Source: Tricharina praecox
Lineage: Eukaryota
Assembly: GCF_024521635.1 (NCBI RefSeq)
Contig: NW_026250415.1
Span: forward strand, 558,001-622,000
Direction: 5' to 3'
DNA: 64,000 nt
Shown here: in pieces, positions 1 through 64,000 of the stretch
How positions within the stretch are numbered: the stretch's first letter is position 1
How the letters are laid out: every line of letters begins with the position of its first letter
Made by a program: the position numbers and the translations under genes
Notes under the pieces: generated by a model
Databases searched by the model: none
Told to the model about the DNA's origin: nothing
Seen by the model: only the letters and a program-made list of their open reading frames with translations

Positions 1-704
1 TTCTTGGCCTCTGTTACCTCCTCTTTCATCTCAGCCCCAGCCTGAGCTCCTTGCTCGGCCTTCGGACTCTCGGCCTTCTTGCCAAACTCTAGTTTGACCT
101 TCTCTCCCTCCTCACGCACCAACTCCCTTGGCCCCTCCTCCTCCTCCCGTTTCTTCTGCGCCTTCGCCCTTTCCACCATCTCCTCGATTGCCCTCCTCTC
201 CCGCACCTCATCGCCCCTCTCCATCCTCTCCTTCTTCTTAATAAACTCCTGCCGTTTCAATGCATCCGGCGAATTGTCGATCCAAGCAACCATGAGGCCT
301 CTCTCCCCGTCCTCAACTCTGCAAACCCCCTCCCTTCCCAAGAATTTCACGAACTCACCAAGCGTAACCCACTTGGTACTGGTCATGTGAACATGTTCCT
401 TATTGGCAATGTACTCCTGATAGAACCTATTTGCATCGATTTTCTTCTCGCCATGGGAGGAGCGCAAAAGCGTCAGGAAGTCGCGCTTGAACTGCTGGCT
501 GTACTGTTCGATGAACTTTTTCGGATCCTCGCCGACCAGCAACATCTGCCGGATATGCGCTTCGCTCGAGGTGTGGCACTTGAACCCGTTCTCGTCACGC
601 ATTTGCCGCTCGCAGACCTGGCAGTACCATCGGAGGCGTTGCAGGCCTTTCGATTTCATCTGGTTCGCGAGGTGCTTGGTGGATCCAATTTCGGCGCGCG
701 GCAT
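1..704 (-). CDS. RTS2: KIN17/Rts2-like zinc-finger DNA/RNA-binding protein (3' end runs off the window)
   Basis: Reverse complement from ATG at 704 reads MPRAEIGSTKHLANQMKSKGLQRLRWYCQVCERQMRDENGFKCHTSSEAH, the KIN17 N-terminal zinc finger. Absent from the ORF track because no stop lies inside the window. Confidence 0.93.
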   Translation of the reverse strand, partial: MPRAEIGSTKHLANQMKSKGLQRLRWYCQVCERQMRDENGFKCHTSSEAHIRQMLLVGEDPKKFIEQYSQQFKRDFLTLLRSSHGEKKIDANRFYQEYIANKEHVHMTSTKWVTLGEFVKFLGREGVCRVEDGERGLMVAWIDNSPDALKRQEFIKKKERMERGDEVRERRAIEEMVERAKAQKKREEEEGPRELVREEGEKVKLEFGKKAESPKAEQGAQAGAEMKEEVTEAK

Positions 705-1444
705 GACGATAGTGATCTTCGGGAGGATGCGGACGTCGCGGGGCGGGGCGTGTGTTGTATGGAGGGTTGGAGGTGGTGGAGATTAGGGTGTGCTGGTGTA
801 GATGCGTAAAGTTGAGGTGAGGTGAAGTGAAGCTGCCATGCAGAGCTGTCGCGCGCTCGAGTGCCGAGACACTAACAGGCTTTAGCTTTATTTGTCATTT
901 GCCCTTGGCGCGAATGGTTGTAAATGAGGTTTCTCTGTTTTACAAAGTACCACTACTCTCAATAACTTCAAAGGCGGCCGGACACTTAGAAGAAATACCA
1001 GTCATAGAGCAGGTGTGATGTACTCGAACATTGTGACCATAAATAACCACTCCGTACTGCTGTTGGGACTGGAAGAAGCCCTTTTCCAAGCATATCAAGA
1101 TCTTTGATCAGATAACGAAGGGGGCAGAATTCCTTTTACTATTCCAGCACCAGTACTGAGTTACACCGTGACTCCGTGAGGGCGAGTTCGTTGCCCGTCA
1201 CACAATAAACAAAATATCTGCGGGACCCACTCACAAACCTTTCGTCATCTTCTCCGATCCTTCAAACCTCTCATGTATCTTCTCCATCAAGCTCCATACA
1301 TTTCTCAACATCCCCTGGAGATCACTGCCAAGCCACACTAAAACTTTCCCAATCCATCCCCATCCACTGTCCCGCCTCGCGAGAACACGCCGGACCAGGA
1401 CCCCACCATACCGCCTCACCTCCGCCGTCGTCGCCGCCTTCACA

Positions 1445-2708
1445 ATGCCCGTAAAACTCAAGCCCAAGGACATAACGTACCTCAAGAAGGGGGTACGACT
1501 ATTCCCATCTGCGCACTACATCTCCACGGGCTGACAGACTCGACCACAGACGGTCCGCCAAAACTGGTCGGTTGTAACCCTCTACAACTTGACCCGGATG
1601 CAACGGCAAAAAACAAACGGCCGTACGTTCTTCCAGCAAAAATACGCAGCGAAGCAAGAGACACGGAAGTACCACGGAGAACACCTTACCAAAAGGCAAT
1701 GGCAGAACATCTTCAAGCACTCGCTCAAATCGGTCGTGCCGATGAACACGCCGAAGTTGGCGTCGAGCGATGGGTCCGAGTATGGTGCCGGTAGAGGAAG
1801 TGGACTGGACAATGCCGAGAAGAGACGGACCATGCCAGTCCCGTATATGAACCAGACTTTTGCGCCGATGGAAAGAAGACTCGATATGGCGATTTTCAGG
1901 GCTATGTTCGCATCCTCTGCCATCCAGGCACGGCAGTTTGTTATTCATGGGTTTGTGAAAGTCAATGGAAAGAAGGTGCGTTTTGGCAAAGGGCTGCGAT
2001 GGTTGGCGGGCATATGGACGGGTTATTAATGATTGGACAGATGCCATACCCACAGTACATGCTCAACCCCGGCGACATGTTCAGCGTCGACCTCGAGAAG
2101 GTCCTCTTCGCGACTGGCGCGCCGAAGGGCCTACCCACCAGTCTCAACCCCCGCCGTAACAGGAAGCGCAAGACAGATGACGAAGAGGCCGCCGAAGCCG
2201 TTGCCGCTACGGAGGAAACCCCCGCTGCCGCTGCCACCCCCGCCGCCAAAGACGCTGCCACCCCGGAAGCAACGAAGAAGGGCAAGGGCAAGGCTGCGGC
2301 CGAGGTTAAGCCCAGTGTGAGCATGGGCGAAGATACGAGTGAGGAGGCTACTGCGGAGAAGAAAGAGGAGTTCAATAAGGAGAAGGAAACGTCGAAGGGC
2401 ATCAACTGGTGGGACCATGAAACCCGTGATAAGATTTTCGACCCCCTCAAGCCTTACCGTACGCCGTGGCGGCCGAGGTACTACCTGAGTGCTTTTGCTT
2501 TTATCCCGAAGTATTTGGAGGTCAACCACAGCATTGGGCATGCCGTGTATCTGAGGGATCCTGTGGCTAGCCCTGGGCTCAGCGAGGTACGTTGTGCTGT
2601 GGTGATGATAGTGGAGTGGGGAGAAATGCTGATCCGGAATAGGTGCCGACGCCGTTTCACGGTGAGACGTTACAGCTCGCATATAACTGGTTCCTTCGAC
2701 GGAGGTAG
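1445..2708 (+). CDS. NAM9: Mitochondrial small-subunit ribosomal protein uS4m
   Basis: Exons 1445-1492, 1550-1975, 2041-2586, 2643-2708 (GT-AG, in frame). S4 domain [34 protein letters not shown]-terminal PWRPR...[10 protein letters not shown]...YLRDP...YNWFLRRR. Confidence 0.93.
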
Positions 2709-3606
2709 TCATGTGCGAGGGCGACGCTGGTGATGGTGCATCTTGTACATTATGAAAACCGATAGAGTACCCCTCGGGCTTGCGCATGTAGAATACTGTA
2801 TAATACCCGAGTTGTGGCCGGTTCAGGCTCTAGGACCCGTTTTTCGTCCCTTTGGCACCACTTTCCCGCTCCTCCCTCCACTCCGCGTCCACGCAAACAT
2901 CCTTCTCCTCCTTTGCACGCCACTCTTGATGCGGCAGAAGACACTACACAGCTACCTTTCTTTCTTTCCCGAGTAGCAGCCATAGTGCAGTGAGTATTCG
3001 AGACGATGGTCGAGGTACAGAATCCTCTCGTATCAGTAACAGTTCGCTCTCACCGATGGCGGTATTGGAACGATAATCACATCAGCTACAGTCATCAGCG
3101 TATCTGTATGGTCCGTAACGGATAACCGGCAAGGCCGAAAAGATTCGCTCAGTACAACTGAACCCGTACTGAGCAGTGTTTTACATAGTCCAGTCCGTCC
3201 GTTTTTAAGTTATGTATGGGACAGGACTGCCGAGATACATACGGATGGAGATCAGACGGAGATAGGTATCAAACAGAAGATCGAAGCGACTCTCCATACC
3301 TAGAAATCGAGTACATAACAGAGTAGATTAAGCGAATGGTGGTGAGCGGCCAAATTTAGTCCTCCCACAAGCCCAACTCATAATGAGCGAGCTGCGGAAT
3401 TCCAAGTGGAGTGAGAGTGCATGAGACGAAGTGAGGGTACTCTAGATTCTCTTAGGTAAGTGTGTATCCGAATCATCTCGCATGAGCCGTTCACGAGTGC
3501 AGCCCCCATCTTACACGCCCACGCCGACGCCCCGTGCGCAACACGACTTCCTAGCTTCACCCCACCAACACCCACGACACGAGCAACAACAACGACAACA
3601 CCAACA

Positions 3607-4056
3607 ATGGCTGACCGCCTAACGCAACTCCAAGACGCCGTCGACCAAATCGCGACACAATTCTTCTCCGCGATCCGCTACATCGGCACGCACCACGACG
3701 CCGTCCCTGTCGGCAACGAAGCAAAAGTCACCGACGAGAACGCGACCATCGATACGCCGGAAGTATTCGAATGTACCCCGCCCACCCTAGCTCCTCCTAT
3801 GGTTCGGTGCTGATGCGCAGCCACAGCCAGGATGAGCGAACTCGCCCGCGACCTGATCATAAAGTCCAAGCAGATCGAAGTCTTGATTACTACGCTCCCC
3901 GGCATCGGCGTGAGTGAGGATGACCAGCAGGCTCGACTTCGAAGCCTGGAGGCGCAATTGAAGGAGGCGGAGGAGGAGCGCGTCAAGAGTGTACAGGAAA
4001 AGGAAGATGCTCGAGTCAGGCTCGAGAGTGTGGTTGTCAAACTACGGAGGGTATAA
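3607..4056 (+). CDS. SRB7: Mediator subunit Med21
   Basis: [14 protein letters not shown]...[24 protein letters not shown]; one intron from 3773 to 3820 or 3826. Confidence 0.93.
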
Positions 4057-4214
4057 GGCGCCTGCGTGAGGTGTGGAGTTTTTATGGCGTTTCGGGTGTT
4101 TAGGGTGGATTTTCTACTCAATTGATGATGATATTTGTTTTACAATGTGGTACATCCAGCATCCCCCGATGGGCGTGCCAATTCCCGTCTCAGCATTCAC
4201 GCCCAACCGCCAAT

Positions 4215-4600
4215 TTAACTCTCGCCATTCTCGGCTTTCCACTTCGACAGGAATACGGAACCGTTAATCGGGTGCTGGTCGGTTCCGTACCGTCCTCGTG
4301 TAGGCTTCATCTTCATGGTGACAAAGGGCGTCAACTGTTTCCCGCGCCGATCAGCCCCAGCCCACATACATTTTACCACAATCCACCACCCATAGAACCC
4401 ACCTCAAACCCGGACAAATCGGGACACTTGTACGTGCGAACTTTCTCCCAGTCGATCTTGAAGCCTCCGTACTTTGTGTGCGAACCCATCTTCCCGGATC
4501 CGGTACCCTTGTAGTATCCGCCGTTGACCATCTTCGTCGTCAGCCTGAGCCGACGAATTCCGGTTGTGGAGCGCGCGAGGAATGAGGTGGTCGGTTGCAT
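4215..4600 (-). CDS. MRPL27: Mitochondrial large-subunit ribosomal protein mL41
   Basis: RRLRLTTKMVNGGYYKGTGSGKMGSHTKYGGFKIDWEKVRTY; intron 4335-4402; exon 2 LTPFV...KWKAENGES*. Confidence 0.92.
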
Positions 4601-4811
4601 CGTGGCAGTCGGTGATGGTTCGCTTGGTGGGGGTGTTTGCGAGATGTCGTGAGTGAGTGGAAAGTTCAAGACCTTCTTCAGCCGGGGGTAGGTTTGGTCG
4701 GGGTTGTTAAGCGAAGCACTCCTAGTTTCCATGTTAGCGGGCCATCCAAACACGAACCTGCAGAAACCTCCATCTCACATATTTTCTCTCTTTCTACGTT
4801 CGTACACATCA

Positions 4812-7181
4812 ATGCGCCGAACATTCACCCGTTTGCTTCTTAAAACCTCATGGGTCCCTCGTCTACGGCTGCCACATTCGCCACTGCTACAGTTATCATG
4901 TCGTCTTCTCACAACTACCGCATCCCGGTGTGCGAAAAAGAGGAGGAACACGACCCCACCACCGCCGCCTTCGCCGCCAGCGGAACCCCTACCGCCCCTC
5001 CAGCTCCGTTCTTACCAAGAGGAATGTATCGAATCTGTGCTCCAGCACGTCAATGAAGGGCACCGACGCATGGGAGTTTCTCTCGCCACTGGCAGCGGTA
5101 AAACCGTCTTGCTCCCCGTCCCGACTTCTATCCAACTCTTCGACTGACCTCCACAGGTGATCTTTACCCAGCTAATATCGCGGCTGTCGCACCCTGAGCG
5201 GCCGGAGGAAGCAACACAAACCTTAATCCTGGCGCATAGAACCGAACTTGTCCAGCAGGCGGCGGAACAATGTCGGCGGCAGTATCCAAATGCAACGATC
5301 GAAATCGAGATGGCGTCGGCACATTCTTCGGGCATGGCAGATATTACGGTGGCCTCCATTGCGAGCATTACTAGTGGCGACCGACTGCTGAAATTTGATC
5401 CGACCAAGTTCAAACTTATCTTGATCGACGAGGCGCACCATGCCGTTGCGGCAAGGTATATGGCCACATTGGATCATTTTGGCGTGCTGCATATGGATGA
5501 GGGAAAGAGAGCGGACAAGCCAGTGGTTGTAGGCGTGTCGGCAACCCTGGCGAGGAATGATGGGCTTGCGCTGGCAAAGGTGTTGGATTACATTGTTTAC
5601 CACCGCGACTATGTCGACATGATCGAAGACAACTGGTTATCACAGGTGAAGTTCACGACGGTCAAGACGAATGTGGATTTATCGCGGGTGAAGGGCACTG
5701 GTGGGGATTTTGCAGTGGGAGAACTTTCAAAGGCAGTGAATACCGAGACGACGAATGAAATCACCGTACGGTCGTGGCTGGAAAAGGCGCAGGAGAGGAA
5801 ATCAACCATCGTTTTTTGCGTCGATATTGCGCATGTCGAGGAGCTTACGGCGAAGTTCCGACAGTGCGGTATCAATGCCCACCCGGTTACTAGCAATACT
5901 CCGCCGCAGGATCGACGCGAAAGGCTGGATGCTTTCCGCAAGGGGGAGTACCAGGTCCTGGTCAACTGTGGTGTTTTCACCGAAGGAACGGATATCCCCA
6001 ACATCGACTGTGTTCTACTAGCACGGCCTACTAAGTCCCGCAACCTCCTCGTACAGATGATTGGCCGCGGAATGCGACTCCATCCAGGCAAGAAGGACTG
6101 CCACATCATCGACATGGTTGGCAGCGTCGAGCGGGGGATAGTAACAGTGCCCACTCTCCTCGGCTTAGACCCCGACGAGATCCTTGAGGGCGAGAGCATT
6201 GAGCAAGCAAAAGAGCGCATCAGTTCCGCGCCCGCAAAGAATGTTCACACGCAGGACGACCGCCCAGCTACCGTAACTTTCGACGACTACCCAGATGTGT
6301 TCTCTCTCCTGGCCGACAGTCATCAAGATAAGCATGTCCGACGGATCTCGCAGCTTGCCTGGGTGGCAATAAGCGGGCACACCCAAATTCTTTCACTCCG
6401 TGGCGGCCACATTAAGATATCACCCGTGTACCCCACGCCCGGCTCCACCTCCGATCCCACCTTCATTGTAACCGAAACTATCGCCCTTCCGATCGAACTG
6501 ACTAAAGGCCGCAAAGATGTCCCGTTCGCCAAGCCACGTCTTCTTGCTGAAGCCCCAAACATCGACGCAGCTGTGCGCGCGGCCGACACGTATGCACTGA
6601 GCAAGTATCCGCGATCCCTCCTTATCCACGCGGCTCCCTGGCGCAGCGCCCCCGCCACCGAGGGACAACTCAAGATCTTGAGCAAAATGAAACTCGAGAA
6701 ATCACTCGATGGGATCACGAAGGGAAAGGCGGGTGATATGATCACACGGATGAAACATGGCGGCATGGCGAGGTGGAACATGATCGAGAAGGAGCGTCGC
6801 AGGGTCGAGAGGGAGAACGAACGTGACGAGAAACTCCGCGCGCGCGGAAGGGTCGAGGTCGGCGCGCTGCTCAAACATACCCCCGACTCGGAAACACCGA
6901 AGAAACAGAAGAAACCGGCCAAGGAGGATAATAGCATGGATTTTTCCCCTGTTTTCACCGCCGGAGGGTTTTCGAACATCGACGTAACAGAAACACTTGA
7001 GGAAGCGTTAGGATTGCCCGCGCACAGCAAGAGCGACGAGAAGAAGAAGAAGAGGGTGGTGAAGCTACAGGAGGGGCAGCAGGAGACAATAGTGGGGAAG
7101 GAGACGAAGGCGATGTTGGAAAGGGCGAATGCTGAGTGGAGCACGGCGGGGTCGATGGATAATTTGACGCGTGTAGTGTAA
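4812..7181 (+). CDS. IRC3: Mitochondrial SF2 DExH-box helicase Irc3
   Basis: Arg/Ser/Leu-rich presequence, [20 protein letters not shown] (intron 5106-5156), [27 protein letters not shown]. Confidence 0.9.
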
Positions 7182-8426
7182 TAGATTTGTACATTGGAGT
7201 TTGACCGCTGGAACGGGTGTGCAATTACTTATGTATCTCCCCGGGTGGGAGGCAGTCTCAGAGGTGTCGAATTTCTCAGGATGAATAGCACGAGATTACG
7301 GATCGAAACAATTGCGTGATGAATGGACATGTAGAAATTCTACCCGATCACACCACTGCCACCGACACACCAATTGTATCATACGAAATTGCAAGGCTCC
7401 TCCAGGCTCACTCTCTCGCTCATCAATCACAGAATGCGTTATGTATGGAATTCCTTTCCCCGCATAGTTGTATCATACCTTCATTCCTCAGCACATGCGT
7501 ACCTATATAAAGTGAGGGGCCATGCCCCGCACCCCACCCTCCATTCCACCCCTTGCTAGAGATTTCCCCACATCAACCCTCGGATCTAATCGAAAACTTT
7601 GATAGCCCCAGTTATCTCGTACTGGCAAAGATGAATCAATTTTCGAAGCCAGGGGATGAGGACGGATGGAATGCGTTTTGTCTGGTTTGGGTCAATAGTT
7701 AAGACGTGGTGGTTGAGACTTGGAAGTGAAGTGAAGAAATATACTCTGCCGATAGCCAGTAGGTACATTGCGATCACTGACAGCTACCAGCTCGGAATGG
7801 AGGTTGAGACCGAGATGTGCGGTGGAGAGGAATGGCGGTGGACGATATCTGTATGGGTTTGTTTCGTCGTACGATAGGCATTGCGCGAGCCCTGCTAATA
7901 TCATGGGAAATATGTATGTACGTACAATCTCCTTATGATCAGGTTCGCAGTCTAGGTAGAATGGCCGGTGCAGCGACCCGCTTCTTTTCCCAACCCTTTC
8001 CGCTGAATGGAAGTTACCCTCGACAGCGGGCAGCCTGCGGACGAAGTGCTGAGTGAGTTTTCATGATGAATTGCTCCTCGAGCAATTCAGGTACCATGTA
8101 CCAGGCACCTCCCTCCCATGACCCCGCGTGCGGAGTAATAAGTGCACGCCTAAACAAGTGCACGTCTAAAGAAGTGTTCACGAGACAATTTAAGGGGATG
8201 CCACGTAGAATGCAATCGGAGGGAAATTCGAAAGGATTGGGGATCCAAGTTTTCTTCCAACGTTCCCAGTTATTTTGACCAGAAGCGGCCCATACCATCG
8301 AGCAGTGATAGATATGCACTAGCCAAATTCCAACCCAGTGGTGGTGGGGTAGGTAGCAAAGCTCTGGGCTGTGATGGTGTAGTGTGAGGAGAAGAAGCAA
8401 CAAAGACCGTCCTCATAAGGAACCGT

Positions 8427-9803
8427 ATGGGATGTGGAGCGACCGTTCCTCCGGAAAACAAAAACGACAGTCATTCGATGCCACGGCTGCAAATCATGGA
8501 CCGCGTCCGCCGTGTCTTCCTTGTCGAGAGCCTCAGCTCGATCTCCAGCGCAGGCGAACAGCCCAAACGGAAGAGGCTGAAACAACAGAGATCGGAGCCG
8601 GCTTTGAGGCCGATGCAGCCGAGGGACGAGGGAACGAAACAGCAGTGCGTGCCGGTGTTGCTGGCCGGTCCGTACAGACATGCGTCTATCGACGCATTGA
8701 TATCACCGTCAACATCGGAGAGAAGGGTTTCCACACCCAAAGATGGCCTACCAACGACGATTACGCTGCCGTTCAGGCAGACGCATCTTTCCAAACGAAT
8801 CCGAAAGCCGACGATAGAGATTGTGACCACGCCGTGCACTCCTACCCAGCTGGAGCCAAAGAAGAACAGGCTAGAGCAAAGTCCCGGACCACTCCTCCAT
8901 CTCGTCGAGCAGCAGGCCGGCTTCATGAACGAGCAGCAAATCATCATTTCGCAGCTCATTCGACACCTCGAGCGAATGGACATGCTCCTGCGGTCTCAGC
9001 AGTGCATGACGGCACAATACAAGACATTGCCGACGCCACCGTCACCCCCACCTGCAGAAACAAAAGACGCCACGACATCGACCTCAACACCGACGGGAAC
9101 CCCGACCCCAAGCCGAGCCCCCACTCCATTTCATCCGTACAACCTACTGGGCGCCCCCGATTACCGTTCCGTCTCCGCGCCTCCATGCGAATATCTTGCC
9201 CACATCACCACGACCACCCCGCGCTCCTCCTACGGCCCGCCTATCTCGCTCCAATCCGACGAGTCCGCCGCGGCACTCGACCGGATCGCGGAAGAAATCG
9301 CGGACACCTACGACGCACTCTCAATCTGTTCGCAGCACGCAGACACCGTCCCCTGCAGCCGCACCAGCGTCGGCGCACACTCCACCGAGTTCCACGCATA
9401 CACGAACATCACGCCACCCAGCGAGCACTCTGGCTTTCCCACCGCGCCCTCCTCCTGCCACGTCTCGCGGACATCCGACTACTCGACGCTGAACCGGATC
9501 CACCACGTGCAAAGGGTCGCACCGCTGAAACACTCCCGCTCCACCGCAGATATGGACGGCATGAGGATCCCCGAGCTGGGATGCGAGCCCGAGAGCCCCG
9601 TGCTGCCGAAGAGCACCGGAGAGCTTACGCCGCCGATTTCGCCCACCGTGGCGGCCGTAGAGTGTGGGAGGCTGCCGCCGGTTGCGCGCGGGGATGGCAG
9701 GGGTGACGGGAGTTGGGGTCAGTGGTATCAGGGGTCTGATGGGAGGTTTTATTGTCGGGCGTCGGGCGCGGGCGCGGAGCTGCACGAGGGAGGGTATATA
9801 TAG
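8427..9803 (+). CDS. Hypothetical Pro/Ser/Thr-rich, largely disordered protein
   Basis: 458-codon ATG-started ORF with a short coiled-coil-like segment (QQIIISQLIRHLERMDMLLRSQQ); no recognisable domain; start codon uncertain. Confidence 0.55.
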   Translation: MGCGATVPPENKNDSHSMPRLQIMDRVRRVFLVESLSSISSAGEQPKRKRLKQQRSEPALRPMQPRDEGTKQQCVPVLLAGPYRHASIDALISPSTSERRVSTPKDGLPTTITLPFRQTHLSKRIRKPTIEIVTTPCTPTQLEPKKNRLEQSPGPLLHLVEQQAGFMNEQQIIISQLIRHLERMDMLLRSQQCMTAQYKTLPTPPSPPPAETKDATTSTSTPTGTPTPSRAPTPFHPYNLLGAPDYRSVSAPPCEYLAHITTTTPRSSYGPPISLQSDESAAALDRIAEEIADTYDALSICSQHADTVPCSRTSVGAHSTEFHAYTNITPPSEHSGFPTAPSSCHVSRTSDYSTLNRIHHVQRVAPLKHSRSTADMDGMRIPELGCEPESPVLPKSTGELTPPISPTVAAVECGRLPPVARGDGRGDGSWGQWYQGSDGRFYCRASGAGAELHEGGYI

Positions 9804-10334
9804 ATTTGTAAACATTGTCTTGGCTTGCTGCGTCTGTTTAAATGTGCTGAGTGATTGCCTGGTTGGTGCGTTTTCGACTTGTAAGTTGTGGTAGCTTTTC
9901 GGATGCTGATGTTTCTATGAGCCCGAGGAGTGTGGTGGGCATGACATGTGAGCGGCGAGTTTTCTGTAGCATCGGGGGAAAAATATATTGCGTTGAGTGC
10001 GTGTAAATACTAGACGGTCCTAATGCACCCAACAAGAAACCCCTATTCTTTCAGCCGTAGGTTATAGAGCTTGAAGACGAGTAATGGGATCGTCTTGAGA
10101 CTCGCAACTTTTGGTTTTTGGTTTATTATTCTTCAATTCGGTAGATAGAGTACCTGCATTTATTTCCGCAACCGACTAATCGCTAGCAAACAGCGAGTGC
10201 TGGACCATGACCAAAACCTTGAGACCGGCGTGCGGGTGATGTGGTTTAATACGGTTCTCGGCAACATACTCGGGGACTTCAGACATTAGCGCTCGATTCC
10301 TACTCGCTGATTCCGCAAGCTCATCGATTATCCT

Positions 10335-12030
10335 TCCGAGATATCTCCGGGTTGTTGCCGAAGAGTCCGTGGATGCTCAAACGTTGGTATGATAGGTAGG
10401 GTATGGACCGCTGGTTGGTTCCTTACCTTAAGCTCACAGACTATACGTCCGAGATATCTCCGGGTTGTTTGCGAAGAGTCTCCGACGAGTCTGCCGCTTA
10501 GAGCATTGAGGTCACCGCTCCACTGCTAAGGCAAATAGAGTACACGCTTCAACGCCGAACGTGCACACGGCCCGTGCTTGCTATACAGTGGACCCACGCT
10601 TGCATGTACTACCAACTAGTACCAAACGTGTCCGAGGCCACTTGGGACTCATCTTAGGTCGCTTGAGGCGCACCACCGGCGACACAATCTATAGTGTCGG
10701 TGACATTAAGCCTGGCGTGGCTTTGTGGCTGGTTACATCTGTGAGTCTCATCACAAGTTTACCTCGCAGTCCGGCGCTGGCTCGGCGTGGCTCGGCGTGG
10801 CTATGTGGCGGGTCACCACCGACCAAGGCAAGAATATCTCGCCTCTCAGATGGGGGGTTTTTTTGGGGAAGGGGACAGGATGTTTTCTGCTTGGTTCGGG
10901 TTTAGAACACGGCCTCGAGTATGGACTCTACCTAAGGATGTTTTCCACTGCTGATAGGACGGCAGTGTATGGGAGATGACCGGGTTGACGTCTGTCGAAC
11001 ACACGACTCGAGATCAATGCCACGTTGCCTCAGATAAGGCTGGTACAAGCGTAACACTGTCAAAGCCCTTGGCGGTGGAACGGTGACCTCAACAGCGGAC
11101 CCGTCGGCGACATTTCGGACTCATCTGGAGGATGTATGTTTCCGAAGACTTTCCGAAGACTTTCCGAAGACTTTCCGAAAAGATTCCTCGGAGATATCTC
11201 GGAGGACAACTGGACGTGCATTTTTAGTGGAGTAGGCATCAGTCAACGGCGGCTCAAGCGCTGGAGTAAGCGCTCAGACGGTCCGTCGTAGTGTGTAGCG
11301 GTAGCGGCATCTACAAGTACTACCTAGAGTATACACTTGGGCATAATGGCGACACCGCAACACCGCGATGACACTGTGGATGCCATTACGACGGCTGGAA
11401 TTTTGCCTCTGATGTTTTTACATACGAGGCGAACAGTGCGGAATCGTGGTTTAATCGTCATGGCATTGGTAGATCATGGCCGAGTACCTAGAGTACATAC
11501 GGTGTGATCCCTTTTCTCTCCACCCTTGGCCACACCTCCGCCCACTCTATGCTCCCCCGTGGGAATGGGGTTGGTGGCGGTACATAATACGTGGGTGCGG
11601 GAGGTTCCGGCCGGCTTGTATGTATCTACTCTACCTGTGGCACTGAGGGCGTGTGTCCGTGACTCCGTAGGGAGTGCTGGCAATAACCACGCCCAATACT
11701 CCGTTTTCTTGGCTAAGTTCCATGATCCAAGTTCCAACGCACGAATAATATATATCTATAGATGTGATTGGTGTGCGGAGACATACTCGGACACTTCGAA
11801 TCCCAAGCGCTCAAATCTGTGGCTGCCTAGTTAACCGCGATCGGTGCCAAGTTGGGCATCTATCCGAGGCGGGTAGGTACATATCACCGGATTATCTCCG
11901 AAGAGTCTCCGCAAAACGAATGCTTCAACGTAGGTATATAGGTAGTGCCTAGGTAACGGGGATTAAATGCTTCCGAGATGTCGCCGATGGGTCAGGCGAG
12001 GTGCACATCGCCGCAGGGACACAATCTGGT
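10335..12030. repeat. Degenerate dispersed repeat family, direct and inverted copies (probable non-autonomous transposon relics)
   Basis: CCGAGATATCTCCG at 10336 (+), 10449 (+), 11189-11202 (-); TTGAGGTCACCG(C/T)TCCAC(T/C)GC(T/C)AAGG at 10506 (+) and about 11066-11092 (-); CCGA(G/A)ATGTCGCCGA(T/C)GGGTC at about 11973 (+) and 11099-11119 (-); (TTTCCGAAGAC)x3 at 11139-11178. Confidence 0.6.
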
Positions 12031-14429
12031 ACATACATACGCAAAATGTCTGCTTGGGATCTCCCTTGCGAGCCCTTCCGTTGCGTGCTGTGTGTAACGT
12101 GTTTGTGGTATCTGCGCTGATTCTCGCGGCGTTACGCTCTTTTGTCGCACATATCCCCCGTATGTCACCTGGTTACACAGTTATGGCGGGCACGGCTTCC
12201 ATCTTATCAGATGGTGCGGCGCTACCCAAAGGCATAATCCAAGTTGATGGTGGTTGCCAGCGCCCTTCACCAGCAAGTATTTATGCTTTAAAATCGCTTT
12301 TTATTCTTTTATTTTTCGTCCGCTATGTATCCTGCCGTACTGCAACGTACCGACGATTACCTGCCGTTATTGAGGTTTTGCACAAGCATAGTCTGTAAAG
12401 ACTGGTACCGGTCGTTACTCCTGCTTACGGTAGACCGCTACCAGTCGCACGGTATCAGGCTGTACAAACGCCTAGGTACTTATACCGTTATCTATCACCG
12501 GCAACCTTAAGAGTACTCCCCGGTATTCCCAAGTACAAGGAATAGGTACACTCCTGGAAGCTGACATACAGCGCGGAAAACCGCATGCTTGGGTATTTGG
12601 CCAGTAACTACCGGCTGGTACGGGTTGTGTTGCTCCAGTGGCTGGTAATCTTCGATACATGTTGACCAAGTACCTTTCAGTAGTACGGCAGCGTCTTCCA
12701 TAGCGCGGGAAAAAATAAAAAGACAAATACAGCCGCGATTTGAATACCCGCAGTACCGGTAACTACTGCCGTACTTTGCCGCGGCGGCAGTAGCGCCGGG
12801 CACTGCTACCTAGGTAGACGATGCACTTCGCCATGGTCTTGACAGGCTTATAGACGCGAAATAAGATCGATGACCGCCCTCTAGATGATGCACAAACTTT
12901 ATTCCCACCTAGGCCCAACTCGATAACAGGACTAGACGATGGGGAGAATACACCAAAGAAACTTACGGCAAGATTCCACCAGGACGGGATACGCTCTCTT
13001 ATCTCCTTTCTTTCCTCCTTGTCCACCTCGCCACATCTATGAATTCCTTGGTGCGCTGCAAGAGCGGGCTGGGGCGGAGAGAGAGAAAAAGAGGAACCCA
13101 CACCGAGCCCACGAGCAGCGGCCGGGGACGATGGGGTGCAACGGTGAGCCGGACATGTATAATAATACAGCCATGATCTACGGTACTAATAGTACAGTAG
13201 TAAGGCCCAATGCTATGATGATTAAACAAAATAGTAAATGTTACTCGTACCACCATAGTGACTGCCTAAGTATGCGGAAGGCATTTGCATCATAATATTG
13301 CATGCCCGTCGCTTATGAATTTCCTCTCGGCGGGTTGACAGCCTGCATTTTAGCGAATTGATAGACACATGGGCGCGTTGACACTGGACACGCACATTAG
13401 CGTATGATGTATCTGCTTCCTTCCAATATACCGGTACGAGACGTCAGAACCTCCGAAAGTGAAACACCAAGCCGCATATCTGGAGGCCTAGGTATGATGC
13501 CGAGGCATGTGTGTACATAGAGCCCGGCGCAATACATACGGTACTCCAAGGCGACTTTTCCGGCTCCCGCGTTACTGCGGTAAAAAAAGATATTCGTATG
13601 TTGATGTGATGAGCGGAGTCTGCCACGCCATACCTAAGTACCTATGCTGTACTGTACGGTATCCAGTGGTGCCAAAGCCGATCGCCGTTGATGCAGTGGT
13701 GGTGGTGGTGGTGGTGGTGGTAGTGGACTCCGGGGTTGCATATTCCAAAGCTATTCCATACCTATTCCATAGCGATAGTAGATACCTAACACCTACCCAC
13801 GGTGCCCTAGGCAACCCAATTTATACTTCCAACGGTGGGTATCCATCCACCGTATGTCCACCGCATGTCCACCAGCTAACTAGTAATCAACTAAACGGGT
13901 ATCTCTCCGGAAAACTCCGTGGAATGCTGTGCTAACTCAACTCGAGCACACGATGTGGTCGGATTCTTAACGGTCAACCACGCGAGAGAAGGGAGGAGGG
14001 TTGATTACATAGATTTTGCGGTGAGCGTTCCAAAAGACAGCTAGTGTTTGGCCCTCTGACGTACGTACGTACGTGCCCGAGATATTGTCAGAATCACGCC
14101 GTCCACCGTGTGCCCTCTTCACTACGGTGCCGGGTGCTGTTCTGCGTGTTACATACGGTATCTATCTACCTAGCAGCTTGATTTTCCGATCACCGAGTCA
14201 CCGACAGCTCGGTTTGCCGCTGCCGCTGCTGCACCCACACTATCTACAAGCGGAATTAATATGCACCGAGAATCCGGGATATCTTAACCCTTGAGCCCCG
14301 AGCTTTGTCAGACGTCGTTACCAGTCCCAGACCTTCGTATTTACTTGCTTGCTTGCATACTACGTGGTGCCTTATCTGTTACCTAGTGTGCCCGACCAGC
14401 GTAGTTCAATGGTTCACTGGTTCACTGAT

Positions 14430-14725
14430 TGGCCATGATGTGAGACAGCTCTACGGCTAGTGAGTACCCCCGGAGTCCGATGCTAATGTTTTCGGAGTTC
14501 GATGGTCCATGGATTGGGCACGATGTGAGGCACCCGAAGGCCGCTGGCAAAACCTCCGGAGTTCGATGGTTCGATATCTGGCAGCCTACAGCAAATGATG
14601 ATACCCAGAGGCCGCTGCCAATATCTTCGGAGTTCAGGGGTTCATCGATTGGGCACGATGTGGGGCATCCCACGGCTGATGAATCATGATTACACCCCGA
14701 AGCCGCTGGCAACATCTCCGGAGCA
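14430..14725. repeat. Degenerate tandem repeats upstream of the P450
   Basis: Recurrent blocks GATTGGGCACGATGTG (x2), GCCGCTG(G/C)CAA (x3), CGGAGTTC (x3). Confidence 0.65.
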
Positions 14726-14850
14726 AACCCCATCCGGTGGTATCTATCTCCACTTATTCACAAGTACTTAAGCAAAGTACCCGGAGTCGTCGGAGTCTAT
14801 TTCACCGCATATCGTTTCCCATCGCCCCGCCTCGCCACACAGACCCGGAC

Positions 14851-16457
14851 ATGGATTTCGACTCGACTCATCTGCATGAGACGCTCCCGCGCTTGCTGAA
14901 AGCCTACTGGCCTCCCGTGCTCGTCGGACTCTTGCTCCTACACTTTCTCGCCAACAAGTTCCGCTCCGGACTGGTTTCGATCCCTGGCCCTTCCCTCGCG
15001 GCCTACACGAACTTCTGGCGGTTCAGAGATACGTGGCGGGGGACCGCGCACAAGAGCTACCGCGAGCTCCATGATCACTACGGACCGCTAGTCCGCATCG
15101 GGCCGAACATAGTGTCCGTATCGGACCCAGAGGCTATCCCGATCATATACAACATTAAGACGGACTTCCACAAGGCGCGTGCCACATCAGATGGAGTGGA
15201 GGATGGAGAGTGCATTATTGACTGATGGTGGAGCGATTATAGACGGCGTCGGCAGAGGTGCAGAAGTTCATCTACAAGAAGAAGCGCGTCGCGAACCTGT
15301 TCTCGCACATCGATCCCGCCGTGCACAGGAGCAAGAAGCGGCTGTTCGGTAACGCTTACAGCCTCTCCTCCATCCTCGAGGCTGAGCCCGGCCTCATCTC
15401 GGTCACCACGCTGTTCATGAAATCTCTCCGCGAGCGCTCCTCGAAGCCCATCGACCTCGGCGAGTGGCTCGAGTACTACACATACGACAGCATCGGCGAG
15501 ATCGCATTGGCGCGGCGACTCGGGTTCCTGCGGAACGGCGGGGACATCGACGGGATGATCCCGCTGGGAGCGATCCTATCGAACTATGCATCCGTCGTCA
15601 GCCAGAAGCCGATACTGGACTGGTTCGGGCTAGCGAACCCGCTGTTCCCGTACCTGCTGCCCTCGATCGAGACGAAGAACGGGGTTCTCAACCTAACGAT
15701 CAAGACGATGGAGGAGCTGGGGTTCTCCGGGCCGCCAGAGAACCTGAAGTCCTGCACGGGCGGCGACTTCCTCTCGCACATGGCGCGGGCGCGGGCCGCC
15801 GACCCGGAGCGCTACTCGTCGGACGACATCCTGATCCAGACGTCGGCGACGGTGTTCGCAGCGACAGACACGACGGCGATCACGCTGCGGGCGATCATCT
15901 ACTACCTTTTACGCAACCCTCTTGTGCTATCACGGTTCACCGCCGAGCTCGACGCGGCGGAGCCGCTCCTCTCGCCCGTCATCACGTACCGCGAGTCGAT
16001 CGACACCCTGCCGTACCTGCAAGCGGTGGTGAAGGAGGCGATGCGGCTGCACCCCGCGATCGGCCTGCCGCTCGAGCGCTACGTCCCCGCGGGCGGCGCG
16101 ACCATCGCGGGGAAGTTCCTGCCCGCGGGAACTACCGTCGGCATGAGCGCCTGGGTCGTCCACCGCAACCCGGACATCTTCACAGAGCCGGACGCGTTCG
16201 TCCCCGAGCGCTGGATCGGGTCACCCCCTGATCAGCTCAAGCGCATGGAGAAGTCCATGTTCCAGTTCGGCGCGGGCGCCCGCTCCTGCGTCGGGAAATA
16301 TGTCGCGCAGATACAGACGAGTACCCTCATACCGCAGCTGTTTAGGGAGTTTGATGTCCAGCTGGAAGATAAGGACAAGGAGTGGGAGGTCACGGCTAGG
16401 TGGTTTGTCCAGCAGGTCGGGTTGGTCGTTAATTTGGTGCCTAGACGTAGTACGTAG
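14851..16457 (+). CDS. Cytochrome P450 monooxygenase (pisatin-demethylase-like)
   Basis: N-terminal TM anchor, IPGP hinge, YGPLVRIGPN, I-helix AATDTT, EAMR (ExxR), PERW, heme motif FGAGARSCVG; single intron about 15175-15242. Confidence 0.93.
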
Positions 16458-17336
16458 TCCGCGCGGGGAGGATGGTGGTTGAATATTTTGTCTCGTCGTG
16501 TCCCGCGTGAAGGCGTATGACGTACCTAGTTTTTTTTGCTTTTGCTTTTGTTTGATCGTTGATTGCTTGCGACTTATCTATACCATGGCAATATACACAC
16601 TGCGTTTCCATGTCCACTGTGCAACCCGACTTTCTTCAAGCGGCCCATCGTGACTTTCGCTTCCCAAAGACACATGCCGAGGAAACGAAAGCTAGGAAAG
16701 AAAAGCCCGTTCCTCACTCTGGCGTGCTCCGTGCTCATCTCGTAGTGCCTCGAGGCCAGTGCTTGAGGGGTGGCTATGCCGGGATCGGGAGCGGTTTCCG
16801 ACAAGGTTTCCGTCTGTGCCGGTACTTCTCGTTTGCGACTCCTGTGCCAGCCCTTCGTGATCACCGCGCTTGAGGTAACGAGTGACGGGGCGCGGTAGCG
16901 GTCCGATTCCGTATCGCTCTAGGTACATCGTACACATCGGACGATGGGTTCGTCCGCCGCCGCCGCCACAACCATCGGCTATCGCGCTCCAGAGTGGCGT
17001 CTCTGTATGCCGGACACCATCCGATCTCGCGGGTGAAGCCGGGTTCTGCGAAGTGAATCATCCCGATACATACCGGTATACGGTATCACACATGGCGTAG
17101 GTACATACTTGGCAGTAGCCCGACGTCCCGTCGCTGTGATGCGATGTAAGAAACCGAGTGATCGCGTGTGGACGGGAAACATCCTCATCCTGCGGAACTT
17201 AGAAGCAGACTTCCCTGAAGTGGCCACTGTCCAGACCCCACAACCCTTGTGCGAGCGCCACCGAAACAGCGCGGACGGACTCGAGCATCTGATCCGCCTC
17301 GCCGTTAGCGGGGTAGCACTGTAGCACTGTAGCAGA

Positions 17337-17420
17337 CCATCCAGCCAGCCATCCAGCCAGCCATCCAGCCAGCCATCCAGCCAGCCATCCAGCCAGCCAT
17401 CCAGCCAGCCATCCAGCAAG
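17337..17420. repeat. 12-bp tandem repeat (CCATCCAGCCAG), about 6-7 copies
   Basis: Directly visible; generates the spurious LDGW/LAGW ORFs. Confidence 0.95.
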
Positions 17421-18660
17421 CCACTCTACCAGCGGGGCAGAGGAACACGTTCCCAACTCCAAACTTCCACCCGCCCAGTTTTTTTTTTAATTTTGCGCCT
17501 CCGCCACCCCGCTATGTACTTTGTATGGTACTGTCGCGAGAGCACAGTTTACACTATGGGACGGTACTCTACTATATTCTAGTTACACTCTATCGGAGGA
17601 TTCTCGTCTACGTCGATAAACGATATCGGCGGCATGCATATATAGAGTAATATATAGAGTACCTACCTGCATGCATGCGCGGTGATGTGCGCCCTGCATG
17701 TGGGTTTGGTCAGTGGGAATTTACATATGTAGAGCAGAGGAAAGAGAGAGTGAGTGGAGTGGAGTAGAATAGTAGAGTGGGTATATAAAGTAGATTGATA
17801 GATTGGTAGATAGAGCGTACATACCGGTTTGCGGATATACTACTGGGTAGTAGATTGTCCACTCTAATCTATGTACTGTACACACACATGGCACCCCTCC
17901 GCCGCTATGATTCGCTATGATTCATTCGCCATCCGCTGCGAGTGTATAGTAAAGGCAGGAAGGGAAGAGCCATATCGATACCGACAGCGAACATGTATGG
18001 ATGACTGGCCCCTCCGCCGCCCCTGCCCCTGCCCCCCCTTCGCTCCCTCGCCCCCTATTCCTTCCACGCCCACGCGAGATAGTGACATTATGGGAGGGGA
18101 GGAGGGGGCGGAAAGGCAGAAATGAAAGCACTCTACTATATATGAAAGCAGCCGAGGATCGAGAGATGAACCAATCGTGTGGTCTGCTGGGAGGCCCATC
18201 CAGCCCAGATTGCTATTGTTTCTCTATAAAAAAAACAGGAATTACATGGGCGTGCTGCCGTGCAGACTGTGCAGGTTAACGTTTTTCGTTTCGTTTTGGA
18301 GGGGAGAGAGGGGGGGTTATTTCGGCGGCGGAAATTTTGTTTTGTTTTTGTTTCGAAACGGACTGCAGCGAGGGGGGTGGTGGGGAGGGAGTCGCCGTAA
18401 TAAATCGATATCGACTGCCCGGGCTGGAGTCGAGTACATAGGAGCAGGCACGAGTGACTGGCCTTGAGCATGAGTAGGAGCAGCAGCACAAGCAGGAGCA
18501 TGAGCATGAGCGATATAAGAGCGCAGTGCCTCACTGCCTCTGCGGAAGCCGCGTTGATTGCTGCCGCTACTACTACCACTGCTGGCGGGGGCGAGAAGGG
18601 CCGAATGAGTGGCCGTGTCGCGCTACTAGTACTCTAGTCTTTGTGCCTTTGGGCCTGCAA

Positions 18661-18790
18661 CATCGACATAGACATCGACATATCATATACCTAGATATCG
18701 ACATATCATACCCAGAAATCGACATAGACATCGACATATCATACACGGACATCGGCATAGTCATCACATCCACATAGTCATCACATCCAC
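18661..18790. repeat. Degenerate (ATCGAC)n / CATAGTCATCACATCCAC repeats
   Basis: Directly visible. Confidence 0.75.
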
Positions 18791-19269
18791 GGACGTCCAG
18801 ATTCCCTAGTCCAGACTCCAGTGTCCACAGCTCATATTAGTCCCGGCTCACGCTGCCGGCGGCGGGCGCGCGTAACTACTAACTACTAACTACCGGTGCG
18901 CATGGTGCGGTGCAGGTATTCGATACTCACTCACTCACACGGGACATATTGTGTGGAGTACTGCGCATCGCCGCTCGATGACGGCGACGGCAACGGAAAC
19001 GGCCGCTGGGGTGGTCTCCAGTGGAGTGAACGCAGGGCAACTACGGTGCCCGCGCATAACCGGTACGGCACGCGGTCGTTGGTGTTTCAGTGCCCAGCCT
19101 CCGAGCTGCGAGTGGCGAGTAGCGAGTGGTGTGTCAGCCCAATATACCGTAGATACGGTACATACGGTATGTATGAGGTCAACATCACGCAGCCCGCAGT
19201 AACTACATAGGCGGCACTCTGAAAGCACATCACTCTCCAAGCACAGCACGTATGTAGATAGATAGGTCG

Positions 19270-19585
19270 GTACCTACGCAAGTGAGCCCCGCGGCGGGGT
19301 AGAAGAGAAATGAATTGCTGCCGTCACTTCCGCCGTGATGGCGGCGGCGGCGGCGATGAGAAGAGCATGCAGCGGGTGAGCAGGATGCTCTACCCGCCAA
19401 ACATCCCGCACGTAGGTAAGAACTTAGGTACTTACGCAAGTGAGCCCCGCGGCGGGGTAGAAGACAAAATGAAAATGAATTGCTGCCATCCCGACTCACA
19501 TCCACCGTCATATCCGCTATGATGGCGGCGGCGATTAGAAGAGCATGCGGTGAGCAAGATGCTCTACCGTACATACCCGCCCAAC
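19270..19585. repeat. Imperfect direct duplication, unit about 160 bp
   Basis: CGCAAGTGAGCCCCGCGGCGGGGTAGAAGA...AATGAATTGCTGCC...GAAGAGCATGC...GATGCTCTACC occurs from about 19277 and about 19435. Confidence 0.88.
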
Positions 19586-22500
19586 AGTCCTGAGCCCTCA
19601 CGTAGATTGGTAACTAATACTAACTATAGGCATCAACATGAGAACATCCGGGACGGACTACCTTTGCGGGCGGGCGTAGTCGGATCTTTGGACGAAAGAG
19701 AAAACTACTGGGTGGTCAATGGTCATTGGTGGTAGAGGAACAGGAAGAGGAAGAACAAGAACAAGAGGATGAGGATGAGGAGGTGTGAACACTGAATCGG
19801 AGATTCGATTAGTTACATACGTGTGGGCATACGTGTACGTCCCCGGGGGAAAACGTCTAGCTACAGCTACTTACGGTACTATGTATGTAAGTAAGTAAGT
19901 AAGTAAGCAGGCAACCCATTCTCCGCAGGAGAAGCACGAGGTGGGATACCTAAGTTAAGTACCTACCCCTACATACCGCATTACGATTCACGACGACCAG
20001 TTAGCAGTTCGTAGAACCTATCCCATCGTTCACCGTTCACCGTTCACCGTTACATACGTTCATCCGAAAGAGAAGAAAAAAACCGTCTTTCCCAGCCAGC
20101 AGAATCCAGCTTCCAGTAATCCGGTAATCCGGGAAGAGTAAGAAAAAAATCTATTGCAGCCCAAAAACGCCGAATATAACATGTACTACGTACTAGCTTA
20201 CTCGCTCATCTGAAATGATTCGAACACAGCCCTCCATGTCATCCCAATCCTCGCCCTTGCTTTTCGATAGATTCTAATTTCTAACATCATCAACCAGACA
20301 AGCAGGAACTACTCTACTCTGGATCGATCCGGAGAAAACTAGTTTTCGACACACCGACCGACTGAATGGATGGATGGGTGTTGCGTATGGCTACGGCTGC
20401 GGCTATGGCTGTGGCTGTGGGTGAGTGGTGGTGAGCTGGATCCCTCGAATCTCGATACTGTGGATCCCTTCACATGCTCAACTGGAGAGTCGAGACCGTA
20501 TCAGAGCCGCCAGAATCGAAGCCATCAGATCGCCGCCAGATCGCGAGTGAGTCCTCGTATATTACCGTGACAATCGTTGCAACTGTGTGGCCAGTGCATC
20601 ACCGCCGATGGGCCTGCAATATGCTTTTCGAATCTTCTGATGAGTGGAGGGAAGATGCGATACGATAGGTACGACACATGCGGCGAAGCCTGGTCGGTCT
20701 CGCACGGTACGTCGGTACCTACCAATTTACTCAGGTCCGCCGCGCAGCTCAGTGCAGCGCAATGATCGGACGATGACGACATGTGCTTCTAAACCTGAAG
20801 CCATACGAGTACATAGATGATAGATCCCACGACAGTTACTTGTGTACTCTACATGCGCAAACCGGTAAATTACCAGGCTCTGGGAATCCGAATGTCGTCG
20901 TCGGAAGTGGCAGGGAGTGGCAGGGTGTGGGACGCTACGAGCCTACGGTAGTTACCGGAGCAACCCGGCTGGGTTGGGTTGGTTGGGCTGGCTTGGGATC
21001 GCACTCGGAAAGCTAGCCAGCCAGCCGGACAGCCCTAACTATGGGTGCTTCTCTCTGGGATAGGGAAATAGGAAAATAGCGGTGGGTGCAGGCGGCGATC
21101 GAATTGGACGCATTATCCACTCGACTCGCCGACGGGCTTTGGCCTTGACGTTGAGCGTGCACGTGCACACACACGACTATGCTAGTTGCCGCGCCACCGC
21201 CTCGTCGATTCTCGAATGGAAGGATGCGCAATGCGCAGCCGTGCGATTGTACACATTACTCGAATCGTTGACTCACTCACGCACACGCACAAGGTCGAGA
21301 TCGATGCCATTCCTTGAACGCGAGGCTTGCTCTGTTGGAAGGGCGAGGCGGCGGAAACCAACGAGCAATTACGTCACGGCGTATCACTCGGTGCAACTGC
21401 TACAAGTCCGCACATTTGTCATTTACCGCCTCTGTGGTCTCCAATGTCCATGGTTAACAACCTACCGAGTGACAATTCCCTCCCTTCCATTCCCTACGTT
21501 TGTTTGTTCCACCGAATGACCACTTCTGGGAATGAATGAATGAATGCTTCTAGAGTATCATAGATTCTAGACCCCGAATAGCGGCCGTGCACGCGCAGAG
21601 TACCCAGGTATGTGTGATATGTGTGATGCCGGTATGTAGGGTGGACGGATTGAGAATGCGGGGTAGTTAGTAGTTAGTCGGCCAATGCAGGGCTCACATC
21701 ATGTGTGCTGTGCGACGATTGATTCTGTGCCGTTGCATTGACGTGCACACTGCACCACAGCGACTCCCAGTCTCCCACGGGACATAGCGGCTTCCGGAGC
21801 AGTTCGACTCTTGAGGGCGGTGCTGTGCTGTGCTGTGCTGTGCTGTTATCGGTGGGGCGGGGGAGGGGGGAGGGGGGAGGGGGGAAGGGGTGTCGTCGGC
21901 GTGCATAGCAATGAAGAAGAAGAAAAGGAAAAGGAACGAAACGGCGAGCCACCGGGGAAGCGGTTGGTCAGTCGTCGTCGTCTACTCTACTCCACTCCAC
22001 TCCTCTACTCTGCATACTCTACCGTACCCACTGCAGCGCAGCGCAGCAGCACCGATGTGTGTATGTTCGTGATCAACTGACCGACCGACCGAATCGCCCA
22101 TGCTCATGTGCTTTGAATATGAACTCTCCGCGGCGGACTCGAGCAAAAAGGAAACAAACGGGCCGTCATTACTGGTAACTACATACGGCGCTGCGATACG
22201 ATGCGGTGGATACGGTAGATACGGTGGGCATTCCTGCGCGTCCCTCATTGCTGTATGTATGTATGTATGTATGTACGGTATGTCCCTCAAATACCGCAGG
22301 AAGGAGGAGCGTGACACTGGCACTGACATCTCATCCTCTGCTGTGGCTGGCTGGCTGGCCGCTGGCGACGGGGTACGCAGGAATAAGCAAATACAGGACG
22401 AACACAACGATGATTCGTTTCCGCCAGGACACTACATGGGAGGGGCTGGTACATCATCATACCTCGTACTTAACCATCCCGCCGCTGCTGTCGACAAGCG

Positions 22501-23150
22501 ATAAGAATTCGCATACCCACCTACATACATACGGTGGTACCGAAAGCCCAACTTGTTCCACCTCGTGTCTCGAGACTCGGTAGTTGCGGGGCGGTAATAT
22601 GCCGTTATGATATGTACTGGCTAGTACGACGAACGCATTACCAGTACCAGTACTCGTACATAAGTGGGTCGAAAACCCCTCCAGGCTCCGACGCGAGTGG
22701 TCGGAAGGTTTGAGGTTTGAAGGTTGGACGCGCAGCGCATTGGCTGGTGGTCGGTCGCTGGCTGCAGCGGGTTCAGGCCAACATGTATGTACGGCCATCG
22801 CGGGCCATTGGCCATTGGCCGTCGGTCGTCGGTCGTCGGCCATTGGCCATATGCAATTTTCCATCGTGGGCTGTGACTTTTGCCCGCACGCCCAGTGCAC
22901 CACAGGGCCGCAGTTTCGAGTCTGTCTGGATTTGGAGAATCGGAGGGGTTTTTTGGCATGTGCGGTCGACCTTGCGACTCTTCCTTTTGCTCCCCGGTCA
23001 AGTGTTCCCAGGCTAGGAATCGGCAGGTTAAAGGGGAGCCCTACGTACCTAGCACCTATCCACCTAAGGTAGTGCCTTCCGATTAGCGCCTAAAGACACA
23101 CGAAAACGCTGTGTGCTGGCGTTTGTTTGTCGTGTTTGGAGTACGCGCTT

Positions 23151-23224
23151 GGGAGGGGAGGGGAGGAATCGGGAGGGGAGGGAACCGGGAGGGGAGGGAA
23201 CCGGGAGGGGAGGGAATCGGGGAA
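23151..23224. repeat. 16-bp G-rich minisatellite (GGGAGGGGAGGGAAYC), about 4 copies
   Basis: Directly visible. Confidence 0.9.
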
Positions 23225-23570
23225 CCTCGCTCGAGCACGGAGCCGTGCGACCGAAGGTCCGAAACGGTGGAGTGTTACCTGGCCGACCTGGATCCGAGTG
23301 AGCTTCACGGCCGTTGTTCTGTAGCGGGCTGCTGATTCCAAGACCGTGAGGCTCGAGCTCGAGCCCGAATGTGAACGGCATGCAAGTATCGGATGGTTCG
23401 TCAGCGGCTAGCCACTCGTATTCAGCCTTTGTCTAGCGCGGCAGAATGTCGTCCCCGCTACCGACCTACTGTCATAGCTACCACCGCTTCCATGATGCCG
23501 AAATGGACTTGGATACTCTACACAACCTGCTCAACCGCCTCGTCGATTCCGGTGTGCTTCTCTCCCCAGA

Positions 23571-23597
23571 AGCAGCAGCAGCAGCAGCAGCAACAGC
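23571..23597. repeat. (CAG)n microsatellite
   Basis: Directly visible. Confidence 0.85.
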
Positions 23598-24783
23598 CTA
23601 ATTCTCGTGCCGAGTGGCCGTCCTCCCTCCCCAGCAGCAGCAGAATTCTCATGCTATCTTCTCTCCCCAGCAGCAGAAGAAGAATTCTCCTGCCAAGCAG
23701 CCCGCCTTCGAATCACCAACACACGATACAGCGGTCGTGCAGCTGGCCATGCAGGCAGAGTCCACCTAGGCAATCGTGACCGATACTGGCAGGCCTTCGC
23801 TGTTTCGCTTAAGTGGTTAGGGTGAGATCATGACGACTGGCGCAAAAGCTGGCGCTGAAGTCGGTGCTGGACTTGTTTACGTACTGTACTGTGCCCGTTG
23901 CCTATCTTCTGGAAGGGCCGTCAGTACTCTAGGTGCCTGCTACGGGTGAACGGGTAGGTACGAGTATGTGTGTATGAGGTATGTACTCGATCTCACAGAA
24001 GAATGCCCGCAGTCTCCCGCCCCGCCCCGCCCCGCCCCTTGAATGGACGTCGTTCTTGCTGCTACTACTGCAACTGCAACTGCGGTGCGCTGTAGGGTAA
24101 TAGGTACTACTATATGGTACTGTAGAGTAGGGTGGAGCCTGTAGAGCCTGTAGCTACGTCTGGTACGTACAGGCTACCTACTCTACTACTGGCTCAGCTC
24201 CAGTGGCCTTCCACCTCCTGGTCCTCGTCCTCCGCCTCCCCCTCCTCATCATCCTCCCCCCGCTTTAGCTTCACACACCGAACCTGTTTTCGGCATGTAC
24301 ATATGTACGCCCGAGATGCTTCCATCCAACCAATCCATCGCCAACTCGTGGCGTGCAGTGGTCATTGTTGACACCGCAGTGCAGTGCATGAATGAACGAG
24401 TTGCGCATCCGAGCTCCGGTGTCTCGGGGCTGATCCCTTGTGCTGCTACTACTATTCCATACAGTAGTAGGGAACGGCGGAGCATATAAGAAAAATTCCT
24501 CCCGCTCTTTTCCCCCCCACCCCCCTCCCGACCGATTCCAACGGGAAAAAAAGTACATACACCGCCTTCGCCATCGCCGCATCGCTACATCGACACATCG
24601 CTACTTCGTCCGACGCATGCAGTAATACAATACATACAGGCACAACTACAAGTGCAAGCACAACTACAACAAAACAACAAAAAAACAACCAACATCCCTG
24701 ACAACTAACCTCGATTCGACTTCCACCGGTACGTAATCGATCAAAACAACCCGAAACCGACTCGGTTGCACCCCAGTCCACCA

Positions 24784-25636
24784 ATGGCCGGACCGGGATA
24801 CTCCTTCGTCGCCTACCCAGGCGCCGACTTCGCCTTCGCCTCGGGCTACCCGGGGCCGCCGCCGAGCTCGATGCCGCACGCACACATGGATCTTTCCAAC
24901 GGCGGGCCGCTGCCGTACGCGCACTTTCCGCCCACTATGCCGTTCGCGCACATGGGGTATTCGCACTCCCACGTGCAGGGAGCCGCGCCGCCGAGTCCCG
25001 TATTCTCGCAGCCGAGTCACGCATCCCAGCAGAATGCCCCGCCGAGCCCAGACCGCGCCAGCTACTCGACTGAGGTCAAGGTTATGCGCCAGCTGTGTAC
25101 CGCCATGACGAAGCTCCAGAATACCATGAAGGACTTGGCAGAGAGGCAGGAGCAGATTCTCGATCGGATGAGCTTGCTCGAACAGCGTGGTAGGTTTTTC
25201 CCCGTCCGAGTAGCCGGCTGGAAAAACATGGGCTAATGACTGGCCGATAGTCGGACGTGTGGACGACGGTATCGAGACCATCATCGAGAATACCGAGGCC
25301 GTTATGGAAGACAGCCGAGCGATCCGAACACGGGTCGAAGACGGTGAAACGTATGTTTTCTTTTTCCTTTTACCTTTTTCCCCGTCGAATGTCAGCGACT
25401 AACATCCGCACAGCCACGACGCCTTTGAATCCCGCTTCACGGACCTGATGAACGACCTCGTCGGCAAGCTGACCGGCTGCATCGGCGAGGAACTCAAGGA
25501 GATCAAGAAGGTGGTCAAAGACACCGACCGATACACCCGCTACGAACCGTTCCAGTACAGCACCTCGAACAACCTGGCGATATCCCGTGCCTCGATGCTC
25601 GGGGAACAGCCGCAGAAGGAACTAGGCACCATATGA
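24784..25636 (+). CDS. Hypothetical protein of about 243 aa: Pro/His-rich N-terminus and coiled-coil C-terminal half
   Basis: Exons 24784-25189, 25251-25350, 25414-25636 join in frame (GTAGGT..GCTAAT..TAG; GTATGT..CTAAC..CAG); heptad-like MTKLQNTMKDLAERQEQILDRMSLLEQRVGRVDDGIETII. Confidence 0.8.
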
Positions 25637-27258
25637 AATGCATGCACCTCCTCGACAGACAGACAGACAGACGGATCGACAGAAAAGCTCGGGGGCATGA
25701 GGGGGTTCTTTTTATTTTTTATTTTTGCGCTTCTCCAACGGTCGCTTCAAACGGTTTTTTTCTTTCCTTTTTTTCCTTTTCTCCTTCGTACTTGAGAGGA
25801 CGGGTCTGCATTCTTTGGGCGTTAAACATGCATTTGGCACGAAGGTTTCTTGTTTTCCTGTTTTCTGAGATGTTTCGGTTTTACTGTTTTTTTGTCTTCC
25901 CTTTCAGTCCATCTTTTGCACACGGCTACATACCGGTAGTTGCCGTTTCGTTTCGTGGCGCACAGCTCGGCCTACATACCTGCCAGCGGGGATTTACAGA
26001 GTAATTGATCGATCGTCGTTCCCCCACCCCCGACCAAATCCAACGGTGTGTGCTCTACGTGTGTTCGTGTGTGCGTTATGTGTGTGTGAGAGTGTGTGTG
26101 AGTGTCTGCGTGCGTAACGCTCGATTCTAACTTACTCTACATCCATTCCATCCGGAGACTCCCGGGCGGTCGGTCGGCCAGCTGGCGATTTCAATTCAAA
26201 GGAACGATAAGGAAGTTTCTTCTTTTTCGTTGCTTTTACTTCTTTTTCTTTTCTTTTGCTTTTATTTTGTTCTGCTTTTGCTTTTGCTTTTCTTCCTTTT
26301 GCTTTTGTTTTGGAACCGACCGCATGGGTTTTTTGTTTTGTTTTGTTTTGCCGCCGTCGACGCCCCGCGACCCCCGCCCCCGCCGCGCCGCGCCCGGTAT
26401 CGATGCGTGCGGACTTCTGCGTGCTGCACACCCGCCCCGTGACATGACGGCGTGGTGGTCGTGGTCGTGACATGACATGACGGCGTGATTGCGGTCGCGG
26501 TCGTGTTTGGAACCCGCACTGATGTTCCGTGCCTTCGACTTCGCGCATCCATCCAGCTATCCAGCGCATCGATATCCACCGGCTGCTATTGCAGTGCCAG
26601 TGTCAGCGTGCACTAACTAGAGTAGCGGATGCGCACGACGTGCATGCACGACCAACGTTGGACAGCATGGGGGGGGGGGGGGGGTGCTGGCCACAAGCAG
26701 CGACCGCACGCCGTTTCGGAGGGTTGTTTGGAGAGTGTGATGAGAGTGTGATGATAAGAGTGTGACAATTCAAGCGCTGGGTTGATTTGGGGGAGTGGGG
26801 GTGGGGAATGCACGCTCACCTGCCATCACTCGGCTTCGAACTCGCTGCCGTGTGTATGTTGGTTACTAGGGTAACTCAGGTAACCAACTCCGGAATCCGG
26901 AGCTGCAGAGATCGGTCCGGCAAGGACGTGCACAAGGACGGCGACGAGGGAGGTTTCGGGACTCGGTTTGCTGGGCCTCAAGTTACTATGTATGTTTGCT
27001 GCCTCGAAACGAAATACATGCCGGTTAATCCCACCGATACTACATGCTCATAATGTATCACTCGCGCCGGCTGATAATCTGGAAATACTGCGCCCCACTC
27101 GCGGAAAAGCGGCTCACGGAGCGCAAGCAATACCGCCGTAGGCAGGGTTCAATGCTCATGGAAAGACACGGTAGAGAGCCGGTATATAATTCAAATACCA
27201 TAACCGTTACAGTACGTACATACTCTACACATATCCCGCAACCTCCCCTCCGTTTCAT

Positions 27259-28964
27259 CTACACCAACCCCAACCCCAGGAGCCTATTCCCGACCTCCAG
27301 AAAGAAATAATCCGCATAGACGAGTCCATGATCCGCCCACCTCCTGGGGGCAAACTCATGATTATTAATCGTAGCATTCAATAATATCGTATCTCCGCCA
27401 CTGCCCAAGTCCACGGCGTCGCTCCCATCATCACGGAACCTCGCCGGCGGTGCGAGCGACATCTTGAGCGTAGCGTCTAGGATCCGCAGCGCGTGCGAGA
27501 GGAACCTCACTTCTGGCGTCGCCTCGTAGATACATAGGAACCCACACACCGCGATCATCGCCGCGGACGTGTCACGGTAAGTGGGACGTGGAGCGTCGAA
27601 ATCCCTAAGGGGCAGGCGTCAGTGCGTGGACGGGAAGGTGGGGAGGGAGGGGGAACTAACCAGTGCGGAACTCCGTCTCCGTCGTCGAGTCTGGAGACAA
27701 AGTATTCGCCGAGATTTATCGCGGCGTCGAGAAACGCTTGCTTGCGGGTCCAGGCGTAGCACTGCGCGAAGCCGAGGATGCCCCAAGCCTGGCCACTGTT
27801 GCGGGTCAGTAACGGTACTAACGGAGGCCGTCTCGGCATGCGGGGGCCGCGAGGAACTTACCGGCTCCAGGTGCTGTCGTCCGCGTAGCCCTGGTTCGTG
27901 AGCTTCTCCTTGACCGCCCCCGTCTCCTGGTCGAAGTTGACGACGTGCACGGTCGACCACTGCGGATGTCGGATGTGGTGCTTCAGTGAGTTCTCGGCGT
28001 GTGTGGTTGCGATGCTGGATAGGCGGAGGTCGCCGGTCTGCGCGGATACCCAGTAGAGGAGGTTTAGATCTGGAGCGATTGCCCATCAGCATCAGATACG
28101 GGATCAAAGGTGCGATGTACGCATGTAAGTACTCAGCATATTGTCGATAATGACCAAGAAATCCGCCTTAGGATCCTCAAAAGCGTAGCGTTTGGTACAG
28201 CACGTGTCCCAGCTACGTATCAACCCAACCCTTGGCTCAAACCTGCTGGCAAGGCTATTCGCCGCGGTAACTAGCGTATCCAGCGAGCGCCTATCCCCGG
28301 TGAGCTCATAATCCTTCTGGAACGGCAGCAATATCATGAATCCCAAGTCATGAGTATCTGTTCTGTGAGCCTGAACATGTAGATTTTCCGACCACCAGCG
28401 ACACGCATAGCGCAGCTTCTCGACATGCAACTTCTCTATGGGAAAATGTCCCGGATACACCTTCGCCCGCTCCAAAAGCAGGTACAGGCTCCCGGGAAAA
28501 AACCCCGACGTCCAGAAGTCCGCTGCGGTGTAGCTGTACGAGCTCGATCCCGGTGGCGTGTACTCCGGCATTTCTGTCGGTGGCGATGCCCGGTCCAGTG
28601 CCCCCCGTGCGACCCCCCAGATCTTCGCTACGGCGCTCGGGGAGAATAGCGCGCTGGTTGCGGATATCCGCTGCGAACGCGCGAGCCGCTCAGAGTCTGT
28701 CTGCTCGGGCTGAGTTGTTTCGCCGCTGGCGAAGAGCAGAGGCGGCGAGGCCGTCGGCGTGGGCATCTGTGCGGCTTCGGATCCCTGGGCATCCCAATCA
28801 GCTAACAGTACCAAGTACCAACGGCATCCAAGCACCCAGATTCGCAATACCATCTCCGCCCCCGCCCGCTCATCCCTCCTCAACCGATGCACTCCGTTCG
28901 CCTTCCGCTTCTTGCTGATGGGGGAGTCGTCACTTGTGCGGAGCATTTCGGCGTGGTTCGTCAT
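27259..28964 (-). CDS. Unsaturated glucuronyl hydrolase, glycoside hydrolase family 88, no signal peptide
   Basis: FWTSGFFPGSLY, THDLGF, IRSWD, VIIDNMLNL, WDFDAP...RDTSAA, YADYFFLE; introns about 28785-28850 (66 nt, in frame), 28069-28132, 27606-27661. Confidence 0.92.
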
Positions 28965-29117
28965 TCGCCAGCGTTAAGGATAGGATACGGTTGGGACTTC
29001 TAGTTGATTATTTGAAATCCCTTCGTTTTCCCAGATTATGTACTTATTATAACTGCTACATACGAGAACGGATGAACGGTACGATGAGCTTTACGGTTTC
29101 CTGATGATGACGGAGCC

Positions 29118-29142
29118 CGGAGGAATCGCCGGAGCGCCTCCG
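29118..29142. promoter_or_regulatory. Candidate Zn2Cys6 binding element upstream of GH88
   Basis: CGGAGGAATCGCCGGAGCGCCTCCG; 22/25 identical to the reverse complement of 34802-34826. Confidence 0.7.
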
Positions 29143-29496
29143 CTCAAGACGGAAAATTAGGCCCCGCTCGGTTGGATGATTACCGGAGTATGTAGAGGCA
29201 TCATCGTACTGCGAATAGAGTAGGCCGGTTCCCCATGGGGATCATTCTTTTGTGGCAAATAATAGGCAACAGGTCAATGTGGTAACTGTCTGTCGAGCCA
29301 AAGTGTGCAGCTTATATAATCACGTATGGAGAAAACGTACGGCAACAGTTCACAGGAAAACCCCACTGAGCTCAGCCCGACAGGGGAGATATGGATGTGT
29401 GGACTGCGGTATGTATGATGGCCAATATGATAGTATTTCACACCTCTCCCCAGCAGAATGTACTGCTTCCTAGTCTAAATGAAAACCTTTAAAACA

Positions 29497-32189
29497 TCAA
29501 AGAGGTCCTCCATTATACATCAACACCCGATCCAATTCCAAGAACTGCGGGTCGGCAAAAAGATTCGATATCTGTGCCATCTGCTCCGCACTCAACCCTG
29601 CCTCCATTTGCACATGTTGCTGGTGCATGCTCCCGGGACTATTGCTGCTCTGCATGAAATTCTCATAGAATGCCGTGTCCGTTTGGAACGCGAGGGGCAT
29701 CGGCGGCGAGGCGAGGGAGAGAGGTTCTGAGGCTGGTATATACTGGTTGTCGAGCTCGAGATAGCCGGAACACCCGTTCATGGTGCCGGTGGTGGTGGTG
29801 TGGTTGGTGTCTGAAGAGTACGCGGGTTGCCGTAGGTCCACGCCGTTGTGTTTTGCTGATGCCTGCGTTTGCGCATTCAACAGGTTGCGTGCAAAGCGGC
29901 TTGCGAGGTTGTCGGATCCGTTTTCGGTGACGTAGACACCTTGCCAGCGGTTTGAAAGCTCAAGGAGAGACTTGACTAGGAGATGGAATTCGGGGAGGAG
30001 CTCGAGGCGATAGTATGTTGAATGAGCTTATATAGGAGGTCAGCGGGTACATATCGGTTGAGGAGTGAAGGATGGGGTACCTAGTAGCGATCTTCCGGCC
30101 ACAAACAGACAGAACGCAAAGTGTGGGTTTGTGATGCCGGCATTGTGGATGAGGTACTGCTGGGTGATGGTTGAAATCTCCGTGGCAGCCGACACACACG
30201 TGTCAACAGAGCTTGCCTGCGGCAGTTTCATGGCGCTGGCTTGCCACTGAGCGGTGGGAAATGCGATGCCTTGGTGCAGAAGGATAACCGAAGTGTTATG
30301 TGTGATGTGAGCCAGTGTGAGATTCGGATCCATTCTGGGTTCCGCATCGCGAACAGTCGCCTCCCGCCATTGCGGGGGCAGTGAGAGTTTCCACTTGACG
30401 AGCGCAAAGTCAAGCTCTTTAAAGCGCATCAGCCAGTGTTGTACATCTTCGATGTTTTGCGGATTGACGGCTTGTTGGAGAAAGAACCGAGTGACTTGGC
30501 TCTATTCTTGTGAGCTCACACGCATATGTAGGGTCCATCGATACGCACCAATGACTCGGTTGCTTCTATGCAATACGCAAATCCTCCTAGTGATGCAACC
30601 TCTTCCGGACTCTGTGCCGTACTATTTGTAGGGGCGTCGAATCTCTGAAGTCCTCCCGGCTGGCTGCTATCTCCAATTCCGAAGTATCGGGTCTTCACTG
30701 GCTTTTCGGCTTCCCAGATAGCGCCTTCACAAGGTAGCCGTCGGCGCGCGTCTGCACTAGTTAGGCCTGGATTCCACCCTGTCGACACACTACAGAAACG
30801 ATCGAGCAGGAAGACATTCCAAAATACACGCCGCCGTTCTTCGGACTCTACCCAGTTCCTCGGTTTTCCAAGGAAGGACAGGCGGTGTATCATGCGATGG
30901 CTTGCGCCATTGGCCGTGCCGTACGACTGGCCTTGCTGCTCTGTAAAATCATCTTCAAAGCTCAGCTGGAGGTGCTCGACTTGTCGAGACATGCAGTCGA
31001 CTATCGCCCAAGATTTCGGGCCCCTTCCGGATCCAATCTTTGGATCATAGTCAGTAAGTAGGCCACTATAAGGGAGTAATTCGCATACCGTGTCAAAAGC
31101 TACGATGATCAAAGCTTGTAAGTTTTCAACCGAGAAATTCTCCATGCATTTCAAGATGACATTCTGCCGGCAGATCTTCGACAGCCGTTCTCGCGTCTCC
31201 TGCTGTTCCAGTCGGGGGTCTGAAGAAAACCTAACCGTGACTACAGTGATGGCACACAGGATGGTAGAAAGCTGGTCTCGTTCCGCGGGGCTGTCGAGTT
31301 TTCGAAGCAAGCATTGCTGGTGTATGACTGGTATCCAGGGGTGTATCGTATTGAAGTATATCGCAACAAGTTGCTGCATCAGATCGAAAGGAGGAAGATC
31401 CGGGTCGTCGAAGAAATTGGTTATCGATCGCTTTCTGGACCGTATGGTGGGATTGTCCCGAACATCGCCTGCTTCGCTAGAGCCGTCCATCCTATTCGGC
31501 GTAGACGGACTACCAGTATTCCCGGAGTGCTGTCTACGAATCTTTTGAGGTACAGGGTTTGCATTATCGATGTCAGCCGAATTTGAGTATGCGTCCATTA
31601 GGTCTCTTTTCAAGCAAGCGACTTCAGCTGTGATTCTCTGCTGTGCCGTGCCGGTAGGTTGTGGCGTGATGACCGCCATGTTCAACGGCGTTAACTGCGT
31701 AGTAGAAGCAAGTAGCTGTCTCATAAGAAGGCTCTGGCCAATAAACATCTTCTCCAGAGCATCTTCAACCGGCGGTCAGTCGGCGTCCAGGCCGGATTCG
31801 CTTCTTCGCGGACTGGAAAAAAAAACAAGCGCACCTAGCCGTTGAGACAACGACTCGACGACTCCTGCCTTCACCCCCGGCTTGGTCTTCGACTCGTCAT
31901 ACTGACACTCAACCCCTAGCACCATTGTTTAGCGGAACTGGGCAGCTACAAACGCCCCATTCTCGAAAGTTCGCACCGAACCGGACGCAGAGAGTGCATG
32001 GCTGTTCTCGGGTGCACTTTGCCTTGCGCTTGCGGCACGACTGGCAGCTAGTTGGCAGCAAGTCAGCGAGGCACAACGCGGCATCCAGGATGTGTTGGTG
32101 TACGCTGGCCCTTCGTCTTCCTGCGGCTCCGAGCCAGTCTCAAGCTCATTTTCCTCGCTCTTGCGTTTTCCCCTCGAACTGCGGGACAT
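29497..32189 (-). CDS. Zn(II)2Cys6 transcription factor with fungal-specific TF middle domain
   Basis: After removing introns 32048-32103 and 31916-31976: ACQSCRKRKAKCTREQPCTLCVRFGVEC (CX2CX6CX5CX2CX6C); YFNTIHPWIPVIH; EERRRVFWNVFLLDRF. Further introns; 3' exons approximate. Confidence 0.9.
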
Positions 32190-32874
32190 GGCTGGTTGGT
32201 TTCGTTTTGGTTGGGTTGGGTTGGAACTTCTTCGTCGCGCGGGAGACTGTGATCGCAGAAGTTTGGACTTTCCTAGTGACAACGTGTATGTACGGCGATG
32301 CAATATGCAGATTGTGGGGGAGATATCCTGGGGTAAAGTGACGCGGCAACTCGGCTGGATGCCGTCGCTTAATTTAGCCGGGATGACTTCATCCAAAAAG
32401 GTTGCCACACGACGATTCTTAGCAAAAGCCAAAAGTAAGAAGTCAGGTATAAGGTATGTGCCTAGAAGGTTGTTCATATCGCTGCACAGCTCTCATTGCG
32501 GATAGCCCTCGAAGTAAAACAGCCAGAAACAGTTCGGAATTAAGGCATTTACGTTGATTCACGCTCGTCGTTTCTATTCAGTGGTTGACAACCAACCCAA
32601 ATCACTAGACAGCATTGAATGGGTAGTTCGAGCTGCTAATTACTCTACTAGGTATATATGCTAACTCACAACCCGCTCATAGCACAGGCGATCACTCTAG
32701 TCTGTGAATGTCCTCTCTTTACTGAATTTCAATATTCTTTGTTTCCCGCTAACTTAACCCGCCAAATTCGTCACCGAAATAAAGCAATTGCAGATCCTCC
32801 AACAAGTTTTCCTCCCACATAGCCCCCATCATAATACCACCCCACCCACCCCAGTCCGTCCGTTCCATACATCC

Positions 32875-34599
32875 TTAAAAAGCATAACGAAAGTCGGGAT
32901 TCTCCTGATCCGTCAAGTCTTCAAACGCATGTGCATGTTCAATCTTCTCCTGCGCCACATCCGTCACGCCCGCATCGCTCCTCTTCGCCGCATTCCGTCT
33001 GGTAAGGATAAACCTCGAGATACAGACCATCGAGATGAAGAATATGTACAGAATCAGGTGGGCGATGAAGCCATGCCTGTAGCGCGGCTTATCGCTGGCC
33101 TGGAAGATCTGGGGGGCGGTCATGTTGCCCGCGGCCCAGGCGCTGTGGACACTGAAATCAGCATCGCATGCGAGTAAAAGGGCGGGGAAAGAACTTACAC
33201 AAACGTGATGGTCAGAGTGACACTCTTCTTCGTCTGCCCGGCGATGTTCCGCGAGATCAGCGAGAAGATCATGTTTCCCTGGGCCAGGAAGAACTGCGTG
33301 CAGTAGAACGCGATCAGTAGCCCGACCTTGTTACTAGCATTCGGCGTGATCTGCATTATCACGACTGTTCCCACGATCGCCGGAACCGTCCACAGCAACA
33401 TGACGGCGCAGGTTTGTTGGTATTTCGTGGCCAGAGTCGCACTGCCGATCATGATCGCGATGGTGATGGCTCCCTGCGCGATGTTCAGCAGCTGTGTTTG
33501 AAGATACGTGAACCCGAACGCCTTGATGATCAGGTTCGAGAACACCCCGAGGCCGCCGATGATGAGCGTACTGCTCGTCTGCAGGAGCACGTAGCACCAC
33601 ACCATCGGATCGGTCAGTGCTTCGACGATCTGGTACTTCTTGTATTTCTTATTCTGGATACCGGTTTCGTTTGCGCGGACCCGCTCGATGAGGAGCTTCT
33701 TGGTGTCTTCGTCGAAGCATTTAGCCTTCATGGGGGAGTCGGGAAGGTAGTAGCCAATGAAGCAAGCCCAGACGCAGGTGAGAAGACCCAAAACGAGGAA
33801 GAGCAGTTGCCACGATCTAATGGGCCCGTCGTTGAAGTGGGAGACTCCGAACGCGATCAGACCTCCCACCATGAGCTGCACGCCAAACATGCAGTACCAT
33901 AAGGACGTCAGGATCTGCTGTTCCTGGCGCGTGTACCACATCGCCGTGAGGATGATGAATGCCGGCTGGACGCAGGACTCGAAGAACCCCAGAAGGAACC
34001 GTACCGCCATCAATGAACCGAAGTTTTGAGCGGCCGCGGAACATGCTACGACTGCGCCCCAGCAGAAAACACTTCATCCCCGAGAATGTTAGCATCATGG
34101 ACAAGAGGGGGGTGCTACCGGTGACAATGACTTACTTGACGGACAGATACTTTGCAATGGGCAGCTTCTGTAGCAGGAAATTGGTCGGATATTCACCCAC
34201 CAGGACGCCCATGTACAGGATCGTTCCCAGCCAGGAAAACTGTTGTCCGACAAGATTCGCATCCTCCTGGATGTTCATGATGGAGGAAAAGCCCAGGGTG
34301 CCTTTGTCGAGAGACTGGCAGAAATAGGTCTACATATCCAATATTAGGCTGGGGGGTCTGAGAATGCGCGCCAGAGAAAGACGGTGTCTTACACCCAACA
34401 TGATCACCAGCACCCTCTTGTTCACTTTCCAGAACAGCTGTTTGTTGAGCTCTTCGCCAATGATGATGTGCTCGACGCCGGCTGTGTAGCGCGCGACATC
34501 CCTGTCGGCCTCGGTATCGACGACGCGATCAATCGTATCATCGGCCGCCTTTTCGCTCGTGCTGTGAACACGGTTCACATCCTCAGTTGGTGGAGGCAT
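32875..34599 (-). CDS. MFS transporter, anion:cation symporter (DAL5/allantoate-permease-like) family
   Basis: QSLDKGTLG, RFLLGFFES, MWYTRQEQ, WQLLFLVLG, LPDSPMKAK, NIAGQTKKS, APQIF, C-terminal FEDLTDQENPDFRY; multi-exon. Confidence 0.92.
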
Positions 34600-34801
34600 G
34601 GCTGACTGTTTGTTCAAGGGTGCGGGGGGCGGGGGTGTGGGGAGGGAATCAGGGGACTGGAGAGCTGCGGATTAGAGCCGAGTTGGCCCAACAGCAGGAT
34701 AAGCATTTAGTATCTATATAAATCCGGGGACGGTTCAAATGGTACGGAAGATCATATTCCAGCCTTCAATTGCAGCCCTACGTGTGGGGTAATGGGCTGT
34801 T

Positions 34802-34826
34802 CGGAGACGCTCCGACGATTGCTCCG
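34802..34826. promoter_or_regulatory. Candidate Zn2Cys6 binding element upstream of the MFS transporter
   Basis: Minus strand reads CGGAGCAATCGTCGGAGCGTCTCCG, matching 29118-29142. Confidence 0.7.
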
Positions 34827-35759
34827 CTGGCCGCTCTACAGCATATCACTCGCCCCGGCACAACAATCGACGTCAGATGGATCGTAAAACGGACCCCATG
34901 AATTTACAGCTCACGTACATTAATGCTGGCAAGGATTCTCTGCTTGTGTAGGGTTCGCTTCTGAAGCGCACAGGCGGGGTGTTTTGTCATGTGTTTCTGA
35001 ACAGACATGCACTCGGGGGGCACCCCTCATGACTGTGGTCCAATCATCACAATACCGACCGGTCAAAAGATTGGATGAACATAAGCTCTCCAATATTCCA
35101 GCGCGGGGGCCAAATTCGCTTCAGCTCCCGACAACAGCCCGCCTCCGGCCCTAACGAAATCGACATGCACATGTAGAGTGCCAGTACCAACCAAAGGCTC
35201 CTGGCAACTGTCAGTTAATGCCGCCGTATGAACCAATCACTACCCAATACCCAAAAATTCGAATCACACTCATACATCTCTTATTCGCCCAAGAGTCAAA
35301 TTTTTCAATAGTCTACTTCCACCGCTACTCGAGCGCCGCACAACTTTATCCTCCTGAAACAACTTTGCGACACAACACCCGACCAAGCAGCAGCGATGTC
35401 CGAAGTACCCACCGGCTGCGAGGTAGCCTCCAAGCCACTCAGAGCACTTGAGAAGCCCCGCGCCCACCTCCAAAGTAAAGAGCTCAAGACTTTCTTACAC
35501 ATCCACAACTACAGAATCTTGCCCCCATAGAAATCGTTAGGTACATACTTTATACGTTGCGTGGAATCCAAAGAATCACAATATTACCGGAGGATCAACC
35601 GACAAAGCAGCGGGACATCCGGTGAAGTTGAAGGACGGCTTCATTACCAGAAATTATTATATCTGCTGGAGGAAAGGGCATCCGCTGCTGGCCACGATGA
35701 CGGGACAATGATGACTCCGCTCGATGCCGACTCATTCAAACACTTGTGCAGCATGCCAT

Positions 35760-35995
35760 TGAAGTCAAGTGAGTATGACGGATGGAGCCATCAAGCCTTG
35801 AATCTCGAGACTCAGCCGTTGAGGATGTGGTAGGGTCTGGTAAAATAAGCGGGCTCACTACTAGTAAGTATCCTCGATTATCTGTCATGGCCTGGGAAAT
35901 ACTTGGAATTGACGCCATGTCTGCTGAGACTCCCGAGCAGGTCTTCAATCCCTAGCACCAGGATGACTAGATGTCATTGACCGCCGATAGAGTAT
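35760..35995 (+). mobile_element. hAT-superfamily transposase relic (C-terminal dimerisation domain)
   Basis: 35866-35946 translates KYPRLSVMAWEILGIDAMSAETPEQVF, matching the hAT pattern (R/K)YPxLSxMAxxILxIPAMSAExERVFS; preceded by SEYD...QPLRMW* (TGG TAG at the usual WW) and followed by DRR*; stops and frameshifts present. Confidence 0.72.
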
Positions 35996-38900
35996 GTGTA
36001 GTGAGGTTTGTGGGTGTCTCGGGCATTAGGAAGTACGAGTTGACACTTGACAGCTCGAAGGCGGCAGCTGAGAGCCACGCCATAACTTCATTTCAAGTTT
36101 CAACCTGAGAATCGCCCAAATTCTCTAACCCACTGCTGAGTTTTGAATTTTCCGTCGGATTACTAGTGTAGAGCCGTGTGAACCAAGCGGCCCATCCAGC
36201 TCAAGGGGGGACGTGATGCAGGCCATCACTCCACAGCCCAGCTGCGGGTTAACTAAGGGGCTATTGCCAGCACGGGTACATCCGGGGGGACCCAGTCCCA
36301 CCGGGAGAAGCCGAGACGGTGGCGGCAGTGTTGTTGGAACTTGGGTCCATGATTGTCAGCGGGAGGCTGACTTTGCAGACTGGGGATGCGGGAACGGGCG
36401 GAAGTTGGAGCAGCCTCCATCGCGGTGATTTCGACTGAAACGCACAGACAATGGATCATGGATGATGAACGCGATAGCTTGCCTTACACCCGTAGTTATT
36501 CTTTTTGGTCCGGAAAAAAAAGAATATGTATTGTACTACCGGAAGTAGAATGAGTGATTGACTTATAGATAGGCTGGGGGAGGTTTTGTAGAGCGCCGTG
36601 CACAGGAACTAAAATTATCACCACAACAACAGACATGGGTCCTTGCAAGAAGAGTAAAGCACCCACGCTGATTAACTATCGTGTAAACCGAGTCCTTGCC
36701 ATCGACATTGATTACTGAGGTTCATAGATCAGCGTGTACTACCTACGGGATGTAAACAAACATGGTGGTTGGTAGTAGAATGTCTCAGTGCTCCAACTTC
36801 CGGTTCCCTTTCCCTCGCAAAATGGAACCAGAAAACAAATAGCAAAGCACGGAGAAACTCTAGAGGATCCGGCAAGAGTTGGATTTCACTGAATCTTCTG
36901 AAGTCGTCAAGAGCCGAATAGTGAATGTATTGGACGCGAAAGATTGCGCGAGTAACTCGGTTTTGTGCCGGAAGAAACTCACAGAAGTACGGCTGTGATA
37001 CAGCGCATTGCGAGCAAAATCACGAGGTCCGAAGTAGGATAGCAGAATATAAACTGTAACTTCTGAAGACATCTTGCTTGTGGGATCAGTCAAGCTACCA
37101 GTTAATGTGGTTGTAGCTCTTGAAAAAAAGAGCCGAACCTCCCACTTTCCGTGCGCGGACAAAACCCTCATATACCCCCTGATGGTTCTAGAGTAGTTCT
37201 AGTGCACGAAATCTGTAGAACCTCCCTTGTGTTTCGGGCCGTTGGGAATGTTTTCCTGATTCCTCGGAGCAAGGAACGGGCAATAGGCATTACAAAAAGG
37301 CGCTCACGGAGGTCTTCCGTCTCACGTCCTTAGACCTAAACCCTCAGAAGCTGGCAAAAAAGAATGATGGAGTGAAGGATCTCCAACCTGCTCAGAAGAG
37401 CCCATGTAGGGGGGAAAGCCGAATGGAAATCGAATGATGTCGCGGTTCCAGACCCCTCGTCCTCAATTCAGAAGGTTGGGAAATCCCACTCACAGACTCG
37501 GTTCAGAAGCTGGCCACCGGGGGACCACCTGCCGGCCGGGAAGGGGGTGAAATCCTCGAGAAGAAAGAAGCGAGACCCAACAGGAAGCGTCGTGAGGTTC
37601 GCCACCCGGCTATGTGGCATCAATGATCGAGGACGTCGCTTCCAGCCAACAGATATTGCTGCGGCTGCCCGCACGGTCCTTACAAACTCCAGATATGTAT
37701 GGAACCCACGGATGCGGGGAGCTCAGTAGAGCCTTGTCTTACTTTTTCTGGTCTGCAGATGTGTCTGTAGGATCTTTTCCCCCTGCCATACGCGTATGCA
37801 TGCTACGTAATTAGCCATGGTCCACCCGGAGCTACTCGCTATCAAGACACTCCAGCCTGTGTAAGGAGTTCGAGGAGCGGTGGTCTGCCCGTGTTGTGGT
37901 GTAGACGGGAAGTGGGTCGGCCCAGCTGCAGACATCCGCCTAGGGCTGAATCGCAGCTACGGAAGAGGTGGATTGGGCCGATGAGACGAGTTCTCTGTGC
38001 CATATCAGCGCTCGTCTTCTGAATGCTGCGTGCATTTGGGGAATTGAGGTCACACGGCAGTCATGCACTGGGCGACTGTAAACAACTTCAGCTCCGCTGT
38101 TCGGCTGATCCGAGCCCTACAGAAACGCGTCTGGAAACATGCTGAGTGCGGACCTTGCTGCGGTGCATGCTTGGGAGAAACAACGACGGCAGCGAAGAAA
38201 GAGGTGGAGAGAGTATCCTGAGTCCTCGCCTATCAGGCTCGATTTGGCAGGGCTTAGTGCTGAGCCTGCAGTTTGTGCGACATCGACGACGGATGTCTCG
38301 GCTACAATTCCTCGGGCCAGTCCTCTTTCTTCTCCATCGCCACCCGCGCCCCACCTCGTGCCGCGATCTGCACGCTATGTATTGGCTGGTCACTTCTCCG
38401 CAGAACAGATCAACCGGATGGATGTAGGACGAAGCTGCACCTCGAGGTCGAAGCCAGCTGAATGGCTCAACTAGCTCAAGCCACATGGCATGGGGCTTAG
38501 CGCAATATATGCAGGTACATTCGTCGTCCCCCCGTCTATGTACTCCACATTGCGAGCAGACTCTCACGGGTATGTAGGGGAATTCCAAGTAGTTACTGCT
38601 CTACGGACCCGCCGAGGAAGCTGCCTGCCAGTTGAGCGGCAAAACCTCGAAGCGATCAAGATTCCCCGAAGGAGGCAACATTCCAAAACAACTGGCCCGG
38701 AATGTCGACGGTCTGGAATTCTAAATTCCCAGACAGTGCGGACATGCGGTAACAATCGCGCCGGAGAGTATCCGCGTTCTCGCATCGAAAATTCAGCCAG
38801 GGGATTGGCGTTTCGTTTCCAGCTGAGCTGTCACTGGCTTTCGTATGCACAGTGGAGATGGAGGCCACACGGAGAATATGAGACGATGTCTCACGCGTCC

Positions 38901-39168
38901 ACGGACTCAGCCTCCGAACCGGCCTTCTCATGCATGCGGTAATCCGGGTGGAGTTTAGGTCTATTCTGGCTCAAGCTTCAGTTCCTGTCGTCGACATATC
39001 GGGGAGCACAAGTGGTATAGCAGACACCCTTCCGGAAAGAGCATCAGGATGGGGTCGCAGCTCTACATAAAGACGTCTTCTCTTCCACCTCAGTCTCGCT
39101 CACCAGTTCGACCAACCAGATTCCTCTATTGCTTCAATCCTTTACTTTCTTTCACACTCATCGCGAAG

Positions 39169-42100
39169 ATGCTTTTCGATTCGGTCTTCAAACCCAACGG
39201 GACCAATGGAGGTACATTTCTTCTAGCCATTCATGGTCTTCGTGTCATGGTGGCGGCACATTTCTAATAGTGCTTGAGAATAGTCGCCAACGGCACCAAA
39301 GGCCATACGAAGGACGACGTATCTTCGAACGGTGACAGTAGCAGCAGTGGCACTGCGACCCCCATTCATACGGATAGCCTCACCATCCGTCAACCCCTAC
39401 CTGAAATGATCAAGCCAACTATGACGCGAGTATACGAGTCGACCCAGGAGACGTATATTCTCAAAGACACCACGACGTTGATCACCGTCCGGTGCAAGAA
39501 GGAGTTTCCCTCGAAGGTAGACGACATCTTGACGGGAGTGCCCACCTGCCATGCATTCCTGGATTTCATCGCCACCGAGAGATTGAGGAGCATGCCACAC
39601 AAGGGAAGCAAGTGGGATAAGGTCTTGAAGTGGGCCGAGGGCTACAGCCGAAAGGTCGATGCGTACTCGCATGCTATCAGTGGCTTCGCCCCTCATAGCT
39701 GGGAATCGGCAAGGCTTGTTTGGGGATGCTGTCGGTGGCTTTTGCGGGTAAGACAACTCGTGCACGTCTGGCGAATGGGCTTTCTGACGCGTCTTTAGAT
39801 GGGCCCGGAATACGTCGAGATGCTTGAAAAGATCTTCGGTGTCATGTGCCAGATCGGACAGACCCTCGACTTCTTCCTGAAGAATAAGCGCCTTTTCTGT
39901 GCCTCCGTGGAGATTCAGGACATCCTTGCTCTGGCATACTCCGATCTCATCCGATTCACGGTCGAGACCACCATTCATTACAAGAAGACCACGAGCATCT
40001 GTCTCGCAGACTTCGATATCCTGTTCGGCCGTGTTGTTGATTCCTTCTTCCACCGCAAGGAGTGTTTCACCAGCGAATCGTGGGCCTGCAGTTTAAGAGA
40101 AGAATCCCTTACTACCACATCCACCACCACCATTCACATCATCCGGCAATGGCTCTCGGTCCAGGATAGAACCTTAGATATCTGTCTTTCCAACCGCATG
40201 GGGACGCGTACCGCCAGATACGAATTTACCTGCGAGTGGTTTGAGAGCCACATGCGGGAGTTCCAACGTGATAGGACCGATGTGCTATGGGTGTGTGGAA
40301 AGTCCGGCTCGGGTATGTAATTCCCCTCCTCTGTGGCGCTACCTTCCGTCTAACTGAGCCTAGGAAAGAGTGTACTCTCTGGTTGGATCCTGGAGAGACT
40401 GCGGAGAACCCAAGGTACCCGCAATGGCTATGACGTTATCTCCTATGCCGTTGGTGAGTGCTACTAGATATACCCTACGCTCAACGGATGACACTTACGC
40501 AAGACACAGATGCCAATCTTAAGAGCGAAAGGTCGTCGTTCAGCATCGTGAGGTCGCTGCTCCTGCAACTCCTTGAGAGGAACGTTGGAGACTTGTCGGT
40601 CTACAAGATCCTTTCGGCACTCTATGAGCGTGCGGAGCGCAGTGGAGTAACCGACAACCTTGAAGCCGCTCTGTGGAAGGCTTTCGACTCCGCTCTGGGA
40701 CGAAGCGAGTGCAAGTTGATGATTGTCATTGACGGTCTCGATCATCTGGATGGCGGCGAGCCTGTGATCTGGGAGCTTTGCGAAAGACTGCGCTGCACAG
40801 CATCTAAGTACAGCTACGTCAAGTGCTTGCTCCTCTCCCGGCCGTTGAGCAAACCATGCCCGTCCACCATCAAGGAGTTCGTCATCGAGGCAACCTGCAA
40901 CACTGCCGACATCAAGCGGTTTGTCGACATAACCATCAATTCTTGCATCGAGTTCAAGACCCTCAAGGTTGAAGAACGCCGCAAAGTTGTCGAGACGATC
41001 ACGCAAACTTCGTCCGGCACGTTCGTATGGGCCGAATATTCCCTCCAACTGCTTCGGATGGAGAAAACGGTGGCCAATATGATGAAGTGCCTCGACACCC
41101 TCTCGACCATGAAGACCCTGGATGATATTCTTCACAAGCTCATTCTCAAGCTCGACCTCAAACAGTCGGATACCAAACTTTTGATATGCCTACTTCTCGC
41201 TGCCGAGAGGCCGCTCACCGTTCAGGAGCTCGGGTGCCTGTTCGAGATCGACGTCACCAACTGCAGCCGCTCCGCCCGCCTTACCAAGATCGAGGATGAT
41301 ATCCGTATCGCCTGTGGCTCTCTAGTCACCATCCGCGATGGGCTCGTGTGCTTTTCGCACGTCTCCGTCAAGGACTACCTCATGGAGCTTTGTCTCTCGG
41401 ACGATGACTTCCCATTGAGTATCGAGGAAGCTCACACGGAACTCACCATCCGGAGTTTGGGGTACATGAAGATTTCTCTGAAGGGCATGGACCACGAGCC
41501 CACGCTTGAATGCGGTTGGGATGGCTCCGAAGAGGTCCTGCAGAAACATCAGTTCCTCGAATACGCCGCGCGCCACTACGTCATCCACTTCAAGCAATCC
41601 ACCATGTACAACTCCAAAGGAAGCCACAGCTGCTCGGCAACTTTCAAAGCCTGCTTTCCTAACTCCTCTTTCCTCGCGTTCATCGAAGGCAGCTGGTGGG
41701 AGACGCAAACCTGTGCCAGTGAAGCTGCAGAACTGCACCATCTTGCCCTGCAGCTCCGGAAGATCGCGCTGGGCGAGAAGTGCGTCTCGGTTGTCCAGTG
41801 CTACATCAACCTGGCCAGAACACAACAGAACCTTTCGAGTTATGTTTTTGCCAGCGAGAGTTACTACGAGACGTGGAAGATCGTTTGCAAGGTCTTGGGT
41901 GAGACCCATGCGATTACTCGCGCCTGTGCCAAAGCTGTTATCACTTGCACGGAGTTGGTCACTACCACCACTGCGACGGTCACTCGCACCGAGACTATCA
42001 TCAAGCGCAAGGAGACCATATACAAGTATATGTACACCCACTGCGAGACCAGCGAGGAGAAGATCACCTATGCCAAGGTGCTCGCAGAGCTTTACATCCA

Positions 42101-45100
42101 GCTCAAGAGGACGGAAGAGGCTCTCACGATCTACCACGAGATACGGAAGGTGTGCATCGAAGTCTATGGCGAGCTTCACGAGGAGACGACCACCATGACC
42201 AGATGTCTCACTAAAGTCCTCGAAGTTCTCGAGAAGCATGAGGAGTGCATCACCATCACCCGCAAGCTTTTGGAGACCTGCGAGAAGACCACCGAGGTGT
42301 GGGAGGAAAAGCGCATCACCACCACCATCACCATGGTCGAAGTCTACGAGAAGCAGAAGGAGATCAAGAAGGCTGAAGAGCTTTTGATCAGTCTTTGCCG
42401 AAGCATCACCGAGGTCTGCAGAACCAGCCACGAGGAACATTACCATGAGGCAAAAATCAAGATCACGCTCGAGTATGTCCGGTTCTTGGAGCGCTGCTCC
42501 AGAGACAAGGAGGCCGAGAAGATCTTGATCGAGTTGTGGAACGAGTTCAAAGGCCAGCTGAACGAGAATGACTGCAACCATGGCCATGGCTTGCTCATCC
42601 AGATCCGGATCATCGGCGACGAGTTGAAGAAGTGGAAGATTGTGGCGGTCGCCGAGTCCGTGTTCTCTTCTCTGTGGGGATTCTACAAGAGAACGAGCAG
42701 AACCACAAGTAAGGAGGCCACCTCTATCGCGATCAAGCTTTCCGAGGTTCTCAACATCAAGCAAGAAACCCATAGCGAGGAGACCATCTTGAAAGAAATT
42801 TTCAAGACCACCTCCACCAAGACCACGGTTGACATCACCGTCATTAAGACGTGTACGAAACTCAGCGCTTTCTACGAGCGAGAGGAGCGGTGGGCGGAGG
42901 CCATTAGTGTCTGCACCAAGTCCCTGGTCAAGATCTGGTCATCCCTCATCAGTTTCATCGAGAGCAGGTCGGGCATCTGCGCTCTGCCGGCGGAGTATTT
43001 CGAGGAGGCGATCATGATTGCACGGCGCCTCGCCATCTGCTATTTCAAAGCTGGCCACATTCACAATGCTGAGAGCGTCTACATCTACATCTTCAGCGCC
43101 TGCAGGTCTTCTCTGCAGGTCCACGACGAGTACATCCTTTCTACGGCGGAGTTTCTGGTCACCTTTTACGAGTCGATAGGCAAGATTGATCAGGCCCTCA
43201 AGATGTACCAAGAGCTGTATGAGGAGTACCAGGAAGTCCTTGGGTGCTCCCACACGCTCACGGTCAAGATCACCTACAAGCTTGCGCACTTCTGCACGCA
43301 GCATCAGCCCCGAAAGGCCGAGCAATATTACTTGGTCATTGTCACTTCCCTCGGTCACCGTACAGAGATTCTCGAGACGACATCCATCGAAGCCGTTCTC
43401 GTTCTCTGCCGGATCTACGAGACCGACAAGAAGTACAGCGATGCGCTCAAGTACTACCGCAAGCTCTGGCTGACCTTCTGCCGCCGCGGAGAAGACTGCG
43501 GGATGAGCACCGAGACCGTGCTGAACATCTACCAGAAATACGTATACATTCTGGAGCGGGAGTCCCAGTTCTCGATCATCTACGATGTCACCATCCAGTT
43601 CCGCGAGGCGTGCATCAAGCACTACGGAAAGCACCACCACATCAGCGTTCTCGCCACGATCGAGCTTGCGCGTGTCCTCGAGCGCGAGGAGTCGAAGCAC
43701 CAGGAGGCCATCGTCATCTACGAGGAGGTCCGCAAGATCATCTCCGAACACAGTGAGCTTAGGATCATCATGCAGGCCACCATAGTTGAGGTCCGCAAGC
43801 GGCTTGCACAGCTCTACGCTGTCCACACTTCGTCCAGCTCCAAGGCGGAGGTGATCTACATTGAGTCCTGGGAGGAGTATAAGTGCAAGCATGGGTGCTC
43901 ACACGAGGAGAGTCTATCGCGCCTCTACGAACTGATCATGTTCTTCAAGAAGCAGAGCACCAAGGAGTGCACGCATACGGCCACTATCACCCTCCAAACC
44001 ACCATCATTGAGATCATCACTAAGGAGAAGGACACGCAGCGGTTGTTTTTCGCCGCTGGATCGATCGCAAAACTCTACCTGGCATTGGGCCTCAAAGAAC
44101 TCGCGTTCGAGCTCCTCCAGGAACTCAGCCTGCAGCTCAACTCGGTCGAGGTCAGGACTTCGAAGAAGTTCGGGTTCTCGCTCCGCACTGGACACACGCT
44201 GGATCGGAGGTCTTTCCTCTTCGTCGTTGCATTCGAGGAAACGCTGAGGGGCAACTGCTCGGCCAATCTCTACGCCGAACTGATGACCGACCTCGTCACC
44301 GAGACGACACTGTACGAGAGCTGGATGCGGACGCTGAAATACGGCGGATCATTCGAGTCCTCGCTCAGCGTTGGAGCTCGGCTGCGGCTTTTCCTTGTCA
44401 GCAAGCACCGAGAGGAAGAATGCAACCGGATCACCGAGGAGCTTTGGGAGCTTTTCCAGGGCGGAGTTGGCAAGCAGGCGAAGAAGTCCGGCATCATCTG
44501 GGAGCTGTTCCTCATCTGCGTCAGGGAGATGGGAGTCGAAGAGCACGACCTTACGGTCCTCGAGACCGCTGCCACCACAGTGGTCACCCACTACGAGAAG
44601 GGCGACTTCGCGGGATCCCACGAGCTCGCCACTTGGACTTACCAGTACGTCAAGGTTCATGGCGGCTTCATCGAGCAGCGGAACCTCGCCGTTGGCTTCA
44701 AGATCTCCCTGTGTATGGCTGGGAAGGGCTCGCCGCCGTGGAAACGCTGCCAGGATGAAAAGCTGAAGGTGATGATGATGGAGCTTTCGCGCACCGTGTT
44801 GGCCGAGGTCCTCAAGGCCAGCGAGTCGGAGCATATGTCGTTCAGCAAGATGCGCATTGAGGAGGTAAACCTGATCGTTGGACTCCTCGGCGAGCAGCAG
44901 AACTTCAAAGATCTCGAGGTAACTTCACCCCTCCCCTTTCCCCTCTGTCCCGCGCCCTCCACCGCAAAACATACTAACAATCCTGATAGCGTATTCTCCG
45001 CGACCTCTGGGAAGCACGCCAACACCGCGCCTCATGGAGCGCAGACGTAATCGTGTCGATCGGCCACCGACTATGCGAAGTCCTCTTCGCCTCGGGCAAG

Positions 45101-45619
45101 CGTTCCGAAGCGATCGATCTCTGCAACGACATCCGGTACAACGTGAAGCGAGTCTGGGGGGCCGTTGACGCCAGCACAGTTCTCAGCTACAACCTTCTGT
45201 CAGGGATGTACACTGCATCGGGCTCGTACGACAAGGCGATGGAGCTGCACGTGGAGCTGTTACGGGAGACGCTCGCGCCCGAGAACGAAGACGAGCTTGT
45301 CGACGTCGCCTCCGGCGTCATTTTACAGCAGATGAAGCTGCTGAAGCGCAGCTATCAGAGGCTGGGTAGATGGATTGATAGTCCCGAGGAGTACAGGAAG
45401 CTCTGGGACGGCTTCGAGGAGCTGTTCGATCATACCGATGACCTGTGGAAGGGAATCGACCATATCAAGACGTGGTCGCCGAAGCCCACCGGCGTAAAGG
45501 TCCATGAGGGCATTGGAATGTGGAAGGCGCCCGGGAATTGGTGCTTCCTTCCGAACGAGGATGAGAAGAAGAGTAGGGCCAGACATGCGTGTCATCTGAG
45601 GAGTGAGGATGATGATTAG
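39169..45619 (+). CDS. NACHT (STAND) NTPase with long degenerate TPR-like C-terminus; fungal NLR-like, about 2049 aa
   Basis: Exons 39169-39211, 39284-39747, 39799-40312, 40364-40453, 40510-44918, 44990-45619 (6150 nt, in frame). TCEWF, Walker A GKSGSGKS, Walker B IVIDGLD, LLLSRP, GTFVWA, AERPLTVQEL, FSHVSVKDYL, FLEYAARHY. Confidence 0.9.
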
Positions 45620-47254
45620 CCGGTTTGAGGGGGCGCTGCTTTAATGGGTTCTGTTCGCGGGTTATCTTGGATTGTACTTTTGTTACAGCGTTGCTTTTTG
45701 CGTGGGATCTTTCTTCTCGGTTTTGGAATAGGGTACTGGGTGGGTGGGTGGCTGGCTTATGTTTGATGTTTTTGTATTTGGGTCTCGTATTTTATGTAGC
45801 ACTATGGATGACGATTTATCTTGAATCTTGAGTTCTTTAGAATACGTTGGATTCCGTGGGTTCCGGTCATACTGTGGGTCCGCTGGTACTGCATTTCATC
45901 CGCACGACGGCAAACGTAGCCCACCTCGTTCAGAATTATGCGACATCACTCACCACCGCCCACCCAACACCGAGTGATACTAGGAGCACACGATACTCCA
46001 ATTCGGGACAAGAACAAAAGAACAAACACGGCACGCCGCGCACCTGGCCGTGTCATAGGTACATGGGACAAACCAATTGCCTTCATCACTCATTATTATA
46101 TGTCGAACTACGTTGACCTCAATAGCTTGGTGCAATATGGCCCCTAGCTTGCCGCGCCGATTGTATGTGCCAGTATATGCCTAACCCAATACCTACCGGA
46201 TGGAAACGCAGCAGTTCCTCAGAACTGGCGCCCCGGCCATACCTACTTCTGAAGATCGTAGGTGCCGCGGGCCAGCATCCAAGCGAGCGGAGTGGGCGGC
46301 CGGCAAGACTCCGCTGCTCGTTGCTCTCAGCCTGCGACCCACACTTGTAGAGGGAGTCCCATATCCGCCGCTGTGGATGGCAGTTATGTAGGTATTGGGT
46401 GCGACATCAAACACCCCACACCCTTTCTGGGCCGTGCAGGCTTTTGTGAGGTGGGCCTTTATTATGTTCTGTTCTGGTTTGTCGCGTTTTATTTTTAGCA
46501 ACGGGAGCGGGATCGGGTTTGTGTTTGACACGATGTTTGGTTCTGGCTTCGGTAAATTCCCGACAGACAGACAGGCGGGCATAATGGGAATAGTTTAGTA
46601 GGTAATGGCCTGAGTGCGAGCGGGTGCGAGCGGGTTGCCGTGGATAGTACCTACCGGCGGTACATACAGAATCTCACGGACCAATGCTGTCATCTGTGGG
46701 CTCGTCGTGATATCAATCCTCTCGCACTGAATAGGCAACTGCCTTGGGTCATCCACTCCCTTCGCTCGCAGACCCAAACCTCCCCTTCCTCCCGTGCTAA
46801 GGCTTCAACTCAGCAAGCGTCGGCTGGAGCATCAAACCACTATTTCATCTACCGTCCAAACTACGGGAAGCTGCATGCGTCTGAGGAAACAACCGAGTTC
46901 CCGGCTATGTTTTTTGTTCGAACGCTCACAGCCACAGTAGAGCACGGCGGCCGGCAAAGTCACTGGCGGCCTACAGGAGCGTGCAGGTAGTGGGAGTCCC
47001 GCTGCTGGGCCACAGCTGGATGGCGGGGATGGAGGGGTGGTGGGGGGTATATATAGCGGCCCATGGTTCTGCTCGATCTCGAGCTCGGGCTTACTCGCTG
47101 CGTACTGCTGCGTACATACTGCATATCGAAGGAACTAGGTACTTGGGTGATCTGGTCGACAGCTGGTAGTTGCGGTTTCTGCTGTTTTTTGGGGGCGCAC
47201 TGACTGACTGACTGACTGACTGACTGTGACAGAGGCAGAGCGAATCGAATCGCA

Positions 47255-47959
47255 ATGGACCAATCGTTCGAAATAACAGAGTACCCCCCTCCCTCCCCGC
47301 CCCTCCCCTCCTCCTCCCCGAGCAGCTAACTCACACACCTTTAGGCGTCCGCCACCGCCTCCACCGCCGAACACGCCCCCGCCCCCTTCCCGCATGCAGC
47401 AGCAGCGAGAGCGCATCCACAACCCGTTGCACCCGCACCACCTGGGCAACATACCGAGCGGGTACACTACGCAGCGACTTCAAGAATGGGGGCCGATGTA
47501 CATATTCGACGCCATGACGAGCGACGCGTTTATCCGCGGGGTATCGATTCCCTCCTCCACGCCGGACGGCATCGTCCGCGTGCGGGTCGATCCCGCCGCT
47601 GGTGGACGCCCGTTCTTTCTTAGGAAGATGTTTGTTAGTGCGGTGGTTAGGTGTGGCTGTGGGACGGGGGAGGGCGCGAGGAGCGGTGGTGAGATATTCC
47701 CGATACGTAAGTGGGGTTGGTGGGCGACGGAACGGATGGAAGCTGATTGGTTGGCGTAGATGTTGAGTATGCGTTGTATCGCGCCCCGCTGCTGGCGGCT
47801 GTGCTGCTGAGTGGGTTTGTGTGCCGCGGGGATTATGTCGAGATCCCGATGCCGCATCCGGAAGTGTGGAGGGAGGTCGTCGTGTGGATTTATACTGGGT
47901 TGTGGGATGGTGGTGAGGAGGTTTTGGAAAATATCATGTACCTAGGTGGGAGGGTTTGA
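47255..47959 (+). CDS. Small hypothetical protein with BTB/POZ-like C-terminal motif
   Basis: Exons 47255-47280, 47345-47706, 47760-47959 join in frame; C-terminus IPMPHPEVWREVVVWIYTG...ENIMYLGGRV. Confidence 0.72.
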
Positions 47960-48167
47960 AACAAGGCGATCAGAGCTTGGTGGTGACTTGAGAAAGAGTA
48001 GGTATGAGTGAGTGATGAAAAAAGTAGGAGATCATTCCATAGAAATCATAAACGCCAATTTTGTAGGTAAAAAACAGTCCACCTCTCCGCCCTGCCATCT
48101 GCCCATCCAGAGCTTGCGGACATCGATATTAGGAAAAAAACGAACTTTTTATCCAGAAAAAACAGCC

Positions 48168-48944
48168 CTACTCCTCCATCGTCTCGGCTTCCGGCTTTTC
48201 GACAACCGTAACCTTCTCGCTCTCCATTGTCCAGTAACTGCACACCTATCAGTACTCGCATCTATAACGGGAACGAGGTGAAACCTACGCAACAGGAGTG
48301 ATTGCGAACTCTGCCGTCATCCGTCCGAACAACTTCAGCAGTGCTGCCTGCTTACTGTCCAGCTTCTGTCCCTCCTTGCACAGCACATACTCCTGGTCCA
48401 ACCACACCTTTCCCTTGACCAATTTTGTGGGCATTCCAAGCGCTCTCATGGTTGTCTCGAGCGAGTGGGGCAGCGGCAAATCGTCGTCCGCCGGCATCTG
48501 ACCACCCAGACTCATCACGACGCCACCAGGCACAATGAAAGTGAGCGGCGCCACAGCACCCATGCGGGCGAAATCCTCGCGCACAAAGTTCTCCAAGTAC
48601 TCGATCAGCTGCTCTGGCGTTCTCTGCGAGAAGATCAGCCCGACGTTGCCGGCGATGTGCTGCGAGAGTTTGTGCAGGCTTGGCCGCAGCTCCTCGGCGT
48701 CGGTGAGCCCGAGCGCTTTCGCCATGACTTTGGTCTTGCCGAAGAACAGCCGCGAGTCGCTGAGCTCAGATCGCACCTCCTTTAAGTGCGTGTTGCGCAT
48801 ATTGCTGACGGAAAACACCAGGATCGTGGGGTACGTGTCAACGCTTTCGCGGATCGAGGTGAACAGGCGCTCGTTGTTCTCGCGGCCGGGCTTTTTGGCG
48901 GTAGCAGTGAGGGACACCTGCTTGTTGCGCTTGGAGCGGGGCAT
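48168..48944 (-). CDS. MRT4: Ribosome assembly factor Mrt4 (P0 paralog)
   Basis: MPRSKRNKQVSLT, VFSVSNMRNTHLKEVR, FFGKTKVMAKALG, LGMPTKL; intron about 48238-48288; last exon YWTMESEKV...EE*. Confidence 0.95.
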
Positions 48945-49047
48945 TTTGTCGTTTTGGTTGGGAAGGTGTGGCGGAAGACTGGTTTGGTTTGGTTGAAGGT
49001 AGTGGCGATGGTGGTGGAAGGTTGATGGGTTTGAGGTGGGTTGGGTT

Positions 49048-49078
49048 GCGATAAGCGCAAGAACGAATCTTTTTTTCT
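49048..49078. promoter_or_regulatory. PAC-like (GCGATAAG) and RRPE-like (GAAAAAAAGATT on minus strand) elements upstream of MRT4
   Basis: About 105-135 bp upstream of a ribosome-biogenesis ATG; resemble yeast PAC GCGATGAG and RRPE TGAAAAATTT. Confidence 0.5.
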
Positions 49079-49341
49079 GACTTGGATTGAGTGCATGGCA
49101 CTAGCCGCCTGCGGTTGGCGCCGCCGAGACGAGCTTAATTTTGAGCCGCTTTTGCAAAGCGGATCACTCGGTATGGTAAGTGCGGGGCGCGGGGTGGAGT
49201 GGCCGTCACATCGTCATATGCTCATATCGTTGCAGGTTGTCACATCTGCTCCCGGTACAACCATATTCAACAAGAGAGAGATGGTCTACCAGAAGTTACC
49301 TGATGATATCTACACGCATATAATACACACATTCCCAATCT

Positions 49342-50218
49342 CTAAAACAACCTGTTCGCAGCCTTGTCCTTCTTGGCCTTCTTCTTCCCGCTCTTTGCCG
49401 GCTTCGCGTCCAAGTGCTTGAACAACAAACTAGGCGACTCATTGTTTGCAGCCACGTCCGCACTGAGAAATCCTCTGTGCTTCGGATCCCGGTAGTACTC
49501 GATATCGAATCTGCTCGACGGTCCAGCGAGCCTGTGACCCTCCTCAAACGCTCGCAGGTGGGGATGCGTAATGGATTTGATGCCGATCTTGTTGAAGAAC
49601 TGAGTTGTGATCGTCCCACCAGCCTTCTCGATGGCCTCGATCGCCGACGTAGATGCTCGCGACACGGTAATGTCGATCGGGGTCTTGAAGGTGTCGGCGC
49701 CGTTGCCAAGAAGTTTCACGCCGTCTTTGATGCCATGCACCGCTCGTGTGTCGAGGAGCTCTTTGAATGTGATGGGTTTCGTGGGGTCAATCCGACCAGC
49801 GTCGATCCATTCCTGGAGTTTTCCGAGGTTCAGGGGAGACATGTGCACCGAGAAGCTGGAACGGTGTGTCAGCGGCAGGTCCACATCCAATCACAACGAT
49901 CCCGAGCGGTCAAGCGGCATACACATTCTTGAATCCTCGCTCTCCGTGGACAACCTCGAGTTTGGTTTGTCCTCCGTTGAACCCAGCCGGCACCTTTCCG
50001 TGCTGCTTCTGACCTTTGTGACCACGACCCGAGGTCTTTCCCTTGCCGGAAGACGGACCACGTCCTCGTCGGATGCGCTTGTTGTAGGCGTCGGGATGAT
50101 CGCTGAGGCTGCCAAGAATCGAGGCATGTCGGACTTGGGGAGCGAAGAGCTGGCAGAAAAACAACGGCGACTTCGATGGCCGCAGGATCGACCGCGTTGT
50201 GTGCGAAAGGGTGTTCAT
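49342..50218 (-). CDS. MRPL10: Mitochondrial large-subunit ribosomal protein uL15m
   Basis: [58 protein letters not shown]; intron 49856-49922. Confidence 0.94.
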
Positions 50219-50587
50219 GGCGGCTGCAGGCGTAGGGCGGACGGGTGAGCTTGACGTTCACGGCAACTGCAAGGACTCGCTCGCTGCGATTTATTTTTTG
50301 GTGTGGGGTTTACCCGGCCCAAACGCTGGGAAAGGCAGAAGAGCCTCGCAGCCGGGTTTCTCATCGCCTCGCCTCCTTCTTCGCGTTCGCGAAAGAGACA
50401 CAACACCGGGCAAGTGACAACGCACCAACATCCTACCACCGCCACCACTGGCCTCCTCCACCACCATCATCGCTATCCAACCCAATTTCGGATCACCCTC
50501 GCGAGTCTACCTTTCAACATAACCTTCACAGCAGTAAAACCACCCTCTCGCTTCGGAGCCGTCGCGCTCTAACAACCCTCCGCCAAC

Positions 50588-52283
50588 ATGACCGACAAAC
50601 TTCCCCCCAACTTGCTCGCGCTCTTCGCACCGCGTCCACCGCTGCGTTATCTCCCCCATTGTGACCATGAGCCAGCCAAGCGCCGCACAATGCCCATCTC
50701 CGGCGTCGCCGCGTTCCTCGAAGAATTCCGGAAGCCAGATCTCGACTATGTCCCTACAGAGAGTTGGCTGCAGAAACGCGATCGTTTGCAGCTCGAAAAG
50801 AAAGAGCGTCAGGAGAAGAAGATCCAAGAGGGACTGGAAACCTGTAAGTTTACACTTGCCGGCCGAAGGAAAAGCGCAAATGCTGTTTTTTTTTGTTGCA
50901 AGAGCGATGATCGTTCAGCGCGCTAATGCGAGAGTGTACCTGCAGACAAGCCTGAAAGCGATGCTCAAATTCGTGGCGACCCCTACAGAACGTTGTTCGT
51001 GTCCCGGCTGAGCTACGAGGTGAAAGAACCGGATCTTGAGCGAGAGTTCGGGCGCTTCGGACCAATTGAAAGGGTACGCCTCTCTCTCTCTCGTCACTAT
51101 TGGGATATCCGATTGTGGACTAATAGCAACGGTAGATCCGTATTGTACGCGACAAGACGACCAATAAACATAGAGGATATGCATTCATCGTCTACGAGCG
51201 AGAAAAGGATATGAAGGGTACTGTTATAATAATATTCCCCCACCCCTCCCCTATCTCGCCCTCCCGCTCTTCCCCCCACTCTTTTCTCGATTTGAGGACC
51301 GCCAAATTATATGGGTATTCTTCGCATCGTGAGCAGTGATGGCCACGATCCGCACCGCAAGGTTGTTTACAGTAGGAATAAGTTGACTGACACTAAGCTT
51401 CATTTGCTGTCCACTCACTTCAGCCGCATACAAGGAAACAGATGGAATCCGCATTAAAGACCGCCGCGTTCTCGTCGACGTTGAACGTGGCCGTACCGTG
51501 AAGGGCTGGAAACCAAGGCGTCTCGGCGGAGGCTTGGGAGGCCGTGGCTACACTAAGGCCCCTATAGCTCGTCCTGCTGGACCTGTCGGCGGCTTCGGAG
51601 GCGACCGCTTCGGTGGTGGAGACCGTGGTGGCCGTGGTGGTGGCTTCAGAGGGGGCTTCCGTGGTGGTCGCGGCGGAGGCTTCACCGGAGGAAACAGGTT
51701 CGAACAAGGTGGTGGAGGGGGAGGAGGCCGTGGCCCCCGAGGCGGTATCGGATACCAAGGTGGGGGTAGCTTCGGTGGAGGAGACAGGAACGCTTTCGCA
51801 GCATCTGGAGAAGGTATGCCCAATGCACCCACTGGACCTGGTGGCCGCCGTGGAGGCGGAGGCGGGTACCAGGGTGGTGGCGGATTCGGTGGTGGCGGTG
51901 GTGGCGGCGGCTTCCAAGGCGGCGACGGTGGCCGAGGCGGGTATGATCGCGGCGAGCGCGGTGACCGCGGCGGCGACCGCGGCGGATTCGGTGGGTATGG
52001 TGATCGCGGTGATCGACGTGGTGGTGGCTACGACCGTGAGGGCGGCAACAGAGGCGGCGACAGGTATGGTGGTGACCGTGACGGTGGTGATCGTGGCGAC
52101 CGTGGTGATCGTGGTGACCGCGGTGATCGCGGCGATCGTGGAGACCGTGGTGACAGAGGTGGAGGAAGGTATGGCGGACACCAGAGAGACGACAGAGAGG
52201 AACACGGCGGATACCAACGGAAACGGCCTCATGATGACAGCGCTCACGGCGGCGGTGGTGACCGTCACCGACGAAGGTATTAG
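50588..52283 (+). CDS. SNP1: U1 snRNP 70 kDa protein
   Basis: [34 protein letters not shown]1 [33 protein letters not shown]/(GDR)n tail; introns 50844-50945, 51074-51135, 51218-51423. Confidence 0.96.
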
Positions 52284-52901
52284 TACCTTCGTGGGGTGTA
52301 TTCAGGTGGGCAAAGGTATTCTTTCATCCATAAGTATCTTTCGTGGGGCACTTTCAGCGTTGGGTATGAATTCAACAAATGGAGGACTACGCGGGATCCA
52401 ATCACGATCGAGTACTCGTCAATTAGTTTTCTCTCTCATCACCACCTTTTCAATGCACTGGCATACACGGAAAGAAGAAAAAAAGCACCGGGTTTGTTCT
52501 CCTCCAGCCGATGGGTGAGCTTTGTAGGATAGGAAGAATCAACAACGAGCTTGGTTGATTTGTCTGGCGGCGAGGGGAGGTTTTGTTTTGCTTTTGCGAT
52601 GTCTCATGTTTTTTCAACCGGGAGGACGGACGGGGGGTTTAAAAATCACTTTGATCGACGAGTTCTTGGTTTGTATTACTTTCTGTTTTCTTTCTTTCTT
52701 CTTTCGATTACTTCTTGTTCCTGGCTTCTGTCTGTGGTTTTTTTCTTTTGTTTTGTTTTATCTTTCCTTGTCCGGATGGATTCCTGGTGTTCGGGTAAGG
52801 ACGTCGGGTTCATTCTTCATGTTGCTTTCTTGTTTAATGTCTTCTTTTGTCATTCAAAGGTGAGTATAAATTGGTAAGGAGAGAAAAGTGAGAGGCGAGA
52901 C

Positions 52902-52903
<2 letters not shown>

Positions 52904-52941
<38 letters not shown>
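52904..52941. repeat. (AG)n microsatellite, about 19 units
   Basis: Directly visible. Confidence 0.95.
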
Positions 52942-52945
<4 letters not shown>

Positions 52946-54348
52946 ACCGGAACATATACCAGTTCAGTTCAGTTCAGTTATTCACAGCTCTTGTCCAGGC
53001 TACCTAGCCTGGACTCTGGGTAAGTCTGGCGGTTGTTTTATGCGTTTTGTGTAGTGGTAGCTAGTGCATCTAAGCAGCGGTGCTGTTGGTGGTGTTGGTG
53101 GTGGTAACGGCGGTGCTGAGAGTAATGATCATGGGAGAGCTGGAGTCATTTGTTTTAGTCAACGTGATGTGCATGAGCTGTGGGGGCGGGGGCGGGGGAT
53201 GGGGACGGAGGTCGGGGGACGGGATGTCTGACGCCATCACACATCCGCCTGGCCGGAGCCACGTTATCTACAGGACGACTTCAAAAGTACCCAACCGGAT
53301 AACTGCATCGCATCGCTCGAAAGAGCGGCGCCGTTCCTATATCAGAGGTGTTGTATATATCGATACTTTGTTCGATATTCATAGTTCCATCCGCACGACT
53401 TCCACGGTAGCAATCCCCCCCAAAACACTCCACGCATTACCTCCGTATATCAGCCCTCGGCGGTGTATTGCCTTTCAATACTCAGCATACGATACATCAT
53501 ATCACACTCTTGGCCCCAAGGTTCCTGGATTCGGGCAGTTTCGAAGTCATCAGCAGATACCGTGATACCTAACTGACGTAAGATGTAATTTCTCAGCTTT
53601 GTTTTCTTGTACTTGGCACACAGCTCATTGCCTGAACAAAAAGTAAAGCAAATAGAAACATACCGTAATAGCTCTTTTCATGTTGCTACATAGTATGGCA
53701 ATAAATCATTTCCTCATAGGTGAGATGTTACGGTGCTCGAGTACGTCAGTCGGACCCGCTTCGGTCTCGGCCCGAAGCCGGCGCCGTAGAATGGCTGGTC
53801 TCGGTGATGTCTCAAGTACATACAATGTAATGTACCGGTATGGCCTTTGAATACCTAGAGACTGCCGGTCTGCACTTTTGAAATCCCCACTCCTATGTAG
53901 AAACTAAAAGTAAGTACTTCTGTGGCCACGTTCCAAAGATCTGAATCTCTGCAGACCCTGGTCCATGGCTGGTACGTGGGGTTTCTCCGCAGCCGCCAAA
54001 CCGTACCAACCCCGGATTTCGGCGTGTGACATCGCATGTGATGGCGTAACCCTCATCCTGCGTCCGTTCCACCGCGGTCCTGCCTGCTGGACTCGTGCAT
54101 CCACCCCACCTTCATCTCTCTCCTCCCCCTCTGCTTCTCCCTCGTTCCGACTTTGTTCCGTCCAACCGGTTTGCTTTTAGACAACACGAAGTTCCCCCTT
54201 GACCCGGACATTTCCTCCTTCTTCCTCCTCCTCCCGTCTCTTGCCTTGCTTATTATCTTTCTTTCTCTCTCTGTCTCTGTTCTCGGGTCTTCGTCCCGCC
54301 GCCACATACCAAACCCACTTTAACAATCCCTCGTGATTGCTAGCACGG

Positions 54349-56565
54349 ATGTTGTCGAACGTGCTTTGCCGAGGCACGTCAGCGTTTAAGTCCATTACCT
54401 CGGCCGCAGTCCGGCGCCCTGTCGCTCTTTCTCAGGTACGCCGTGCACTTGCTTACAAAAAAATATCTTGCACCTGAGCTTCATATCCTCTCGTATTTTT
54501 ATCTCTTAGAAGAATATTCGAAGTTAACTTTTGTACTTTTGTTTGTTGAAGATCCGAAAGATGGCCCCAGCAGCTGTACGATCAAACTCATCGGCCCCTC
54601 CAGGTACGTATCATAGTCCCGGCGTGTCGTGGTGGACATAACTGACGGAGCAAAAGGATATGTGGAAGACATGAGTAAAGGGCGCATGCTGCGATTCCAG
54701 GAGTCGCTACCGCGCCTACCCGTGCCTTCGCTCGAAGAGACCGCTTCGCGCTACCTCAAATCCGTGCACCCCATCATCACCCCCAAAGAATACGAGAACA
54801 CCAAAATCGCCGTCGACGAGTTCATCCGTCCCGGCGGAATCGGCGAGGAGCTGCAGAAAAAGCTTGTTGAGCGTCGGGAACGATCAGATGTCCAGAACTG
54901 GCTTTCGGAGTGGTGGAATTTCTCGGCGTACCTCGGATACCGTGACCCGGTCGTGCCATACGTCAGCTACTTCTACTCGTATAAGGATGACAAGCGGTTG
55001 CGCAACCCGGCGAAGCGCGCGGCGGCCATCACCGCGGCGGCGCTCGAGTTCCGCAAGGAGGTGGTCACCGGGAATCTCGAGCCCGAGTACATGCGCAAGG
55101 CGCCGATCTGTATGGACTCGTACAAGTACATGTTCAACTGCAGTCGGATCCCCGAGAAGCCGGCCGACTACGCCAAGAAGTATGACTACGACGCGCACAA
55201 GCACATCGTCGTGGTGCGCAAGAACCAGTTCTTCAAGGTTCTCCACGAGGTCGACGGGAAGCAGTTGACGGGTGGCGAGCTGGAGCACCAGTTCAACCGC
55301 ATCTACGAGCTGGCGAATTCCCAGAAGGTACCGGCGGTGGGCGCGCTGACCAGTGAGAACCGCGATATCTGGACCGATGCAAGGGCGCAGCTCATCGAAG
55401 CTTCTCCGGACAACCTGAAGGCCCTCGAAGCTATCGAGTCCGCGTCGTTCGTGGTCTGCCTTGACGACACTGCGCCGGTGACCCTGGAGGAGCGCGCTCA
55501 TCAGTACTGGCACGGCGACGGCCAGAACCGGTTCTACGACAAGCCTGTGCAGTTCATCGTCAACGAGAATGGCACTGCTGGCTTCATCGGAGAGCACTCG
55601 ATGATGGACGGCACCCCGACCCTGCGATTGAACGACTACGTGTGTGATCTGATCGCGAGCGACAAGGTCACGGTCGATGCGTCGTCGGTCCGCAGCAACC
55701 TGCCCGAACCTGAGGCGATTAAATTCACCATCTCCACCGAGGTCCACGAGAAGATCGACCAGGCTCAGACCCACTTCCGTGAGCTCATGGCAAAGCACGA
55801 TCTTAAGGTCTTGCAGTTCTTGGGCTACGGAAAGGGCATGATCAAGAAGTTCAAGTGCTCTCCCGACGCTTATGTGCAGATGATCATCCAGTTGGCATAT
55901 TTCAAGATGTATGTTTCTTCCCTTCCCTACCTTTGTGATCGAATGAGCGAGACTGACATGTGATGACAGGTACGGCAAGAACCGCCCCACTTACGAGTCC
56001 GCTGCCACCCGCAAGTTCCAGCTCGGCCGTACCGAAACCTGCCGAAGTGTCTCGGAGGCCAGTGTCGCCTGGTGCAAGGCCATGAACGACCCCAACGTCG
56101 ACGTAAGTTGCCCACAGGACTCTTTCTCTCCTTCACATGCTCACCATCCCCCAGGTCAAAACCTGCATCAACCTCCTTCGCGAGGCTATCAAGTCTCACG
56201 TCGAGTACATCTCCGCCGCCGGTGACGGCAAGGGTGTTGACCGCCACCTCTTCGGTCTCAAGCAGCTCCTTGCACCCGGTCAAGAGCTCCCGGCGATCTA
56301 CAAGGACCCCGCCTTCGGCTACAGCAGCAGCTGGTTCCTTTCCACCTCCCAGCTGAACTCGGAGCACTTCAACGGCTACGGATGGAGTCAGGTTATTGAC
56401 CAGGGCTTCGGAATCGCGTACATGGTCAACGAGAACACCCTGCAGTTCAACATTGCCAGCAAGAAGCTTGGTGCCGACAAGATGAACTTCTACCTTACCG
56501 AGGCTGCGAATGAGATGAGGGCGCTTATGGAGACGGAGCTCGAGGCGCCCAAGGCGAAGTTGTAG
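54349..56565 (+). CDS. CAT2: Carnitine O-acetyltransferase, mitochondrial/peroxisomal (Cat2/AcuJ type)
   Basis: Exons 54349-54435, 54552-54603, 54657-55908, 55970-56102, 56155-56565. LPRLPVPSLEET, NRFYDKP, catalytic EHSMMDG, YESAATRKFQLGRTE, GKGVDRHLFGL, LSTSQL; C-terminal PTS1 -AKL. Confidence 0.95.
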
Positions 56566-57029
56566 GAGTTTCTTTATTTTTGGGGTTTGGCTTTTGGATT
56601 TACGTTTTTTTTGGATGCTTGGTTTTCGGTTTGCGTCGTGTCTGTCTGTATGTTACCCATCGTCGTTGTCGTCTCTTTATCTGTGTAGGTCTAGTAGAAT
56701 TAGAAATCTAGAATAGATGTTTTTCTGCTATATATACATCTTTTGGTCAATTCTGCATGTCTATTTCCACCGTGAGCAATAAACGCTAGAATCGAGATTA
56801 TGCCGCGTAAAGATGAACCCAGAGTTGCCGGTTGCCATGACGACAGCCCTGTTGGGCAACTCAATCCCCGAACTCCGATATGGACATCACAGCTTCCTTT
56901 CTCCTTGAATCAACACCATACCTCACCACCACACAACCACGCTCATACATACTCATTGTCCACAGCATCCACCGTAACAGCTACCTCGTCTACATTACCG
57001 CAATTCCACACATCGCACCAACACCCCCA

Positions 57030-57845
57030 ATGCCAGCACAAGCATACCCGCCGATGTCACTAGCGCCGCCAAAACCGCACAAAGACGCCGCCACCGACCC
57101 CAAAACACCCGCCCCTCCACCGGCGCTCTTAGCCACACAGCGCGACCCGGTCCCACCGCCGCGCGACCGGGACGCGCACGCCCTCTCGCGGGCCGCCGCG
57201 ACGGCGACGACCATCACGCCGCGCCGCCCGCACAGCCCGCCCCTCCCGCAAGCGCAGCAAAGCAAAAAACGCAAGCTCGCACGGCCTCCCGCCGCCTCAG
57301 CGGGGGCACCCTTCCACGCCGCACGGTTCCCACACTTACCGGCTCCTCCACCCGCCGCCTCTGCCTCTGCCGCCGCCGCCGTTATCGACCCGCTCGCGGC
57401 GACAGTCGCCACATATATCTCGACCACCACGCGGCGGGCAGCCGACATCACGATCGCGCTGAAGCGGCGGGCGCAGAGCTACGAGATGATTGCGACGCAT
57501 GAGCGGTGGGCGGAGTTTGCGCGCGGGCCCGAGAGCGCACGGCTCGATCTGCTGCGTGCCATGGATGATGCCGTCCAGGCGGACCGCGAGATTATTAGGG
57601 TTATTGCCGCTGAGCTGAGGGATACGATTGAGGCTAGAGAGAGGTTGGGGGGAATCGTGGATAGGGAGCTTACGGGTGAGGGAAAGGGGATGGGGGTGGC
57701 GATGGCAAAGGGGGAGGGCGCGGTGAGGAAGAGGGTTGTTGGTAGGAGAAGGGGGTGGGGATGGGGGAGGACCACGGTGCTCATTTGGGTACTCTTGCTG
57801 ATGGCGTGCGCGGTCAAGTGGTACTTGGGGCTGGACAGGTTATGA
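57030..57845 (+). CDS. Hypothetical tail-anchored protein with a SNARE-like helix
   Basis: Pro/Ala-rich N-terminus, amphipathic helix, basic linker RKRVVGRRR, terminal hydrophobic TVLIWVLLLMACAVKWYLGL; start uncertain. Confidence 0.65.
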   Translation: MPAQAYPPMSLAPPKPHKDAATDPKTPAPPPALLATQRDPVPPPRDRDAHALSRAAATATTITPRRPHSPPLPQAQQSKKRKLARPPAASAGAPFHAARFPHLPAPPPAASASAAAAVIDPLAATVATYISTTTRRAADITIALKRRAQSYEMIATHERWAEFARGPESARLDLLRAMDDAVQADREIIRVIAAELRDTIEARERLGGIVDRELTGEGKGMGVAMAKGEGAVRKRVVGRRRGWGWGRTTVLIWVLLLMACAVKWYLGLDRL

Positions 57846-58069
57846 TCTTTTCTAATGGCTTTTTCGGGGGTTTTGATCGGGTGTAAGATATTTAGATTTG
57901 GGTAGCCGCATTACGGACATGGGTTACATGTAATATACTTCTTTTGTTACGCTGGGCGAAATGATGGCTCGACTTCTTCTCAGCTCTTAGGACGAACGGC
58001 TATCGTGATATTTCATAGATCTAACTATGGACATCCATCCATCCCTCTCTTGTCCATTACCGTCGCCGT

Positions 58070-60053
58070 CTATTGCCCGCCATGAGGATCCTCGGCTGGT
58101 TGTTCGGCTGCGCAATCTAGTCAGCATCACCTCTCACTCACTCATCCACATCACTGGGGAGGAAACTCACGATCCAGTTTGATCATCGTATCGATACGCA
58201 TGATCGAGATACAAGCCTCGACGGCACTTTTGAGAGACTTGACCTTACTCATGGACGGCTCGAGGACACCGGCCTTCACCTCGTCTACGACCTTGCCCCG
58301 CATCAGGTCCAGACCGTAGTTCTTGTAGCCCTTCTTCTTGGAATCAGTCTCATCCGCGTTCTGGCTGGCTGCGTGGTATGAGCGCAGTTTTGCAACCAGG
58401 TCGGACGAGTCCTTGGCGGCGTTGATCGCCAGAGTCTTGGGGATGATGAGAAGGGCGGTAGCAAATTCGGCAATCGCGAGCTGTTCGCGGGAGCCCTGTA
58501 ATGCGTGTTAGTATATGTATATGCGGGAATGAGAGGGTGTGATTTACCAAAGTGGTGGCGAAGTTCTCGAGGTAGATGGACAGGGCAGTCTCTACTGCTC
58601 CACCGCCGGGGACGACCTTTCCGCTCTCGAGTGTCCGCTTGACAGCGCACAGGGAGTCGTGAACGGAGCGCTCCATCTCGTCGAGCTGGTAGTCGTTGGC
58701 ACCACGGAGGATGATGGAAGCCGAGGGGAAGGCCTTGGTTCCCTTGACGAGGATGCACTCGTCGTCGGATATCCTCTCCTGGACGACCTCCTCGGCGAAA
58801 CCAAGACTTGACGGGTCGAAGACCTCATCACCCTCGAGGTTGGAAAGCGAACCGACGAGAGTAGCACCGGTTGCCTTGGCGATTCTTCGGAGGTCCTCCT
58901 TCTTGCAGCGACGTACGGCCATGACACCCCGTTCCACAAAGGACTTCAGGCACAGGTCGTCAATACCCTTGGTGGTCAGCACGACGTTGGCGCCGGCATC
59001 GAGGATGAGCTTGATGCGGTCCAACACCATGGATGCTTCCCTCTCGCGGATCTTCTCGAGCTGCGCAGGGTCGTCGATGGTGATGTGCACGCCGAGGGCC
59101 ATTCTCTGCTTCTGGAAGTTGATGTCGAGGACAGCGATCTTTGCGTTCTGGATTCGGATAGGCATGGCCTGCGAGGCGACAGTGCAGTTCAACGCATATC
59201 CCTTCACCAACATCGTCTCCAACGCACTCTTTCCGTGGGCCTTCAGGATGTTGACCGCCTTAACCGGATACTTGGTTTCACCCCTGCCGTTGGTGGCCTT
59301 CACCGCCTGCATAGCATCCACGCACATGTTGGCGAAGAATTCCGAGTCCGAACCAATGATCTTGGAGGACATGGAGGTCTTTGCGATGTTGACAAGAGTT
59401 TCCCGGCCTAACGCGTCCACCGAAACCGACATGACATCCTGCATGAACCGCAGGGCCTCCCGCAGCGCAATTCGGTATCCGGTTATTATGGTTGTGGTGT
59501 GGATTCGGTTGCGGATCAGGTCGTTGGCTCGCTTGATGAGTTCGGATGCGAGTATCACTACCGTTGTGGTGCCATCTCCAACCTGATTTGATTCCATCAG
59601 CGAGGGGTTCTCCCCTTAGTAGTCTCCGAGGTTCGCATCGACTTGTCGTACCTCTTTATCTTGTTGCTGCGCCAGCTGTACCAGAATCTTTCCGGCAGGA
59701 TGGTCCACGTCCAGCAGACTCAATATTGTAGCACCGTCGTTGGTCACCGTCACATCACCAATGTCATCCACCATCATCTTGTCGAGCCCGGCCGGGCCGA
59801 AGGAGCTCTTGACGATATTTGCGATAGCTTGCGTAGCGAGAACTGCAGATAGAGCCGTCAACGAACCGAATCGAAGAAACCGGGAGGATTGGGTTAATAC
59901 CATTTTGGTCTCGAATGTCGGAACCACTGATTTTCTCACCACCGAGGACTGGGTAATCGATGGAATTAGCAACGGCAGGCAAGCAGAGGTTATTTTGTGG
60001 TATAGCTTACAGAGAGTACCACTGTTTCTAGGAGCTGAGAAGATTCCAGCCAT
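58070..60053 (-). CDS. TCP1: Chaperonin CCT/TRiC subunit alpha
   Basis: [63 protein letters not shown]; multi-exon, ends [11 protein letters not shown]. Confidence 0.96.
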
Positions 60054-60662
60054 AATATATGATGGAAGTTGGGACAATCGAGACGTTCGAGATGCGTGGT
60101 TGTAGCAGATGGCGGGGGGAGCAATACAGCAGCAGCAACAAGTAGTAGTTTATCTTTTCTGGGAGTTGAGCCTCGCACATTAGCTGAGTGAAGGAGGATG
60201 TGGCTTAGCAGTGGCATGTTGGCCCCGCCTATCGGATTGGTACTTAGCATGCCCAGTCCTACGCAGGCTTCGACACAGCCAATCACGCTTGCCAATAGGC
60301 TTGTCATCATCAGGCCTTCCTCCGTCCATGTATGTACGGCAGACAGCTCTCCACCCTCATCCTTCCCGAGAAAACCAAGTACTATACGTTTACCTCCCTA
60401 GTGCTTTACCGGCTCAACAACCACTCCACCCGCAAGACCTCCATTGCAACCTTCCGTATTCTCGAAATCTCGAACGCCCTCCGGCCTCAGCAGCGACATC
60501 AGCAGGCTTCCACGCGTCGGAACCAAACCTTACCGCCCGACACAACTTGCATCCGTGGTTGGAACATTTCACAACTTCAAAGTCGATCTACGAGGCTAAC
60601 ACTTCGTTTTTTCCGTAACGAAAGCACCTTTCTTTCTTCTAGGCGCAGCAGCAGACACAAAG

Positions 60663-63434
<2,772 letters not shown>

Positions 63435-64000
63435 ATAGAGCCGGACGCGGATTGGAATGGCATTATTTCAAGGCAACTGTCAGGTAGATGATTTGGTGCA
63501 TTGCTTGATTGGTACGATACACGGTAGTCGGTTGAAGGCAGCTTCTCAGTTTCATGTGCGTGCGTGTTTTTTCTTCTTTCCCAGCCACTGCAGTTTACTG
63601 GCTGGATAATGGGATTGTATTGGATCGGTGTTTGATAGAGATACTTTCTGTATGTAAGTGCTTTTGTATGATTTTTGCGAAGTAGGTTAGCGGAGATATC
63701 ACGTGCTGCTAGCCAAGGTGCCATGATTCGCGTGGCCCCTTTCTGTGAATATTTCACTATACGCGCACACGCGTTTCGAATATCCTGCACAACCTTAGAC
63801 ACGCCTCCACCCGCATCATCCTTCCACGCCACACTCCGCCAATTCATCTCTCTTCACGACTAACGACTCTCTTTCTTCAAGCGGTGGAATATCTCTCTCA
63901 AATCGGCCTCCATTCATCGCTATTAAAGCCTTCTCCACGATCTGACGCCCCCGAACCACAATCTCTGAAACCCCACCTTCTATCACTCCACAATCACAAT

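Follow-up and report, generated by a model that had tools for sequence, protein, structure and literature searches.

A stretch of 64,000 nucleotides from Tricharina praecox, hereafter the window, carries genes for a glycoside hydrolase family 88 (GH88) protein, a Zn2Cys6 regulator and a major facilitator superfamily (MFS) carrier side by side. We asked whether this trio forms a module with which a fungus imports and hydrolyzes the unsaturated uronides left by polysaccharide lyases, and whether it regulates itself. Such a trio probably lets fungi take up and use lyase-cut polysaccharide fragments of plant or microbial origin. We put the probability of a self-regulated uronide scavenging module, supplied most likely from the side chains of plant pectin or arabinogalactan, at roughly 60%.

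Gene models and carrier

The three genes are immediate neighbors on the minus strand, and their spliced frames are open with no internal stops. They are real, intact and spliced, and co-oriented as the earlier note had described. The GH88 gene (27259..28964) encodes 484 aa in exons 28964-28851, 28784-28133, 28069-27862, 27795-27661 and 27604-27259, a model drawn from the open frame, homologues and spliced joints. The regulator gene (29497..32189) encodes 783 aa with Zn2Cys6 and fungal-specific transcription factor (TF) domains recognized by Pfam, and all six of its introns are seen as joints. The carrier gene (32875..34599), identified by profiles, encodes 513 aa in exons 34599-34393, 34329-34136, 34071-33199 and 33142-32875, with joints at all three introns. 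In total, 11 of 12 predicted introns appear as joints in contigs from two studies that we call RNA-like, none of these sets being recorded as RNA. The same contigs corrected one MFS acceptor, revealed one new 5′ intron in the GH88 gene and contain a plus-strand spliced joint overlapping the GH88 5′ end; no contig of the soil metatranscriptome X3 was placed on the window.

With the new intron, the GH88 start lies further upstream than first modeled. The 484-aa model begins at ATG 28964, with ATG 28946 equally possible, and the shortest model gives 440 aa from ATG 28766. The upstream start draws on one low-depth joint (28785-28850, run X2) together with a TATAA-like element read from the sequence (29047..29051, minus strand), which precedes ATG 28964 by about 83 bases. 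A transposase relic previously thought to bound the trio found no support: the ORFs at 35.1-39.0 kb have no transposase match in Pfam, even at E ≤ 5, and no usable match in the Atlas, and a search of 35300-38000 against the genome returned only the self-match. Among the ORFs scanned with Pfam, which are the longer ones rather than every exon, there is indeed no lyase; no SusC/SusD-like pair occurs among the window ORFs scanned.

Sequence comparison supports a carrier of the anion:cation symporter type (ACS/DAL5-type, TC 2.A.1.14), for which the cargo is a prediction. The best of nine NCBIfam matches is TIGR00893 (2A0114), the D-galactonate transporter family (E 1.7e-39), with a score of 136 that lies far below the cut-off of 395 for this bacterial subfamily, and MFS_1 matches with E 1e-21. 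A crude hydropathy scan placed six segments over threshold, where the ACS/DAL5 criterion is 12 helices, and the large exon had no match among PDB sequences. Homologues bear automatic names such as 'allantoate permease', as had been anticipated. Apparent MFS fusions in A. fumigatus were discarded as mis-joined neighboring genes.

The GH88 enzyme and the intron behind its catalytic Asp

Several comparisons support assignment of the window protein as a GH88-family enzyme with predicted unsaturated uronyl hydrolase (UGL) activity. The 440-aa model shares 57-62% identity with its five best fungal homologues. A profile of 62 orthologues returned eight PDB matches, all GH88/UGL, with E values from 5e-66 (3wiw) to 4e-57 and 5e-59 for 1vd5. 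Foldseek with the Pestalotiopsis orthologue model (pLDDT 89), which is not the window protein, gave UGL structures as its top ten matches, and the (α/α)6 barrel of that model is nearer to UGL (E ≤ 1e-13) than to GH105 (E ≥ 3e-7). Pfam PF07470 (cut-off 26.6 bits) found no match in the window GH88 exons, scored full-length orthologues at 18-22 bits or not at all, and picked up two GH105-like genes of the genome instead.

Both aspartate motifs noted earlier are kept. The Asp of HDLGF (28338..28352, minus strand) aligns with the position mutated in the D88N structure of Bacillus UGL, and that of IID (28143..28151, minus strand) is presumably Asp149 in UGL numbering; both are invariant in A1 and A3. 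The protein thus combines similarity to characterized UGLs with the two catalytic Asp residues, the features by which CAZy GH88 membership was judged. The sequence also supports an intracellular location for this doubly Asp-bearing enzyme: neither model has a hydrophobic N-terminus, in line with the earlier reading of no signal peptide, and a crude Kyte-Doolittle test found one in none of 91 main-clade fungal GH88 homologues. Bacterial GH88 UGLs (PDB 1vd5, 2zzr, 3wiw) are alike in fold, catalytic Asp residues and surrounding motifs, but differ in identity (20-26% by structural alignment), in the disordered, basic N-terminal tail, and in that no lyase, PTS or ABC genes lie alongside the gene here. 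In a tree of GH88s, no bacterial group emerged as a clear sister. Annotated GH88s occur in many fungal genomes.

Directly after the IIDNML motif lies an intron (28070..28132, minus strand) that contains an in-frame stop and sits in a weak donor context. Splicing was not seen in either of two RNA-like runs; one contig reads through and the other ends inside the intron. The position is common to other fungi and is read through in three database proteins. If most transcripts keep this intron, the GH88 could be decaying or held inactive here, and the missing joint, the weak donor and the plus-strand joint over the 5′ end would fit. We regard this as quite improbable, given a GH88 frame with all motifs intact, the same read-through in those database proteins, the tendency of contigs to drop rare forms, and growth conditions that were probably non-inducing.

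Linkage of the trio across fungi

Orthologues unlinked elsewhere would have spoken against a module, but a synteny search found them widely linked: linkage is conserved across ascomycete classes, in Lipomyces and in a smut. Consecutive tags occur in Pestalotiopsis (PFICI_04100/01/02) and, from the Dothideomycetes, in NU459 (g4835/36/37), and consecutive accessions in F. oxysporum Fo47 (EWZ40845/46/48), A. fumigatus (XP_749875/76) and A. flavus (QMW26918/19). Accessions are neighboring in A. spinulosporus (KAL4819351/53) and A. niger (An01g01340/An01g01350), and also in Lipomyces doorenjongii (KAK9489374/75) and the smut Melanopsichium (SNX85117/11). Among the 120 GH88 matches listed, at least 45 lie on a contig whose size matches that of the contig of a listed MFS or TF match; at least 11 of these have both partners, and 33 are on contigs below 1 Mb. 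The remaining 75 have no partner among the matches listed, which does not amount to absence. In a distant fungal GH88 clade, locus L017 is flanked by homologous TF, MFS and DUF2264 genes, and metagenome loci L015 and L016 showed no partner. Unlinked cases comprise A. hancockii (GH88 002026, MFS 009146), F. decemcellulare (MFS g925) and an MFS on another contig of L. doorenjongii. The DUF2264 gene (C21) and two GH105-like genes of the T. praecox genome do not adjoin cluster parts.

These data bear on the notion that the genes are chance neighbors and the carrier a nitrogen-scavenging allantoate or dipeptide permease. The automatic names of the homologues would suit such a permease, but linkage is kept across classes even where gene order and orientation are shuffled, so synteny largely refutes this notion and we consider it very improbable. 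Within the literature covered, which excludes most subscription journals, we found no description of a GH88/TF/MFS cluster.

The proposal of an enzyme, a carrier and a dedicated regulator in one module holds for the predicted intracellular GH88, the ACS-type carrier and the regulator; its likeness to a bacterial polysaccharide-utilization locus (PUL) is loose. A Bacteroidetes PUL likewise brings together a carrier, a hydrolase and a regulator that serve a single glycan fragment, but the trio lacks a SusC/SusD pair and a polymer-cutting enzyme, and its parts are eukaryotic. The yeast MAL locus, which comprises a permease, a maltase and a Zn2Cys6 activator, has the identical three-part layout of import, intracellular hydrolysis and dedicated activation, with a sugar porter and GH13 where the trio has an ACS-type anion carrier and GH88. 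By analogy, the architecture is of the ordinary MAL or rhamnose-cluster type rather than a PUL.

A secreted GH28-like β-helix protein was considered as the missing polymer-cutter and rejected, having no match in the genome and occurring in one of 160 loci. In A. pseudonomiae such a protein, encoded as the N-terminal part of P0352, adjoins the TF, and a 43% homologue lies near GH88 in bacterial locus L092. Of about 155 bacterial loci, five were scanned (L092, L099, L108, L116 and L132, with L018 in part), and they held no lyase family and gave no substrate clue.

Regulator, basic tail and substrate

The regulator has the six-Cys binuclear cluster and PF04082 domain expected of a Zn2Cys6 protein. 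Its closest paralog in the genome (31% over 340 aa; hhalign E 3.6e-49), located at G000:C28:1088905-1090998, adjoins an L-rhamnonate dehydratase (E 8e-207 to 3fxg), an SDR and a DHDPS aldolase. RhaR likewise lies in an L-rhamnose catabolic cluster, according to PMC5674754, and the C28 paralog is therefore RhaR by position, rather than by comparison with a RhaR sequence. The window TF is not this rhamnose-cluster copy and does not qualify as a RhaR orthologue; from sequence comparison it is a paralog of the rhamnose-cluster regulator, newly recognized here, and the linkers that follow their zinc clusters are nearly the same. A 'second class of RhaR', described in PMC4245848, differs in species range and was not matched to the window TF.

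The RhaR binding site given in PMC4245848 is CGG-X11-CCG, and two perfect CGG-N11-CCG sequences stand in tandem upstream of the window GH88, 2 bases apart (29150-29166 and 29169-29185), as candidate sites of RhaR/Gal4 type. Two such sites in 501 bases have an uncorrected P of ~0.011, and window-wide the motif occurs at chance frequency (20 versus 22.9 expected). Upstream of the carrier, 34600-35400 contains no perfect site and five one-mismatch sites; two one-mismatch sites adjoining the MFS TATA-like element upstream (34731..34761) are at chance level. The trio thus resembles the L-rhamnose cluster (RhaR/TRC1; PMC5674754, PMC4245848) in its clustered catabolic genes, Zn2Cys6 activator and site, but its cargo is a hydrolase plus a carrier, and the A. 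niger GH88 is RhaR-independent. A 2-keto-3-deoxy acid is the probable ligand or inducer of RhaR, and the same compound class is reported for GaaR.

We infer the following route for the scavenging module. The ACS-type carrier would import a short oligosaccharide with a 4,5-unsaturated uronic acid as its cap, a product of the fungus's own lyases or those of its neighbors. Intracellular GH88 would remove the cap to give a sugar and 4-deoxy-5-keto-uronate, which, read from the carboxyl end, is a 2-keto-3-deoxy acid and so would belong to the RhaR/GaaR inducer class. This compound or the next metabolite may activate the RhaR-paralog regulator, which would then bind the tandem sites and raise expression of GH88 and probably of the carrier.

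A further claim, compatible with scavenging, is that importin-α brings GH88 into the nucleus beside the regulator, where it would make the inducer or serve as a partner whose action depends on ligand, in the manner of Gal3/Gal80 or GaaX. The classical nuclear localization signal (NLS) pattern is K(K/R)x(K/R) or bipartite, in a disordered region, and a script applied it to the N-terminal tails. The window tail carries a matching KKRK (28902..28913, minus strand), which requires the upstream start and has a 10% chance of arising by shuffling; in the model of the orthologue this tail has no defined structure (pLDDT ~41-44), and the resemblance to a classical NLS cargo is a pattern match only. Among the 120 matches listed, 35 of 83 GH88 tails of at least 25 aa bear the pattern (4.6 expected from shuffles), compared with 0 of 38 MFS tails (81 without anchor, 1 short). 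In one large fungal clade with local support 0.99, comprising 67 sequences from four classes, the pattern is found in 35 of 56 tails (4.1 expected) and in 7 of 482 catalytic-domain windows, and the count for the KR dipeptide is 41 versus 10.3 expected. These tails are not independent, because related sequences share motifs. Moreover, the window GH88 falls outside this clade, other main-clade tails lack the pattern (0 of 12), many yeast GH88s are tailless, and the GH88s of Diaporthe and Neonectria, which have no such motif, nevertheless adjoin the TF. There is precedent in the GaaR-GaaX and QutA-QutR pairs, in which, according to PMC5847190, an activator with a sugar-acid inducer is clustered with an enzyme-like protein, and GaaX is found in nucleus and cytoplasm. 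As a candidate partner, GH88 differs from these in keeping its catalytic residues. A dead-enzyme repressor role is disfavored because both catalytic Asp are invariant.

On balance, a nuclear GH88 is possible but unlikely; should the nuclear signal prove real, a glycoside hydrolase would, unusually, be sent to the nucleus to take part in nutrient sensing. Less likely still is a widespread, undescribed fungal lyase-product regulon in which an active, NLS-directed GH88 makes or hands over a keto-deoxy-uronate inducer to the adjacent orphan RhaR paralog, with intron splicing as a further switch.

For the scavenging module itself, the A. niger orthologue An01g01340 offers a clue to substrate. In published expression data, it is at ~0.2 TPM on fructose, whereas sugar beet pectin brings it to 89 after 2 h, a level that is 8.7-fold lower without AraR and not lower without GaaR or RhaR. 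Microarrays from 2017 disagree: the signal stays at 11-17.5 throughout the columns shown, among them those for sugar beet pectin, polygalacturonate, rhamnogalacturonan, GalA and rhamnose. A search for A. niger values of the transporter or the regulator on inducing media returned none. Because the A. niger gene is pectin-induced, AraR-dependent and independent of GaaR and RhaR, a plant-derived substrate, most likely pectin or arabinogalactan side chains, is favored over glycosaminoglycans; the glycosaminoglycan and gellan substrates suggested earlier are not favored by these, the only such data seen. The trio also names a transporter and a regulator that belong with GH88 in tractable hosts (A. 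niger An01g01340/An01g01350), making lyase-product use by fungi, the cargo of the 'allantoate permease' clade and the ligand of the orphan RhaR paralog directly testable.

Alternatively, specificity may have shifted, the carrier taking a small glycoside or the monomer of a sugar acid rather than lyase-made oligosaccharides. Fungal GH88s are only 31-42% like their nearest bacterial relatives and have extra conserved loops compared with solved UGLs, the cluster is present in yeasts and smuts, no lyase was seen alongside in the window, L017, L092, L099, L108, L116 or L132, and as of 2011, according to PMC3160556, fungal GH88s were uncharacterized. However, the fungal proteins retain the active-site motifs of solved UGLs and a pectin preparation elicits a response from the A. 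niger orthologue, and we judge such a shift rather unlikely. A loose search of the genome gave no match to PF15892, PF05426, PF08124, PF07940 or PF14099, and the same search missed the window GH88. The genome does contain matches to lyase families PL1 (nine, on five contigs), PL3 and PL4, and two GH105 genes that could already handle pectin lyase products.

Gene structure and family identity

The GH88 unsaturated uronyl hydrolase, Zn2Cys6 regulator (TF) and MFS carrier form a real, widely conserved catabolic module. In the 38.4 Mb T. praecox assembly (window at contig C10:558001-622000), the three genes are adjacent and co-oriented, as the earlier note had described; they occupy 27259-34599 on the minus strand, and GT-AG splicing leaves open frames of 440 or 484 (GH88), 783 (TF) and 513 (MFS) residues. 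RNA-like contigs from two runs in two studies contained 11 of the 12 predicted introns as spliced joints (TF 6/6, MFS 3/3, GH88 2/3) and corrected one MFS acceptor to 33143. Because of an additional 66-base 5′ intron (28785-28850, with a joint in run X2 only, at depth 2.6) and a TATAA-like element at 29047-29051 upstream of GH88, the GH88 start was moved to 28964 or 28946. Neither RNA-like run contained a joint for the GH88 intron at 28070-28132, which lies immediately 3′ of the IIDNML motif and carries an in-frame stop. This intron behind the catalytic aspartate is read through in database proteins P0003, P0009 and P0504 and apparently mis-spliced in two smut proteins; regulated retention or an internal start is possible. 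A low-depth plus-strand GT..AG joint at 28769-28815 (run X1) suggests a spliced antisense transcript across the GH88 5′ end.

By family, the three genes belong to GH88, ACS-type MFS and Zn2Cys6. The GH88 exon had 2735 relatives of at least 400 residues, the best 120 being fungal where named, and a profile of 62 relatives matched only the eight solved GH88/UGL sequences. When the Pestalotiopsis orthologue was modelled (pLDDT 89, with disorder over the first 30 residues) and used in a structure search, UGL structures took the top ten places, with GH105 far lower; the Pfam model PF07470 does not detect the window GH88. Both catalytic aspartates are invariant among relatives and no signal-peptide-like stretch was found, in agreement with the first reading of the sequence. 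That reading also foresaw an allantoate permease annotation for the carrier, whose near relatives are indeed named 'allantoate permease' or '2-ketogluconate transporter', and whose best NCBIfam match, under cut-off, is the D-galactonate transporter (ACS) family. The TF possesses a full Zn2Cys6 cluster and PF04082. A flanking transposase relic could not be confirmed; the interval 35399-35830 holds short, broken, single-copy reading frames for which no family match was found. Farther along, a large plus-strand gene at 39271-45616 is probably of the fungal NACHT-TPR (NLR-like) type: its product begins with a weak DUF7708 match and contains TPR repeats.

Linkage across fungi

The synteny check found trio orthologues linked in many fungi, from several ascomycete classes to a smut. 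Pestalotiopsis fici and Dothideomycetes NU459 carry all three genes in direct succession, and pairs are adjacent or a few tags apart in Coniosporium, Verruconis, Stachybotrys, Paraphaeosphaeria, two Sporothrix, Diaporthe, Neonectria, Penicillium, Monosporascus, Trichoderma and Fusarium. The same spacing of pairs holds for A. fumigatus, A. flavus, the A. nidulans group, A. niger, F. oxysporum, Lipomyces and the smut Melanopsichium. Among the best 120 matches for each gene, 45 GH88 matches have a longest contig equal in length to that of a listed partner (11 with both, 16 with MFS only, 18 with TF only; 33 on contigs below 1 Mb) and 75 had no partner among the matches listed, where equal length of multi-megabase contigs denotes the same chromosome and not adjacency; MFS and TF were joined on 14 further contigs among the matches listed. 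Unlinked cases were A. hancockii and the MFS genes of F. decemcellulare and L. doorenjongii. In A. niger, NRRL3_01738, directly before GH88, is a TF candidate by its size (2400 bases).

The trio shares the layout of the yeast MAL locus and of the rhamnose/RhaR cluster and differs from that of a SusC/D PUL; the proposed likeness to a minimal bacterial polysaccharide-utilisation locus is loose. The module is apparently undescribed: our incomplete coverage of the literature, PMC3160556 included, turned up neither an account of the cluster nor a fungal GH88 that had been characterised or placed in the nucleus.

A sister cluster in the fungal-looking metagenome locus L017 (234-9823) comprises DUF2264, which we take to correspond to GH154 beta-glucuronidases, an MFS gene, a distant GH88 and a homologous TF (43% over part), and therefore the association of GH88 with the TF may be older than the divergence of the fungal GH88 clades. 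Two other such loci, L015 and L016, contain no partner gene. One gene separates GH88 and TF in Fusarium (F. oxysporum FOZG_09472 / FOXG_02672), with comparable gaps in Neonectria and Scytalidium; such gaps may hold further cluster members. The smut (basidiomycete) GH88s P0010, P0017 and P0232 nest within a Dothideomycete-rich clade, with weak support at the placing nodes, and the carrier lies near the Melanopsichium GH88; transfer of the cluster is possible. A bacterial GH88 locus (L092:14043-18533) encodes a fusion of a GH28-like beta-helix with a beta-lactamase-like domain, and in fungi (P0352, P0299) the TF adjoins a similar beta-helix in A. pseudonomiae and a beta-lactamase-like gene in Fusarium.

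N-terminal tails of GH88

Tails of at least 25 residues were available for 83 of the best 120 GH88 matches (34 were short, 3 lacked an anchor), and 35 carried a classical NLS pattern versus 4.6 from shuffles; the pattern occurred in 0/38 MFS tails and 7/482 catalytic-domain windows. On a 116-row FastTree phylogeny (named matches only, the window model, 18 representatives, L017 and 7 presumed bacterial rows), the pattern concentrated in a single clade with members from the Eurotio-, Leotio-, Sordario- and Dothideomycetes (35/56 tails, 4.1 expected), with 0/12 in the rest of the main clade and 2/16 in other fungal clades. The sequence around the motif is not conserved. As a pattern within the family, predicted NLS-like tails are thus strongly indicated. 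The window GH88 clusters with Lipomyces, Choiromyces and yeasts, outside the NLS-rich clade, and its KKRK (shuffle chance 10%) gives modest grounds for a putative NLS in this copy. Nuclear coupling of enzyme and regulator seems rather unlikely.

Substrate and regulator

In published A. niger datasets, the GH88 orthologue An01g01340 reached 89 after 2 h on sugar beet pectin and 10 without AraR, with 124 without GaaR, 109 without RhaR and 206 without both (PMC5617896). On fructose it stood at 0.16-0.22 TPM, and overexpression of gaaR left it unchanged (PMC5847190). A rhamnose study gave 14 for the reference against 30 without RhaR (PMC5674754), but values were flat at 11-17.5 in every microarray column shown (PMC5701360). 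A GH27 gene lies two tags from GH88 and a GH2 glucuronidase eight (PMC6854810); the PMC9781776 supplements contain none of the cluster tags. The T. praecox genome encodes PL1, PL3, PL4 and two GH105-like genes; a loose search with five other lyase models gave no match. In Fusarium, a lyase cuts the Rha-GlcA of gum arabic to leave unsaturated GlcA (PMC13259613). All this together favours, at about 50%, an arabinose-shielded pectin or arabinogalactan fragment as substrate, followed by microbial polysaccharide lyase products and then glycosaminoglycans; of the substrates that the earlier note listed for testing, pectin thus comes first and glycosaminoglycans last. One GH105-like gene has a PL3 pectate lyase at ~4 kb and a carboxylesterase nearby (C94:21210-27060), and the other (C33) adjoins an MFS gene.

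When the genome was searched with a TF orthologue, the window TF was followed by a gene at C28:1088905-1090998 as the second-best match. An L-rhamnonate dehydratase (E 8e-207), an SDR and a DHDPS-type aldolase are situated ~5 kb from that gene; four other paralogs tested in this genome scored far lower. The window and C28 TFs share 31% identity in the central domain and 44% in the DNA-binding domain and linker. By sequence comparison, the window TF is a paralog of this RhaR-like rhamnose-cluster TF; it is not the RhaR orthologue. RhaR binds CGG-X11-CCG (PMC4245848). Two perfect CGG-N11-CCG sites, 2 bases apart at 29150-29185, lie ~100-135 bases upstream of the TATAA-like element (P ~0.011 for two within 501 bases, uncorrected for three promoters), at chance density over the whole window (20 observed, 22.9 expected); no perfect site lies upstream of MFS or TF. 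GH88 cleavage releases 4-deoxy-5-keto-uronate, which numbered from the carboxyl is a 2-keto-3-deoxy acid, and by this chemical inference the product would act as inducer of the TF. The L-rhamnose cluster at C28:1078600-1091000 (L180, L181) comprises the dehydratase, SDR, RhaR-like TF and DHDPS-type aldolase, the last reported absent from the A. niger rhamnose cluster, with CGG-N11-CCG sites upstream of both dehydratase and aldolase.

Follow-up and report, generated by a model that had tools for sequence, protein, structure and literature searches.

How the genes for uptake and cleavage in a fungal hydrolase cluster may be controlled jointly is a question raised by a 64-kb stretch of DNA (the whole of which is referred to as the window), where a transcription factor (TF) gene is located between the genes for a GH88-family hydrolase and a major facilitator superfamily (MFS) transporter, and where nearly the same 25-bp sequence is found upstream of both of these flanking genes. 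Are these two copies a regulatory element and, if so, which protein binds them?

The gene cluster and the two copies of the element

All three genes are found on the minus strand, and their models are derived from spliced RNA contigs, which originate from two studies and cover the entire set. The features are:

27259..28964, minus strand: GH88-family (unsaturated glucuronyl hydrolase-like) gene; homologues named GH88, 45-63% identical
27604-27659, 27796-27861 and 28784-28849, minus strand: introns of the GH88 gene (RNA contigs)
29118..29142, plus strand: element copy 1, CGG-N8-CCGG-N7-CCG; 154-178 bp 5' of the GH88 ATG (28964)
29497..32189, minus strand: Zn2Cys6 TF gene (783 aa, 6 introns); zinc cluster, linker, coiled-coil-like stretch and Fungal_trans domain, in this order
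32875..34599, minus strand: MFS transporter gene (513 aa); splice joints from RNA contigs
33143-33198, 34072-34135 and 34330-34392, minus strand: introns of the MFS gene (RNA contigs)
34715..34722, minus strand: TATA box, located between element copy 2 and the ATG of the transporter gene
34802..34826, minus strand: element copy 2, in inverted orientation; 203-227 bp 5' of the transporter ATG (34599)
37265..37279, plus strand: lone match to the left half of the element (CGGAGSAW-N4-CGG), in a stretch without a long open reading frame; membership in the system uncertain

The names given to the three genes in an earlier, sequence-only reading of the window are supported by family matches and homologues. 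The spliced TF model contains the zinc cluster C-QS-C-RKRKAK-C-TREQP-C-TL-C-VRFGVE-C, i.e., CX2CX6CX5CX2CX6C, which is interrupted by an intron whose splice joints are present in the RNA contigs, and a match to Fungal_trans (PF04082; 6e-17, 62 bits, cut-off 23). The transporter matches MFS_1 (PF07690) at 1e-21, and the named atlas clusters, which are all MFS_1, score 0.99. For the hydrolase, 325 homologues were found at E ≤ 0.001; among the 120 of these that were listed, GH88 or unsaturated glucuronyl hydrolase is a frequent name, and PF07470 is assigned to some. When single exons were compared with Pfam, the largest GH88 exon gave no match at E ≤ 0.01 and the C-terminal exon gave a weak GlcNAc 2-epimerase match. 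An additional predicted intron of this gene (28070-28132) is kept unspliced in both RNA assemblies. In the literature searched, neither a characterized fungal GH88 enzyme nor a regulator or motif for fungal GH88 clusters was found.

Comparison of 29118-29142 with the reverse complement of 34802-34826 yields 22 identical positions out of 25, as originally reported, and the distances to the start codons that had been put at about 155-180 and 205-230 bp agree with the measured values. The observation that the copies are oppositely oriented relative to their own genes is also correct, because the GH88 and transporter genes are both on the minus strand. The three mismatches, at element positions 6, 12 and 20, had all been placed in spacers; this does not hold for position 12, which is no neutral spacer position but part of a half-site of the left inverted repeat, such that the left half is a perfect CGG-N8-CCG in copy 1 and has TCG instead of CCG in copy 2. 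Copy 2 is located ~80 bp upstream of the TATA box at 34715. The flanks of copy 1 bear no resemblance to those of copy 2, the likeness ends at the 25-mer, and the region upstream of the TF (32190-32874) contains neither a copy of the element nor CGG-N8-CCG. Both copies reside upstream of the assembled transcripts; the RNA contigs have zero depth in the bins with either copy, though DNA runs continue there, which is a weak hint as to the placement of the element.

Conservation and shape of the element

A metagenome scan identified the same three-gene cluster in other fungi, with a rearranged gene order. The GH88, TF and MFS genes are found together in L002, L004 and L014, and the GH88 and TF genes in L003 and L007/L008, with L015 being a more distant version; adjacent GH88 and TF locus tags are found in four named genomes (PFICI_04100/04101, S40288_09575/09574, PV09_04149/04148 and DPSP01_010400/010401). 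Across the loci, the regulator has retained its DNA-binding domain with the zinc cluster, the subsequent linker and coiled-coil region, and the position of the intron as well.

The element is present in the orthologous cluster promoters of L002, L003, L004, L009, L011 and L014, so the lack of conservation in such promoters that the sequence-only reading had named as refuting does not apply. The sites are located in divergent MFS/GH88 and TF/MFS promoters and, in L011, in the interval that separates GH88 from a clear alginate-lyase-family gene; L002 and L014 carry a site upstream of the TF, so the earlier statement that the TF lacks an upstream copy is valid for the window and fails for these two loci. 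A tripartite site is found in four (L002, L003, L004 and L014) of six distinct loci in which the TF adjoins GH88; L015 has a left-half site only, near the TF start, and L007/L008 have no site. Among the five GH88-only loci whose upstream sequence spans 500 b or more, the site is present in two (L009 and L011) and absent from L005, L010 and L012.

These sites modify the consensus proposed initially: the CGG skeleton is retained, while the three fixed CGGAG pentamers are not. The conserved form, CGG-N8-YCGG-N7/8-CCG, reads as two inverted repeats around one common central CCGG, and its best-kept part across loci is the left, CGGAGSAW-N4-CGG. The spacing of the right repeat varies between N7 and N8 (5 to 9 when less strict matches are included), and this variation, together with the TCG in copy 2, is unusual for a rigid dimer.

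The skeleton implied by the sequence-only reading, CGG-N9-CGG-N7-CCG, for which alone the test was wholly pre-specified, is found at three places in the cluster promoters outside the window, which amount to 15,851 b (shuffle mean 0.114; three attained in 1 of 2000 shuffles), and at one place in the remaining 128,851 b of the same loci. Unbiased dyad counting in 23 promoter regions ranks CGG-N8-CCG first (36 vs 7.9 expected, p 2.8e-13) and CGG-N19-CCG fourth. The generalized pattern CGG-N8-YCGG-N7/8-CCG, which was fixed, as were the promoter windows, after the site positions had been seen, has 11 distinct sites within the 17,794 b of promoter sequence from the clusters, where shuffles average 0.118; outside these promoters, there are 4 sites in 190,908 b, and bacterial-type loci yield 12 hits in 726,895 b. 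The promoter sequence around the sites has diverged to the point where it no longer aligns between orthologous clusters; two of the four matches obtained upon cross-locus comparison of promoters with blastn-short are the motif itself. The element is a real, conserved cis-element; its skeleton, taken alone, is so degenerate that it would not suffice to delimit a regulon across a genome.

The binding protein and alternative explanations

Since distantly related fungi carry the element in the corresponding promoters, a zinc-cluster regulator very probably docks on it, as judged from sequence. The binder is most likely the factor that is encoded between the two target genes, an assignment made from linkage. 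We consider it probable that the copies serve a conserved MFS/Zn2Cys6/GH88 cluster of fungi as upstream activating sites and that they are bound by a Gal4-like, most likely cluster-encoded factor. As to the binder, the binding stoichiometry, the inducer and the direction of regulation, we infer a scheme in which both 25-bp copies would act as activating sites for the cluster of MFS transporter, Zn2Cys6 regulator and intracellular GH88 hydrolase. A Gal4-like Zn2Cys6 protein would bind the composite site as a coiled-coil dimer, or a pair of dimers would occupy it in registers that are either adjacent or alternative to each other. In the presence of a uronate-containing oligosaccharide, the factor would turn on uptake (MFS) and cleavage (GH88) jointly.

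A more far-reaching version of this scheme is offered tentatively. Here, the tripartite element could be the operator of an uncharacterized, Ascomycota-wide regulator (Lipomyces to Pezizomycotina) that governs an unrecognized uronate pathway, with two cooperative dimers bound to overlapping inverted repeats that have one common CCGG. The pathway would be intracellular and process β-glucuronide or unsaturated-uronate oligosaccharides, and it would be composed of MFS uptake and GH88 cleavage and, in some lineages, of a GH154-like dehydratase or an alginate-lyase-like enzyme. If true, fungi would thereby gain their first described regulon dedicated to uronate oligosaccharides, and an inducible promoter element would be defined for it.

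Alternatively, the element could be a genuine Zn2Cys6 site that is bound by an unlinked protein, for example a ClrB/CLR-2-type or other carbon-source regulator; the role of the cluster factor, or the site that it recognizes, would then be a different one. The triplet skeleton and spacing of the left half of copy 1 equal those of the putative ClrB site of A. nidulans and A. niger, CGG-N8-CCG, as quoted in an excerpt of PMC8313289, and a GH88 gene of A. niger is tabled as AraR-dependent (excerpt of PMC5701360). We nevertheless regard this explanation as rather unlikely. The site accompanies the cluster TF through several rearrangements and, in the two loci mentioned above, also precedes the TF gene itself. 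Conservation extends to bases outside the CGG triplets (CGGAGSAW...), suggestive of a dedicated specificity, and no AraR, XlnR or GaaR motif is found in the upstream regions of the GH88 or MFS genes of the window. A ClrB-type binder in particular is at odds with copy 2 and several orthologous sites, which have TCG and therefore do not fit CGG-N8-CCG; the sites described here, many of which have TCG, also differ from that of ClrB in their extra conserved bases and third triplet, and ClrB governs cellulase and mannanase genes. Among the TF homologues listed (120), the names are generic or automatically assigned, and none is ClrB.

It is very improbable that the likeness of the copies arose by chance or is a functionless, neutral relic of a small duplication, a possibility that is largely refuted by the conservation. 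At the scale of the window, the likeness is by sequence alone only moderately rare, because an all-against-all comparison returns 22 pairs of 25-mers with 22 or more identical positions; nearly all of these are low-complexity or local tandem repeats, and the element pair is one of ~4 complex ones. Extra weight comes from the placement and the internal structure of the element. The pattern CGGAG-N7-CGGAG-N3-CTCCG occurs exactly twice in the window, even when two mismatches are tolerated (shuffle mean 0.17; two reached in 1 of 100), and the best 25-mer match between the two upstream regions is 22, compared to 16 to 19, and never above, in 200 dinucleotide-preserving shuffles. Furthermore, the triple-CGG structure is independent of the likeness between the copies, and the same architecture is found in orthologous cluster promoters with flanks that do not align.

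Near-identical inverted 25-mers on either side of a 5.7-kb segment might also stem from a mobile or dispersed element that brackets the TF and transporter genes, as its terminal inverted repeats or as relics of it. This explanation is hardly credible: the outer flanks differ, with no direct duplication just outside the copies, a third copy is absent from the 64-kb window, in the sequence covered the element is not part of a dispersed repeat, and other fungi carry single copies in divergent promoters of differently ordered clusters, a layout not expected of terminal repeats. Instead of binding a protein, the palindromic right half (CGGAG-N3-CTCCG), which can form a 5-bp stem, might act as a hairpin of RNA or DNA within a 5' leader; a TATA-like box at 29313 is found farther upstream of copy 1. 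This reading is scarcely tenable, since the copies are oppositely oriented relative to their genes, orthologous sites keep the CGG triplets and not the stem, no Rfam family matches 26000-39000 and, as a weak hint, RNA contigs from the two studies lack depth over either copy.

Relation to known regulators and GH88 pathways

That Zn2Cys6 factors encoded within gene clusters bind CGG repeats is textbook knowledge, and the mechanism is not new but of an established type. The model of a Zn2Cys6 dimer on inverted CGG repeats is Gal4, with the upstream activating sequence CGG-N11-CCG; the optimal Gal4 17-mer also contains CGGAG/CTCCG half-sites. The AmyR site is CGG-N8-CGG. Like Gal4, the cluster TF has a linker and a coiled-coil-like stretch after its Zn2Cys6 cluster; its putative sites consist of inverted CGG triplets, and it is encoded within a pathway-specific gene cluster. 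The best solved-structure match of an orthologue (P0121) is the DNA-binding/dimerization region of Gal4 (7uik_T, residues 9-117, E 3.6e-7). In contrast to Gal4, the spacings are 8 and 7/8 instead of 11, the two repeats overlap on one CCGG and the target genes encode a GH88 hydrolase and an MFS transporter; the site described here is a putative one.

Compact CCGG half-sites and three-triplet elements have precedents among Zn2Cys6 proteins in the recognition of CCGG by Gsm1 and in the three-triplet CARbox of Cwt1/Zcf11, respectively (excerpt of PMC12719309). These proteins differ from the cluster TF in being AcuK/AcuM-type regulators of gluconeogenesis and respiration, which use direct N7 repeats or other layouts and are unlinked to their target genes.

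The conserved cis-element offers a direct route to deorphanize the uncharacterized regulator of the fungal GH88 cluster, and together with the neighboring genes it may hint at the substrate. In addition, rearranged orthologous clusters from metagenomes can validate a site that was first seen twice in one window.

The cluster of the window contains neither a dehydratase nor a lyase gene. In bacterial pathways, a GH154-type β-D-glucuronate dehydratase primes GlcA ends for GH88 (excerpt of PMC12269599). Similarly, a DUF2264 gene, whose open reading frame matches solved glucuronate dehydratases, adjoins GH88 in L007/L008, L012 and L015. Bacterial GH88 loci are regulated as polysaccharide utilization loci (PULs) or operons, whereas a eukaryotic Zn2Cys6 factor and an upstream activating sequence would operate here. 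The neighbors in related loci suggest uptake and intracellular breakdown of glucuronide-containing oligosaccharides.

The genes observed next to the related clusters encode a lyase, a GH154-like dehydratase, GH28, GH27 and an aldo-keto reductase.

Genes and paired promoter elements of the window

The triple-CGG element found upstream of a GH88-family gene and of an MFS transporter gene is a real cis-element, conserved in a fungal cluster that is widespread and uncharacterised. In the window, the cluster comprises the following features:

34802-34826, minus strand: copy 2 of the element, in the transporter promoter
34715: TATA box, between copy 2 and the transporter
34599 to 32875, minus strand: MFS transporter, 513 aa (Pfam MFS_1, 1e-21)
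32189 to 29497, minus strand: Zn2Cys6 factor, 783 aa, six introns (Fungal_trans, 6e-17)
29118-29142, plus strand: copy 1 of the element, in the GH88 promoter
28964 to 27259, minus strand: putative GH88-family gene, assigned from homologue names

The gene models were built from spliced contigs of two sequencing runs from two studies, X2 and X4, which were treated as RNA on the strength of these contigs; the introns have GT..AG ends on the minus strand, and such splicing marks the window as fungal. One of the six introns of the factor gene interrupts the zinc cluster. The GH88 gene probably belongs to that family, judging from the names of its homologues: a search returned 325, with 45-63% identity among the matches listed, many of them named GH88 or unsaturated glucuronyl hydrolase, and a Pfam search with the largest exon gave nothing at E <= 0.01. 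A canonical 63-nt GT..AG intron of this gene (28070-28132, minus strand) contains in-frame stop codons and has to be removed for the conserved ...IIDNMLNLNLLYW... stretch to be read, yet the RNA contigs of X2 and X4 alike retain it. In the 5' region (28769-28849), X4 skips 28784-28849, with GT..AG on the minus strand, while X2 instead skips 28769-28815, with GT..AG on the plus strand; these differing joints, seen at low depth, suggest that splicing here is alternative or antisense.

The sequence-only reading had reported that copy 1 and the reverse complement of copy 2 agree at 22 of 25 positions, and both the coordinates and the count are correct; the mismatches fall at element positions 6, 12 and 20. 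Its approximate distances also hold, i.e., copy 1 lies 154-178 bp upstream of the GH88 start codon and copy 2 203-227 bp upstream of that of the transporter, as do the opposite orientations relative to the genes, all three of which are on the minus strand. The RNA assemblies have zero depth in the bins holding either copy, where the DNA runs continue; at most, this is weak evidence for a position of the copies upstream of the transcripts.

The window contains the pattern CGGAG-N7-CGGAG-N3-CTCCG twice, and still only twice when two mismatches are permitted, against a mean of 0.17 in shuffled controls (two reached in 1/100 shuffles). The top 25-mer match between the GH88 and MFS upstream regions is 22, compared with 16 to 19 in 200 dinucleotide-preserving shuffles. 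A stricter control, in which all 25-mers of the window were compared with each other, gave 22 pairs with at least 22/25 matches, almost all low-complexity or tandem, the two copies being among about four complex pairs. At the scale of the window, therefore, similarity between the copies is not overwhelming by itself, and the argument for the element is carried by its placement and its internal triple-CGG structure. Because the longest exact run common to the copies is 7, the pair was missed by a repeat search with seed 8; an Rfam search of 26000-39000 matched no family. Both copies are unchanged in a related soil strain (run X3), which says little because there are only about 3 differing sites per 440-530 b there.

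Conservation in rearranged clusters

A scan of metagenome contigs with aligned fungal GH88 proteins (alignment A1) yielded 80 loci. Fifteen (L001-L015) look fungal, and the others look bacterial and were used as background; L007 and L008 are the same in sequence, and L008 was left out of every count. Local tblastn with the three spliced proteins of the window revealed that the three-gene cluster is kept but rearranged.

Arrangement of fungal-type loci and positions of the tripartite site in their cluster promoters (window: 29118, 34802). The factor gene adjoins GH88 in six distinct loci; five GH88-only loci have at least 500 b upstream.
L002: MFS and GH88 divergent, factor downstream; sites at 9573, 9719, 14290
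L003: GH88 and factor; site at 369
L004: GH88, then factor and MFS divergent; site at 10187
L014: order MFS, GH88, factor; sites at 9240, 14725
L007/L008: GH88 and factor; none
L015: distant version of the cluster; left-half only, near the factor start
L009: GH88 only; site at 4999
L011: GH88 only; site at 1944
L005, L010, L012: GH88 only; without site

L001, L006 and L013 stand outside this count, their upstream sequence being too short. Adjacent GH88 and factor locus tags are also found in Pestalotiopsis fici, Stachybotrys chartarum, Verruconis gallopava and Paraphaeosphaeria sporulosa, and homologues of both genes lie on contigs of equal size in many further genomes, including Lipomyces. 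Probable carriers of the cluster among the matches listed include Botrytis, Fusarium, Trichoderma and Aspergillus species and Lipomyces starkeyi. All 120 factor homologues listed have names that are generic or were assigned automatically.

The skeleton of the sequence-only reading, CGG-N9-CGG-N7-CCG, fixed before inspection of any locus, has three matches in the cluster promoters outside the window, which total 15,851 b (L002 9573, L004 10187, L014 9240); the shuffle mean there is 0.114, and three were reached in 1/2000 shuffles. Elsewhere in the same loci it occurs once in 128,851 b. The sequence-only reading had proposed motif discovery in orthologous promoters, and an unbiased dyad count (all trinucleotide pairs, gaps 0-20; 17,794 b from 23 promoter regions of the clusters versus the remaining 190,908 b) puts CGG-N8-CCG first, with 36 observed versus 7.9 expected (p 2.8e-13), and CGG-N19-CCG fourth. 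The central triplet mostly stands in the context CCGG or TCGG, and the element is therefore composed of two inverted repeats with a common centre. Accordingly, the consensus first proposed, CGGAG-N7-CGGAG-N3-CTCCG, needs revision to the conserved form CGG-N8-YCGG-N7/8-CCG.

Across the window and 14 fungal loci, this generalised pattern is matched at 15 distinct sites, 11 of them in cluster promoters (promoter shuffle mean 0.118) and four outside (window 24851 and 53762, L002 2368, L012 990). The bacterial-type loci, 726,895 b in all, gave 12 hits. For the left half, CGGAGSAW-N4-CGG, there are 10 matches in the 208,702 b of fungal sequence, where shuffles average 0.445, and two in the 726,895 b of other loci. 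Because these two patterns and the promoter windows were chosen after the site positions were known, their counts characterise the family and are no test of it. Scoring of the whole 25-mer, where a position counted if it agreed with either window copy, was marginal: L002 gave two hits at 20/25, but 727 kb of bacterial-type sequence also gave one at 20/25, with several more at 19/25; the half-site and skeleton patterns discriminate far better. Site flanks compared across loci gave no alignment, and the motif itself accounts for two of the four short cross-locus matches among all promoters. A single isolated left-half motif (37265) lies in the roughly 3 kb upstream of the transporter (~34830-38000), a stretch without an ORF of at least 150 aa.

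Genes accompanying the sites

The sequence-only reading had seen no copy upstream of the factor gene, which holds in the window but not in L002, where one site lies about 230-260 bp upstream of the factor start, nor in L014, where a site is placed likewise. The other two L002 cluster sites lie within the divergent MFS/GH88 promoter, and that at 2368 is directly upstream of a GH28-like gene. The L011 site lies in the interval that separates GH88 from a divergent gene whose Alginate_lyase domain is clear (2.4e-83). A 424-aa ORF common to L002 (2754-4028) and L014 is a weak alginate-lyase-like candidate, a lead only: it has an Atlas score of 0.95 to alginate-lyase clusters, its Pfam Alginate_lyase match fails the cut-off (E 0.016), BLASTP against the L011 lyase was below significance, and a PDB search gave no match. 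A DUF2264 gene adjoins GH88 in L007/L008, L012 and L015, and the L015 ORF matches solved beta-D-glucuronate dehydratases (9o4u, 9nwf). These enzymes, formerly GH154, are described in PMC12269599 as converting terminal GlcA to the unsaturated form cleaved by GH88; the term "DUF2264" is absent from the literature searched. A search of the window for lyase, DUF2264 and other extra genes of the related loci found none.

Three sites in L014 (4613, 6394, 9237) have a common variant, CGGGCTAT-N5-CGG, upstream of a lyase-like/aldo-keto reductase pair, the MFS gene and GH88, respectively, which suggests a lineage-specific form of the motif. L014 and L008 are records of one metagenome, each with a GH88 gene and a related Zn2Cys6 gene; L014 additionally has an MFS gene and the lyase-like ORF, and L008 a DUF2264 (GH154-like) gene. 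They would be paralogous clusters if both came from one organism. In two gene models the factor homologue is fused to other domains, i.e., to GH28 in an Aspergillus species (P0217), which echoes the GH28-like gene of L002, and to beta-lactamase and a DUF in a Fusarium species (P0179); both are probably merged neighbouring genes.

The candidate binding factor

The zinc cluster, the linker, the ensuing helical stretch and even the intron position are kept across loci, and for the orthologue P0121 the solved structure that matches best is that of Gal4, in its DNA-binding and dimerisation region (E 3.6e-7). Most economically, the inverted CGG repeats with 8-bp spacing would be bound by a Gal4-like dimer, while the second, overlapping inverted repeat may provide an alternative or cooperative register. 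From the linkage through several rearrangements and the sites upstream of the factor gene in some species, we infer that the binder would be the cluster's own factor. An unlinked Zn2Cys6 factor could use the site instead: CGG-N8-CCG is quoted in PMC8313289 as a putative ClrB site, but TCG in copy 2 and several orthologous sites makes them a misfit to that skeleton; a GH88 gene of A. niger is given as AraR-dependent in PMC5701360, but AraR, XlnR and GaaR motifs, looked for in the two window promoters, were not found. The AmyR site is quoted, also in PMC8313289, as CGG-N8-CGG, and AcuK/AcuM-type sites, as presented in PMC12719309, are direct N7 repeats and differ in layout from the element described here.

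Three other readings, namely chance, terminal repeats of a mobile element and a leader hairpin, are contradicted by conservation of the element in rearranged clusters, by flanks without similarity or duplication, and by loss of the stem in orthologous sites.

Zn2Cys6 factors encoded within a gene cluster and paired with a CGG-repeat site are a kind already well known, and this member is new; the literature searched (main texts) gave no account of this factor or motif. Elsewhere in the window, short repeats cluster at 10326-11911 (pairs 10326/10439 and 10506/11068, inverted; one 13-mer at both 10472 and 11899), and the product of a 1530-aa open frame at 40458-45047 (plus strand) resembles fungal NLR/STAND-type proteins, having multiple TPR repeats as well as a winged helix weakly matched to GPIID.
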